Source: Nemertoderma westbladi
Taxonomy: Eukaryota; Animalia; Xenacoelomorpha
Direction: 5' to 3'
NCBI GenBank assembly: GCA_032718475.1
Contig: JAUCBJ010009146.1
Coordinates: 1-64,000 of the forward strand
Length of the DNA stretch: 64,000 nucleotides
Positions within the stretch are counted from its first letter, which is position 1, and each line of letters starts with the position of its first letter. A model generated the notes under the pieces. The model ran no database searches. It saw only the letters and a list, made by a program, of their open reading frames with translations, and was not told the DNA's origin. The position numbers were made by a program, and so were the translations under genes. Shown piece after piece: positions 1 to 64,000 of the stretch.

Positions 1-1495
1 CAGGTACGGCCCGCCCCCCCTACTCCACTCTGCTCGCTTCCTCTCCAGTCCGATTTTCGCGTTTTTAGAATATTCGGTGACGGTTCTATTTAAACACTAT
101 TCTGTGAACACTGTAGATATTTCTCTATTACATTTTAATATTTTACATTTATTTATCAACTAAATTAAATTCACCTTGCTAAATTAAGACGTAACCATAC
201 AATTGCTATTTTCACTTAATTAACAGCTTTAATTTCTTTGCATTTCAGTTATTATTTTTTGCAGATTATAATATGAGAAATGTCTGAAATGCAGGTTAAA
301 GTAACCAATAATAACTGAAGATAAAATTACACGAAATAATTGTCACTGTGACCATAGTAATCAAATAAGTTTTTATACTGTAATATAAGCCTACATTTAC
401 GAATTATTTGGTCAGTCAGAATTATTTATTTAGATTTTAACCCCCCAGAACTACGTTTAATACCCGTCTGTCTGGTCTGTCTGTGTCCCTCATAAGTCGG
501 TCATTGGTCCATCGAAAATCCGTCAGTAGTCCGTCGGGTCTATCCCTTGCCTTGCCTAGTGTCACCGTACCCCGAATCCTTTTCAGGAGCGTGATACGCT
601 GACCAGCTCCGCTCGGCTGTCCATTGGTGTCTGTCGGTCTGCGAGAGAATGCAGCAGTGATGCTGCATATATATCACTCCGTCTAGTCGGTAAAGCGTCG
701 ACCCTTCAGCGTACCGCTCGCCCCTTGCCATCCCTTTTGGTGTTGGTCCTAAGGCAACTCAAACGGCTTATCTCGGGGTCGGCAAGGACTATTGATTTAT
801 TTGTTATTAGCAATCTAAAATTTACGACGATGACAGACAACTCCTTAATGGTAGCCCTACTATATGCTAAGGCTTCGCACAATTCGTGGCTCGCCCCACA
901 ATACCAACACTATTTGGACGGAAAAGTGACGAACTGGACCAATCTTTACCGCGGAATGAAGAAAGATTATAAAAAATTATACAGTGAAATTTAAAATATT
1001 CAATTTCGTCAATATCTCGTACTCGTGATGTTTTTGATTAGCTTATAGTAACTATTAAATTTCAGCTAAGATATGGCCTACAGGTACATTTAAGCTAAGA
1101 TACAGATACATTTTAAGCTAAGATAGAGATATATTTATGCTAAGATAGAGATACATTCAAGCTGCAGTATACAGTAAGATACAGATTCACTTTAAAATTG
1201 GGCACGTTGAACACATGGTAAAACGGCCTTAACGAATGAAAGTTATAAAATAGCCGCCCATCCTAAGGAATATATATATAAATAACAAAGAATAAAATAG
1301 TAAGTTTGTGTACCAAATACGAGTTAAGAAAATGCGTTAATTTCGACCATTGTGTTTTTCCAACTGAAGAATACCAGAACCAGGTTTTCTTGTTAAAACC
1401 TGGTAGCCTATTCTTCCCATTAATGCAGACAGTATTGGGTTACAAATCAACATCAGAAAGCAATTTTTTAACCAACTAATATTAGTGAAAGCGGC

Positions 1496-1918
1496 TACTG
1501 ACCGGACCCATTGAACGGACCCTTTGACCGGATCCATTGACCGAACCCTCTAAATACCGTATCGAAGCTTTACATATATTATATATTTGATTTATATTTT
1601 ACTTGTGTATTATTGACCGGACCCTTATTACCTCTACTTGGTGACCGGAGCCATTGACCGGACCCTTATTACCTCTACTTTGTGACCGAACCCTAAATTA
1701 TAGCTTTTTCTTTTTATGAACTGTTATAATCTGGGGTGAGTACAAAACAAAGACCCAATTAAGTGACCTGCATAATCTTGTAACCTTTCGTTTATTGTTT
1801 TGGTTCCCCCTGCTCTTTTACTAACCTGTTCCTTTAATGGCAATGGGTCCGGTCAATGGGTCCGGTCAACGGGTCCGGTCAACTGGTCCGGTCAATTGAG
1901 CAATGGGTCCGGTCAATA
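1496..1918. mobile_element. MITE with subterminal TGACCGGACCC repeats, copy 1
   Basis: Left end TACTGACCGGACCCATTGA is inverted to right end CAATGGGTCCGGTCAATA. TGACCGGACCC motifs are repeated in the left half and inverted at the right. No coding capacity. Confidence 0.75.
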
Positions 1919-1937
1919 TAGCCTTTGCTTTAATGCA

Positions 1938-2290
1938 ATGACTGACGAAATGGATGCAATGCGTATGAATGTGTTAAAAATAAACTCAGAAAAGGTTTTG
2001 CATGAAGAAACTCTACCGATATCACCCACAGCCCACAGTATTCCAAGTGCCTTACCAAGCCATAAATCAGACAATGCTCCACGAGCAACTGTCAGGCAAC
2101 CTCCAACATTAGACGAAAGTTTAACTTTAAGATACTTCACTAATTGGAGGAAATCGTGGCATAATTATGCCACCATGATACAACTTCACAAACAAAAACG
2201 TGGCGAGCAATTGTCTGCATTTTTCGCATGTTGTTCACCAGGATTTCTTTCCCTGCTTCAACATGCCATCAATTCAATATTCCACAAAAT
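1938..2290 (+). pseudogene. Fragment of an LTR-retrotransposon gag-like ORF
   Basis: PPTLDESLTLRYFTNWRKSWHNYATMIQLHKQKRGEQLSAFFACC resembles the start of a Gypsy-type capsid region. It is cut by the MITE on the left and an array module on the right. Confidence 0.5.
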
Positions 2291-2507
2291 AGTTCACTAG
2301 TTCACTAGTACCCAAGGTATTGTCCGTGGTAATTTCCTGCACATTTAAGGCCCGGGTTCTTACCTTGAATCAATCCTCGCGCCCACGCGCTCAGGCCCTT
2401 CGCGATTTCAGGTACGGCCCGCCCCCCCTACTCCACTCTGCTCGCTTCCTCTCCACTCCGATTTTCGCGTTTTTTGAATATGTTGTTTAGGTTCAACAGT
2501 GTTGCAA

Positions 2508-2712
2508 TTCAGTTAATATAATGTAACTGATATATACTGTAGGAACTCAGTTAATATAATGTAACTGATATATACTGTAGGAACTCAGTTAATATAATGT
2601 AACTGATATATACTGTAGGAACTCAGTTAATATAATGTAACTGTTATATACTGTAGGAACTTAGTTAATATAATGTAACTGATATATACTGTAGGAACTC
2701 AGTTAATATAAT
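2508..2712. repeat. 38-bp tandem repeat, ~5 copies (AACTCAGTTAATATAATGTAACTGATATATACTGTAGG)
   Basis: AGGAACT recurs at 2541, 2579, 2617 and onward with period 38. Each unit has an internal CAGTTA...TAACTG inverted repeat. Confidence 0.9.
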
Positions 2713-5700
2713 ACAAGTTAATGTTATATTTTGTTTATGTTTGTTTGTAAATGTAACTGATATAATTGATTAAAGTTTAATAGGAAAATGAATTGATTTA
2801 TTTAGTTTCATTTATATGAAGATAAAATTACACAAAATAATTGTCACTGTGACCATAGTAATCAAATGAGTTTTTTATACTGTAATATAAGCCTACATTT
2901 ACGAATTATTTGGTAAGTCAGAATTATTTATTTAGATTTTAACCCCCCAGAACTACGTTTAATACCCGTCTGTCTGGTCTGTCTGTGTCCCTCATAAGTC
3001 GGTCATTGGTCCATCGAAAATCCGTCAGTAGTCCGTCGGGTCTATCCCTTACTTTGCCTAGTGTCACCGTACCCCGAATCCTTTTCAGGCTCGTGATACG
3101 CTGACCAGCTCCGCTTGCCTGTCCATTGGTGTCTGTCGGTCTGCGAGAGAATGCAGCAGTGATGCTGCATATATATCACTCCGTCTAGTCGGTAAAGCTT
3201 CGACCCTTCAGCGTACCGCTCGCCCCTTGCCATCCCTTTTGGTGTTGGTCCTAAGGCAACTCAAACGGCTTATCTCGGGGTCGGCAAGGACTATTGATTT
3301 ATTTGAGACATTTAAGGCCCGGGTTCTTACCTTGAATCAATCCTCGCGCCCACGCGCTCAGGCCCTTCGCGATTTCAGGTACGGCCCGCCCCCCCAACTC
3401 CACTCTGCTCGCTTCCTCTCCACTCCGATTTTCGCGTTTTTAGAATATTCGGTGACGGTTCTATTTAAACACTATTCTGTAAACACTGTAGATATTTCTC
3501 TATTACATTTTAATATTTTACATTTATTTATCAACTAAATTAAATTCACCTTGCTAAATTAAGACGTAAACATACAATTGCTATTTTCACTTAATTAACA
3601 GCTTTAATTTCTTTGCATTTCAGTTATTATTTTTTGCAGATTATAATATGAGAAATGTCTGAAGTAGCCTAAACATAAAGGTCGACGTTATTAGATAATT
3701 AATTTTACATTGAACGTCATTTGCGACAAATCAATAAACAATATTTGAATCCAGAATTAGTTGTCCTACATTTTGTATTTTTAGCATAAATTTTTTACAC
3801 AACTGCGCATATCTGAAGTTATGAATCAATGAGATACAATTATTGGTAAGAAATCTAATTTTCAGTTCGGTTTCTAGTTATCTAAAAGCTCATAGCCGTG
3901 AACGAGAAACTCACGGGAGGCAACCCGAAGACTCATCAATCTTGGCTGTTATCTGTAAGGCAGAGAGGGCACCACACTTACTCCCAATGTTGAATAATCA
4001 TCACTAGCCAACCTCTTTCTTTACTCCCCCCAAATTCCAGGTTCCCATATCGATATATTAATAAAAATTATTAATAATAATAATAATAATTTGCGCTCAG
4101 TAGTAACAAAACATTTTATACTTGGGTTGCTTGGCGCGGCAGTACTGTGGTGTGCGTTGCAGTACTGTGATGTTCTAGAATAGCGAAAAAAAATGAAGAG
4201 AGCTGCTGAGCTGAAGGTTTAAGAAGACGGTTGAACCGAGCCCGAACATCACGTCAGGCAAACGAGACTTACCGCTGCGCCGGTACTTCACTTTCCGTTC
4301 ACTAGTACCCAAGGTATTGTCCGTGGTAATTTCCTGCACATTTAAGGCCCGGGTTCTTACCTTGAATCAATCCTCGCGCCCACGCGCTCAGGCCCTTCGC
4401 GATTTCAGGTACGGCCCGCCCCCCCTACTCCACTCTGCTCGCTTCCTCTCCACTCCGATTTTCGCGTTTTTAGAATATTCGGTGACGGTTAGATTTTAAC
4501 CCCCCAGAACTACGTTTAATACCCGTCTGTCTGGTCTGTCTGTGTCCCTCATAAGTCGGTCATTGGTCAGTCAGAATTATTTATTTAGATTTTAACCCCC
4601 AAGAACTACGTTTAATACCCGTCTGTCTGGTCTGTCTGTGTCCCTCATATGTCGGTCATTGGTCCATCGAAAATCCGTCAGTAGTCCGCCGGGTCTATCC
4701 CTTACTTTGCCTAGTGTCACCGTACCCCGAATCCTTTTCAGGCGCGTGATACGCTGACCAGCTCCGCTCGGCTGTCCATTGGTGTCTGTCGGTCTGCGAG
4801 AGAATGCAGCAGTGATGCTGCATATATATCACTCCGTCTAGTCGGTAAAGCTTCGACCCTTCAGCGTACCGCTCGCCCCTTGCCATCCCTTTTGGTGTTG
4901 GTCCTAAAGCAACTCAAACGGCTTATCTCGGGGTCGGCAAGGACTATTGATTTATTTGTTATTAGCAATCTAAAATTTACGACGATGACAGACAACTCCT
5001 TAATGGTAGCCCTACTATATGCTAAGGCTTCGCACAATTCGTGGCTCGCCCCACAATACCAACACTATTTGGACGGAAAAGTGACGAACTGGACCAATCT
5101 TTACCGCGAAATGAAGAAAGATTATAAAAAATTATACAGTGAAATTTAAAATAAAAGTGACGATTTGAAAAGTGACGATATTTTGTTTATGTTTGTTTGT
5201 AAATGTAACTGATATAATTGATTAAAGTTTAATAGGAAAATGAATTGATTTATTTAGTTTCATTTATATGAAGATAAAATTACACGAAATAATTGTCACT
5301 GTGACCATAGTAATCAAATAAGTTTTTATACTGTAATATAAGCCTACATTTACGAATTATTTGGTCAGTCAGAATTATTTATTTAGATTTTAACCCCCAA
5401 GAACTACGTTTAATACCCGTCTGTCTGGTCTGTCTGTGTCCCTCATAAGTCGGTCATTGGTCCATCGAAAATCCGTCAGTAGTCCGCCGGGTCTATCCCT
5501 TACTTTGCCTAGTGTCACCGTACCCCGAATCCTTTTCAGGCGCGTGATACGCTGACCAGCTCCGCTCGGCTGTCCATTGGTGTCTGTCGGTCTGCGAGAG
5601 AATGCAGCAGTGATGCTGCATATATATCACTCCGTCTAGTCGGTAAAGCTTCGACCCTTCAGCGTACCGCTCGCCCCTTGCCATCCCTTTTGGTGTTGGT

Positions 5701-6910
5701 CCTAAAGCAACTCAAACGGCTTATCTCGGGGTCGGCAAGGACTATTGATTTATTTGTTATTAGCAATCTAAAATTTACGACGATGACAGACAACTCCTTA
5801 ATGGTAGCCCTACTATATGCTATGGCTTCGCACAATTCGTGGCTCGCCCCACAATACCAACACTATTTGGACGGAAAAGTGACGAACTGGACCAATCTTT
5901 ACCGCGAAATGAAGAAAGATTATAAAAAATTATACAGTGAAATTTAAAATAAAAGTGACGATTTGAAAAGTGACGATTTTATTATCTTATACAACATGTA
6001 ACCTACATGTACACACATGGTTAAGGTTAGAACTCAATAGAAGCACAAAAAAATTATTAATAATAATAATAATAATTTGCGCTCAGTAGTAACAAAACAT
6101 TTTATACTTGGGTTGCTTGGCGCGGCAGTACTGTGGTGTGCGTTGCAGTACTGTGATGTTCTAGAATAGCGAAAAAAAATGAAGAGAGCTGCTGAGCTGA
6201 AGGTTTAAGAAGACGGTTGAACCGAGCCCGAACATCACGTCAGGCAAACGAGACTTACCGCTGCGCCGGTACTTCACTTTCCGTTCACTAGTACCCAAGG
6301 TATTGTCCGTGGTAATTTCCTGCACATTTAAGGCCCGGGTTCTTACCTTGAATCAATCCTCGCGCCCACGCGCTCAGGCCCTTCGCGATTTCAGGTACGG
6401 CCCGCCCCCCCTACTCCACTCTGCTCGCTTCCTCTCCACTCCGATTTTCGCGTTTTTAGAATATTCGGTGACGGTTCTATTTAAACACTATTCTGTAAAC
6501 ACTGTAGATATTTCTCTATTACATTTTAATATTTTACATTTATTTATCAACTAAATTAAATTCACCTTGCTAAATTAAGACGTAAACATACAATTGCTAT
6601 TTTCACTTAATTAACAGCTTTAATTTCTTTGCATTTCAGTTATTATTTTTTGCAGATTATAATATGAGAAATGTCTGAAGTAGCCTAAACATAAAGGTCG
6701 ACGTTATTAGATAATTAATTTTACATTGAACGTCGATCACCATGGGTGATCTTCCACAGCAAACCCTTCCACTCTGTTTCCTAAAGGAATGCCTGTTCAC
6801 CACCATGGGTGATCTTCCACAGTAAACCCATCCACTCTGTTTCCTAAGAGTACTAGTTCTAGTTCCTAGGAACTAGGAAAATTCTAGTTTTCAAAAATTT
6901 GTGCCCAAAC

Positions 6911-7110
6911 ATGTCATCAGCAGAGGAGATAAGTACCGCAAAACTCCGCCATGGTGCATTTAAAGGTCAAGTTACCAGGAAAATGAAATCCCGCTATAAA
7001 TTAATTAATATTTTAACAAATCAAGCAGTTGAAGAGCAGACAGCCCAGTCACTTTCTGAGTTAAATTCTCTTAAAGCTGGCGCTGAGGAGGCTTACATAA
7101 AATTCCAAAG
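6911..7110 (+). pseudogene. Truncated gag-like N-terminus carried as an array module (copies at 11812 and 14260)
   Basis: ATG-initiated MSSAEEISTAKLRHGAFKGQVTRK... helical ORF resembles retrotransposon gag N-termini. It is cut off by fusion to the main module at GTCCATCG. Confidence 0.4.
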
Positions 7111-10100
7111 TCCATCGAAAATCCGTCAGTAGTCCGCCGGGTCTATCCCTTACTTTGCCTAGTGTCACCGTACCCCGAATCCTTTTCAGGCGCGTGATAC
7201 GCTGACCAGCTCCGCCCGGCTGTCCATTGGTGTCTGTCGGTCTGCGAGAGAATGCAGCAGTGATGCTGCATATATATCACTCCGTCTAGTCGGTAAAGCT
7301 TCGACCCTTCAGCGTACCGCTCGCCCCTTGCCATCCCTTTTGGTGTTGGTCCTAAAGCAACTCAAACGGCTTATCTCGGGGTCGGCAAGGACTATTGATT
7401 TATTTGTTATTAGCAATCTAAAATTTACGACGATGACAGACAACTCCTTAATGGTAGCCCTACTATAATGCTAAGGCTTCGCACAATTCGTGGCTCGCCC
7501 CACAATACCAACACTATTTGGACGGAAAAGTGACGAACTGGACCAATCTTTACCGCGAAATGAAGAAAGATTATAAAAAATTATACAGTGAAATTTAAAA
7601 TAAAAGTGACGATTTGAAAAGTGACGATATTTTGTTTATGTTTGTTTGTAAATGTAACTGATATAATTGATTAAAGTTTAATAGGAAAATGAATTGATTT
7701 ATTTAGTTTCATTTATATGAAGATAAAATTACACAAAATAATTGTCACTGTGACCATAGTAATCAAATGAGTTTTTTATACTGTAATATAAGCCTACATT
7801 TACGAATTATTTGGTCAGTCAGAATTATTTATTTAGATTTTAACCCCCCAGAACTACGTTTAATACCCGTCTGTCTGGTCTGTCTGTGTCCCTCATAAGT
7901 CGGTCATTGGTCCATCGAAAATCCGTCAGTAGTCCGTCGGGTCTATCCCTTACTTTGCCTAGTGTCACCGTACCCCGAATCCTTTTCAGGCTCGTGATAC
8001 GCTGACCAGCTCCGCTTGCCTGTCCATTGGTGTCTGTCGGTCTGCGAGAGAATGCAGCAGTGATGCTGCATATATATCACTCCGTCTAGTCGGTAAAGCT
8101 TCGACCCTTCAGCGTACCGCTCGCCCCTTGCCATCCCTTTTGGTGTTGGTCCTAAGGCAACTCAAACGGCTTATCTCGGGGTCGGCAAGGACTATTGATT
8201 TATTTGAGACATTTAAGGCCCGGGTTCTTACCTTGAATCAATCCTCGCGCCCACGCGCTCAGGCCCTTCGCGATTTCAGGTACGGCCCGCCCCCCCAACT
8301 CCACTCTGCTCGCTTCCTCTCCACTCCGATTTTCGCGTTTTTAGAATATTCGGTGACGGTTCTATTTAAACACTATTCTGTAAACACTGTAGATATTTCT
8401 CTATTACATTTTAATATTTTACATTTATTTATCAACTAAATTAAATTCACCTTGCTAAATTAAGACGTAAACATACAATTGCTATTTTCACTTAATTAAC
8501 AGCTTTAATTTCTTTGCATTTCAGTTATTATTTTTTGCAGATTATAATATGAGAAATGTCTGAAGTAGCCTAAACATAAAGGTCGACGTTATTAGATAAT
8601 TAATTTTACATTGAACGTCATTTGCGACAAATCAATAAACAATATTTGAATCCAGAATTAGTTGTCCTACATTTTGTATTTTTAGCATAAATTTTTTACA
8701 CAACTGCGCATATCTGAAGTTATGAATCAATGAGATACAATTATTGGTAAGAAATCTAATTTTCAGTTCGGTTTCTAGTTATCTAAAAGCTCATAGCCGT
8801 GAACGAGAAACTCACGGGAGGCAACCCGAAGACTCATCAATCTTGGCTGTTATCTGTAAGGCAGAGAGGGCACCACACTTACTCCCAATGTTGAATAATC
8901 ATCACTAGCCAACCTCTTTCTTTACTCCCCCCAAATTCCAGGTTCCCATATCGATATATTAATAAAAATTATTAATAATAATAATAATAATTTGCGCTCA
9001 GTAGTAACAAAACATTTTATACTTGGGTTGCTTGGCGCGGCAGTACTGTGGTGTGCGTTGCAGTACTGTGATGTTCTAGAATAGCGAAAAAAAATGAAGA
9101 GAGCTGCTGAGCTGAAGGTTTAAGAAGACGGTTGAACCGAGCCCGAACATCACGTCAGGCAAACGAGACTTACCGCTGCGCCGGTACTTCACTTTCCGTT
9201 CACTAGTACCCAAGGTATTGTCCGTGGTAATTTCCTGCACATTTAAGGCCCGGGTTCTTACCTTGAATCAATCCTCGCGCCCACGCGCTCAGGCCCTTCG
9301 CGATTTCAGGTACGGCCCGCCCCCCCTACTCCACTCTGCTCGCTTCCTCTCCACTCCGATTTTCGCGTTTTTAGAATATTCGGTGACGGTTAGATTTTAA
9401 CCCCCCAGAACTACGTTTAATACCCGTCTGTCTGGTCTGTCTGTGTCCCTCATAAGTCGGTCATTGGTCAGTCAGAATTATTTATTTAGATTTTAACCCC
9501 CAAGAACTACGTTTAATACCCGTCTGTCTGGTCTGTCTGTGTCCCTCATATGTCGGTCATTGGTCCATCGAAAATCCGTCAGTAGTCCGCCGGGTCTATC
9601 CCTTACTTTGCCTAGTGTCACCGTACCCCGAATCCTTTTCAGGCGCGTGATACGCTGACCAGCTCCGCTCGGCTGTCCATTGGTGTCTGTCGGTCTGCGA
9701 GAGAATGCAGCAGTGATGCTGCATATATATCACTCCGTCTAGTCGGTAAAGCTTCGACCCTTCAGCGTACCGCTCGCCCCTTGCCATCCCTTTTGGTGTT
9801 GGTCCTAAAGCAACTCAAACGGCTTATCTCGGGGTCGGCAAGGACTATTGATTTATTTGTTATTAGCAATCTAAAATTTACGACGATGACAGACAACTCC
9901 TTAATGGTAGCCCTACTATATGCTAAGGCTTCGCACAATTCGTGGCTCGCCCCACAATACCAACACTATTTGGACGGAAAAGTGACGAACTGGACCAATC
10001 TTTACCGCGAAATGAAGAAAGATTATAAAAAATTATACAGTGAAATTTAAAATAAAAGTGACGATTTGAAAAGTGACGATATTTTGTTTATGTTTTTTTG

Positions 10101-13100
10101 TAAATGTAACTGATATAATTGATTAAAGTTTAATAGGAAAATGAATTGATTTATTTAGTTTCATTTATATGAAGATAAAATTACACGAAATAATTGTCAC
10201 TGTGACCATAGTAATCAAATAAGTTTTTATACTGTAATATAAGCCTACATTTACGAATTATTTGGTCAGTCAGAATTATTTATTTAGATTTTAACCCCCA
10301 AGAACTACGTTTAATACCCGTCTGTCTGGTCTGTCTGTGTCCCTCATAAGTCGGTCATTGGTCCATCGAAAATCCGTCAGTAGTCCGCCGGGTCTATCCC
10401 TTACTTTGCCTAGTGTCACCGTACCCCGAATCCTTTTCAGGCGCGTGATACGCTGACCAGCTCCGCTCGGCTGTCCATTGGTGTCTGTCGGTCTGCGAGA
10501 GAATGCAGCAGTGATGCTGCATATATATCACTCCGTCTAGTCGGTAAAGCTTCGACCCTTCAGCGTACCGCTCGCCCCTTGCCATCCCTTTTGGTGTTGG
10601 TCCTAAAGCAACTCAAACGGCTTATCTCGGGGTCGGCAAGGACTATTGATTTATTTGTTATTAGCAATCTAAAATTTACGACGATGACAGACAACTCCTT
10701 AATGGTAGCCCTACTATATGCTATGGCTTCGCACAATTCGTGGCTCGCCCCACAATACCAACACTATTTGGACGGAAAAGTGACGAACTGGACCAATCTT
10801 TACCGCGAAATGAAGAAAGATTATAAAAAATTATACAGTGAAATTTAAAATAAAAGTGACGATTTGAAAAGTGACGATTTTATTATCTTATACAACATGT
10901 AACCTACATGTACACACATGGTTAAGGTTAGAACTCAATAGAAGCACAAAAAAATTATTAATAATAATAATAATAATTTGCGCTCAGTAGTAACAAAACA
11001 TTTTATACTTGGGTTGCTTGGCGCGGCAGTACTGTGGTGTGCGTTGCAGTACTGTGATGTTCTAGAATAGCGAAAAAAAATGAAGAGAGCTGCTGAGCTG
11101 AAGGTTTAAGAAGACGGTTGAACCGAGCCCGAACATCACGTCAGGCAAACGAGACTTACCGCTGCGCCGGTACTTCACTTTCCGTTCACTAGTACCCAAG
11201 GTATTGTCCGTGGTAATTTCCTGCACATTTAAGGCCCGGGTTCTTACCTTGAATCAATCCTCGCGCCCACGCGCTCAGGCCCTTCGCGATTTCAGGTACG
11301 GCCCGCCCCCCCTACTCCACTCTGCTCGCTTCCTCTCCACTCCGATTTTCGCGTTTTTAGAATATTCGGTGACGGTTCTATTTAAACACTATTCTGTAAA
11401 CACTGTAGATATTTCTCTATTACATTTTAATATTTTACATTTATTTATCAACTAAATTAAATTCACCTTGCTAAATTAAGACGTAAACATACAATTGCTA
11501 TTTTCACTTAATTAACAGCTTTAATTTCTTTGCATTTCAGTTATTATTTTTTGCAGATTATAATATGAGAAATGTCTGAAGTAGCCTAAACATAAAGGTC
11601 GACGTTATTAGATAATTAATTTTACATTGAACGTCGATCACCATGGGTGATCTTCCACAGCAAACCCTTCCACTCTGTTTCCTAAAGGAATGCCTGTTCA
11701 CCACCATGGGTGATCTTCCACAGTAAACCCATCCACTCTGTTTCCTAAGAGTACTAGTTCTAGTTCCTAGGAACTAGGAAAATTCTAGTTTTCAAAAATT
11801 TGTGCCCAAACATGTCATCAGCAGAGGAGATAAGTACCGCAAAACTCCGCCATGGTGCATTTAAAGGTCAAGTTACCAGGAAAATGAAATCCCGCTATAA
11901 ATTAATTAATATTTTAACAAATCAAGCAGTTGAAGAGCAGACAGCCCAGTCACTTTCTGAGTTAAATTCTCTTAAAGCTGGCGCTGAGGAGGCTTACATA
12001 AAATTCCAAAGTCCATCGAAAATCCGTCAGTAGTCCGCCGGGTCTATCCCTTACTTTGCCTAGTGTCACCGTACCCCGAATCCTTTTCAGGCGCGTGATA
12101 CGCTGACCAGCTCCGCTCGGCTGTCCATTGGTGTCTGTCGGTCTGCGAGAGAATGCAGCAGTGATGCTGCATATATATCACTCCGTCTAGTCGGTAAAGC
12201 TTCGACCCTTCAGCGTACCGCTCGCCCCTTGCCATCCCTTTTGGTGTTGGTCCTAAAGCAACTCAAACGGCTTATCTCGGGGTCGGCAAGGACTATTGAT
12301 TTATTTGTTATTAGCAATCTAAAATTTACGACGATGACAGACAACTCCTTAATGGTAGCCCTACTATATGCTAAGGCTTCGCACAATTCGTGGCTCGCCC
12401 CACAATACCAACACTATTTGGACGGAAAAGTGACGAACTGGACCAATCTTTACCGCGAAATGAAGAAAGATTATAAAAAATTATACAGTGAAATTTAAAA
12501 TAAAAGTGACGATTTGAAAAGTGACGATATTTTGTTTATGTTTGTTTGTAAATGTAACTGATATAATTGATTAAAGTTTAATAGGAAAATGAATTGATTT
12601 ATTTAGTTTCATTTATATGAAGATAAAATTACACAAAATAATTGTCACTGTGACCATAGTAATCAAATAAGTTTTTATACTGTAATATAAGCCTACATTT
12701 ACGAATTATTTGGTCAGTCAGAATTATTTATTTAGATTTTAACCCCCAAGAACTACGTTTAATACCCGTCTGTCTGGTCTGTCTGTGTCCCTCATAAGTC
12801 GGTCATTGGTCCATCGAAAATCCGTCAGTAGTCCGCCGGGTCTATCCCTTACTTTGCCTAGTGTCACCGTACCCCGAATCCTTTTCAGGCGCGTGATACG
12901 CTGACCAGCTCCGCTCGGCTGTCCATTGGTGTCTGTCGGTCTGCGAGAGAATGCAGCAGTGATGCTGCATATATATCACTCCGTCTAGTCGGTAAAGCTT
13001 CGACCCTTCAGCGTACCGCTCGCCCCTTGCCATCCCTTTTGGTGTTGGTCCTAAAGCAACTCAAACGGCTTATCTCGGGGTCGGCAAGGACTATTGATTT

Positions 13101-15231
13101 ATTTGTTATTAGCAATCTAAAATTTACGACGATGACAGACAACTCCTTAATGGTAGCCCTACTATATGCTAAGGCTTCGCACAATTCGTGGCTCGCCCCA
13201 CAATACCAACACTATTTGGACGGAAAAGTGACGAACTGGACCAATCTTTACCGCGAAATGAAGAAAGATTATAAAAAATTATACAGTGAAATTTAAAATA
13301 AAAGTGACGATTTGAAAAGTGACGATTTTATTATCTTATACAACATGTAACCTACATGTACACACATGGTTAAGGTTAGAACTCAATAGAAGCACAAAAA
13401 AATTATTAATAATAATAATAATAATTTGCGCTCAGTAGTAACAAAACATTTTATACTTGGGTTGCTTGGCGCGGCAGTACTGTGGTGTGCGTTGCAGTAC
13501 TGTGATGTTCTAGAATAGCGAAAAAAAATGAAGAGAGCTGCTGAGCTGAAGGTTTAAGAAGACGGTTGAACCGAGCCCGAACATCACGTCAGGCAAACGA
13601 GACTTACCGCTGCGCCGGTACTTCACTTTCCATTCACTAGTACCCAAGGTATTGTCCGTGGTAATTTCCTGCACATTTAAGGCCCGGGTTCTTACCTTGA
13701 ATCAATCCTCGCGCCCACGCGCTCAGGCCCTTCGCGATTTCAGGTACGGCCCGCCCCCCCTACTCCACTCTGCTCGCTTCCTCTCCACTCCGATTTTCGC
13801 GTTTTTAGAATATTCGGTGACGGTTCTATTTAAACACTATTCTGTAAACACTGTAGATATTTCTCTATTACATTTTAATATTTTACATTTATTTATCAAC
13901 TAAATTAAATTCACCTTGCTAAATTAAGACGTAAACATACAATTGCTATTTTCACTTAATTAACAGCTTTAATTTCTTTGCATTTCAGTTATTATTTTTT
14001 GCAGATTATAATATGAGAAATGTCTGAAGTAGCCTAAACATAAAGGTCGACGTTATTAGATAATTAATTTTACATTGAACGTCGATCACCATGGGTGATC
14101 TTCCACAGCAAACCCTTCCACTCTGTTTCCTAAAGGAATGCCTGTTCACCACCATGGGTGATCTTCCACAGTAAACCCATCCACTCTGTTTCCTAAGAGT
14201 ACTAGTTCTAGTTCCTAGGAACTAGGAAAATTCTAGTTTTCAAAAATTTGTGCCCAAACATGTCATCAGCAGAGGAGATAAGTACCGCAAAACTCCGCCA
14301 TGGTGCATTTAAAGGTCAAGTTACCAGGAAAATGAAATCCCGCTATAAATTAATTAATATTTTAACAAATCAAGCAGTTGAAGAGCAGACAGCCCAGTCA
14401 CTTTCTGAGTTAAATTCTCTTAAAGCTGGCGCTGAGGAGGCTTACATAAAATTCCAAAGTCCATCGAAAATCCGTCAGTAGTCCGCCGGGTCTATCCCTT
14501 ACTTTGCCTAGTGTCACCGTACCCCGAATCCTTTTCAGGCGCGTGATACGCTGACCAGCTCCGCTCGGCTGTCCATTGGTGTCTGTCGGTCTGCGAGAGA
14601 ATGCAGCAGTGATGCTGCATATATATCACTCCGTCTAGTCGGTAAAGCTTCGACCCTTCAGCGTACCGCTCGCCCCTTGCCATCCCTTTTGGTGTTGGTC
14701 CTAAAGCAACTCAAACGGCTTATCTCGGGGTCGGCAAGGACTATTGATTTATTTGTTATTAGCAATCTAAAATTTACGACGATGACAGACAACTCCTTAA
14801 TGGTAGCCCTACTATATGCTAAGGCTTCGCACAATTCGTGGCTCGCCCCACAATACCAACACTATTTGGACGGAAAAGTGACGAACTGGACCAATCTTTA
14901 CCGCGAAATGAAGAAAGATTATAAAAAATTATACAGTGAAATTTAAAATAAAAGTGACGATTTGAAAAGTGACGATATTTTGTTTATGTTTGTTTGTAAA
15001 TGTAACTGATATAATTGATTAAAGTTTAATAGGAAAATGAATTGATTTATTTAGTTTCATTTATATGAAGATAAAATTACACAAAATAATTGTCACTGTG
15101 ACCATAGTAATCAAATAAGTTTTTATACTGTAATATAAGCCTACATTTACGTTATTATTATTACGAATTATTTGGTTAGTCAGAATTATTTATTTAGATT
15201 TTAACCCCCCAGAACTACGTTTAATACCCGT

Positions 15232-15331
15232 NNNNNNNNNNNNNNNNNNNNNNNNNNNNNNNNNNNNNNNNNNNNNNNNNNNNNNNNNNNNNNNNNNNNN
15301 NNNNNNNNNNNNNNNNNNNNNNNNNNNNNNN
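15232..15331. other. Assembly gap (100 N)
   Basis: Run of exactly 100 n, a typical placeholder for a gap of unknown size. Confidence 1.
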
Positions 15332-16476
15332 CGTCGGCAAGGACTATTGATTTATTTGTTATTAGCAATCTATAAAATTTACGACGATGACAGACAACTC
15401 CTTAATGGTAGCCCTACTGTATACTAAGGCTTCGCACAATTCGTGGCTCGCGCCACAATACCAACACTATTTGGACGGAAAAGTGACGAACTGGACCAAT
15501 CTTTACCGCGAAATGAAGAAAGATTATAAAAAAATATACAGTGAAATTTAAAATATTCAATTTGGTCAATATCTCGGACTCGTGATGTTTTTGATTAAGC
15601 TAAGAAACATATAAATTTCAGCTAAGATATGGCCTACAGGTACATTTAAGCTAAGATACAGATACATTTTAAGCTAAGATAGAGATATATTTATGCTAAG
15701 ATAGAGATACATTCAAGCTGCAGTATACAGTAAGATACATATTCACTTTAAAATTAGGCACGTTGAACACATGGTAAAACGGCCTTAACAAATGAAAGTT
15801 ATAAAATAGCCGCCCATCCTAAGGAATATATATATATAAATAACAAAGAATAAATAGTAAGTTTGTGTACCAAATACGAGTTAAGAAAATGCGTTAATTT
15901 CGACCATTGTGTTTTTCCAACTGAAGAATACCAGAACCAGGTTTTCTTGTTAAAACCTGGTAGCCTATTCTTCCCATTAATGCAGACAGAATTGGGTTAC
16001 AAATCAACATCAGAAAGCAATTTTTTTAACTAACTAATATTAGTGAAAGCAGCTACTGACCGGACCCATTGAACGGACCCTTTGACCGGACCCATTGACC
16101 GGAACCTCTAAATACCGTATCGAAGCTTTACATATATTATATATTTGATTTATATTTTACTTGTGTATTATTGACCGGACCCTTATTACCTCTACTTGGT
16201 GACCGGAGCCATTGACCGGACCCTTATTACCTCTACTTTGTGACCGAACCCTAAATTATAGCTTTTTCTTTTTATGAACTGTTATAATCTGGGGTGAGTA
16301 CAAAACAAAGACCCAATTAAATGACCTGCATAATCTTGTAACCTTTCGTTTATTGTTTTGGTCCCCCCTGCTCTTTTACTAACCTGTTCATTTAATGGCA
16401 ATGGGTCCGGTCAATGGGTCCGGTCAACGGGTCCGGTCAACAGGTCCAGTCAATTGAGCAATGGGTCCTGTCAGTA
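15332..16476 (+). repeat. Slightly diverged direct copy of ~779-1918, including MITE copy 2 at 16054-16476
   Basis: Colinear with the earlier block, with scattered substitutions and indels. MITE ends are TACTGACCGGACCCATT and AATGGGTCCTGTCAGTA. Confidence 0.9.
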
Positions 16477-16619
16477 AGTCTTTGCCAATATTAGTGGCAG
16501 TGCGCAGTAGCAAGGACAACATTAAATGGTATGCTATTCAAAATTGCATTGAAATACAATTTTTATATCCATTCCCTCTTCTACAGAGGCACTCTTCTAC
16601 ATAACGATCGAATTCATTT

Positions 16620-17000
16620 AGCATTGACGTGACATAACACAATGCTCTCTCTCTCTTGTACTGCTTATTGGTTAGACTAGTTTTGATTGGATAGAAACTT
16701 TACAATAGATCTGGCCAGCTGTAGTTGTTGGGGCGAAAGGGCCCACTGATTCTTTGTAATGGACGGCAACATTCTTTATCCTCTGTCAAGGGCATTAAGG
16801 GTTCCCGCCAGGACGGTATTTCTATATTGAAGAAGGTAATTACGATATTTCCATTTAAAGTTGTTAATATTTTATAGTATAGATTTTTTTTTAGTATCAC
16901 ATTGCTATTTACGACTAATAATTTAGAACTTATTTGTAGCAATAGCCAATAGCCCTTCAGTGTTCAACAGTTATTTATTGTTACTATGGTGGCGGGAAAA
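16620..17000 (+). promoter_or_regulatory. Putative CCDC150 promoter with E2F-like, CCAAT and CRE-like motifs
   Basis: TTCCCGCCA at 16802-16810 and TGGCGGGAAAA at 16990-17000. ATTGG at 16667 and 16686, CCAAT at 16946, TGACGT near 16625. All lie 300-670 bp upstream of the ATG. Confidence 0.35.
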
Positions 17001-17294
17001 TAAACATAAAAATAAACGAATCAACTTGCCAAATAGATTATTTAATCTCCAGGCTCGAACCCTATGTAACTCAATGTTGCATTGATACTAATTAATTTGT
17101 AGTGAATCATTTGTAGTAGTTCATCTGTATTAATAGTAATATTACACAGATAATAAGTTACCGTATCGGAACGGTATTTCGAATAATTTTACATAAAGAA
17201 CAGAAATGTGTTACAGATAGATTTAGTTAATTTACTGTTGAATTTGGGCACTTTAGTTAGGCTTGATACTTTCTGCTTTTATGATAGTATAATT

Positions 17295-17444
17295 ATGGAT
17301 GAGACTGCTGCGTCTCAGAGTGACATTAGTTTCATTATCGAGGAACTACAATCTAAACTAGATGGGGCCGAACGTGAAACTCATAAACTCGTTGACTATC
17401 TTGGTTCCAACGTTGTCAAACATTCTGAGATTGTGTTACACAAG
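17295..17444 (+). CDS. CCDC150: CCDC150-like coiled-coil protein, exon 1 (50 codons)
   Basis: ATG at 17295, MDETAASQSDISFIIEELQSKLDGAERETHKL..., ending AAG|GTTGGT (phase 0). It joins the long ORF in frame at acceptor TTTATTTAG|18161. Confidence 0.7.
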
Positions 17445-18160
17445 GTTGGTTTGCGTTTCATTTTAGCATCAACTATATTTACTAACTCACTAGCCGAATA
17501 GTAGCCTCTAAATAAATGGATATAGTTGAATTGGGTATCTAAATACAGTAGGCCTATACCTGTTTTTCAACCTAGGTGGGATCTATAAACCCCAGGGATG
17601 TAAAAAGACCCCTGGGATACCCGAGACCAATAACACCTAGTTTGCCAGATAGTAGGCCAAATAACAATGCGTTTTTTTTAAATCCGGCGAATTTCTCCAT
17701 GTTGAATTTGGTAAATGATATAAATTATTTTAACTAAACAATAATCCATTTCAGTATTTTTTACCATTATCATTATCAATTAAAACATTTAAAGTTTTCA
17801 TGAGGAGTGTAAATAAATAATTTAGTACAAAGCGACGAAGCCGGAAAGATTAAGCAGAAACATCTTGTTGCATCTTGTTAGTGTTGTAGCTTCCCAAATT
17901 TAACAGTTTTTTTGTTATTTCTTTAAATTTGCTTCTTTTTATTAATTTAATTATATTTTCCTCTTTGGGGCTTCACTCAATTAGCAGCCTTCGGCTTGAC
18001 CTCATGAAACTTCCTTCATTAGGGTTAAACATCCGATCAACTGGCTACTTGCATGCAACATTGGTCTCCAGTTGCTTTTTAGTTTCTGTGATTATAAGTG
18101 ATAAACTTTTCTACTTAATTTAAATATATCAACAATAACAATATTGCTTTGTTTATTTAG

Positions 18161-21100
18161 AGAGCCGATGCCACTTTAAATCTTCGCGATTGTTATGAAT
18201 TGTTGGGGCAACGGATGACGTCATTGGAGGATATTATTCACAAATTAAAAGATTATATTATTGACAGAAGTGCCGTTAAAGATGAAAATGAAACTGCGAA
18301 TACTAATAATGCGTTGGAAAAATTTGAAAAAGAACTCCAAAAAGTGATGATTGCAAATGAAGTTCTGATAACGGAAAATAAAAAACTTCGAACTTCATTG
18401 GAAATTACGCAATCAAATAAAAACGATATCTCCATTAAAGTTGATAACTTGAATTCTTCTAAACAACGCCTCTTGCGGCGTGTAGAGGAACTCAAGAACG
18501 ACGTCAATCGGGAGTGTGGTCTACGAGCTAGTCTGGAGCAATCGCAAGCGAGTATGATAGCGAGACTGGGCCAATTGGAAGAAGAATTAGCCAATCAGAG
18601 GGAGGAGGGTCAAACATATTTGTCGGAAGTGAATTCGTTGCGTAAGGAGGTGGTCCGGCTGAAAGAGTCGAACGCAGACGCTGTTGATGCAAAGAACAAA
18701 GCGGTTGAGTTCGTGAAAAAAGTACAAAATGAAGATAATTCTAAAGTTATCCAACTCTCCAGTTACAACAAAAAGTTGAAATCGCAAGAAAAAGTCGTTA
18801 CAGAAATAAATGAAGAAAACATGGTTTTGAGAGACGGTGTGGAAAAATTACTTAAAGAGCACGAAGTTACAGAACAAGAATTAGATAGACTTAGTAAAGA
18901 GAACGAAAATCTTCATAAGGCTCTTAAGAAGACTGTAGGAGAGACCGTGGAAGTCGAAGAAATGTTGAAACAGCGCGTTAAAGAGTTAGAGAATGAAGCT
19001 TCTAAGAGATTGTCAGCTGAAGATGAAATTAAAAACAAGTTTATGAAAATGATTAGCTGTGAGAAAGAAGAACAAGCACGCCTGAAGGAGAGGGTGATGG
19101 TGCTGCATAAAGAAATAGGAGATTTGCAGGAACGGGCTGAGAAAGGTGATGGGAAAATTAGAGAGCAGTTACATGATAAAGAAGCTCTGGTACTAGCAAT
19201 GAAAAATGAGATTGCGTGTTTGCGAGAGGAAAGTGCAGGCACCTTAAAGAATAAGGAGACACTGTTGGATGAAATCAATCAGGCAGTTGATACAATGGCC
19301 AATGAGAAGAAACGATATGATGTGGATGTGGAGATGTTGAGGATGGAGTTAATGTCTTCTGTAGAAGAATCAGGTAAACTGGCCGAGGAGAATTTGCACC
19401 TCACAGAGAGAATAGCGACAATAGAGAAACAACAAGAGACTCATGAACAGATAGATGGGAGAATGGCTTCCTTGATTGAGAGCAAAAATAAGATGGTATT
19501 TGAGAAAGGGAAGCTGCAAGCCAAGATATCAACACTGCAAGAAGAAGTTTTGAGTTTGGGGGATGTTCGATGTGATAATGATAATTTAAGGAAAGGTAAT
19601 ATTTCTTTGGAAAATAAGGTGGCCCGACTGACAAATGATATTACTGCACTTCGTATTAATCTTCAGAAAAGCGATGCAAAAATAAAACACCTTGAAAATG
19701 GCGCTGTTAGCCGTGACAAAGAATTGGGTGTTGTTATTAGTAGTCGAGATGGTATTATAGAAGATAATCATCGGTTAAAAGGGGAATTAGATGTGTTAAT
19801 TGATTCTGAGAAATCCAGAGACTCAATTAATAAAAGGTCGTTGGTTGATTCGAAACGTGATAATGAGCACCTCCAAGCCACTCTGAATGCGTTATTGAAA
19901 ACTCAATGGGATTTGCAGCAGTCTTTGGAGATGGCTCACAGTAAGTTAGGCGAGAATGATGGTGAAATATCTTCTCTGAGAGAAAATAAACTTATTAATT
20001 CGAAGGAATTAAAACGTATTCGACGACAAAATGAAGAGTTGCAGTCGAGATTAATATCAGCTGACGAACACAGTGCCGATGAGTTAGGACCCTTAAGGGA
20101 AACCATGGAGGAAGTGCAGAATGATAATAAACGGTTGCATGAACAGCTCGAACGAGTTGTTAATAGTAACGGCCAATTAGAAGCTCGCATTGAGCATCTA
20201 CAAGACGACTTGATGAGATCCAATGAGGAGAGTTGCCAATTGCGCGGCGCTCAGTCGCAGACACAGGCGCTGGTTAAAGAAACTCAAAATGTTTACGAAG
20301 AAAGACTGGGTGAAGTGAGAGAAAACGTGGCTCGCGAAAAAGAGATGGAGGTTAAAAGGTTAAGTAGGGAATTAAGGGATTCTAAAAGAAAATCTGAAGA
20401 AAACGCTAATAAATTATCGAAATTATCATTTTCCAATCAGGAGCTTCGAAAGCAAATGGAAGTAATGAAACAGGAATCAAGTCGAATGGTGGAGAAAGTT
20501 CGTAGTCAGAAAAATCTTATTGATCATTTCCATAGAAACAGAAAGAATCAGCAGGAGCAACAGCAACATTTGAAATCCGTTCAAAATGAACTAAAACAAT
20601 TAGAGATTAAAAAGCAGGAATATCTTACAAGAACAAATTCTCAAGAAAAAGTGATTAATAGTTTCTTGGAACAGTTGAAATATTTAGAGAATCAGATTTC
20701 TGAGATGAGTTCAATGAATGAGCGAACAGTGGATGTTTGTGAGAGGCAAGCATCGGAGTTGAAATCGGATCGAAGGAAAAACGAGTTATTAATGAGAAAA
20801 TGCGACACTTTAGCGCGGGAAAATTCAAACTTGTTAGAAACAATTCGATGTAATAGGGAATTTAAAAATACTGTGAATTCTAGAACTGCAGAGGATAACA
20901 CATTGTATATAAAACCAAACGAAACTGTGCATTCTAGAACACATGTTAACCAACCAATATCTCACAATTCCAAACAATGTCGTAATTTCCATGGAAATGA
21001 AATGGCAAAATCGAATCTAGATGGGGAAAGGCAGACAATAAGAGACCAACAAAGGACAGCATGGTTAGACGATATCATATACCAACCTAAAGTAGCCAAT

Positions 21101-21307
21101 CAGCCCTTTGCTAGAGTGGAATACAGTGAGGCAGAAGACCCAGAGAGGGATGTGGCCTCCCCTGTAATTGAGGACTCCATAACCGATAAACTGAAACAGG
21201 CCGAAGAGATGATACACCTCAGTCAGCGCACAATGAAACATCTCACTGATAAAATAACAAAGTTAAATGCAAATACATTATCTGAAGGGACTCATATAGA
21301 ATATTAA
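18161..21307 (+). CDS. CCDC150: CCDC150-like coiled-coil protein, exon 2 (spliced product 1098 aa)
   Basis: 3.1-kb open heptad-rich ORF. Motifs CYELLGQRMTSLE, LRASLEQSQASM and IESKNKMVFEKGKLQAKI...DNDNLRKGN match recalled CCDC150 segments (CEFLVNRMCRLE, LRESLEKSASAM, TESKNKLAYENGKLQIKV...NDHLRKMN). Length is similar. Confidence 0.75.
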   Translation, partial: RADATLNLRDCYELLGQRMTSLEDIIHKLKDYIIDRSAVKDENETANTNNALEKFEKELQKVMIANEVLITENKKLRTSLEITQSNKNDISIKVDNLNSSKQRLLRRVEELKNDVNRECGLRASLEQSQASMIARLGQLEEELANQREEGQTYLSEVNSLRKEVVRLKESNADAVDAKNKAVEFVKKVQNEDNSKVIQLSSYNKKLKSQEKVVTEINEENMVLRDGVEKLLKEHEVTEQELDRLSKENENLHKALKKTVGETVEVEEMLKQRVKELENEASKRLSAEDEIKNKFMKMISCEKEEQARLKERVMVLHKEIGDLQERAEKGDGKIREQLHDKEALVLAMKNEIACLREESAGTLKNKETLLDEINQAVDTMANEKKRYDVDVEMLRMELMSSVEESGKLAEENLHLTERIATIEKQQETHEQIDGRMASLIESKNKMVFEKGKLQAKISTLQEEVLSLGDVRCDNDNLRKGNISLENKVARLTNDITALRINLQKSDAKIKHLENGAVSRDKELGVVISSRDGIIEDNHRLKGELDVLIDSEKSRDSINKRSLVDSKRDNEHLQATLNALLKTQWDLQQSLEMAHSKLGENDGEISSLRENKLINSKELKRIRRQNEELQSRLISADEHSADELGPLRETMEEVQNDNKRLHEQLERVVNSNGQLEARIEHLQDDLMRSNEESCQLRGAQSQTQALVKETQNVYEERLGEVRENVAREKEMEVKRLSRELRDSKRKSEENANKLSKLSFSNQELRKQMEVMKQESSRMVEKVRSQKNLIDHFHRNRKNQQEQQQHLKSVQNELKQLEIKKQEYLTRTNSQEKVINSFLEQLKYLENQISEMSSMNERTVDVCERQASELKSDRRKNELLMRKCDTLARENSNLLETIRCNREFKNTVNSRTAEDNTLYIKPNETVHSRTHVNQPISHNSKQCRNFHGNEMAKSNLDGERQTIRDQQRTAWLDDIIYQPKVANQPFARVEYSEAEDPERDVASPVIEDSITDKLKQAEEMIHLSQRTMKHLTDKITKLNANTLSEGTHIEY

Positions 21308-22395
21308 TTTGTCAGCTGTTATTTATTGTATATGTATTTTAGTTAATTATTCATTGTTACAATTATTACAATTTAGCTTATTCCTTATTACAAACAAGTG
21401 GTATATATTGTATTATTATTATCAGGGCACTCCTCAATTTCTTATTTATACAAGTTGTCAGCCAACACTCTATCCCATATTTAAGTTAAGTAATTTGTTA
21501 AAATACAAGGGTGTCTATACAACCCTATTTAAGGCTTTTAATAATGTGAATCCGCGAAAAGTTACTATTCAATAAATCTGAAGTTAAGTGAGATGAATTG
21601 AACAATGTAATTTTCGTACAATTAGCATAATAGAGTAAAAATAATGGCCGGCAGCGCTTATATTATCAAATTGTTTTGTATAGCTGCGTAAATTTCTGAT
21701 TTTAGTCGCAGTGACGCGTACTACAGTGGAATAAACGCCTTACAGACAAGTAACAATCCAATTAGCAATTGATAAACTGATTATACCAAGCTGATCAAAT
21801 AATAGTTTGTTATTACGGGGATAGATAGTAATAAAGTACAATTTGTTTTCCGGTTCGGTTACACGCTGTAATTCCATTCAAATGCATTGGGACATGTCCC
21901 ACTTGTAACTTGAATTATTGGAAAAATATTCCTATTTTGTAGTTACAGGCATGGGACAATTGGTTACAGGTGGGACAGACACAAGTATCCTGGACTTCTA
22001 CTACTTGTTATCCAAACTTCGATACTATGTGCACTGAATTCTACAAGTTTTCAGAATTTATATTGGTTATTAGGGTTTTCGAAAAAAAAGACTTGTAAAA
22101 AATCACCTCATTTTTGCTACTTTTTTGAATTTCGGGCCACCAACATACGGAGGGACCTTGTAGTGTATAATGTAATAGGTCCCGTTAGAGACATGGGGAA
22201 ACCTGACCCAAGTCCCATCTCGGCGAATTAATATCTTGTCTCATTGATAAATTATCAATTTAGGGGAAAGGAGCGGGTTTCAGTGGCACGTTATTCTAAC
22301 CAAAACAATGAACTAAAGTCAATCTATTTATTTTTGGGATAATCATCTGTCATTTGTGTAGATTTATCTGAAGAGGGATTACAATTTTTAGCGCG

Positions 22396-23624
<1,229 letters not shown>

Positions 23625-24687
23625 TAATTTAGCTCAAAGAGATGTTTACAAAACCAAAACCAAGCTGACACCAAACAATAATTAATACATTACGAAGCAC
23701 AAAAAACAATAAAGAGACAAAAAAAAACACTGCAACAAGCAAGCATTGAGCACAAAATACAATTAAATAGATTTAGCTGTTCAAAATAGCTTTGATAAAT
23801 TATGTCATTGATACCTAAATGATAATATATTAATTGGAACAAAAAAAAACACAATATTAAGTCAATTTAGCAGCTTCACAAGAAATATAACCAAGTAAAA
23901 AAATATCCCTAAAAACGTGATTGTTTTTCTAATCCTTGTAAGTTACCAATAATAACAAAAATACATTTTTTAATATTGAACAGATAACACAATTAATACA
24001 ACGAACCTCACATATATTTAGCAACACCAATAATAAGTACAATAATAATGGAGTTTTATATCAATTTAAAAACAACACAATTCAATAAACCCATACCGTA
24101 ACACCTGTAAAATAAAACGACCAACAATTATTACACCGGAGGTATTTATTTGCCGCAAATATTAACGGCAACGGGAAATAAACTAAGCAAAAATAATATT
24201 TAACTGAAAATAAAATAATAAATAATTTAAATTGGTTGTAAACTGAAGTTACCAATTTTTATTACATAAAGATCTGGTGGATATTCTAGAATTTCTGTTG
24301 TGAAAAATACAGGCGGGCAAATAAATAGATGATGGATATTAAATTAATTATTAATAAATATCCTGTAGAAAGAAAATAAATAAAAAAAAAAGAATATAAA
24401 TTTATATTTGTTTTACAGGTTTAATTAATTAACTAACTCTTGGTCAATAAGTCGTTACAATATATATATTTTTTAACAACACAATCTGCCACCAAACATA
24501 CTGAAAGTGAAAGTAATTTAGAAGTTTTAAGGTGGGAAATCTTCGTTGGCACTTGTAGGTGGAGGATGTCTGGCCTTATAAATTATTTATGTAAATATTT
24601 ACAGATTAACCGGAAGTAGTTTAATTATTACCTGTTAGTATGAAGTTCAATCGAACTGGAATGTTTCAACGATTGGGGTATCCTACT

Positions 24688-27183
24688 TGGGAAGGGAGGT
24701 GCCGGTATTGGAAGGGAGGTGTCGGTATTAGAAGGGAGGTGCCGGTATTGGAAGGGAGGTGTCGGTATTGGAAGGGAGGTGTCGGTATTGGAAGGGAGGT
24801 GCCGGTATTAGAAGGAGGTGCCGGTATTAGAAGGGAGGTGCCGGTATTGGAAGGGAGGTGCCGGTATTGGAAGGGAGGTGCCGGTATTAGAAGGGAGGTG
24901 CCGGTATTGGAAGGGAGGTGCCGGTATTGGAAGGGAGGTGCCGGTATTAGAAGGGAGGTGCCGGTATTAGAAGGGAGGTGCCGGTATTAGAAGGGAGGTG
25001 CCGGTATTAGAAGGGAGGTGCCGGTATTGGAAGGGAGGTGCCGGTATTGGAAGGGAGGTGCCGGTATTGGAAGGGAGGTGCCGGTATTAGAAGGAGGTGC
25101 CGGTATTAGAAGGGAGGTGCCGGTATTGGAAGGGAGGTGCCGGTATTAGAAGGGAGGTGCCGGTATTGGAAGGGAGGTGCCGGTATTAGAAGGGAGGTGC
25201 CGGTATTGGAAGGGAGGTGCCGGTATTGGAAGGGAGGTGCCGGTATTAGAAGGAGGTGCCGGTATTAGAAGGGAGGTGCCGGTATTGGAAGGGAGGTGCC
25301 GGTATTGGAAGGGAGGTGCCGGTATTAGAAGGGAGGTGCCGGTATTAGAAGGGAGGTGCCGGTATTGGAAGGGAGGTGCCGGTATTGGAAGGGAGGTGCC
25401 GGTATTAGAAGGAGGTGCCGGTATTAGAAGGGAGGTGCCGGTATTGGAAGGGAGGTGCCGGTATTAGAAGGGAGGTGCCGGTATTGGAAGGGAGGTGCCG
25501 GTATTAGAAGGGAGGTGCCGGTATTGGAAGGGAGGTGCCGGTATTAGAAGGGAGGTGCAGGTATTGGAAGGGAGGTGCCGGTATTAGAAGGGAGGTGCCG
25601 GTATTAGAAGGGAGGGGCCGGTATTAGAAGGGAGGTGCCGGTATTAGAAGGGAGGTGCCGGTATTGGAAGGGAGGTGCCGGTATTAGAAGGGAGGTGCCG
25701 GTATTAGAAGGGAGGTGCCGGTATTAGAAGGGAGGTGCCGGTATTGGAAGGGAGGTGCCGGTATTAGAAGGGAGGTGCCTGTATTAGAAGGGAGGTGCCG
25801 GTATTGGAAGGGAGGTGCCGGTATTGGAAGGGAGGTGCCGGTATTGGAAGGGAGGTGCCGGTATTAGAAGGGAGGTGCCGGTATTAGAAGGGAGGTGCCG
25901 GTATTGGAAGGGAGGTGCCGGTATTAGAAGGAGGTGCCGGTATTAGAAGGGAGGTGCCGGTATTGGAAGGGAGGTGCCGGTATTAGAAGGGAGGTGCCGG
26001 TATTGGAAGGGAGGTGCCGGTATTAGAAGGGATGTGCCGGTATTGGAAGGGAGGTGCCGGTATTAGAAGGAGGTGCCGGTATTAGAAGGGAGGTGCCGGT
26101 ATTGGAAGGGAGGTGCCGGTATTAGAAGGGAGGTGCCGGTATTGGAAGGGAGGTGCCGGTATTGGAAGGGAGGTGCCGGTATTGGAAGGGAGGTGCCGGT
26201 ATTAGAAGGGAGGTGCCGGTATTAGAAGGGAGGTGCCGGTATTGGAAGGGAGGTGCCGGTATTGGAAGGGAGGTGCCGGTATTAGAAGGAGGTGCCGGTA
26301 TTAGAAGGGAGGTGCCGGTATTGGAAGGGAGGTGCCGGTATTAGAAGGGAGGTGCCGGTATTGGAAGGGAGATGCCGGTATTGGAAGGGAGGTGCCGGTA
26401 TTGGAAGGGAGGTGCCGGTATTAGAAGGGAGGTGCCGGTATTAGAAGGGAGGTGCCGGTATTAGAAGGGAGGGGCCGGTATTAGAAGGGAGGTGCCGGTA
26501 TTGGAAGGGAGGTGCCGGTATTAGAAGGGGGGTGCCGCTATTGGAAGGGAGGTGCCGGTATTAGAAGGGAGGTGCCGGTATTGGAAGGGAGGTGCCGGTA
26601 TTAGAAGGGAGGTGCCGGTATTGGAAGGGAGGTTCCGGTATTGGAAGGGAGGTGCCGGTATTGGAAGGGAGATGCCGGTATTAGAAGGGAGGTGCCGGTA
26701 TTGGAAGGGAGGTTCCGGTATTGGAAGGGAGGTGCCGGTATTGGAAGGGAGGTGCCGGTATTGGAAGGGAGGTGCCGGTATTAGAAGGGAGGTGCCGGTA
26801 TTAGAAGGGAGGTGCCGGTATTGGAAGGGAGGTGCCGGTATTGGAAGGGAGGTTCCGGTATTGGAAGGGAGGTGCCGGTATTGGAAGGGAGATGCCGGTA
26901 TTAGAAGGGAGGTGCCGGTATTGGAAGGGAGGTTCCGGTATTGGAAGGGAGGTGCCGGTATTGGAAGGGAGGTGCCGGTATTGGAAGGGAGGTGCCGGTA
27001 TTAGAAGGGAGGTGCCGGTATTGGAAGGGAGGTGCCGGTATTAGAAGGGAGGTGCCGGTATTGGAAGGGAGGTTCCGGTATTGGAAGGGAGGTGCCGGTA
27101 TTGGAAGGGAGATGCCGGTATTAGAAGGGAGGTGCCGGTATTGGAAGGGAGGTTCCGGTATTGGAAGGGAGGTGCCGGTATTG
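24688..27183. repeat. 20-bp minisatellite, ~125 copies (GAAGGGAGGTGCCGGTATT[G/A])
   Basis: Strict 20-bp period, occasional 19-bp units, and one dimorphic position. Confidence 0.98.
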
Positions 27184-27547
27184 CAATATTTGTGAAATTG
27201 ATTAACTAAAAATATAATTATAATCTAGTTAAATATGTTCTGGATTTGGACTGGACAAAGTCCTGTTTATATTAAATATTTAGTTAAAGTATAATTAAAT
27301 ATTCTATAACTAAATTATTATTTTTATGGAAAACAACAATTATTATACCACTGAAATATTAATTATTTTTTGTGAATAAATTATTGTAAATCGATTTATT
27401 TATATATTTTTTAATACGAAAATATTTATAAGTTTTATTATATTATTTGGCTTAGTTTCCCGGGAAATAATATTATATACCCGGATTATCGAATCAAAAC
27501 AAACAACTATAATATTGGCACCGAATTAAACCGCTAAACAATTGGAA

Positions 27548-29002
27548 TCAAAAGAACTTTTTATTAGAAATATCTTTGCTGGTTTTATAGACGTAGAAAG
27601 CGATAAAACCGGAGAGTTGGAGGACGATGAAAAGGATGAAATAAAACTGAGACAGACAGTCGGGAGGGTCTGGGACCGGGCAGCGAGGGGCCGGCTTGTT
27701 AACCAGTCTGGAGACCTCCTGTCTCAGTTGCGAGATCCAATCCCTGAGCTCGGCGTCCGGAGCCGTCCCGGACGCCGGACGCTCGGTGACCGAACGCTGT
27801 TGGACGTCCCGGATGTTATTGGATTTCGTTTGGACGTCCAGAACGACGGATCTAATCTCCTTGACCCACTGGACCAGGTCGTTCTGATTACGGAGCATCG
27901 CCTCCACCTCGTGGCGTTGTATCCCGGACACACCGCCGGACACCTCCAGTAACCGAGCCTGCTGCCCCCGGATGGCGTCCAGCTTCTCTCCGACCTCGGA
28001 AATCGACCCGAACAACCGCGATTGCCCGTTAAAGATCTGCCCGAGTTGCCTCTCCGTCCGATCTTCGAACTCTCCTTCATCTTCCCGGAAACGTTCCGGA
28101 TTTTTCTCTCGGAATTCGTCTTTCTGTTTCTGCAACTTCTCTTGGTAACCTTCGAATTCCTCCTGGTATTTTTTCTCTTCGCGCTCTGTAATATCTTCGG
28201 ATCCTTTATTAGGAGGTTTATAATCCGCGGATTTAATTAAACTCGTCGTTAAGAATGAGAAAACATCGTGATCGTCTGCTAAACCGCCGGTAGCCGCGGA
28301 AATACCGAAATATCCGTCGCTCGGAAGTTGGACTTCCTTTACTCGGAAGCACAACTCCCAATGCGGGGGCCCGTCGGACAACCCGTTGTGGGTCCAAACC
28401 GAAAGGAAGTTGTCGAGGTACTCGACTCGGAGTTTAACCGGATACGGTTTGTTCCGGTAATCTACCGTGCAGGGCCCTCCTGTGAGGGAAGCGGAGCCGT
28501 CCGTAGCGGAATCGTATAGGCGCGTGCCGTCGTTAACGATCGCGAGAATACTGGGGTTGTTACCCCGGCGGTCGTTATCGTACGAGTCCATAAAGACGGC
28601 GAGGCCGCGCCATTTATCGGAGGATCCGAATACAGGGCCTTCCGTTCCCGGGGACGCGGTGTACCACAGCGCGAGTCCATCCGCCCCGACCCGCCCCCGG
28701 CCGCTCACCCGGAAGGCGAGTTCAACCTCCCACCACGCGGATATATTGTAGGGGTTTTTGTTCCAGACGAATCCGCGCTGTGAGCGCAGACTCGGGGCCA
28801 CACGTATGGATTCCGAGGTGGGTATCGCGTGGCCCCCGTGCGTCCAGAAAGGAATTTTATTGTCTTTTAGGATCAGGTTGGGGCCCTTAAAGCTGAATTT
28901 GTATTCGAAACGTCTGTGAACGTCCTGAACATTGACAGCGCTCAAGGCGGGGAATATTAAATTAATAAACGGCAGAAGATAAATAAAAGAAGGTAGATAC
29001 AT
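27548..29002 (-). CDS. LMAN1: ERGIC-53 / lectin mannose-binding 1, intronless CDS, 484 aa
   Basis: Signal peptide, L-type lectin domain (RRFEYKFSFKGP, GRVGADGLALWY, SAATGGLADDHDV), coiled-coil stalk, C-x7-C, TM helix and C-terminal KKFF cycling motif. ATG at 29002. Confidence 0.96.
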   Translation of the reverse strand: MYLPSFIYLLPFINLIFPALSAVNVQDVHRRFEYKFSFKGPNLILKDNKIPFWTHGGHAIPTSESIRVAPSLRSQRGFVWNKNPYNISAWWEVELAFRVSGRGRVGADGLALWYTASPGTEGPVFGSSDKWRGLAVFMDSYDNDRRGNNPSILAIVNDGTRLYDSATDGSASLTGGPCTVDYRNKPYPVKLRVEYLDNFLSVWTHNGLSDGPPHWELCFRVKEVQLPSDGYFGISAATGGLADDHDVFSFLTTSLIKSADYKPPNKGSEDITEREEKKYQEEFEGYQEKLQKQKDEFREKNPERFREDEGEFEDRTERQLGQIFNGQSRLFGSISEVGEKLDAIRGQQARLLEVSGGVSGIQRHEVEAMLRNQNDLVQWVKEIRSVVLDVQTKSNNIRDVQQRSVTERPASGTAPDAELRDWISQLRQEVSRLVNKPAPRCPVPDPPDCLSQFYFILFIVLQLSGFIAFYVYKTSKDISNKKFF

Positions 29003-30061
29003 CGCGTAACTCAGTATTTCCAATTTCTGTAGGCCTATACCAGTATACTGCTACAGTGCTCTATCAGTCTATGCCTGTATGCTGCTGTGTGCTAGTATGT
29101 AGGCCTACACAGCTACAGTCTTACCGTACCGGTACCTGTCTGAAGTCTGGCAGTCAGGTTTTAGACCCGTACAGCAGTAGGCAGGGAAGAGGGGACTGCA
29201 GGACTGCTGGCAGCTAGAGCAATAGGTACTGCAATAGGCTGATAGGCAAGTTGAGTTGAGTGTTAAGTCTGCTCTTCTCAGCTTCTGAAATACTACAGTA
29301 CTACAGACTGTCTGACTCACTGACTGTGGTATTGGTATTGGTATTGGTTTAATGGTGCTCAAAGTATAACATTAAAAGGAACATTAAAATAACACAATTA
29401 TTAAATAACAACAAACATTACATAAGGAACAATAAGGAACATAAGGAACAATATCAAAACTGAAACTGAAGTTATGTTATTATAAATTTGACGCTATAAA
29501 AATGTTATTATGTATTATAGTTATTACTCAATCAGAATGCTTATAATAAATACATTGCGCACCGGGGATAGCCCCTTAAGGCGAGCCTTGTTTCCGAGAG
29601 GGTCCCCGTGGTTAGTTCAATGGGTAAATTATACAGTATAATAAAGATTCGGCGTCATGTATAAAACAATAAAAAAAAATAAATAAATGAGGTTTCAGGT
29701 GCATGAATAATTAAAATATTACATTCTTTAGAACTATGATAAGTATTAAAAAAAAAAAAATAGTTTATTAATATTTACATTAATGCATAAAATTTTTAAA
29801 AAGCCATCCTCATGTGCGTACGTAGATTAAAATATTTGGTAAAATTTACCATTGAAGTGTAGTAGCTTCAGTAAAAATTAAAATCAGTATTTCTCCCCTT
29901 AAATATCTCTCGCAAAATAAAAAATGGGGATGCTTTGTACAAAAATTAAAACTTGTTATGATTAGTTATTTTAGAGTTTTGAGATGTAATAGATCATTAA
30001 TAGTATAAAAAAAATTAAACGCTAATAATTAGTAAAAAGTATAATTAAAATCAGTGAATTG

Positions 30062-33000
30062 TCAATCGAGCGAGCGTAGGTAATGCGATTTTACTGCATG
30101 TTTGAATGCCTCGACAGATACTGACTCGGTTACGTGGCGCGGCAGGCTATTCCAGATCGCTGGGCCCTTATAGTCAAAGGAGAGCTGGCCAAATGCGGTG
30201 TTTTTCTGTGGGATGACCGCTTTAGTTTGGGGGGCGCGCGTGTCACGTGTGGATGAGGAGAAGTCCACCATTTCCTGTATATAGCTCGGGGTGACGTTAT
30301 GGTGAGTTTTGTACATGATAGTTGCCAGGTTTTGTTTAATTCGTAGTTTAATGGGTAGCCAGTTAATTTCTCGAAAGTGTGAATTGTCGATGTGGGTGCG
30401 ATTGTCCAGTCCCAGGCAATACCGGATACATTTCCGTTGTAGGGCCTCCAGTTTGTTTCTCCATAGGATACTAATAGATTGGAACCACACTGGTGATGCA
30501 TAGTCCATTAGTGGTTGTATTAATGCATTGCATAGTAGGCGGCGTGTATTGTAGTCTAGTACACCGGCAAATCGCCACAGGAACTTTAACCGAGAGTTGC
30601 CTTTCTTTATTATTGTTGCAACCATCGATTCACTGTTTAGAGTTTTATCTAATTTGCAACCGAGGTAGTTGACCGAGTCCCTGTTCGCTATTGCTTTCCC
30701 ATTGCATGTCACATTTAGTGGTTCGTTTATGGCTAAACGTTGTGCTGTTCCAAATAGGATACTTTCGGTTTTACCTAAATGGAGAGTTAGGCGGTTGTCT
30801 ATGAGCCATGCTTGGGTGCATTCTAGATTCCGTGTTAGTGATTCCGATATGGTTCTTGAGTCTGAGCCAGGGACTAAGTGCGATATGTCGTCTGCGAACA
30901 TCGGGGTGGGGCAATCAACGGCTTGGTCCGAGTCATTGGTGTGTGAGAGGAAAAGTAGGATCGCTAAGAGAGTTCCTTGTGGTAAACCGTCATCCAGCGT
31001 GCGTTGATCTGAGTCAACCCCCTGTATGGTTACAACTTGGGATCTGCTTGATAGATAGGATTCAAGCCACGCTATTGCTTTGTTGTCAAAGCCCATGTAT
31101 TTCAGTTTCATCAATAGTATGTTGCGATTCACCGTATCATAAGCTTTCTTGAGGTCTATTAACACCATCCCTGTTAACTGGCCACCATCTGCTGCTGATC
31201 GGATGACAGTGTCTATAAATATCAAGCATGTTTCCGTTGAATAGCCTTTACGAAAGGCACTTTGAAGTGCAGATATGATAGAGTTTGATATCAAGTAATG
31301 GTACATCTGATCGTAGATTACTTTTTCTATAATCTTGGAGAGAATAGGTAGTAGAGACACTGGTCTGAAGTTTTCACGTTGAGTTTGTGTGCCCCTTTTA
31401 TAGATTGGTGCCACTTTGGCTAGTTTCATAGCTGAGGGAAATTTACATGTTGTTATGGAGATATTTATAATGTGAGTAATTGCTTTTGTCAGCTCAGTGG
31501 AACAGTCCTTATATATTTTTGCTGGTATACCATCAATGCCGGGACTTTTATCGGGATTAAGGTCGCATAAGATACGAGAAACCACATCCTCTTCAGTTTG
31601 TTTTAGAGTAAAGCTATCTTTAGTTATTCCCTTAGATTCATAGTATCTGGCAACTGCAGCCTCACCAAAGCGACCTGTAGGTGGCGGTAATTGGGTTTCC
31701 AATTCATTAGCAACACCAGTGAAGTATTCGTTAAACGCATCAGCTATTTGTCTAGGGTCAGAAACTAGTTCGGTTCCATTATTGATTGTAAGTGGTCCAT
31801 TTGATTGGCCTTTCTTTGATGGTAAGCCGAGGTTTTTGAGGGTCTTCCATAATTGTTTAGAGTTAGTTCTGTTCTCCTTAATTTGTTCTCGTATGTATGT
31901 CTGTTTAGTTTCCTTTATGAGTTTGGTGGTGTCATTCCTGATTCTCTTGTAATTTGTTTCATTTTCTTCAGTGCGATATTTTCTTGCTGTGGTTAAGGCT
32001 TTATTCCTCATAGTTATAGTGTGTAGAAGATTTGGAGTTAGCCAGGGTTCGGTATGAGTTTTGATTCTGATATCCCGTTTCGGTGCTATAGTGTTGAGGA
32101 TATTTAAAATCTCAGAGTTTAGAATGTCCACGGCTTCATCCACGTCATTTATATTGCCAATGTTATTAATTTTACTATTGTTCACAATCATTTCCTTTAG
32201 TTTTGGTATGGAGTAGTCTCTGTATGTTCTAGCTCGGATTATTTTTGGTATGTATTTATGGTTTTTAATTTTCTTCCTGGTGACATATACGATGTAATGA
32301 TCACTAATGCCGACTTCTATTACTCCAGATGCTGTAACTTTATTTTCCAGTGCTGAAGTATAAATGTGATCGATAATGGTAGAAGATATCTCAGTAACAC
32401 GGGTTGGGTCCTTGATTATTTGTTTAAGTCCAGTAGAGGCACAGAATGAGTCAACTATGTTTTTATTGCTTCGGTCATTACTAGATATGTCTGCATTGAC
32501 GTCTCCAAGGATATAAATTTCTTTATGGTTAGATACCGTTCCAATAAAAGATTCTAAGGATTTGAAGAATTGAGTTATAGATGACTCTGGAGGTCGATAT
32601 ACCGATCCAATGAGGATTTCTTTGGTGTAGGGCATAATGAGAGTTCCAAATACCCCTTCAATATCCATTTGATTCAGTGAAATGCAGGCATTAAATACCA
32701 AATCGTCTCTAGTATATATTGCAACCCCTCCCCATCCATTCTCATTTCTATCCTTCCTGGTAATTTTATACCCTATGATTTCGACTTCTTTGTCAGATAC
32801 TGAGTCATCCAACCACGTTTCAGATACAGTTAGTATGTGTATTCGAGTATATAGTAGGATCAGTTTCAGTTCTGTTAGTTTTGGTAATAAACTTCTAACA
32901 TTGAGGTGTAGCATGTGTATTCCTGGTTTTTCGAATATGGGAGTCCATGGGTATATCAGGGTGCCGGTGCTTGGAGGGGGTGAATTTTGGTGTATGTCGT

Positions 33001-33070
33001 CAGTTGAGATTGACGGATTGTGATTTTGCTCTGTAGTTTGGTTATGAGTTTGGGTTTGAATGTTAGGTAG
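30062..33070 (-). CDS. LINE ORF2, APE endonuclease + reverse transcriptase (first ATG 32914; frame open from 33070)
   Basis: HLNVRSL, SETWL, YRPP, GDVN, IDHI and SDHY endonuclease motifs. NFRPVSLL, DLKKAYDTV, GLPQG and FADD RT motifs. Confidence 0.95.
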   Translation of the reverse strand, partial: LPNIQTQTHNQTTEQNHNPSISTDDIHQNSPPPSTGTLIYPWTPIFEKPGIHMLHLNVRSLLPKLTELKLILLYTRIHILTVSETWLDDSVSDKEVEIIGYKITRKDRNENGWGGVAIYTRDDLVFNACISLNQMDIEGVFGTLIMPYTKEILIGSVYRPPESSITQFFKSLESFIGTVSNHKEIYILGDVNADISSNDRSNKNIVDSFCASTGLKQIIKDPTRVTEISSTIIDHIYTSALENKVTASGVIEVGISDHYIVYVTRKKIKNHKYIPKIIRARTYRDYSIPKLKEMIVNNSKINNIGNINDVDEAVDILNSEILNILNTIAPKRDIRIKTHTEPWLTPNLLHTITMRNKALTTARKYRTEENETNYKRIRNDTTKLIKETKQTYIREQIKENRTNSKQLWKTLKNLGLPSKKGQSNGPLTINNGTELVSDPRQIADAFNEYFTGVANELETQLPPPTGRFGEAAVARYYESKGITKDSFTLKQTEEDVVSRILCDLNPDKSPGIDGIPAKIYKDCSTELTKAITHIINISITTCKFPSAMKLAKVAPIYKRGTQTQRENFRPVSLLPILSKIIEKVIYDQMYHYLISNSIISALQSAFRKGYSTETCLIFIDTVIRSAADGGQLTGMVLIDLKKAYDTVNRNILLMKLKYMGFDNKAIAWLESYLSSRSQVVTIQGVDSDQRTLDDGLPQGTLLAILLFLSHTNDSDQAVDCPTPMFADDISHLVPGSDSRTISESLTRNLECTQAWLIDNRLTLHLGKTESILFGTAQRLAINEPLNVTCNGKAIANRDSVNYLGCKLDKTLNSESMVATIIKKGNSRLKFLWRFAGVLDYNTRRLLCNALIQPLMDYASPVWFQSISILWRNKLEALQRKCIRYCLGLDNRTHIDNSHFREINWLPIKLRIKQNLATIMYKTHHNVTPSYIQEMVDFSSSTRDTRAPQTKAVIPQKNTAFGQLSFDYKGPAIWNSLPRHVTESVSVEAFKHAVKSHYLRSLD

Positions 33071-34171
33071 TCAATCCATTGTTTCTGCATCTGTTGGAGA
33101 TGGGTGATTGGATGAGCGCCTAGGTAATGAAATTTTTGCGGCGTCACTGATGGCTCCCCTGTATATAACCCAGTTCTTATTAGGTTCGGCAGATTGTTTG
33201 GCCCGGCGTTGTTCGCGAAGTTCATACTGTAGTTTTCGTTCTGACGCCGTGTAGTCAGGGGTGATGTAGACATTTTGGTAGTGTTCTGATTGTCTTAAGT
33301 TTCGAGCACTTCTAAGTAGTTCCATTCGTTTTTCAATGGGCAAGGTTACAACAATAGACTGTGTTCCATTGTTTTTTGGTTTCCCAACTCTTCTTGTTTT
33401 TATGTCTTGTTTAAGTATAATAACGTTTACTGAATTAGCTATATCAGCAATCAATGTCTCATCATCAGTGACCGCAGGTGTAGTTCCACTTACTAGAAGA
33501 TTTCTCTTGCGTTTATTTTGTTCTGATTCCTCATCTTTCAGCATTCTAGCAAGTAGAGCTACATTATTGGAAGGTTCATTTTTGTTTTGTTTCAGGGCCG
33601 CAGCGTAGTTCATTGGTTGTCCACATGGGACAGTGGCTGGTTTCTCCGTTGTTTCTTTAAGTTTCAAGTTTATATCGGATTGGTTAGATTCGATATCCTT
33701 TAACTTATATTCAATATCACTCTGTAAAGAAGCTATTGTTTCACTTGCCAGGTATGTATCTTCCTTTATGCGATGTTCGAGATTGTCAATTTGTTGTTGG
33801 AAATCTAGGAATTGCTGATCGGTTAGAGACTTATGTTTCTCGAGATCTTTGTTAACCTGAGTCAGTTGTTTTCCCATACAACGTCCACAGCGAAAGTCAA
33901 CATGTCCGAAGTCTGTTCCTGATTTGGCTATACATATCATAAATATGTCACAGCTTGTTCCAGAGCAGCCAACTTCTATCTCAGTGTACCCGTCATCGCG
34001 TTTCGATTGAGTTGGTGTTATACCTGTACTGGTCAATGGCTTACCGATTTTCGGATTTGGAGACCCGTTATTTGGTCTTGTAGCCCTAGTAGTAACGCTG
34101 TTTCGGCGGTTGTTATTCCTTTGTATTTCAACATCGTTGGTTCTGTCGTTTCGGTTTCGTTGTGAAGACAT
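33071..34171 (-). CDS. LINE ORF1 (Cys cluster, coiled coil, RRM/CTD-like), 366 aa
   Basis: ATG at 34171. CxxxxC...CxxC, coiled coil, then KRKRNLLVSG...RRVGK...VYITPDYTASER typical of CR1/L2-group ORF1. Confidence 0.85.
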   Translation of the reverse strand: MSSQRNRNDRTNDVEIQRNNNRRNSVTTRATRPNNGSPNPKIGKPLTSTGITPTQSKRDDGYTEIEVGCSGTSCDIFMICIAKSGTDFGHVDFRCGRCMGKQLTQVNKDLEKHKSLTDQQFLDFQQQIDNLEHRIKEDTYLASETIASLQSDIEYKLKDIESNQSDINLKLKETTEKPATVPCGQPMNYAAALKQNKNEPSNNVALLARMLKDEESEQNKRKRNLLVSGTTPAVTDDETLIADIANSVNVIILKQDIKTRRVGKPKNNGTQSIVVTLPIEKRMELLRSARNLRQSEHYQNVYITPDYTASERKLQYELREQRRAKQSAEPNKNWVIYRGAISDAAKISLPRRSSNHPSPTDAETMD

Positions 34172-34684
34172 TTCACGGTTCTTTATTAAAGTGATTGCCG
34201 AGTAATTTTTATACCAAATACCAATAAACCATATATCAATTATATAATATATAATGTTTATATACAATTATAGGCAGGCAGTTCAGCGCCGTATCGGTAC
34301 TGCAGTACTGGCTGCGGACTGCAGAAAAGAACAAAAATCAACTGTCAACTGTAGTTTGGCTGGTTGGTAGTACCGGAGGTTACAGGGTTACTGTGGTACG
34401 GTCAGACGGTCAAGGCCTACTACAGTCAGACAGTACTAGACAGCTAGAAGACTTCTAGTCTTCTAGTTATAGTACTGTAGTACCGGTACTGCAGTACTGT
34501 AGTAGGCCTAGGCGGTAGGCCTTGGGTACGGTCTGACGGTAGTCCCTACCGGTACTAAATTAATAAATAAAATGTGGCTCTAATCACTAATGGGCCACCA
34601 TACTGCAGTACAGTAGTAGTACTACTGTCTGACTGTACTAGTAAGAGTAACCATACAGTCCCAATCCCAATAAGCATTAACTTG

Positions 34685-35186
34685 GTCGCGGTGCGATGTA
34701 GGGATTAGGCTGTTAGGGGCGCGTCGCGTTTAACGCACAGACTCAGGCGTTGATCGATATCCTGATATCAGGTCAACCAACCTTGACGCCGAGTCTTACG
34801 CTAAACGTGCTCCTATGACCATTCTCGACAGTCAGGCAGCTCGAGGCTGCGGAAGATGAGAAGAAGCGGTTTTACGCGGCTGCTGTAGCAGCTCGTCACG
34901 GCGACTTCTCACCTTTCGTGGCTTCGTCTGTTCGTGTGACGGCACCGCAGGCGAACATGCTGCTCCGCATTATCGCCACCAAACTTCACAGCTCCTGGCT
35001 GCCTGGGGTAAACCCTACGCCACCGTCATGGGATGGGTCCCCACGCGAGTGCAGTTCGCCATTGTCCGCGTTACGTCCCACTGCCTGCGTTGATCTCGCA
35101 CGAGGTGGCGTAGCGGTCTGGGATTTGAGGACGGAGCCGGTCTTCCAACATTGGCCATGCAGCCATGTAAATAAAACTGTAAATAA
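34685..35186 (+). mobile_element. Degenerate 3' fragment of a CRE-like non-LTR element (restriction-like endonuclease)
   Basis: Frameshifted NLDAESYAKRAPMTIL...AAEDEKKRFYAAAVAARHGDFSPFVAS matches the RLE-domain pattern. Ends in an A-rich tail. Confidence 0.65.
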
Positions 35187-35359
35187 TATATTGTTGGACT
35201 TTTCCCGCTCCTACCTAAAAGTTTTTTTTTTTTTTAAAGTATGACAGTATGATTGCTTCCTGGTGGTGGGTATTAGAGCCATTGTTTGTTTTGTGTTTTA
35301 TATTGTTTGTATATGTTTGTTGTAATAATATACACTTAATTAATAAAAAAAAAATTAAC

Positions 35360-35515
35360 TTGGTCGTTTTGGCGGCCAAAATGACCAAAATCGCCAAAAA
35401 ATGGGGTACCTATAACTTTTCGCCGTATCCTTATCCGTATGCATTTGCCGTATGCATTTGCCGTATCCACATGCACATATGCGTTAGGTATGGCCGTATG
35501 GCAGTATGGTATAGT
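35360..35515. repeat. Dispersed repeat with an inverted partial copy at 42225-42348
   Basis: TATAACTTTTCGCCGTATCC...GTATGCATTTGCC here, and its reverse complement GGCAAATGCATACGGATACGGCGAAAAGTTATA near 42258-42290. Confidence 0.7.
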
Positions 35516-35975
35516 ACACATCTGTCATAGGGCTGGATTACTAATATTTATATTACACAGCTCCTCACATCAATGTAGGGTATATTATATTAACACATAC
35601 ATATGTTGTGTTGGGAAAGGGGGGGGGGGGGGGGGGTGTAATTCATCATACATCATCTGATTTATTCACAGGTTATTGTTAGGTCCAGTACTGCAGTAAA
35701 GTAAAGCTGTAGAATTTTAAAACAATCGCTGATTTACATTTTTCACTGTTGTAATTTATAAATATTTAAACATCTACCTATCAGTCTATAGTGGGCAAAG
35801 AACATATACAGTATATTTCTGTATTTAATTGTACATGTGATCATATTATACAAAAATATATTATGCCGATGTACTGTTAATATTACATAACTAAAATCTG
35901 CAATTTGGGTACCGGTACCTCGGACCAGAAGGCAGTATAATGCTGTAATGCCAGACAGGTAGGCCTACTTAAAAG

Positions 35976-36604
35976 CAGGGCTGGCAAAGTAGGTTTTTGT
36001 AAACCTAGGTTTTTGTCGATTTTTGTCAAAAACCTAAACTTTGAAAAAAGCCTAAAACTAGGTTTTTAGGTTTTTGATCACAAAAAAGAGCCAAATTGCT
36101 TGTATTTTGAAAATTTCTGATGACAAAAATATTTTGGTTTTATGCATGATACCCACAGACTAAAGTCTTTTGAGTTACTGTCTTTAACTAAGCCGACAAT
36201 AAAACCTCACTGCTGCACTGCTCGCAGCTGGAATGACTAATAGGCCTACTGTAATATTACCCTACCCGGTCCCCTTTTTAAAACAAAAATCAAATCGATT
36301 ATTTTAATATATTCAGATATTGTAGACTTACTACAGGTATCTACTGAACTACCAGTGCTGTATAAAATATAATCTTGAACAATTGCGGCCCCATATAAAT
36401 TATCTAACCATAAACGAATGAACTGATGAACCAATCAAGCTCAGGCAGTCAGGTCAATCTAATCAATCAATATGCAAATACAGCCTGAGAGAAATACTAC
36501 AAAAACCTAGAAATAACATTCAAAAGCTGCAAAAACCTAACAAGAACCTAAAACCTAATTTTTGTTTTGAAAAACCTACTGACCTAAGGTTTTTGCCAGC
36601 CCTG
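35976..36604. mobile_element. hAT-type MITE with 8-bp TSD
   Basis: TIRs CAGGGCTGGCAAA / TTTGCCAGCCCTG. Perfect TSD CTTAAAAG at 35968-35975 and 36605-36612. Subterminal AAAACCTA repeats. Confidence 0.92.
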
Positions 36605-37294
36605 CTTAAAAGTGATATGATTTAAAGAGTGCCGCTGCCGCTACCTAATGGCAAATAAACATTGTAGGACCAGGTTGAGTGACAGATGATGTCCTTCAGC
36701 CCCGGGATGCGCCACAGCGCTTGTTTTATTGTACTAACTGACACTGGCCGCCCGGTTGGACTTAGATTAATTACTGGCACCCGGTTGCACTCGCAGACAC
36801 ATGGTTTGACTAACTGGCACTAGGTTGGACTTGTAGGCACTTGGCTGCATATGGTTAACTATATAATGGCCCCGAAACAGCGAAAGTAAAGGTATATTAT
36901 ATGGGCAGTGATTTTTTATGTCCTTTTATTTGACTTTTTTGTCCTCCTTTTTTTACGAATTGTGCATAATGACTTTTGTTGTCCCTTTAATGACTTTTGT
37001 TGCCCTTTTAATGACTTTTTATGTATGTATTTCTTCAAACTGTCAGACTGCTGATTTCTGGACTGTCAGACAGTTGATTTCAACATCCCTATGCCAAAAC
37101 ATTCAAAATTTGTTGATTTCTGGTCTGTCGGACAGTTGGTTTCACTATGCCTGTGCCAAAACATATTCCATGATTCCATGATTTATAGACTATGAGATAG
37201 ATTTCCATATGCGCCTGTGGTAAAAGACTCTAAATTTAATAGTTTGTGGTTGTTGTCGATAATCGATTACCACATGACGTAGCAAAACACTCAT

Positions 37295-38385
37295 TTTATA
37301 GCCAAAAACAATTACCAATTGATGGAAAGGAGCAGGTTACAGAGGCGGGCCTTTCTAACCAAAACAATAAACGATCATTTAACTAATTGAGGGAAAGGAG
37401 CGGGTTACAGAGGCGGGATTTTCTAACTAAAACAATAAGCAGTCACTTTACCAAATCAGGGAAAGGAGCAGGTTAAAGAGACGGGATTTTCTAACCAAAA
37501 CAATAAACGATAACATTTCCAATTGAGATAAAGGAGCAGGTTACATAGGCGGGTTTTTCTAACCAAAACAATAAACGATCACTTAATTAATTGAGGGAAA
37601 GGAGCAGGTTACAGAGGCGGGATTTTCTAACCAAAACAATAAACGATCATTTAACTAATTGAGGGAAAGGGGCAGGTTACAGTAGCGGAATTTTCTAACC
37701 AAAACAATAAACGATCACTTAACTAATTGAGGGAAAGGAGCAGGTTACAGAGGCGGGATTTTGTAACCAAAACAATAATAAACGATCATTTAACAAATTG
37801 AGGGGAAGGGGTAGGTTACAGAGGCGGAATTTTCTAACCAAAACAATAAACGATCATTTAACTAATTGAGGGAAAGGGGCAGGTTACAGAGGCGGGATTT
37901 TCTAACCAAAAAAATAAACAGTCACTTTACTAAATGAAGGAAAGGAGCAGGTTGCAGAGGCGGGCCTTTCTAACCAAAACAATAATAAACGGTCACTTTA
38001 CCAAATCAGGGAAAGCAGCAGGTTACAGAGACGACTTTCTAACCAAAACAATAATTTAACTAATTGAGGGAAAGGGGCAGGTTACAGAGGCGGGATTTTC
38101 TAACCAAAACAATAAACAGTCATTTTACTAAATGAAGGAAAGGAGCAGGTTACAGAGGCGGGCCTTTCTAACCAAAACAATAAACGGTAACTTTACCAAA
38201 TCAGGGAAAGGAGCAGGTTACAGAGGCGGGATTTTCTAACCAAAACAATAAACAGTCACTTTACTAAATGAAGGAAAGGAACAGGTTACAGAGGCGGGCC
38301 TTTCTAACCAAAACAATAAACGGTCACTTTACCAATTCAGGGAAAGGAGCAGGTTACAGAGGCGGGATTTTCTAACCAAAACAAC
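37295..38385. repeat. 68-bp satellite, ~16 diverged copies
   Basis: Unit GGGAAAGGAGCAGGTTACAGAGGCGGGATTTTCTAACCAAAACAATAAACGATCATTTAACTAATTGA, with starts at 37391, 37459 and onward. Confidence 0.95.
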
Positions 38386-38544
38386 CGGTCAGCCGGTAGG
38401 CATACCAGTACCGTATTTAAATGGTAGGCTACACAGTAGGCCTACACAGCAGTACCGGTGCCGGTACCGGTACTAAAATACCTAAAATACCTGCTTTATA
38501 CCTATACATCTGTACATGCAATACTTCAAAATAGTGCTCTTTAT

Positions 38545-38742
38545 ACTAATACCGGTACTGATAGCCTGAGAGAACAGCAGTAGAGAAACCGATAGCATGG
38601 AACCTAACGGTAAATTTCTGGTGGACATAAAAAGTAAAAAAAAACTAATACCGGTACTGATAGCCTGAGAGAACAGCAGTAGAGAAACCGGTAGCATGGA
38701 ACCTAACGGTAGATTTCTGGAGGACATAAAAAGTAAAAAAAA
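38545..38742. repeat. 99-bp tandem duplication
   Basis: ACTAATACCGGTACTGATAGCCTGAGAGAACAGCAG... at 38545 and 38644. Confidence 0.9.
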
Positions 38743-39189
38743 GGACAAAAAAAGGATTTAAACGGACAATAAAAATTATTGCGTATTATATGTTAAGAAA
38801 TTCACAAAGAAGGACAGACTGACACGACGGTTTTCAATATCTGTGCGAATGTTTATTCCCTTAGCATTCTCATTGCTGCTTCTATCAGTCTAATGTTAGT
38901 GCCATATACTGTAGCAACCAACAACATTCTATAGCCAGGTTGGTGGAAAAACAGTTCAAAAATAAATTACGGTTGGTTAGTTTTCCAAGCTCCGTCAAGA
39001 AGAGTTAACTGGTTAATACAGTAGCAGTAGGTACTTCACTGCTGGCGCATCCCGGGGCTGGCGGACTGTCACCGGCTGTCAATCATCCTGGACCTGTCCT
39101 GCATTGTTTATTTGACATAAGCTGATAAGGTTGCCCGCAGCCACACTCTTTAAATCACTTAGCTTTAAGTAGGCCTACCTGTCTTCAGT

Positions 39190-42125
39190 CTGAGAGATTG
39201 AGATTGTTTATTGCGCAATAGTCAAATATATGGTTATGGTTAATTATGACATAAACACCAATTAATTAAATATCCATAAATATTAACAGCACTTATTTAT
39301 TTAGTGGTTACATCGAGCTGCGCGGGGATAACCTCATGAGTTATTCAACTCGTTTCCATGAAGGTCCCCGAATGTATCAGTTAAGTCCAACATAATGTTA
39401 AAAACGTAAATAAACAAACTAATAAGAATATTCACGATTACGATACTATTAAAAATCTAATAAATGTAAAAGGTCTTTTTGGTTAAATATTCTAAAATTT
39501 TATAAAATCGTTTGAAAATCATTCTAAAAAATATAGTTGACATGTAAGTTGACATAAAATATAGATACATAGTATGTATCTATATTTTATGTCAACTTAC
39601 ATGTCAAAGCGACGACAGTGTATGTATGTATTACATACATACACTGTCGTCGCTTTACTAAAATTTATTTATTTAAGTTAAAGCGAATTGAATTAAAATC
39701 TTAAAATATTTAAAAAAGGCTTTTAATGGTTAAAGCTCTCAACAACGCAAATAAGTAGTTAATAGGGCTCTAACTGGCTGACTGTAACTTACTGATAGCA
39801 GTATTTAAATAATAATATAGATTTTCATTTTCAGCGGCCATTCACTAATATCTGTTATTGAATTTTAAATAAAAATGTAGTCATTATTTTCATTTTCAGC
39901 TGCCATTGACAAAAGGTATCTTTTTACAGAGTGTTTGAAAGTTTCCAGAGTTTCACAGCTGCGAGTAACCAATGGTAGACCGTTCCAACCAACGGCCCCG
40001 CGGTACGAAAAGGAACTGCACCCTCTAACCAGGTTACGGCGAGGTATGACAGCCCGGTCCTCGCCTCCCGATCGCAGCCCAGAGTGACCCTCGGAGAAGG
40101 AGACGATTTCGCTTAGGTAAGTAGGCGCTATTCCGCGGTAAATTTTGTACATCATCGTTACAAGCAACTGTTCAATGCGATATTCCACAGGTAGCCACGA
40201 TAACTCTTTGAAGTGTGCAACAGATACGTGAGCACGCCGGTCGAGATCAAGACAAGATCGCACACATTTTCTCTGTAACGCTCGGAGTTTACCCTGCAAG
40301 TGAGTGGACGAACTGAAGTACCAGCATGCTGACATGAAGTCGAGGTGAGGCTGGATCAAGGAGTTACATAGTAGACGCTTTGTGTAGCGGTTCAGGGACC
40401 CACCAAAGCGATACATAAAGCGTAACGTCGCATTGCCTTTTTTTATTATCTTCAACGCCATGACGTCACCAGAAAGTAATTGGTTCATGCAGCAGCCGAG
40501 GTACTTTACTTCAGAAACTTGGCGTATAGGGATATTATTGCAGTGTACAATGAGTTCAGATGCGGAGGCTAATCGCTGGGGAGTCCCAAACAAGATACAT
40601 TCCGTCTTCTTAAAGTTGAGGCTAAGTTTATTGTCCACGGCCCACCAGTAGACCCTGGTTAATTGTTTGCTAAGCTTTGGTATATTAGAATGAGAGACCG
40701 TGAGGTTCGCATTGTCGGCCAATTTCATTGATATACAGTTCGGTTCAATGGAAGCAGTTGCTATCGTAGATGTAGAAGGGCTAGTTGAAATAGGTTCCAC
40801 ATAGTCCTTAGTTGCGATGTTCATGTCATTTATGTAGATAATGAACAGTAGAACTGCTAACAAACTTCCTTGCGGCACCCCACATGTTATAGCCATATAA
40901 TCTGAAGACACATTTCCAATAGTCACTGTCTGCATTCGGTGTTCCAGGTAGGATCGAAACCAGGCCACTGTTTCTGGAGAGAGACCAATGAGTACGAGTT
41001 TCGCTAGCAGCCGCTCGTGGTTCACAGTATCGAAGGCCTTTCGCAGGTCGATGAAAACAACTCCTGTGTATTTACCGTCATCCATAGCCTCTCGTATATG
41101 ATTAGACAGATATAACAGACATGTCTCAGGCGAGTAACCCTTCCTGTAGCCAGACTGTAGTTGATCATACAGATTATTGTTAATGATATATTCAGTCATT
41201 TGATCATATGCGATCCCCTCAATTACCTTTGATAGGACAGCTAAGAGTGACACAGGTCGATAATTCCCACGCTCTAGGTGCGTTTCCTTCTTATATACCG
41301 GATTAACCCTTGCTATTTTGAAGGCTTTTGGAAATTTTGACTGGGAAAATGATAGGTTGATTAAATGAGTCATAGGCCCTGCGATGGTTTCTCCACAATC
41401 CCTAAGGAAGCTTGGTGTTAGGCCATCTAGTCCTGGACTTTTATCTATCTTTAGGGCAGATAGTTTTTTAGCAACAGTTTGATCATCAACGTGTTGGAAT
41501 TTGAAACTATTTAGGATAACACCCTTCTTCCTGTAAAATTTTGCAACACCTTCAAGATCGAACGCACCGCTTGATTGGGGAAGATTGTTCACCAAATTTG
41601 AAGCAATTGATGAAAAGAACTCATTGAATTTAGTGGCCATTAGCTTCTGATCTGTTATTAGTTCATTATTAACCATCAGAGAAGTCACCATAGTGGATGA
41701 GACATTCTTACACGGGGCACCCAAATCCTTTAGTGTCTTCCATAGTTTCTTCGAATCATTTCTGTAGGAATTTATTTTCTCCTTAATATACTCTTTTTTG
41801 GCTCTGCGCACTGCAGTTGTTGCTTCATTTACCGCATCTTTATAAGTTTGGCAGTTTACATTCGTTTTCGAGTTTATATAAGCATTCTCATATAAGCATA
41901 TTATATAAGCATTGTTTTTCTCAGCAATTATCGTTCGTACTGTAGAGTCAAGCCATTGGTCCGAACGACTTTTGATCCGCATCGTTCTCATTGGTCTCAT
42001 TCATGAGTATCTAGAGTTGCTTGTAATATTTCTATAAGGTTTTCAATACCAGAATTAACGTCAGTAGCTGATTTTACATCAGCAAAAGAAGAGTTAGTTA
42101 GTAGCATCTAGACAGCAGAGTCTTT
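39190..42125 (-). mobile_element. 5'-truncated L2/Crack-like LINE (RT ORF 39865-42000), probably inactive
   Basis: NYRPVSLL, DLRKAFDTV and GVPQGS present, but the catalytic motif reads LADN. No endonuclease domain. 3'UTR stem-loop and short (CAATCT)n tail present. Confidence 0.9.
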
Positions 42126-42789
42126 TTTCATGTCTTCTGCATGCGTGCTGTGCATACTTCTTACTGGTCTGCAATGCCTAATCTCTAAAATCACATACAG
42201 ATTATTCTCAATAGGAATCCATTACATACGCACATACGCGTATGTACATACGGATAAGGCAAATGCATACGGATACGGCGAAAAGTTATACCCAAACAAA
42301 TGTAGTGTATTCCTATGGGCTGTTCAGCTGTTTGGTCGTTTTGGCGAAGCGATTTAACTCGACTCAGCGAAGACCAGACAGTCCGTCTCCTTGGCCATCC
42401 ATTTGGTTACTCTGACTAAATGTCGGCTCGCTTTCATTTTTCTTATTGACAGATTGTTAACTTACCCGGAGCTGAGTCGGGCATTGCAGTTGTAGTAGAG
42501 GCCACCCACTGAGGCATTGATACAGCACAGGCTAGCTCTGGCTCTGTGCTAACTCAGAGTTGGCATAATTAGGTGATTTTATGATTATGTAATTATTATT
42601 TATCGAGACAGGGGGGGGGGGGGATTGGACGCAAAACTCGCCTTGGCGAATTAATATCCCGCCTCAATGTTATATTCTCAATTTAGGGAAAGGAGCAGGT
42701 TACAGTGGCACGTTATTCTAACCAAAACAATGCATTAAACATAAATGAACAGGTTACAGTTTTATTTTTGATAGTACTGTATAGGTCTT

Positions 42790-43412
42790 TACAATGGCAA
42801 ATAAAACACATTTTAAAAGTGAATTAGAAAATCAATTAAGATTATACACGCTAAAAACAGATGAAACACATATTTATACAGGAAAGTTATTTAAAAATAT
42901 TCAATAGAAAGTATAATAAACACATAATTATGGCAAAAATATAACTAAAAACGGATCTTTAAATAAAAAATTAAAAATATGTACACGTCACAAACAATAG
43001 TCACAATCTCACAAACAATAGTTACAGTGGATACAAAATAAAATAAATAAAAAAACATAAAAAACCATAGCAATGCATAGTTAGTTTGAAAGGGTTAATA
43101 TAATAAGGTAATATAAATAGCGTTGTAGGGTGAAATTTGCAATGGCTACCTGTCTCACTGGTGTATCACTGAAAATATTTAATTTTGTGGCCATTTCACT
43201 GTCAAGTCTTGTTTTAAACATATTCAGACAAGGGTTACCGTTTATGTCCCGCGCATTCACTACTGACTCTGAAAGGAGGTTCCATGTATTCACGACTCGA
43301 TCTGCAAAGTTATTACACCTGCGTAGTGATCTACAGCCGGATCGTTTAAACAGAGCGAGTGATGAGCCAAGTGTTCTATAACTATGTAGTTCACTCCTAA
43401 ACTGAAAGAAGT
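42790..43412 (-). mobile_element. CR1-type LINE 3' fragment
   Basis: C-terminal NFADRVVNTWNLLSESVVNA...NMFKTRLD motif followed by a T-rich 3'UTR. The lower boundary is approximate. Confidence 0.7.
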
Positions 43413-43433
43413 TAGTTTACTAACTCATGCTAA

Positions 43434-43582
43434 ATGTAATAACCAAGGACTACTATACTGAAGGACTGGCACAGCGACAGCGGTAAATCCGTAGGCCTTG
43501 AGTAATCCGGACCCGCTCGGGGTTCGGATTATGGATTACTGCTGTGCCAGTCCTTCAGTATATTAGTCCTTGGTAATAACAT
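43434..43582. mobile_element. Small hairpin MITE (~150 bp)
   Basis: ACCAAGGACTACTATACTGAAGGACTGGCACAGC is inverted to GCTGTGCCAGTCCTTCAGTATATTAGTCCTTGGT. Confidence 0.8.
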
Positions 43583-44534
43583 AACCTAGAATATACTGCT
43601 AAGGTGCTAAAGCTATAGGCCTAGCAAAGCAATACTGCATTAGGCCTACAGCAATATACAGCACAGCAATAACTGAGTAACATATACTGTAATACAGTAA
43701 TAGGGGCCTAGATAGGTTAAAAAAAACCGACTTTCAATATTGATGTTACTACATATATGAGAATTTGTTCCAAATTGTGTAAAAACTCGATGAATATGAA
43801 TAATAGTGATCAAAAATGTGCAGAACTACTCCCATGGTGACCTTCATACGATGAGAAAAACGCTCCGCAGGCTGTTTTTGTTCGAATTTGAATGTTGCAG
43901 TGGGACTAGTTCCTGATATTATGAAATGTAGTTCCAAATATTATGAGATGAAAAAAAAGATTTATTTGGAACATATGCTATATTGGCTACAAATTGGCTG
44001 TTGTAGGAACTTTTCAAGTATACTTGCATATCATTAAAGTGGGATGAATGCACTCGCATATAATTCAATAAACACCATATTTTTGGAAAAGTTAATTTGA
44101 TTCCAGAGACTGAGAGGTGGTCATCAGACCATTCTGCCATTGAGCAGTTGAGTGTTTGTATGCAGATTCGTATGTATGCAGTGCCCACTTCTAATTAGTA
44201 CTGGTACAGTACTTACACTGACTGACTGAGAGAGAGCTGGCATTTGGGCAGTGCTAAGTTTCAGAGTATAGTCATTTCCTTGTATGTGAACACTACCGGT
44301 AGGCCTATAGCATATTATAGCTCGTTATAGGTGGTTATAGATGGTTATATATTTTATTCCTACCAGATAAGGACAGACGTTTTAGCCATCCTAGTTGGGC
44401 CTCGGAAAGACAGGTGTATTAGCCTATATGTACAAATTTTTATATTTCTGCCACTCAATATTTTACTATTTATGAAAGTTGAAGTTGAAAAGACCCATTG
44501 TTGTAATCTCTAACTATATACCGATATATATATA

Positions 44535-45593
44535 ATGGATTTGTCGCCATCCCTAGGTTCAAGTCGCCAAGCGCAAGGTGGAAGTGGAAGGCGCAACTCT
44601 ATCAATACAACCGGGACCGGAAAAATCGATAAACAAAAAAAGACAACCCTTAATCCCTCGGCTGCTCCCAAGAAGTTTGTAAGGACCAGTGTTGAGTGTA
44701 CTTTCTGCACATCTGTTTGGACAGAAATCTCTGTACCAGTCGAGATCTCCAAACAAAACGATTTCGCTACCAAAAAATTTGCTTGTGGGTTCTGTGCAGC
44801 TAATCATATTGTTACCTTGGAGGATGACAACCTGCTACTCAACCAAGAAGTAGAATCAAAAAAGAATACCGTCAAAGATAACATTCGTTCACTAACTGAA
44901 ATAGAAGGTGAGGAAAAGCTAGTTGTGGGACGTGAATTGTCGGTGTTTCGTTGTGAAATTGAGACACTTTTGAATGAGGTAGAAGCAAACTATGTCAAAC
45001 TACAATCGAAAGTGGACAACATTGAGTCCATTGCATCATTTCCTCCCCTTTCTCCCGGGAATGATGGTGATGAAGATAGTGGGGGTACATGGGTGGAAAT
45101 TGTAAAACGCAACGCAAAACATTTGGAAGACTTAAATAAGAAAATTGTGCAACAAAAGGTGGAACCCTCTAGTAACAGTATAGAGAAGGTAATCCGACTT
45201 AATGACCAATGGAAACGGAATGTCATTATACATGGAGTACCTGGCGATGGTGCAAGTAACACAGCTATGAAGCGTGAAGCTGATAATAAGTTCCTAGAAG
45301 AGTCTCTGAATGAAAGATTACCCTACTATGGAATCCATCGACTAGGTAAACCAAGACAGGATAACAACCCTCGTCCACTGCTTCTTACATTTAATTCCAT
45401 TGAAGAGGCATTGAAGGTTATATCCCGGAAGGTATTCGTAGGTGGTAGCAACCGATTATATTTCAACAAAGATTTGTCTAAATTTGAACGCGAGATGGAA
45501 TATCAATTTAGGCAGAAACGACGTATCTCCCGCCAACGATCACAATCCACGAGATTGGATGTGACTAGAAACGAAGCTGAACGTCTAGATTGA
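44535..45593 (+). CDS. LINE ORF1, 352 aa
   Basis: CxxC...CxxC, coiled coil, then KRNVIIHGV...HRLGK...RPLLLTF...YFNKDLSKFER. Confidence 0.85.
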   Translation: MDLSPSLGSSRQAQGGSGRRNSINTTGTGKIDKQKKTTLNPSAAPKKFVRTSVECTFCTSVWTEISVPVEISKQNDFATKKFACGFCAANHIVTLEDDNLLLNQEVESKKNTVKDNIRSLTEIEGEEKLVVGRELSVFRCEIETLLNEVEANYVKLQSKVDNIESIASFPPLSPGNDGDEDSGGTWVEIVKRNAKHLEDLNKKIVQQKVEPSSNSIEKVIRLNDQWKRNVIIHGVPGDGASNTAMKREADNKFLEESLNERLPYYGIHRLGKPRQDNNPRPLLLTFNSIEEALKVISRKVFVGGSNRLYFNKDLSKFEREMEYQFRQKRRISRQRSQSTRLDVTRNEAERLD

Positions 45594-48500
45594 CTACCTA
45601 CTGCAGATGCTTCTTACTGCCTCGCTACCACATGTGAGGAACATTCAGTTGGCTCACACCCATACCCCTGGCTATTAAACTTTGAACGGAGTGGAATACA
45701 CTTTCTTCATATAAACATAAACAGTCTACGATATAAAGTACATGAATTAAGTGTAATGTTGAACCCTCCAGTTATCCATGTTATTGCAATAACTGAAACT
45801 AAACTAGATGACTCAATAACAAACCAACAAGTAAAGATTGATGGATATGATATATATAGGAGAGACAGAACTGGGAATGGAGGGGGGGTTGCACTCTATG
45901 TACGTAAACACTTACCATTTGAGGTGAAGCCCCAGTCATATGCCACTCCTTCTGAACTGTTAATTGGCGAATTATACCTTCCTAAGACGAAACCGATACT
46001 CATTGGAGTAATTTATAAACCCGATGCTGACTATTCTATATTCGAAAACCTCGAAATAACTGCAGGTGATTTATCACGCTATAAAGAGGTAATAATAATG
46101 GGTGATACTAATACAAATATGATGTCTGTGATAAATCCATTAACGGGTGAGATAGTCAAAAATCCACTAGGAATACAACATATCGATAACAACCTGAAAC
46201 AACTATTGCAATTCTGCGAGTCGAACAGTATAGTTCAATTAATACGGGAGCCAACTCGAGTAACTTCAACAACTGCCACTCTATTGGACCATATCTTTGT
46301 TTCAAACCCAAATATGGTAATTACTTCTGGAGTAATTAAGGATACGTTAAGTGATCATTACATGGTGTTTGCAACTAGAAAACGTAAAAAATGTTGTCCT
46401 AAGGAACCAAAATATATCAAGTGTAGATCCTATAATGAATATACTGCTGAGAAACTTATATTCGAATTGCATAACAATAGAGAAATAGATAAGATAGCAA
46501 CTACTACCGATGTGGATGAGGCAACCAATATTTTAACGTTAGCTCTGAATACTGCTCTAGATAAACTAGCACCCAAACGCGAGTATCGAGTTCGATGTCA
46601 TTCTCAGCCCTGGGTGGATACTGAGGTCAAAGAAGCCATTATTAATAGAAATAAACAAACCCATAGATTCCAAGAACACGCAGCCATAATGATGAACAAC
46701 TTCTAAAACAAACCCGCAATGAAACTACAACTATAATTAGAAAGAAGAAGACTGCGTATATCAAAGAGAAAATTGCATTGGCTGGTAAAGACAGTAAAAA
46801 ACTTTGGAAAGCATTGAAAGACATTGGACCCCATTCAAAAAAACAAAAAGAGGATCCCTCAACTCCTACCGTTTTTAAAATAGACGGAAATATATGTAGC
46901 AACACCGAAGATGTATGTAATTATTTTAATGATTACTTTTTAACAATAGCAGATGAGCTCGTAAGTAAGTTTCCGCCACCTAGTGGAAACTACGATATTC
47001 CGAAGGTGGTGGACTATTACAAAAAACTGGGAGTTGTGGAAAATTCTTTCGAATTACACCCTACGACATATGACGAGGTTTACAAAATATGTTCTAGGGT
47101 TGATGTTTCTAAAGCCACTGGATTGGATGAGATACCGGCAAAGATAATAAAGGATGGGTTATCAGTCATTATATCCCCCCTACTGCATATTATTAACCAA
47201 TCTATAATAACCACTAAGTACCGTACAAGTTACAAGATTGCTCATGTAAAGACTGCATATAAAAGCAGTGGTTCGCGACTAGAGAGAGGAAACTTTCGCC
47301 CTCTCTCATTACTTCCAATAATGTCTAAAATACTTGAAAGAGTTGCATTTAACCAGCTGCAAGACACTATATCAATAACAAACTAATAAATAAACTTCAG
47401 TCGGGCTTTCGGGAGGGATATTCAACTGAAACGGCATTAATCTTTGTAGATAGCGCTATTAGAAATGGTATGGACAATGGCAAACTCACTGGTATGGTCA
47501 CTATAGACTTTCGAAAAGCCTTTGACTGTGTGAATCACAATATATTGTTAGAAAAACTAAAGGCTATGGGCGCTACCGATAAAACAAAAGATTGGTTCGA
47601 ATCATATCTTTCTGGTAGACAACAGTTCGTTGCTATTGGCAACACACGATCGGAGACTAAACCTGTTAAAAATGGTGTTCCCCAGGGATCTATCTTGGGA
47701 GTTCTACTGTACCAAGGAGACACTAACGACTTCCACATGGTAAGAGGATGACACCCTGGACCCAACCTTTGCCCATGACACAAACTTAATAAAAACCAAT
47801 GATGACTCAGAATTAATTTCTAAAAGTTTGAGTTCAACAATGGACAGAGTATTCGACTGGTGTGTACAAAATAAACTGACAATAAACTTTGATAAGACCT
47901 ACAGCATACTCATTGGAACACACCAAAAGATAGCTTCCTCTCCTGAACTAGAAGTCTATTGTGGTGGGCAATGTATAAAAAATGCAAAATCGGTCACTTA
48001 CCTTGGCTCCGTGCTAGACCAACATCTAAGTGGGACCGAGATGGCCACAAAGGTAATAAAGAAATGTAACAATAGATTGAAGTTTTTACATAGATATGGC
48101 GGATTACTAGACTACTATACAAGACGTTTGCTATGCAATACACTGATACAACCACATATCGATTACGCCGCATCTACTTGGTTTTACAGCATAACTCAAC
48201 GCCTTCATAAGCAATTGGAAGCACTGCAGAGGAAATGTGTTAGATATTGCCTTGGTTACGGTCCTCGTGAACATATCGGAATCCAACACTTCAAAGAAAT
48301 AAATTGGCTCCCTCTAAACGAAAGAATAAAGGCAGTTATAGCATCACATATGTTCAAAATTGTTAACAACATATCACCCGATTACATGTCAGACCTCGTT
48401 AACCTTCGTTGTCAAACACGCTCACTGCGTTCTACTGAGTCATCAGCTGCGCTCCCCCATTGTACGACAGTTTGCGGCAAGAAAGCGTTCACTTACTTGG

Positions 48501-48640
48501 GCCCAAAAATTTGGAACGAACTGCCTCAAAGCTTAACGAACGTGAAAACTTTAGAAGTGTTCAAACACAACCTCAAAGACTACTACCTACAGCAGCTGCT
48601 AAGCGAAAATGCAAATGAATACATTTATTATGATTATTAA
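45594..48640 (+). pseudogene. LINE ORF2 (APE-RT), disrupted
   Basis: HININSL, TETKL, GDTN, LDHI, SDHY, NFRPLSLL, DFRKAFDCV and GVPQGS motifs. Frame breaks near 46670, 47370 and 47750. The catalytic motif reads FAHD. Confidence 0.9.
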
Positions 48641-49609
48641 TTAACATAACAAACATTGTATTTTATTGAACTTCATAATTATTTATTTTATAGGCTATAT
48701 TTTATATATTACAGTATTTTTATTATTGCATTTATTGCTATTTTTTATTGTATTTTTCAGTTACTTTTAGCATTTCATTGGCGCCATTCCATTTACATTA
48801 CAATTTTGGTGCAAATAATATTGTCTGCTGCATAGAGCACAGGGACCCTTATGGAAACGAGGTGAAACCTCATAAGGCTATCCCTCCATTTTAATCTAAT
48901 ATTGCACATTTTCTACTTGTTTTTTATTTTAAGGTTCTACTTGTTTTATTTTTGTCTACCTTGTTTTATTGATGTCTACCTTGTTTTATTTTGTCTACCT
49001 TGTTTTATTTTGTATACCTTGTTTTATTGTATAAAATTATACTGAGACTCCGAGTTAATTTTACTGGACATATGTGATAAGTTTTAAACTACGTGTTCGT
49101 ATTTTATTGTACCTTGTTAAATAAATTTTATTGTACCTTGTTAATATAAATTTCATTGTATATATATTTTAAACTGTAAATTTTATTTTATTTCAAGTTT
49201 AATGTATGTATATACACGTGATTTATTGTAAACTACTGTACAGAGTTAGACAATTTTATTACATAATTTCAAACATGTATTACCGTCCATTAATTTACAT
49301 AATTTACATAAAACAATGAAAAATAAATTACCGGTAAATTGTGATTTATATATATTATTTCAATATTGTGCAGTATGTATTTTTATATGGGAAAAAATTC
49401 AATCAATCAATCAATGTCATTGTAGCCCTATATGGTGACATACCAGCAGTATGTGACCACCTAGCCAGAGTAGTAGTATAGTAGTAATATATAGTAGTAA
49501 GATATAGTAGTAATATATAGTAGTAAGATATAGTAGTAATATACAATAGGTACATACATTGAATAGGACTAATGAATGTATCTTGCTGAAATATTATTAT
49601 TATCTGATA

Positions 49610-52429
49610 ATGGACCCTCCTGGTATAGATGTGCTGAACCTCTAAACGAACCCGGAGTGAAGTTAAACATCCATTTTTACTCGGGTGTGGAATCGAGTTC
49701 CTTCCTGAAAATAAGTTACCTACTAATCGGGATGTTTTGCGCCGCCTCAACTTCATAATGAAAACCCGCCGGCATAATGAAACCCTTTATATTTCTTCTG
49801 AATCACTGACATCTGAGATTGCTGAGCTTTGGGGGCGAGGTGGTATTCCAACAATTGCAACTCAATCAATAACATTAAAAATCGTTCGGTTCCATAAGGA
49901 ATACGACAACAAGGCTGCAAAGTTTAATAGGAATTCGAAGGGAAGCAAAAGGAGTGACGCTGTAAAAGGGCTTTGAGATTAAGCTGGATAACCTATTTAA
50001 TATAGCTTCGAAGAATGCAGAAGCAATGCTGCAAGCTCGGGCTAATTCAGGTGATTCTGCGGCAGCTGAGAACTTAAAATTCTTTTCTGATCAGCTCTCT
50101 ACACGGCAGGCGAGTATGGTTGGATTGGATTTAGAGAGGGCCAAGAACAGCAAAGCCAAAGCTATTAGAATAGCTAAGAAAGAGGAAGCTGCAGCAAAGA
50201 AGGCAGAGATGAAGAAGGCTAAACTGTCTGAAAGAATAATCGAAAATGTTTCATCAGCTTCAAAAGATAATGTTTCTACTGGAGAATCAACTCAAAATGA
50301 TGATGATAATGACTATGTTCCAAAGTTCAGAAAAGAAAAGAAGAGAAAATCTATTTGCACATCAGTACATACCTCTACAAATGTCCGAGTTCGCTCGACC
50401 TAGTAGTAGTAGTACATACCTCAACTCTCTGCAGGGAAAATATACCCAGCCAGCCTGGCGTAAGAATAGTTTGTGCTACATGTGCCGCCATTGGTATAAA
50501 TGTTATTACCGAAAATGTAACATTAAGCAGGTCAACAATGATGCGTCACCAAAAGAAAAACCATGAAGAACAGGTAATGAAGATAAAGGCTGATATAACA
50601 AGTGACCACGATCAAGGAGATTTGGAGATTCACTTTGATGGTAAGAGATTCAATCAAATAGCTGGGTATAAAGTAGAACCACGACTTGCTGTTTGTGTGA
50701 CTGGATCTGAACTCTGTAATGATAAGTTCATAGGAGCTCCACGAATGAAAGATGAATGTGGTGATACGATGGCTTATACAGTCAATTCAGTACTGATTGA
50801 ATGGGGAATTGTTAACACAGTGAAAGCAGTTTGTGTGGACACCACTAATTCAAACACAGGAGCTGAAAATGATAGTGTTGTTATTTTGGAGGGTCTGCTG
50901 GAACGTCCATTGGTTTGGCTACCATGTCGACACCACATGCTGGAACTAATGTTGAAGGCAGCATTTATCTTCAAGGTTAGCAAAGGGACACAAAGTCCTT
51001 ATGAGGCATCATTCACTGCTTTCCGTGAGGAACAGTATGATCAACTTGTTCTAACTGACTTTATCCTCCCTCAATTACCAGCAGATATGTTTGAAGATTT
51101 TAATGAGGTATTGGAAACCATGGAAGGTTTACTAAAGCCAGATGCTCCTGCACAGCCACGTGGATATTACCTGGATTTGATTGAACTCACCATCATATTT
51201 CTTGGTGGAACTCCACCTCGTGGTATCCATTTTAGACGTCCAGGACCATATAATCATACGAGGTGGATGTCAAAGTTAAGATATGCCATTTTGATGGAAC
51301 TCTTCACTCATCAAATTCAGATGACACCAGAGGCAACCAGTGACCAGCATGATTTTAATCTGTGGGCTATAAGAAATTATGTGGTTTATTGGTTCAGTGC
51401 TCCAGAATTACTGAATGCTCCCGCAAATGATCTTAAGTTTATGGAAAAGCTTAGTGTTCATGCAATTTATGATCAGGATCTTTATCGAGTCTGCAGTACT
51501 GTAATGTCCCGGCATCAATGGTACATCTCAGCTGAGTTGTTGTTACTTGCCTTGATCGACAGCAAGACATCAGACAAAGATAAAGGTGAGATTGCCAGTG
51601 CTCTTCTGGCGCAGCCCATGGAAGATATGGCTTCAAGGCGGCCCCAGTTCCTGTTCTGTAGATGCAATGGGTGGTTTGATTCATCGATGGTATGTTGTGA
51701 TAACGACAAGTGTCCCATTAAATGGTACCACTTTAAATGTGTCAACATATCAAAGAAACCTTTAGGGCAGTGGTATTGTCCACGTTGTCCTCGACCATCA
51801 GTAAATGAGAAGTTCTGCATATGCCAGAAGGGAGGAGATGGAGCAATGGTTGCATGTGATAATGTGTTGTGCACCATTGATTGGTTCCATTTCAGGTGGG
51901 TCTTGATGATCATATGATTTTATGAGACCTTCAATTGATAACAAATATATTTGTTACATATTATATATACCAACCAATATAAGTTTTTCACAGTGTTTAT
52001 CATTATTTGCGTAGACAGACAAACTAACTACAATTACTAATACAATTACTCTATTTATATTAGGTGTGTTGACATCACTACATTTCCAAGTGGGCTGTGG
52101 TACTGCAAGTGGTGTAGAGGAATTGATTCTTCGACACAAAAGAAACCACTAACACGCTGTCTGAAAGAGTCAACCCCAGATCATGGCTGCTTTTCAAGGT
52201 ATATAATCTGGATACAGCTTGGTTGCGATTAAAACCAGAGTTTTACAACACGGACTGTGGTTACTTAGCTGCGAAGGAGAAACTGAACAAGTTGACTACA
52301 GTTAACGATATCTCAGAACGAGGAGTAGCTCACACCTTACGATATCTTCAGTACCCACGGACAACTAATGAGAGAGATTTACAGAACCTCCTCCTGGTTG
52401 CCAAGCACCACATTGACCAATACCCATAA
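49610..52429 (+). pseudogene. hATm-like DDE transposase with two inserted PHD fingers; intron 51896-52063
   Basis: HFDGK, DTTNSNTG, CRHH (CxxH), HTRW and VNDISERGV motifs, plus N-terminal LPTNRDVL and LFNIA. Disrupted near 49975, at 50376-50422 and near 52170. Confidence 0.8.
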
Positions 52430-52631
52430 TATGACCGTGATACTTTTGCAATTATTGTGTGATGGAGATAGTGATTAACTGGACTAGCTTCTTTCTTTCT
52501 TTCTGTATAAACTGTACACCTATCCTGTCTAGGTTACTTGTTGATTGGATTAACCTTGTTTTCAATGTTTGATGTTGAAATGATTAAAATGGACCTTCAT
52601 TGTTAAAACATATGTCATGAAGCAGGCCTAG

Positions 52632-53528
52632 CCCAGTGAAAAGTGCGCAAGCGTATCGCAAGCGTGCAACGCAGGCATATCTGATGTGATTCCCAAGAGT
52701 TATGGCCCGACCTTTACGCAAGCGACCTACTTGCGTTAAGTCGCATAGATATCGCAACAACTTGCGTTCAGTCGCATAAAACTCACATGCGATTCACTTG
52801 CGACTTTCAAGCGTCATGAGGCATAAATATCACAAAAATCTACTGATTGTGATTTTTGTGTAATATATTGAGACCTTGTGACAAAAAATATGATACAGTA
52901 GTTGATTATTCCACTACTGTTTGATACTATGGGCTTCCATATCATCTGCCTACTGTACTTACCTTACATTACATTACATTACACTCTCTAGACATAGAAC
53001 ATTAGACTTCGTGTATGAATCAATACTAGAAATGGTTGGTTATATACAGGTTAATACAAATAGATTAGAATAACCATGATACACTTTTAACTATTCCCTA
53101 TAATTTTCAATTCTATAAAATATATGAATATAATCACTGAATTCGACAGCCATACAGTATTAGATAATTCATATTCATCAATTTTATATTTTAAATCTAT
53201 TTATTTCTTGATATGGAATTTTTTTTTTAATTAATAATCTTGAGTGTAATTAAAAACATGCGATTCACATGGGAATTAACGCATGAGATTCTCATGGTGT
53301 AAAACATGCGTTAAATAAGCGTTAAATGAGGTGTGATTCCCATGCGATTTTCATGCACGGAATCACAGGCGTAAAATAAGTTGTGAATCGCATGCGTGGA
53401 ATCGCTTCCCTATTTTACATGTGATTCACATGCGAATCACAAGAGTTTTATCGCTATTTATTGAGCCGCAATAAAAACGCATGACGCATTAAAATCACTT
53501 GCGATACGCATGCGCATTTTTCACTGGG
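52632..53528. mobile_element. Non-autonomous CMC/EnSpm-like element with 2-bp TSD
   Basis: TIRs CCCAGTGAAAAGTGCGCAAGCGTATCGCAAG / CTTGCGATACGCATGCGCATTTTTCACTGGG, AG on both flanks, and many subterminal GCAT/GCGA repeats. Confidence 0.85.
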
Positions 53529-54312
53529 AGGTATCTTTTCAAACACCTACTGATATCTATCTTACAGTCTTATCCTTCCTATACAGTATATAGGAATGAT
53601 ATGGACAATAACTACATATCAGCATCGAATTAATTTGTACCGAAATACTGAATAATAAGGTTCAATCAACTCACTTTAACGAATAGCAAGTGCAATGGAG
53701 AAGTTCCTACAACAGCCAATCTGTAGAAAATATGGCAAAGGTTCAAAATAAACCTATTTTATTATCTTATACTATTTGGAACTAGTCCCACTGCAACATT
53801 CAAATTCGAAAAAAAAACAGCTTTTTCAGCAACATTTTTTCATGGTTTGAAGGTCACCGTGGGAGTAGTTCGGCACATTTTTGGACACCATCGTTGATAT
53901 TTATCGAGTTTTTACACAATTTGGAACAAATTCTCGTATGTAGTAAAGTAATATTGATAGCGAAAGTTGGTTTTTTTTAACCACTAGCAATCAAGGCTGC
54001 AAGGCTAGCAGCAGCCTGGCAGCAGCAATACAACCAGGTCAGAAGGTGTACGTACACGCGAACAACACCTTGCAGGTTGCAGCCTTGAATACAACACAGC
54101 AATACCGGACAGCCGGACCAGTGCCCTGTTGTCTGAGTGTCATCACTGCACTGACCACAGAACCTCTGAACCTGTCTGCCAGTGCAGGTGCAGCAACGCA
54201 ACAGTCAGTACTGCAGTAGGCTACTGAATTGTTAATACCGGTACTGCTGTACTGTACTGCCTGACTGCTGTAATATTTAAATACTCAGATACTGAAACTG
54301 AAATCAGGAAAT

Positions 54313-54956
54313 ATGACTATGGAAGAGTTTACGACGACTGTCTGCGATTTAGGCCGGTGGCACTTGGTCGCCGCAGTGCTCCTTCTTCCCCTCCTAGCTG
54401 CGCTGAACTCCCCTCTAGGCGGGGAGGCCAGTAGCGACTTCCCCGCCTACCGGATGTACCAATACGACCTGTACGGGAAGGCGTACGGCTGTAAACAGTC
54501 CCGCCTAAACCTCGAAGCCGCTGCCTTGTCTACTACTCCAGGGAGTAGCAACTACGCCCGTAGATGTCTCGTCTACCGTGCCTTGGATCTCACTGTGGAC
54601 CACATAAAAGCGATTCTCGCTACCACAGTCGGTGGTCTACTAGTCCTCCTCCCACCTGATTGGTCAGTCGCATCGGCTGAAGCGATAGCGGCGTTCCAAC
54701 AACTAGAATCCTGGGCTCTCTCCGAAGAGTTCGATCTTCCGGTTTACTTCGCCGCGGAGACTCCGGTACTCCGCGGGGTCCACCAGTCGTTAGTCGCGGG
54801 TACCGCAGCCAGCGAGGCCCCGACCGCCGCTCAGGCCCTGGTGAGGTCTATCAGCGCCGCTGGCTACCAGCTGGTCACCGCCACCACTGACGCCGCTAAT
54901 AAACCCCTACCCAACGCTGAGTTGACCACCCTCTACGGCCTACTAACGGCAGATAG
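54313..54956 (+). CDS. NCLN: Nicalin, exon 1
   Basis: Signal peptide, then FPAYRMYQYDLYGKAYG...LNLEA...RRCLV...GGLLVLLP...PVYFA...AGYQLVT, matching nicalin. Donor AG|GTCAGT (phase 2). Confidence 0.92.
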
Positions 54957-55469
54957 GTCAGTAGGTTGAATTTAAAGATTAGGCCCATTATATTAGTTGG
55001 AGTATATTTTTTTGTTTAGGCCTACTAGTCTTCGGCGGACACTATTGACTATTATACTATTCTTCCTCTGGGTTTATGAATTTTACACAAGTCTGCAAAG
55101 GACGCGGCCTGGCCTGGCGATATAGGCCTGGCCTATATATATCAGTATATTGTTTTATTTGTAAAAAAAAATACAAAAAAAATACAAAAATATCAATCGG
55201 TACCGGCACCGGTAGTAAAAAAGTCTTAAAAAGAATTAATCTAAAATTAGTATTTTTTTAAATATACAGACGGCTGGACGGGAGCGGAATTAACCCACTG
55301 TATGTATGTAGTTCTTAGTCTGTTGCTTAAGGTTACAAACTCTATTCACACCACTACCCTTGTTGCTACTTATTCCATTACGGTACTTAAAGTTACAACA
55401 TCTGTTATTTAAATTATAATTTCTTTATTATTTATTTTTAATTTCACACCATATCAATAAAGATTGGGT

Positions 55470-56290
55470 GATGCGCTGATGCGTGATGGTAACGCCCTTT
55501 AATGGCACAAGAAGTATAGGAAATCCAGCAGCAAAGTACCTTACTGATCTAGACTTTGCTGATGACTTAGAGGTAGGTACTGTCTGAATCACTAGAGGTT
55601 GCTTCCAGTGTTGGTCTTTTTGTAAACTCAAAGAAGACCAGTTTTGACAGTGAACCAAGACAGTTCTCAAGAAATGTCTGATCGTAAGGGCATAAGCCTT
55701 AGGGGCGGCTTACTTGAGCACGTGGATGACTTATGTTACCAGCTACAGGTGAAGACCTTCGGAGACGTAAGGGGAAGGCATGGGCAGCTTTAAATAGTCT
55801 GTCCAGGATTTGGAAGTCTCATAGAATAAAATTGAATCTTAAAGGTTCCATTATTTAGAGCAGCAGTAGCACCAGTACTCCTCTATGGGAGTCAATGCTG
55901 GGCTCTAACTGCTGAGGACATCAAATCTCTGGATGGCACATTCACAAGAATGCTACGCCGGGTTCATTGTGTCAAGTACACTGCACACATCTCCAACCAG
56001 ACACTATATAACATTGGAGGTGTCTCATTGGTTCCCCCAAGCTTGATACTTGAACAGAGCCGCCCCCGCTTTGTAGGACATTGCTTTCGCCGTGAGGACC
56101 AGCCAGTGCATAATCTTGTACTTTGGCAGCCTCATGGAGTGAATAAGCATGGTGGACAGCCCATGACTTTCTTGAGACGCATCTTAAAGGACACTGGCCT
56201 TGAAGATGCGGATGATCTAGCAAATGTCATGGGTGATAAGGAGTTATGGCGGCGCAATTTTGTCGACAAGCCGGCACAGCATTATTAATA
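55470..56290 (+). mobile_element. Degenerate RTE-like LINE 3' fragment in NCLN intron 1
   Basis: YLTDLDFADDL at ~55535-55570, VLLYGSQCWAL, and RFVGHCFR...LVLWQP...DKELWR. Confidence 0.75.
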
Positions 56291-57016
56291 AAATGTAATG
56301 AAGCACACCGATAGTAATTAATTTTCAAATATCATATTAACGTTAATGCAGTATATTGCAGTATTGTAATTCCTTACAACTTAATTTTTATTATTTTTTA
56401 ACAGTTTTTTTTATTTATATAATTTAATTTAATAATTTAATTACATTTTATTGGCGCAATTTCTGCGTTTTTAAATGTAATCTGACTTTTCGAGGTTCCT
56501 GGACCGGGATTTAAATTTTAGTAAATTTTAAAGAATTTTGTCAGTTAGTGAAATTTTTAGTCTTTATTGATTCGTAACATTTTTTTGTCATAAATGAATT
56601 TCCGGCTTATAATTTTCTTTAAACAAATATTAGGCCTAAATTTTATTAGTTTACGAATTAATTCGATAACTTATTTTGCTCTTCTTTACTTTACCGTGTA
56701 TACTAGACGCCGCCCATACAGTATATAGGCCTACCGGTACCTAAATATCTTTACTAGGTCAAAGTTAATTAGATGTAATTTTTTTTAAAGATCTCTACGC
56801 CCCCCGTCGGAGTAAATTATATATTTATTAATTATAATAGAGTTGAGGCTACCCGGGAGTAAAATCAATGTGCACAGCGTTAAAATAAATAATAATTAAA
56901 TTAATTGAGGACAGAGGTAAAAATATTTAACTACTGTAAAAGTAACTAGATGTAATATAATTTATAATTATTTTACAGCAACTTTTTTATTTATTTTTTT
57001 TTTATTACGTTTGCAG

Positions 57017-57239
57017 CGGCGACTCTTCAGACGAGACCCCCACCGTTGTCATAGCGACCCACTATGACACCGCTGGTATGGTCCCCGGTTGGCCGGCCCA
57101 CGGTGGGCCCCAGTCTGGCACTGTGGCCGCCTTCCTGGAGACCCTACGTCTACTGTCCCTTCTCTACTCGCAACCGGCCACTCGGCCTTTATACAACGTC
57201 GTGTTCGTACTCAGTGCCGGTGGCCAGTACAGCTACCAG
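57017..57239 (+). CDS. NCLN: Nicalin, exon 2 (gene continues beyond the window or is incomplete)
   Basis: Acceptor TTTGCAG| is phase-compatible with exon 1. Encodes PTVVIATHYDTAG...YNVVFVLSAGGQYSYQ. Donor CAG|GTGGGA. Confidence 0.9.
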
Positions 57240-57349
57240 GTGGGAATAATATCCGGAGATTTAATTAATACATAGGCCTACGTTTTGGTTTTCAATACTA
57301 ATTATATTACTTTTATTTATAATTATTTCTAAATTGTTTTATTTATATT

Positions 57350-60156
57350 CCATGGTTCCATCCATTCTGAGGATGGAGGCCTTCAGACTGGGCGGGGTCT
57401 AGAGATGGAGGCCGTCAGACAGAACGGGTTTCATATGGTTCCGGGGATGGAGGCAGTCAGACAGGGTGGGGTCCATGGTTCCGGGGATGGAGACAGTCAG
57501 ACAGGGTGGGGTCCATGATTCCGGGGATGGAGGCCGTCAGAAGGGTGGGGTCCATGGTTCCGGGGATGGAGGCCTTCAGACAGGGCGGGGTCCATGGTTA
57601 CGGGGATGGAGGCCGTCAGACAGGGCGGGGTACATGGTTCCGGGGATGGAGGCCGTCAGACAGGGCGGGGTCCATGGTTCCGGGGATGGAGACAGTCAGA
57701 CAGGACGGGGTCCATGGTTCCGGGGATGGAGGCCGTCAGACAGGGCGGGGTCCATGTTTGCGTGGATGGAGGCCGTCAGACAGGGCGGGGTCTATGTTTC
57801 CGGGGATGGAGGCCGTCAGACAGGGCGGGGTCCATGGTTCCGGGGATGGAGGCCGTCAGACAGGGCGGGGTCCATGGTTCCGGGGATGGAGGCCGTCAGA
57901 CAGAGCGGGTTCCATGGTTCCGGGGATGGAGGCCGTCAGACAGGGCGGGGTCCATGGTTCCGGGGATGGAGGCCGTCAGAAGGGCGGGGTCCATGGTTCC
58001 GGGGATGGAGGCCGTCAGACAGGGCGGGGTCCATGTTTCCGGGGATGGAGGCCGTCAGACAGGGCGGGGTCTATGTTTCCGGGGATGGAGGCCGTCAGAC
58101 AGGGCGGGGTCCATGGTTCCGGGGATGTAGGCCGTCAGACAGGGCGGGGTCCATGGTTCCGGGGATGGAGGCCGTCAGACAGAGCGGGTTCCATGGTTCC
58201 GGGGATGGAGGCCGTCAGACAGGGCGGGGTCCATGGTTCCGGGGATGGAGGCCTTCAGACAGGGCGGGGTCCATGGTTACGGGGATGGAGGCCGTCAGAC
58301 AGGGCGGGGTACATGGTTCCGGGGATGGAGGCCGTCAGACAGGGCGGGGTCCATGGTTCCGGGGATGGAGACAGTCAGACAGGACGGGGTCCATGGTTCC
58401 GGGGATGGAGGCCGTCAGACAGGGCGGGGTCCATGTTTGCGTGGATGGAGGCCGTCAGACAGGGCGGGGTCTATGTTTCCGGGGATGGAGGCCGTCAGAC
58501 AGGGCGGGGTCCATGGTTCCGGGGATGGAGGCCGTCAGACAGGGCGGGGTCCATGGTTCCGGGGATGGAGGCCGTCAGACAGAGCGGGTTCCATGGTTCC
58601 GGGGATGGAGGCCGTCAGACAGGGCGGGGTCCATGGTTCCGGGGATGGAGGCCGTCAGAAGGGCGGGGTCCATGGTTCCGGGGATGGAGGCCGTCAGACA
58701 GGGCGGGGTCCATGTTTCCGGGGATGGAGGCCGTCAGACAGGGCGGGGTCCATGTTTCCGGATGGAGGCCGTCAGACAGGGCGGGGTCCATGGTTCCGGG
58801 GATGGAGGCCGTCAGACAGGGCGGTTTCCATGGTTCCGGGGATGGAGGCCGTCAGAAGGGCGGGGTCCATGGTTCCGGGGATGGAGGCCGTCTGACAGGG
58901 CGGGGTCCATGTTTCCGGGGATGGAGGCCGTCAGACAGGGCGGGGTCCATGGTTCCGGGGATGGAGGCCGTCAGACAGGGCGGGGTCCATGGTTCCGGGG
59001 ATGGAGACAGTCAGACAGGACGGGGTCCATGGTTCCGGGGATGGAGGCATTCAGACAGGGTGGGGTCCATGGTTCCGGGGATGGAGGCCGTCAGAAGGGC
59101 GGGGTCCATGGTTCCGGGATGGAGACAGTCAGACAGGGTGGGGTCCATGGTTCCGGGGATGGAGGCCGTCAGACAGGGCGGGTTCCATGGTTCCGGGGAT
59201 GGAGGCATTCAGACAGGGTGGGGTCCATGGTTCCGGGGATGGAGGCCGTCAGAAGGGCGGGGTCCATGGTTCCGGGGATGGAGACAGTCAGACAGGGCGG
59301 GGTCCATGTTTGCGGGGATGGAGGCAGTCAGAAGGGCGGAGTCCATGGTTCCGAGGATGGAGGCAGTCAGAAGGGTGGGGTACATGGTTCCGAGGATGGA
59401 GGCAGTCAGATGGGTGGGGTACATGGTTCCGAGGATGGAGGCAGTCAGAAGGGTGGGGTACATGGTTCCGAGGATGGAGGCAGTCAGAAGGGTGGGGTAC
59501 ATGGTTCCGAGGATGGAGGCAGTCAGAAGGGTGGGGTACATGGTTCCGGGGATGGAGGCCGTCAGAAGGGCGGGGTCCATGGTTCCGGGGATGGAGACAG
59601 TCAGACAGGGTGGGGTCAATGGTTCCGGGGATGGAGGCCGTCAGACAGGGCGGGTTCCATGGTTCCGGGGATGGAGGCATTCAGACAGGGTGGGGTCCAT
59701 GGTTCCGGGGATGGAGGCCGTCAGACAGGGCGGGGTCCATGGTTCCGGGGATGGAGGCCGTCAGACAGGGCGGGGTCCATGGTTACGGGGATGGAGGCAG
59801 TCAGAAGGGTGGGGTCCATGGTTCCGGGGATGGAGGCCGTCAGACAGGGCGGGGTCCATGGTTCCGGGGATGTAGGCCGTCAGACAGGGCGGGGTCCATG
59901 GTTCCGGGGATGGATGCCGTCAGACAGGGCGGGGTCCATGGTTCCGGGGATGGAGGCCGTCAGAAGGGCGGGGTCCATGGTTCCGGGGATGGAGACAGTC
60001 AGACAGGGCGGGGTCCATGTTAGCGGGGATGGAGGCAGTCAGAAGGGCGGGGTCCATGGTTCCGAGGATGGAGGCAGTCAGAAGGGTGGGGTACATGGTT
60101 CCGAGGATGGAGGCAGTCAGAAGGGTGGGGTCCATGGTTCCGAGGATGGAGGCAGT
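57350..60156. repeat. 40-bp G-rich minisatellite, ~70 copies, in NCLN intron 2
   Basis: Unit CCATGGTTCCGGGGATGGAGGCCGTCAGACAGGGCGGGGT, with 38-39 bp variants. Confidence 0.97.
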
Positions 60157-60619
60157 GTGGATTAAAGTCTGTTCTGAATGTTCGGGGAAAAACAGTCTAT
60201 TGCCTGCTGACAGAACGTAAAATAAAATAAACATTGCAGCATTGACCTTAACTAAGCAGTATAATAAACATACAGGCAGGCATATATACATAGAACTGTA
60301 AAATATAGAAGTGAATAACTGAATAATATCAAGCAGTCAGCACGGTAGGTAAATACTAAGTATAATAATATATCTGCCTTATACAGTATAATTAAAGACG
60401 GCGTCAAAACGCCTTGAAGGAACCGAAGTTAAACCAAACCGAAACTAATATTTTTACAGGCCATGAGTCTCCGACCATTTCGTACAGGATTTCAACTAAC
60501 TCCACTACCTATACTGTAATTTGCACATGTTGAGCATTTATAATAAAATATTGCATCAATATGGTGAACAAAGTTAGTTAGCGCAAACAATTGTCATATC
60601 TCATAATCTGTTCCTATAA

Positions 60620-60925
60620 AGGCCCGTTCGCATCCAACGGAACGGTACACCGCGCGGTGTACCGCAGGGCCAGCGGTACACCGCTGACTGTGAACGACCC
60701 AACAGGTAGTTGTGCGCTGAAACGCGCGGTTTACCGCAGCCCATTTAAACAATGTTAAAACAATTAATGTAATTTCCTGTTGAACAGATAGATCAGTCCA
60801 GATCATTTACCGCAACAACGGTACCGTTGGATGTGAACGGGCTCCGGGTAGTGCACCGCTGGCTTACCGCTTCAATACCACCCGACTACTTTACCGTTCA
60901 TGCACCGTTGGATGTGAACGGGGCT
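60620..60925. mobile_element. PIF/Harbinger (Tourist-like) MITE
   Basis: TIRs AGGCCCGTTCGCATCCAACGG / CCGTTGGATGTGAACGGGGCT, flanked by TAA and TTA. An internal duplicate of the right TIR lies near 60823-60843. Confidence 0.75.
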
Positions 60926-61789
60926 TTATAATTATTAAAGCAAGTAGTAGTAAAAATAATTGAAGTAAAACAACTTAAAAACTGCTCTAACGATTTCGTT
61001 AAAATTTTAAACATGACGCAATGTTTTGATGACCTCTATCGATTCCCGCTGGTCCCATATCTGTCCATAGAATGTGGTCTCGAAAAATAGTATAAACGAA
61101 AAAACGCCATAGGCGCAATGATAAAACACCAGCTGAAGCACATGAAAAATAGATAGAGATGGCATAGTAATGCTATTCAATAGGGAGCGCCCAACTACCA
61201 AGACATTACTTTCTTTGCTAAGTTTACCGGTACTCAAAGGTACATCAAACCAAAGGTCCCATAGGCAAATAACGTTTTACCCAGCTGATAGCTCCTTTCA
61301 CAGAATCCAACACAAACTCTTGCCCTAGATTCAATGAAAGCGAATGTCTATTACAGTAGGTTCTTGGGAAAAGCTGGCCACCTGAATGACATTATAGTTA
61401 TAGAGTAAGAGTTGTGTACACGAGTGAGGCCTTCGTGCAGCAGAAGCTGCAACCCATCTCAGCGAACAATTATTATAATTATACTACATGGCTAGTTATA
61501 TATCTGATATTGGCTTCCGACAAACACACTGAAACCTACACCTAAGTTCGCTGATGACTCGCAGTTTTAACTCGCCATATATGTACTGTTAACTGTAAGG
61601 GTACTATTAATACTATACTAATAGTTGCTATGTTCAATAAAAATCAGAGTTGGGAAGTTGAATGTTTTGGCAACATTAATACTGTGATTGGTGTTTGGTA
61701 TCAGATATAATCTTGAAGTATACAGGATTTCTGTTGCCCTAACTGCTTTAATAACTGCTATTACTATTACATCAAATTCTTACGAAAGG

Positions 61790-62282
61790 AACCTTCGGTT
61801 CCTAACTAGGCATTCGGAGGCCAACGACATCATTATCCGGGCCCGTGCTTCTGGTAGCAGGAGTGGTATCCACCCTTGAACCTTGGGGTTTAATGCGGGG
61901 TGGCAAAAAACCAGATGGCATATGACCCTTGCCCGGTAAACCACTAGTCTGTGATTTCACCTGCCGCGACACCCTAGCGACTTCCCACCTCCCAGAAACT
62001 TCTATCTCTGCTGGCGCTGCAGCTTCCTCTAAAAGCAAACAAGTACAGTACACCGACCTGCAGCTCAACCACCACTTTTCTACCATCGCCTTCGAAACAC
62101 TCGGCCCCATTGGCTGTGTAGGTACAAGGGAGATCGGTGGCCGGATCGCCTCAAAGATGGAGGAACTAAGAGCAACATCCTTCCTTTTCCAACATCTATC
62201 GATGGCCATTGTGCGTGGCAATGCCACTGCTGTCCTAGGTACCCTCCCATTGGTACCCTGCTGTAGACCCCGCCCTGACTAA
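61790..62282 (+). mobile_element. Degenerate CRE-like non-LTR 3' fragment (restriction-like endonuclease)
   Basis: EPWGLMRGGKKPDG...GKPLVCDFTCRDTLA...AGAAA...AFETLG...SMAIVRGNATAVLGTL. Confidence 0.8.
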
Positions 62283-63132
62283 AGAATATTTTGTTGTCCT
62301 TTTCATCACTCCTTCCCATTTGGTTTGTCCATCCATATCCAGACTCATCCCTTCTACTTTCCCATGCACAGTTTCCAATGCACAGATACCATACAATTTT
62401 ATTTATTTATTTATTCATCCTGACTTTACGCCACCGGCGGCTATATTAAGTAAAAGGTCAATTGACAATATAATAGTAAAAAATGTAAAATACATAAAGC
62501 CTATAAAATCAGCATCTCAATCTGAGCAATATAATTAATTATTTGTGACTAATACTATCACTATATAGGAATAAAAGGATCGTAATCAATCATTACACCA
62601 GGTACAACAGCAACAGTAGGTGAACAATAGAGTATAAAAAACATAAGTAAATATATAAAGCCAGCACCCTTAACTAAGCAATATAATTATTTGTGACTAA
62701 TACTCTCTCACGTTGGAAAATAGTAAGTTCTAGCTAATAAAATATTAATATTAATAAATCCAATTTAAATCAATCATTACACCAAGTACAACAGCAACTA
62801 GCCATACGGAGTCTGATTTGTCTAGTTGTCTCCCCGTGTACTTCACAGTGCTAGAAACGTTTGTATTAATTTTTACTGGTAATAATAAATAATGTCTTGT
62901 GATTAACTTACTCCCATGACTTGCTACTATTTATATGATTTATAATAATAATATTTTACGTTTATATTTATGCTGTGCACTTAATACTAAATTTATTAAT
63001 TTGTAATCTCACCATTAATAAATAATACAGGTAACAAATAATCAAATTTGAACCAATTCAAAATGTTAATGATAATCAAAGTATAGGGTACAGTTGATCT
63101 TATCTAAATCGAAAATAAGTTATAACGTAAAT

Positions 63133-64000
63133 TCACCAAACTTTAATCTTCATCTCTACTTTTTCCATCGGTACATTGCTCTCAGGGTAGGTGAATGTGT
63201 TCCAATATGGCCCCTTTAGTTCTTCCGCCCCATAGAGGCCATTTAGGTTGGAGGCGGTGCAGAACCGATACCACCACGCCCCTTCGCGTATGGAAGCGCA
63301 GTGTTCAGAAGAATCGTCATTGTCTTCATCCCATGTAGAAAACCGAGATCCATTAAGGTAGCCGTCACCTCCAAAACTCCCATAAAGAATAGAATCCCCA
63401 GCTGTACCGCTGTACCCAGATATATACAGCCTGTAATCATCTTTAGAATCCCCAATGCGAAAGTTTTGGTACTCGGCGTATTTATGTTCACCTTTATACC
63501 AGAGATCTACCCTAAGGACTACCCCATCTTTACTAAGTTTATATATCCGATCTAAACCGAACCAGAAGTTCTTATCTAAATCACCGAAACCGGAAGTGTA
63601 ACCATGCGAACCATCCACACGTCGCTGTATTACAACCCAGGGGCCGCCAGGGTCGGTATTATCGCAACGAATAAATCCATTCATTCCATCAGGGTGACTG
63701 ACGACAACAGAGACGTTAACTGGGGTGTTTAGGCAAACTGACGCGGAGTGGAACTGAATTAATAATTCGTCGATCTTTCCTGTTAATTTGTCGTTTAATT
63801 CCGAATTATTCTTGGTCAACTTCAGAATTTCGCCCTTATAAAACTCATCCAACCCCCCAATGCGTTTATCCATCTTCCCAATACCTGCATCCAATTTCGT
63901 AATACTTTCTGCAACATTATTATTTTCAATCGACATTTTGGATTCCAGTTCTTTTATATTTTTCGTCGTTACAACAAACAAGGTTATTATAATCACAACC
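63133..64000 (-). CDS. Fibrinogen-related domain protein (hydrophobic segment, coiled coil, FBG domain), 5'-partial
   Basis: WVVIQRRVDGS, GFGDLDKNFWFGLDRIY, YSGTAGDS, FSTWDEDND, GAWWYRFCTASNLNG and EMKIK. The frame is open to the window edge with no intron in the visible part. Confidence 0.9.
   Translation of the reverse strand, partial: VVIIITLFVVTTKNIKELESKMSIENNNVAESITKLDAGIGKMDKRIGGLDEFYKGEILKLTKNNSELNDKLTGKIDELLIQFHSASVCLNTPVNVSVVVSHPDGMNGFIRCDNTDPGGPWVVIQRRVDGSHGYTSGFGDLDKNFWFGLDRIYKLSKDGVVLRVDLWYKGEHKYAEYQNFRIGDSKDDYRLYISGYSGTAGDSILYGSFGGDGYLNGSRFSTWDEDNDDSSEHCASIREGAWWYRFCTASNLNGLYGAEELKGPYWNTFTYPESNVPMEKVEMKIKVW

Follow-up and report, generated by a model that had tools for sequence, protein, structure and literature searches.

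How the second open reading frame (ORF2) of a bicistronic LINE RNA is translated is a long-standing question, with an answer for SART1 and a partial one for L1 (PMC3708506, PMC5972666). It is raised here by a LINE, element A, on the minus strand of the window, a stretch of 64,000 nucleotides from Nemertoderma westbladi. The two ORFs of A lie in the same frame on either side of a single UGA followed by CUA, and the preliminary description of this DNA had proposed that the reverse transcriptase (RT) is made by reading through this stop. The element is laid out as follows:

33071..34171, minus strand: ORF1 of A, 366 aa plus TGA, with the start ATG at 34171.
33064..33076, minus strand: junction of A, GAT TGA CTA CCT A, with the TGA at 33073-33071 as the predicted readthrough site.
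32915..33070, minus strand: 52 in-frame codons preceding the first Met of A, a variable linker rich in S, T, P, Q and N followed by PWTPIFEKPGIH.
30062..33070, minus strand: ORF2 frame of A, 1002 open codons in frame 0, with APE endonuclease and RT (FADD).
30029..30067, minus strand: the end of A ORF2, where GAT TGA C(AA) recurs, then 10 in-frame codons, QFTDFNYTFY.
29347-29328, minus strand: tail (CCAATA)n of A, within 29320..29347.
29327-29320, with a 5' copy at 34636-34629, minus strand: candidate 8-bp target-site duplication of A, ACAGTCAG, uncertain because the 5' copy sits in low-complexity DNA.

The end of ORF1 reads ...ACA ATG GAT TGA CTA CCT AAC ATT... on the minus strand, with the TGA where the preliminary description had placed it, and ORF1, stop and ORF2 together make up the 1369 codons that it gave for the fusion. 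Its count of 52 codons free of stops and of in-frame ATGs is also correct: the first in-frame ATG of ORF2 is codon 53 after the stop (32914-32912), 157 nt downstream and in the weak context CAC ATG C. It did not mention an out-of-frame ATG in the spacer (32948, +123), which opens 17 codons and overlaps the in-frame ATG. The element had been called intact, which is true insofar as both ORFs are open; however, QFTDFNYTFY resembles the C-terminal motif of the lineage, and the ORF2 stop falls 10 codons short of the typical C-terminus.

The protein content of A is that of a LINE with CR1-group features. ORF2 matches the Pfam families Exo_endo_phos (PF03372), PF14529 and RVT_1 (PF00078), and the best fold matches of the predicted endonuclease structure, a weak model (pLDDT 55), are to the L1 endonuclease (E 2.5e-7). 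ORF1 has a degenerate Cys-rich N-terminus, beyond which it likely comprises a coiled coil and an RRM/CTD-like region; by its motifs, we take this part to be of the Tnp22 type. The comparison of A ORF1 with Pfam gave no match above the cut-off, PF02994 included. Type II ORF1 proteins combine a PHD with a transposase-22 (coiled coil, RRM, CTD) (PMC4120745), and a profile of 10 ORF1 relatives matches PHD fingers through their N-termini, with L1 ORF1p absent among the 60 of 122 matches listed. A HMMER profile built from the ORF1 of A and of a second element, B (see below), matched 3,881 proteins, which come without DNA context; among the best 150 of them the last residue is variable (Asp in 13/150). 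A word-index search with ORF1 returned no matches.

On its own, the layout of A is weak evidence: 13% of 20,000 base shuffles leave a spacer of 52 codons free of stops, and the prior for frame 0 is one in three. That the junction is more than chance follows from a second LINE 12 kb from A, element B, which the preliminary description had overlooked and which shares all 13 bases. A third family of the same lineage lies nearby:

44535..45593, plus strand: ORF1 of B, 352 aa plus TGA, identity to A ORF1 about 24-28%.
45588..45600, plus strand: junction of B, GAT TGA CTA CCT A, with the TGA at 45591-45593.
45594..48640, plus strand: ORF2 of B, in frame with ORF1; the window copy is frameshifted downstream and lies in four pieces.
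39325..42000, minus strand: element C, a third family of the A/B lineage, 5'-truncated, without endonuclease and without junction.

The window holds exactly two copies of the 13-mer GAT TGA CTA CCT A, one on each strand, and these are the junctions of A and B. The two junctions are identical (13/13 bases), and the ORF1 tails and linkers around them are otherwise unconserved. Frame 0 is kept despite a linker difference of 48 nt, or 16 codons (49 codons in A vs 33 in B from the stop to the start of the endonuclease). Elsewhere the two families are far apart: their endonucleases are about 41% identical, their aligned coding DNA 41-53%, and in 2,772 aligned bases from three coding segments there is one exact run of at least 13 bases, a stretch of 14 nt in the catalytic SDH motif. 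Identical A/B residues outside the junction share a codon in 8/37 cases for Leu, 7/20 for Pro and 8/19 for Asp.

We also looked for the junctions in contigs from two studies. The A junction shows no other letters in three of four runs, and the B junction is unchanged in contigs of the same three runs, which differ from the window copy elsewhere; one of these runs may be the source of the window itself, and the fourth run (X4), which does not cover the A junction and ends 11 bases after the B stop, was left out. The preliminary description had asked whether family members carry a sense codon at this site and whether frame 0 and TGA-CTA are conserved. In the contigs of both studies the TGA-CTA junction is the majority form, and frame and context are both kept in the divergent family B. 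The 3' context does not extend to more distant relatives: none of seven LINEs with an in-frame TGA has CTA after it, and the exact GAT TGA CTA CCT A context is known from two families of one host. Loose ends of the contigs also hold a further B-like ORF1 family of this host.

Because the two ORFs share a frame and an identical 13-letter UGA-CUA stretch in both A and B, these elements likely produce their copying enzyme in fused form. We propose that ORF2 is probably translated by programmed readthrough of the single UGA-CUA, giving an ORF1-endonuclease-RT protein. The UGACUA hexanucleotide of type II readthrough (Beier and Grimm) is present at both stops, and a long ORF continues in frame behind them, over 1002 codons in A and over 370 codons in B, up to the first frameshift of the window copy. 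The leaky context invoked by the preliminary description is indeed an established one: UGACUA is a type II readthrough signal and can act whether or not a structure lies downstream (PMC13517186). In A and B the seventh base is C (UGA CUA C), and in the mammalian genes it is G (UGA CUA G; PMC13517186). Over the 150 nt downstream, folding gives z scores of -0.92 (A) and -1.24 (B), with no structure shared between them; a small hairpin at +56 of A (z -3.98 over 80 nt, -5.8 kcal/mol) has no counterpart that we could see in B. Long-range pairing between the junction and the 3' UTR was considered as a shared signal and rejected: in A, 15 bp at +197 can pair with a site close to the 3' end (2/40 shuffles as good), and B has no such match (18/40 and 35/40 shuffles as good).

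Under this proposal, most ribosomes would stop at the UGA and release ORF1p, and the rest, probably about one to a few percent, would insert a near-cognate residue and pass via the disordered linker into the enzyme. A high ratio of ORF1p to RT would thus result from one mRNA. Pfam revealed no protease domain in A, and the stretch from stop to endonuclease holds no 2A motif in A or B, so the fusion would likely stay whole, and the label "gag-pol-like" given to it earlier goes too far. More speculatively, the ORF1 coiled coil of the fusion could co-assemble with free ORF1p, and this could tie the enzyme to the particle of its own encoding RNA.

In A, PWTPIFEKPGIH is a homologue of W/F-x-x-F-K-K-R-G-L-H, the motif with which the endonuclease begins, and 4 of 5,000 shuffles score as high as this spacer against the profile of relatives. 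Residues upstream of the Met match those of the relatives (F-11 in 62/86, G-7 in 81/86, H-5 in 81/86), of which 4/86 have a Met at the column of A's first Met. Judged by these alignments, the spacer codons adjoining the endonuclease are constrained as protein. B lacks a usable AUG for ORF2. Its first in-frame ATG (45756, codon 55, 163 nt past the stop) is preceded by three out-of-frame AUGs and lies 14 codons beyond the conserved endonuclease Asn at codon 41. Its aligned counterpart in exonuclease III is the Asn of the first strand; Asn14 of L1 and Asn68 of APE1 are the active-site residue, matched in position to B Asn41 by motif (PMC8565326). The in-frame AUG of A sits just before the first-strand Asn, so that A alone could use reinitiation.

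These observations leave several other routes to ORF2 to be weighed. Termination at the UGA might be followed by an AUG-independent restart on the stop itself or directly behind it, giving a separate ORF2p with the 13 nt as restart signal; this is unlikely, even if the ORF2 of L1 is considered not to depend on its AUG for initiation (PMC5009743, PMC5972666). Such a restart would also explain the missing AUG of B and the constraint upstream of A's Met. It predicts neither a leaky UGA followed by exactly CUA, itself a poor start codon, nor frame 0 across the 48-nt indel. Quite improbable is a model in which ribosomes terminate normally and scan on to the first in-frame AUG (codon 53 in A, 55 in B), the common frame being left over from an ORF that was once fused. 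Termination-reinitiation is the mechanism of SART1, with a variant proposed for L1 (PMC3708506, PMC5972666), three of the seven distant in-frame loci have an early Met, and the AUG of A lies ahead of the first-strand Asn. However, that AUG is weak in context and overlapped by an out-of-frame one, the product of B would lose the first strand and Asn41, with three out-of-frame AUGs coming earlier, and a mere relic would not retain 13/13 bases in families whose DNA identity is about 50%.

We give still less weight to a bypass of the stop at the RNA level, by splicing, editing or an internal promoter, which is very improbable. The Tca2 junction does have a minor promoter (PMC2194720), but with an internal promoter B would still have no AUG to use; a strong donor/acceptor pair around the stop is not common to the two elements, and no shared double-stranded structure that could be edited was found. 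Finally, a reading of UGA as a sense codon, either as selenocysteine directed by an element in the 3' UTR or under an altered nuclear code in the host, is largely excluded by the sequences, despite the conserved structure in the 3' UTR and the coding-looking tail behind the second GAT TGA C of A. UGA is a true stop in this host, where LMAN1 ends in KKFF-TGA with 10 TGG and no internal TGA, and a 1048-codon ORF has no TGA inside it. A loose SECIS pattern has no matches in the 3' UTRs of A and B, the 15 weak Rfam matches in 29000-50000 include no SECIS, and the 3' structure is common to relatives in which no such junction was found.

Scans of metagenomes and genomes yielded 83 related loci (the best 80 of 192 confirmed, plus 3/3), and the viral contigs scanned held no relative. 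None of the loci placed in trees fell inside the clade of A, B and C, which groups with 2A-bearing elements (100/99); a careful tree with 31 of 222 rows leaves an open fork, A/B/C being nested in the 2A-type elements or sister to them. The layout of these elements resembles that of the Crack, L2 and CR1 elements of PMC3708506, and "Crack-like" is a tentative label for the clade. A GD(V/I)ExNPGP-like 2A motif is found in 48/83 loci, and the closest relatives mostly carry such motifs in place of the stop junction, including three with an upstream esterase ORF that have their own Met (L030, L036, L060). Seven more distant two-ORF LINEs are likewise in frame across one TGA, with an in-frame Met preceding the endonuclease in three (L063, L071, L083); at L003, the ORFs are out of frame.

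A, B, C and the 2A-type relatives also have in common a 3' stem-loop, with 93% of cells paired and two-sided changes at 7/14 pairs (8 sequences), which is likely the recognition signal of the RT:

29565..29606, minus strand: three-helix stem-loop in the 3' UTR of A, GGAC-C...GGAAA-Y-R-AG...TATCC.
48842..48884, plus strand: stem-loop in the 3' UTR of B.
39368-39325, minus strand: 3' stem-loop of C.

CR1-group LINEs have a structured 3' UTR and a short-repeat tail instead of poly(A). A and B have these CR1-group features: an ORF2 with APE endonuclease and RT, the structured 3' UTR and, in A, the (CCAATA)n tail. A tentative and rather doubtful scenario is that the A/B/C lineage replaced StopGo by the leaky GAU-UGA-CUA: ORF1 would have been captured in frame before a single-ORF 2A-type element, making the RT a permanent ORF1 fusion. 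A would reuse GAU-UGA-C at the end of ORF2, its full-length protein needing two readthroughs, which would suggest that termination at UGA-C is unusually leaky in the host.

A 13-nt junction kept in two divergent families, one of them without a usable AUG, is a compact test case. Should readthrough occur, the known routes to ORF2 (coupling, unconventional reinitiation and 2A) would gain a further one, the RTs of some LINEs would work while fused to ORF1, and the ORF2 of such families would be misannotated wherever it is made to begin at its first Met.

A published proposal of LINE readthrough already exists for the Group 3 non-LTR retrotransposons of Paramecium tetraurelia (PMC5405496). They form a clade of their own in ciliates, and their ORF1 is of the zinc-finger kind, whereas A and B are CR1-group-like, and the comparison with Group 3 is one of layout alone; the stop of A and B is a UGA-CUA kept across two divergent families, and stop context is not discussed in the available part of PMC5405496. 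Among the papers that could be searched, which exclude subscription titles, the notes of Repbase entries and the bulk of supplementary files, we found no metazoan case. In the LTR element Tca2 of Candida albicans, an in-frame UGA separates structural and enzyme genes as in A and B, but a pseudoknot is predicted there, and the gag-UGA-pol junction did not drive readthrough in a yeast reporter, a cautionary precedent (PMC2194720). SART1, with its UAAUG coupling, and mammalian L1, with unconventional reinitiation, resemble A and B in having a bicistronic RNA and needing ORF2p at a low level (PMC3708506, PMC5972666, PMC5009743). A and B differ from both in lacking an overlapping stop-start, in the single stop between the ORFs and, for B, in the lack of a usable AUG. 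Alphaviruses place their polymerase behind a leaky stop. The hexanucleotide UGACUA of A and B is that of Sindbis, ONNV and PSIV, and occurs as UGACUAG in mammalian genes (PMC13517186); unlike these systems, A and B are LINEs with C as the seventh base, no shared stimulatory stem-loop and no protease found to free the enzyme. The nearest relatives in the tree, the 2A-bearing APE-type Crack, L2, CR1 and Rex1 LINEs, have the same 3' stem-loop and a recoding-type signal just before the endonuclease (PMC3708506). They are mostly single ORFs with their own AUG and a GD(V/I)ExNPGP-like motif (PMC3708506), whereas A and B combine a separate ORF1 with a stop codon and lack NPGP.

Element A carries ORF1 and ORF2 in a single frame of 1369 codons, counting the intervening stop, and its ORF2 encodes both an APE endonuclease and an RT. 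When re-read on the minus strand, its junction has the sequence, and the TGA the position, reported in the preliminary description, and the 1369-aa span proposed there is borne out. Element B, a second LINE in this window, shares 24% identity with element A in ORF1, 41% in the endonuclease region, and 41-53% at the DNA level. Its junction, GAT TGA CTA CCT A, equals that of element A over 13 bases, and its ORFs are again in frame.

Features of the two elements
33073-33071, minus strand: TGA of the element A junction, which reads ACA ATG GAT TGA CTA CCT AAC ATT
from 34171, minus strand: element A ORF1, 366 codons
open to 30062, minus strand: element A ORF2, 1002 codons continuing the ORF1 frame
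44535-45593, plus strand: element B ORF1

Taken alone, the layout of element A is weak evidence, because 13% of shuffles leave its 52-codon spacer free of stops. The flanks of the two junctions are linker residues without conservation, and the endonuclease starts 49 codons after the stop in A and 33 codons after it in B, a difference of 16. Over 2,772 aligned bases from three coding segments, A and B share only one exact run of at least 13 bases, a 14-nt match at the catalytic SDH motif, and identical residues use the same codon in only 8 of 37 Leu, 7 of 20 Pro, and 8 of 19 Asp. The unconserved flanks, the rarity of exact runs, and the low codon sharing together show that the junction is conserved as nucleotide sequence. 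On these alignments, we regard element B as the decisive evidence beyond the layout of element A.

We compared the window with contigs from four sequencing runs, of which one may be the window's own source and whose contigs drop rare variants. In three of the four (X1 and X3, from one sample, and X2, from another study), contigs span the element A junction with no other letter; X4 does not cover it. The element B junction is unchanged in contigs of the same three runs, each with five listed differences from the window copy nearby. Hence, both families carry the stop as their majority form, and it is not a copy-specific mutation. The X1-X3 contigs also contain a further family about 80% like element B ORF1 over 42 bases (45281-45322), and skip 678 bp (34676-35353) that are likely a mobile insertion missing from other alleles or copies.

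The window contains several other features. The tail of element A lies about 330 bp upstream of the start of an intronless LMAN1/ERGIC-53 ORF (27548-29002, minus strand), so the element may sit in its promoter region. On the plus strand, an uninterrupted 1048-codon ORF (18161-21307) and a first exon (54274-54969) are presumably coiled-coil-like and nicalin-like, names that we read by eye, as we did the transposase-looking 534-codon ORF with PHD-like fingers at its end (50313-51917). A near-identical 4.9-kb tandem duplication, which adjoins an N gap and could be an assembly artefact, and three long minisatellites occupy 2726-15231, 22413-23689, 24690-27186, and 57354-60165.

The first in-frame AUG of element B ORF2 is codon 55, behind three out-of-frame AUGs and 14 codons beyond Asn41 of HININS. 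In alignment, this residue coincides with the first-strand Asn of exonuclease III, and by motif it would correspond to L1 Asn14 and APE1 Asn68, an active-site residue that coordinates water (PMC8565326). Element A has its first in-frame AUG at codon 53, before the first-strand Asn, which makes reinitiation there formally possible. However, this AUG stands in a weak context (CAC ATG C) and is overlapped by an out-of-frame AUG at +123. Among 86 distinct relatives (from 90 of 102 sister-group rows with the motif), 58 have Phe and 4 have Met in its column. The 12 residues upstream of this Met fit the F-K-K-R-G-L-H motif of the relatives, a score equalled by few shuffled spacers (4 of 5,000 for A, 8 of 5,000 for B). 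The late AUG in B, together with the weak, rarely-Met AUG and the matching upstream residues in A, makes it likely that ribosomes enter the endonuclease coding region from upstream of any AUG; reinitiation at an AUG is quite improbable.

We think it probable that context drives low-level readthrough of the UGA, which would give an uncleaved ORF1-linker-endonuclease-RT protein alongside abundant ORF1p. The preliminary description had called UGA-CUA a known leaky context, in agreement with the listing of UGACUA as the hexanucleotide behind type II readthrough in Sindbis virus, ONNV, and PSIV, for which downstream structure is only conditionally required (PMC13517186). We found neither a downstream fold nor a long-range pairing common to A and B. 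AUG-independent reinitiation, as proposed for L1 (PMC5009743, PMC5972666), is an unlikely competitor, and a bypass of the stop at the RNA level, for which Tca2 can be cited (PMC2194720), is very improbable. That UGA is read as a sense codon is hardly credible, given that the LMAN1 ORF ends KKFF-TGA and contains 10 TGG codons but no TGA before its end, and that no SECIS was found in the 3' UTR of A or B.

The stop of element A ORF2, 30 residues past the WNxLP motif, is again GAT TGA C(AA).

30064-30029, minus strand: element A ORF2 stop and tail, GAT TGA C and then 10 codons in frame

These codons extend to position 41 and resemble the C-terminal motif of the lineage, in which proteins end at 27-31 in 47 and at 38-43 in 41 of 107 relatives (42 in B, 40 in element C, a third family). 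Only 3 of 810 UTR stretches equal or outscore the tail against long-form C-termini. The simpler explanation would be a nonsense mutation that recently removed a dispensable tail; that the stop is a second leaky one is conceivable.

At its 3' end, element A has a stem-loop and a (CCAATA)n tail, together with a candidate target duplication of 8 bp. A three-helix 3' UTR structure is common to A, B, C, and five relatives that bear a 2A-like motif (L006, L012, L014, L016, and L022/L023, counted once).

Positions of the 3' UTR structure
29606-29565, minus strand: element A
48842-48884, plus strand: element B
39368-39325, minus strand: element C

In its alignment 93% of cells pair, with two-sided changes in 7 of 14 pairs, and no Rfam family matches it. 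It is likely an RT recognition signal rather than a readthrough enhancer. Two adjoining strong inverted repeats in the element C 3' UTR (39539-39658), with sub-threshold, miRNA-like Rfam matches only, may stem from a small inserted element.

The endonuclease tree (207 rows) joins A with B (0.99), and the RT-thumb tree (222 rows) joins both with the 5'-truncated C (0.999). A careful tree of 31 of these 222 rows again unites A, B, and C (100/100), within a group (100/99) that holds 19 elements with a 2A-like motif and whose branches form an open fork. A low-confidence model of the element A endonuclease (pLDDT 55) matches the L1 endonuclease best. In the RT, elements A, B, and C all lack the usual Pro of PQGSILGP (A PQGTLLAI, B PQGSILGV, C PQGSLLAV); of the 12 forms most common in relatives, 11 retain GP, and the absence of Pro is a trait of this lineage. 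The label "Crack-like, CR1 group" is a lead, and such clade names are unstable (PMC13343379).

An ORF1-like frame lies upstream of the endonuclease in 11 of the 83 loci fetched, and in 7 of these the ORFs are in frame across one TGA.

Loci of related LINEs and their ORF layout
L063, L076, L079, L081, L083: a single esterase-type clade with 44-69% identity, in frame across one TGA (the contig end truncates L076 ORF1, which we read by eye)
L071: in frame across one TGA, read by eye
L001, first element (L001:1-1002): in frame across one TGA
L003: ORF1 and ORF2 out of frame
L030, L036, L060: closer relatives with a distant esterase ORF, their own Met, and a 2A-like motif

A Met precedes the endonuclease early in three of the seven in-frame loci and is absent in four. 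The preliminary description had proposed looking for frame 0 and TGA-CTA in relatives: element B keeps both, but CTA follows the stop in none of the seven distant loci, whose 3' contexts are mixed. These loci show that in-frame TGA junctions recur in about three further lineages, the CUA context appearing here only in A and B.

The layout of Crack, L2, CR1, and Rex1 elements, a 2A-like motif before the endonuclease (PMC3708506), is found in frame in 48 of the 83 loci. Human genes with UGACUAG, read through at a level of at least about 1.3% (PMC13517186), have G at the next base, whereas A and B have C. Our search of open-access papers and some of their supplements, Repbase notes excluded, found no published readthrough report for an animal LINE. 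Readthrough of the ORF1 stop has been proposed for Paramecium Group 3 LINEs, there from consensus sequences (PMC5405496), and the A/B junction appears, from sequence comparison, to be a real and well-supported variant of a known recoding mechanism.

What the first reader, a model, noticed from the sequence alone, without database searches (positions are those of the whole stretch)
51648..52115. Tandem ING-type PHD fingers inserted inside a hAT-type transposase, the second split by an intron
Seen: PHD1 is FCRCNGWFDSSMVCCDNDKCPIKWYHFKCV...WYCPRC. PHD2 is FCICQKGGDGAMVACDNVLCTIDWFHFR|CVDITTFPSGLWYCKWC and is completed only by removing a 168-bp GT-AG intron (51896-52063, with a TACTAAT branch-like site). 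Both lie in frame between the CRHH/RW region and the catalytic NDISERG. Established: ING PHDs read H3K4me3 through an aromatic/Met/Trp cage with a conserved Asp (F, M, D and W are retained in both fingers), and RAG2 uses a PHD to direct a DDE recombinase. Inference: a cut-and-paste transposase with a built-in histone reader.
Basis: partly seen in the sequence, partly recalled or inferred. Interest (0 to 1): 0.8.

Follow-up and report, generated by a model that had tools for sequence, protein, structure and literature searches.

The report
Twin PHD fingers inside hAT transposase
This is a broken copy of a cut-and-paste jumping gene whose family carries two ING-type zinc fingers plugged into a loop of the cutting enzyme; they likely read active-gene histone marks and would steer the element to open chromatin, a layout not seen in any relative I examined.

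Summary
The two ING-type PHD fingers and the GT-AG intron (51896-52063) are at the stated places, inside a hAT transposase (fold nearest Hermes, Z 15-16) between ~230-bp TIRs. The 'in frame' claim fails for this copy: two extra bases at 52152 shift the frame, and there are other breaks. DNA contigs from two samples of the same organism keep both fingers and the intron and lack those breaks, so the fusion belongs to the family and is not a one-off. The pair sits cleanly in a length-variable loop of the insertion domain (family profile 633/640; after Hermes residue ~458). None of 155 related proteins and 81 related loci has a PHD. Cage residues F/M/W and the Asp are kept. Finger 2 is ING-like throughout; finger 1 deviates (Cys for Gly, Lys for Glu). 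Differences between copies in the fingers lean synonymous (9 of 16, weak). No RNA run was listed and binding is untested. PHD-bearing transposases are known in other superfamilies, and this scan noted twin ING fingers inside an Academ transposase on other DNA. I found no hAT case in print. New variant of a known kind.

The parts
43709..43944 (+). Left terminal inverted repeat (imperfect, begins TAG)
   Evidence: 199 of 227 aligned bases match the right end; no target-site duplication found on its flanks
44288..49417 (+). LINE retrotransposon (ORF1, endonuclease, RT; TCAA-type tail) inserted into the element's 5' non-coding part; not part of the family
   Evidence: ORFs; an X2 contig joins 44287 to ~49418/49431 without it (table 5)
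49638..49973 (+). Transposase N-terminal piece 1
   Evidence: Family profile positions 7-101, E 9e-17
49966..50400 (+). Transposase N-terminal piece 2 (frameshifted against piece 1 in this copy)
   Evidence: Profile positions 106-229, E 3e-13
50364..50410 (+). 47-bp insertion (3' tail of a very high-copy retroposon, (TAG)n, 12-bp duplication) that breaks the frame
   Evidence: Absent from contigs of X1, X2, X3; depth about 30,000-50,000 over that bin, with many loose ends; sequence
50442..51647 (+). Catalytic core and alpha-helical insertion domain: D at 50637, D at 50838, CRHH 50925-50936, RW 51261-51266
   Evidence: The open frame 50313-51914 matches profile 232-633, E 8e-109; invariant D66, D133; model pLDDT 93, Hermes Z 15.8, rmsd 4.8, 300 aligned
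51654..51788 (+). PHD finger 1, ING type, complete C4HC3
   Evidence: ING1 PHD E 5.7e-16; Pfam PF00628 E 7e-4, under the gathering score
51813..51895 (+). PHD finger 2, first exon part
   Evidence: ING-family matches E 1.3e-7 to 3e-3
51896..52063 (+). Predicted phase-2 GT-AG intron, 168 nt here and 174 nt in other copies; flanked by an AGGTG direct repeat
   Evidence: Best of 99 translations scored; kept in X1-X3 contigs with a +8 and a -2 indel; no RNA evidence
52064..52115 (+). PHD finger 2, second exon part (CVDI...WYCKWC)
52152..52153 (+). Two extra bases (AC duplication) in this copy; frameshift between PHD2 and the catalytic Glu
   Evidence: Left out in X1, X2, X3 contigs
52139..52426 (+). 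C-terminal transposase part with catalytic Glu (NDISERG, E at 52316); premature stop at 52427 in this copy
   Evidence: Profile 640-734, E 7e-22; other copies read GAA at 52427
52630..53529 (.). Nested MITE (CCCAGTG ends, 2-bp AG duplication) in the 3' non-coding part; not in all copies
   Evidence: 31-nt arms, 94% complementary; an X3 contig skips 899 nt here
53748..53986 (-). Right terminal inverted repeat

Best explanation
A low-copy hAT DNA transposon family of this animal encodes, after a predicted splice, one transposase with two ING-type PHD fingers inserted in a variable loop of its insertion domain, and the fingers likely bind methylated H3K4 tails and so would tether the transpososome to active, promoter-type chromatin and bias where it inserts. 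Shown: hAT fold, both fingers, clean insertion site, presence in other family copies with an open frame across this region, absence from relatives. Inferred: the splice, zinc folding, H3K4me binding (finger 2 the likelier reader), and that the binding acts at target capture. The copy in this window is dead (LINE, 47-bp and MITE insertions, two more frameshifts, a stop).
For: Fold nearest Hermes, well above the rest (Foldseek E 3e-6; VIA Z 15.3 against 10.5 next). The transposase runs to profile position 633 and resumes at 640 of 746, so ~100 residues were added with at most 6 lost. The site follows Hermes residue ~458, and 4 of 105 relatives carry acidic stretches of 23-41 extra residues at the same place: a permissive surface loop. 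The fingers and intron are in contigs of 2 samples, where the frame is open from HQWY past NDISERG. All 16 zinc ligands and cage F/M/W plus the Asp are kept in window and majority copies. W238 and M226 are named as ING2 cage residues in PMC4225485 (section 11 read). Between copy types 9 of 16 changes in the fingers are synonymous against 21-28% expected (p 0.002-0.016), and the 3 private changes of a minor X1 type are all silent. The right end lies 326 bp upstream of a nicalin start codon, where H3K4me3 is expected; this is one insertion only.
Against: No binding or insertion-site data. Finger 1 has Cys at the ING Gly position, Lys at Glu237 and Phe/Ser at Ser222/Gly224; it may bind weakly or something else. 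The selection signal is small and was tested after the fact: the majority copy alone gives 6 of 12 (p 0.02-0.09), and the contrast with the flanks (3 of 10) is not significant (Fisher p 0.25). PHD-less hAT elements such as Hermes already prefer nucleosome-free DNA (a title in the reference list of PMC10368747), so a promoter-side insertion needs no reader. The fingers folded with low confidence in the model (pLDDT 31-64, with no alignment rows for them). The family is known from one organism only.
Confidence: 0.5

Rival explanations
1. The fingers read H3K4me but act at the donor side or as an allosteric switch: they hold the transposase on element ends lying in open chromatin, or stimulate cutting there as the RAG2 PHD is recalled to do, without biasing target choice.
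For: Same residue evidence as the main reading. The site lies in the insertion domain, which also carries the catalytic RW and CxxH motifs.
Against: No direct evidence either way; the one mapped insertion is promoter-proximal.
Confidence: 0.2
2. The fingers serve as a structural or protein-contact module (for example oligomerisation) rather than a histone reader, in the place where Hermes has its swapped oligomerisation helix.
For: The site maps just after Hermes ~458. PMC10368747 (passages) says a swapped helix of the insertion domain holds the Hermes octamer together; its residue numbers (about 497-516) are recalled. Finger 1 departs from the ING reading surface.
Against: Cage Met/Trp/aromatic and the Asp are kept in both fingers although the two share only 23 of 46 residues, which points to selection on the peptide-binding face.
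Confidence: 0.13
3. Neutral cargo: a recent capture tolerated in a permissive loop, carried along by a small family with no function.
For: Seen in one organism; 0 of 155 proteins and 0 of 81 loci share it. The loop accepts low-complexity inserts in relatives.
Against: The two fingers are 50% diverged from each other and each about as far from fungal ING fingers (up to 23 matches in 45), yet keep every zinc ligand and the cage. The insert has gained an intron and keeps the frame, and changes lean synonymous.
Confidence: 0.12
4. The 168-bp piece is an unspliced insertion, not an intron; all copies seen would then end before the catalytic Glu and the family would be non-autonomous.
For: It is flanked by a 5-bp AGGTG direct repeat, as an insertion scar would be.
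Against: Canonical donor, branch site, pyrimidine tract and AG. Removing exactly this piece gives the best PHD of 99 translations scored. Indels inside it are tolerated while the majority copy's downstream frame stays open.
Confidence: 0.05

Closest known systems
hAT superfamily; nearest solved member Hermes (PDB 6dwz, 4d1q, 8edg). The sequence family is the widespread animal group with TAGGGTG ends that I recall as Repbase 'hATm' (label recalled, not tested)
   Same: DDE core, CxxH and RW motifs, helical insertion domain, Hermes fold; relatives have TAGGGTG ends and 8-bp duplications (L017, L019, L055, L056)
   Different: About 100 extra residues with two ING PHDs before the catalytic Glu (HxW-to-NDxxE spacing 207 against 68-146, median 105, in 105 relatives); ~230-bp TIRs; an intron; no duplication found on this copy
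PHD-bearing transposases of other superfamilies: Rehavkus/MULE (PMC6446971, passages), Ginger1-9_HM (PMC2836005, passages), ISL2EU-1_HM, IS4EU-1_BF, Mariner-25_HM, P-1_CR (PMC3597677, supplement 3 rows)
   Same: A DDE transposon carrying a PHD finger
   Different: Other superfamilies. In Ginger1 the PHD is C-terminal; none of the 14 TE rows with a PHD in that supplement is a hAT; none is described there as a twin ING-type pair inside the insertion domain
Academ transposases with internal twin ING-like PHDs (earlier finding e1-8148343; it points to the PHD-bearing AcademH sublineage of Kojima 2020, which is not held and is recalled only)
   Same: Two ING-like fingers inside a DDE catalytic domain
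   Different: Unrelated transposase superfamily; whether the finger pairs share an origin was not testable here
ING1-5 / Yng1 PHD fingers
   Same: C4HC3 spacing, aromatic-Met-Trp cage, Asp
   Different: Tandem pair, no ING N-terminal domain; finger 1 has Cys for Gly228 and Lys for Glu237; Tyr215 is Phe in both
RAG1-RAG2 / Transib-derived recombinase (PMC4411706, passages)
   Same: DDE recombinase with a PHD finger
   Different: RAG2's PHD is on a separate Kelch-PHD subunit, not inside the catalytic chain

Membership tests
hAT superfamily | DDE triad with a large helical insertion between the second D and E | tested here: met
   D66 and D133 invariant in 99 sequences; E in NDISERG at profile ~697; helical domain in the model
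hAT superfamily | C/DxxH motif after the second D, and RW motif | tested here: met
   CRHH 50925, RW 51261; nearly invariant. The motif is shared with Dada, Kolobok, MuDR and P (PMC10045372 passage), so it is not specific
hAT superfamily | Hermes-like fold | tested here: met
   Z 15.8, rmsd 4.8, 300 aligned to 6dwz, against ISCth4 8.5 and P element 8.6
hAT superfamily | Terminal inverted repeats | tested here: met
   199 of 227 matches, 43709-43944 / 53748-53986
hAT superfamily | 8-bp target-site duplication | tested here: inconclusive
   None on this decayed copy; present in 4 related loci with TAGGGTG ends; flanks of other family copies not available
hAT superfamily | N-terminal BED finger / Pfam hAT dimerisation domain | tested here: inconclusive
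   No Pfam hit to either in the pieces scanned; the sequence profile does not reach Hermes
hATm group (Repbase label, recalled) | Sequence kinship to named hATm transposases | not testable with these tools
   No Repbase sequences on hand; PMC8721813 (passages) only names hATm-3 with a TATATATA duplication
Spy (PHIS) | D(79-80)D(44-62)E spacing and AAA|TTT target | tested here: not met
   PMC4122938 Results read; here D(66)D and a long insertion domain; flanks are not AAA/TTT
ING-type PHD finger | C4HC3 ligands with ING spacing; best matches are ING fingers | tested here: met
ING-type PHD finger | Trimethyl-lysine cage (Tyr215, Met226, Trp238) and Arg2-pocket acids (Asp230, Glu237) | tested here: inconclusive
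   F/M/W/D in both fingers; position 237 is D (window) or E (majority) in finger 2 and K in finger 1; position 228 is A in finger 2 (as in plant ING1) and C in finger 1. Numbering partly recalled
ING-type PHD finger | Binds H3K4me3 | not testable with these tools
   Needs a peptide-binding assay

The most novel reading that the evidence does not exclude
An autonomous hAT family that aims itself at H3K4me3-marked promoters with a twin ING reader plugged into the loop where Hermes carries its oligomerisation helix, with the intron in finger 2 able to act as a switch (retention gives a one-finger protein without the catalytic Glu, like the P-element repressor).
Probability: 0.3. Interest if true: 0.75.

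Novelty: new variant of a known kind. Interest (0 to 1): 0.5.

Why it matters
Many transposons are thought to have picked up chromatin readers to choose where they land, but for cut-and-paste elements this has hardly been tested. It also marks a natural site in the hAT insertion domain that accepts a whole foreign module, which is useful for anyone attaching targeting domains to hAT gene-transfer tools.

Tried and rejected
No whole genome is held, so copies and insertion sites could not be listed. No RNA holder was listed: splicing and expression are untested, not refuted. Search for longer fused proteins: 0 of 4092 candidates (weak evidence). Flank-plus-PHD region search: 3 of 57 candidates, all fungal-type ING proteins. 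Atlas: whole protein only unnamed clusters at 0.83-0.84; PHD part no usable hit. Metagenome scan with the PHD-side query: 62 pattern matches, none confirmed. The sequence profile against the PDB does not reach Hermes. No TSD on this copy. Spy was considered and rejected. Run X5 was laid once but covers almost none of the element and was left out; X4 and X6 were never laid. A histone-peptide complex could not be modelled (no eukaryotic histone reference or methyl-lysine on offer), so no complex job was sent. Paper searches for a hAT transposase with a PHD listed none that describes one; Repbase Reports and Kojima 2020 (not held) could not be read and may bear on novelty. Supplement file 1 of PMC4122938 and of PMC3597677 was not searched. 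Earlier-findings look-ups by sequence and relatives were empty.

Full report
Observation. PHD1 (51654-51788) matches ING1's solved finger at E 5.7e-16, and the top 20 of 64 matches are all ING/Yng/Pho23-family fingers. The first part of PHD2 gives the same family. The intron is phase 2, AT-rich, with a CTAAT branch-like site 26 nt before the AG. One point is wrong: in this copy the spliced frame does not reach NDISERG.

The element. TIRs of about 230 bp (199 of 227 matches) lie at 43709-43944 and 53748-53986, with no target duplication. Between them are a 5.1-kb LINE, a 47-bp retroposon tail and a 0.9-kb MITE, each missing from at least one contig of the same organism; without them the element is about 4.2 kb. 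A profile of 59 full-length relatives (746 positions) is covered in order by four native-frame pieces: 7-101, 106-229, 232-633 and 640-734. The predicted core (pLDDT 93) matches Hermes far above anything else (Z 15.8, rmsd 4.8, 300 aligned). Related loci end in TAGGGTG and four show 8-bp duplications. It is a hAT transposase. The group name hATm is my recall and was not tested. Spy was ruled out on DDE spacing and target (PMC4122938 Results read).

Family or one-off. Three DNA runs from two samples hold the stretch. Laid on 51380-52625, X2 and X3 each give one contig across the whole region and X1 gives tiled contigs of at least three sequence types over PHD1. All keep the fingers. The intron is 174 nt in them, the two extra bases at 52152 are absent, and the stop at 52427 reads GAA. 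With those differences the frame is open from HQWY through both fingers and NDISERG. The N-terminal frameshift could not be checked, because that row was not displayed. So the fusion is a property of the family, and the window holds a dead copy. Depth hints at a few copies, but contig depth is not a copy number.

Where it sits. The fingers add about 100 residues between profile positions 633 and 640. The HxW-to-NDxxE spacing is 207, against 68-146 (median 105) in the 105 of 155 related proteins that span the site; the four longest carry acidic stretches at this same spot. The last core residues before the insert align to Hermes 452-459. That is the start of the linker that, as I recall, is partly disordered in Hermes and carries the swapped helix. 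The helix's role in holding the octamer together is stated in PMC10368747 (passages), but its residue numbers are recalled.

Distribution. A full HMMER scan of 1.84 billion representatives gave 6,836 hits; I saw the best 150, of which 149 are transposases without a PHD and one (P0065) is an unnamed five-finger ING-like array without a transposase. A protein with both parts would have added the two scores and ranked at the top. With this makes 155 transposases, 0 with a PHD by pattern or profile. Of 81 related loci (the best 80 of 491 confirmed, plus 1), 0 have a PHD in any frame, and 64 span the site at normal spacing. Best identity to the window protein is about 30-37%, so close kin were not sampled.

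Reader residues and selection. Both fingers keep all zinc ligands, Phe for Tyr215, Met226, Trp238 and Asp230. Finger 2 has Ala228 (as in plant ING1) and Asp/Glu237. Finger 1 has Cys228, Lys237, Phe222 and Ser224 in both window and majority copies (numbering partly recalled; W238 and M226 from PMC4225485 section 11). The fingers share 23 of 46 residues, so the pair is old. Changes in the finger region are synonymous in 6 of 12 cases for the majority type and 9 of 16 with minor types, against 21-28% expected (p 0.002-0.09); the flanks give 3 of 10, and the contrast is not significant. This is weak support for selection.

Mechanism. Most likely (0.5) the spliced transposase presents the fingers on a flexible surface loop, they bind H3K4me-marked nucleosomes, and integration is drawn to DNA beside active promoters. 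The one mapped insertion ends 326 bp before a nicalin start codon, which fits but is a single case, and PHD-less hATs also favour open DNA. Rivals: donor-side or allosteric use of the same binding (0.2), a structural role (0.13), neutral cargo (0.12), no splicing (0.05).

What is known. PHDs are in print for Rehavkus (PMC6446971, passages), Ginger1 (C-terminal; PMC2836005, passages), and ISL2EU, IS4EU, Mariner, P, BEL, Gypsy and CR1 elements (PMC3597677 supplement 3; 14 TE rows, none hAT). RAG2 has one on a separate subunit (PMC4411706, passages). PMC12730594, PMC10045372, PMC10799480 and PMC8721813 were read as passages and hold no hAT-PHD case. Seven paper searches found none; Repbase Reports and Kojima 2020 were out of reach. 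This scan's earlier notes, unchecked by me, report twin ING fingers inside an Academ transposase, a PHD inside a mariner domain, and PHD-like fingers on a rotifer and a dinoflagellate hAT. PHD capture is therefore a recurring theme, and this is a new, clean instance in the hAT insertion domain: new variant of a known kind, interest 0.5.

Noticed in passing
window 54313-57250: Nicalin gene (E 2e-23 to human nicalin); its start codon is 326 bp from the transposon's right end.
   Followed up: partly
window 50364-50410: 3' tail of an extremely abundant retroposon ending in (TAG)n, with a 12-bp duplication; contigs share an upstream consensus beyond the window's piece (loose ends).
   Followed up: partly
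window 52630-53529: High-copy 0.9-kb MITE with CCCAGTG ends and a 2-bp AG duplication; present in an X2 contig and absent from an X3 contig of the same sample.
   Followed up: partly
window 44288-49417, 30062-34267 (-), 39865-42000 (-): Three related LINE copies with endonuclease and/or RT frames; the one at 30062-33070 has an open 1002-aa frame.
   Followed up: no
window 51894-51898 and 52062-52066: The intron is flanked by a perfect AGGTG direct repeat, as expected if it arose by insertion at a proto-splice site.
   Followed up: no
window 27548-29050 (-): Intronless 500-aa frame that looks like the cargo lectin LMAN1/ERGIC-53 (recalled, not tested).
   Followed up: no
window 560-14946: Large tandem array with the same 144-158-codon frames recurring about every 0.8, 2.4 and 4.9 kb.
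   Followed up: no
P0065: Unnamed 288-aa protein made of five tandem ING-like PHD fingers, from a 1.9-kb metagenome contig; a possible kind of donor for finger pairs.
   Followed up: partly
L081:1569-5094: A related hAT element with TAGGGTG ends and TIRs of at least 400 bp inside a 19.8-kb contig of the viral collection.
   Followed up: no
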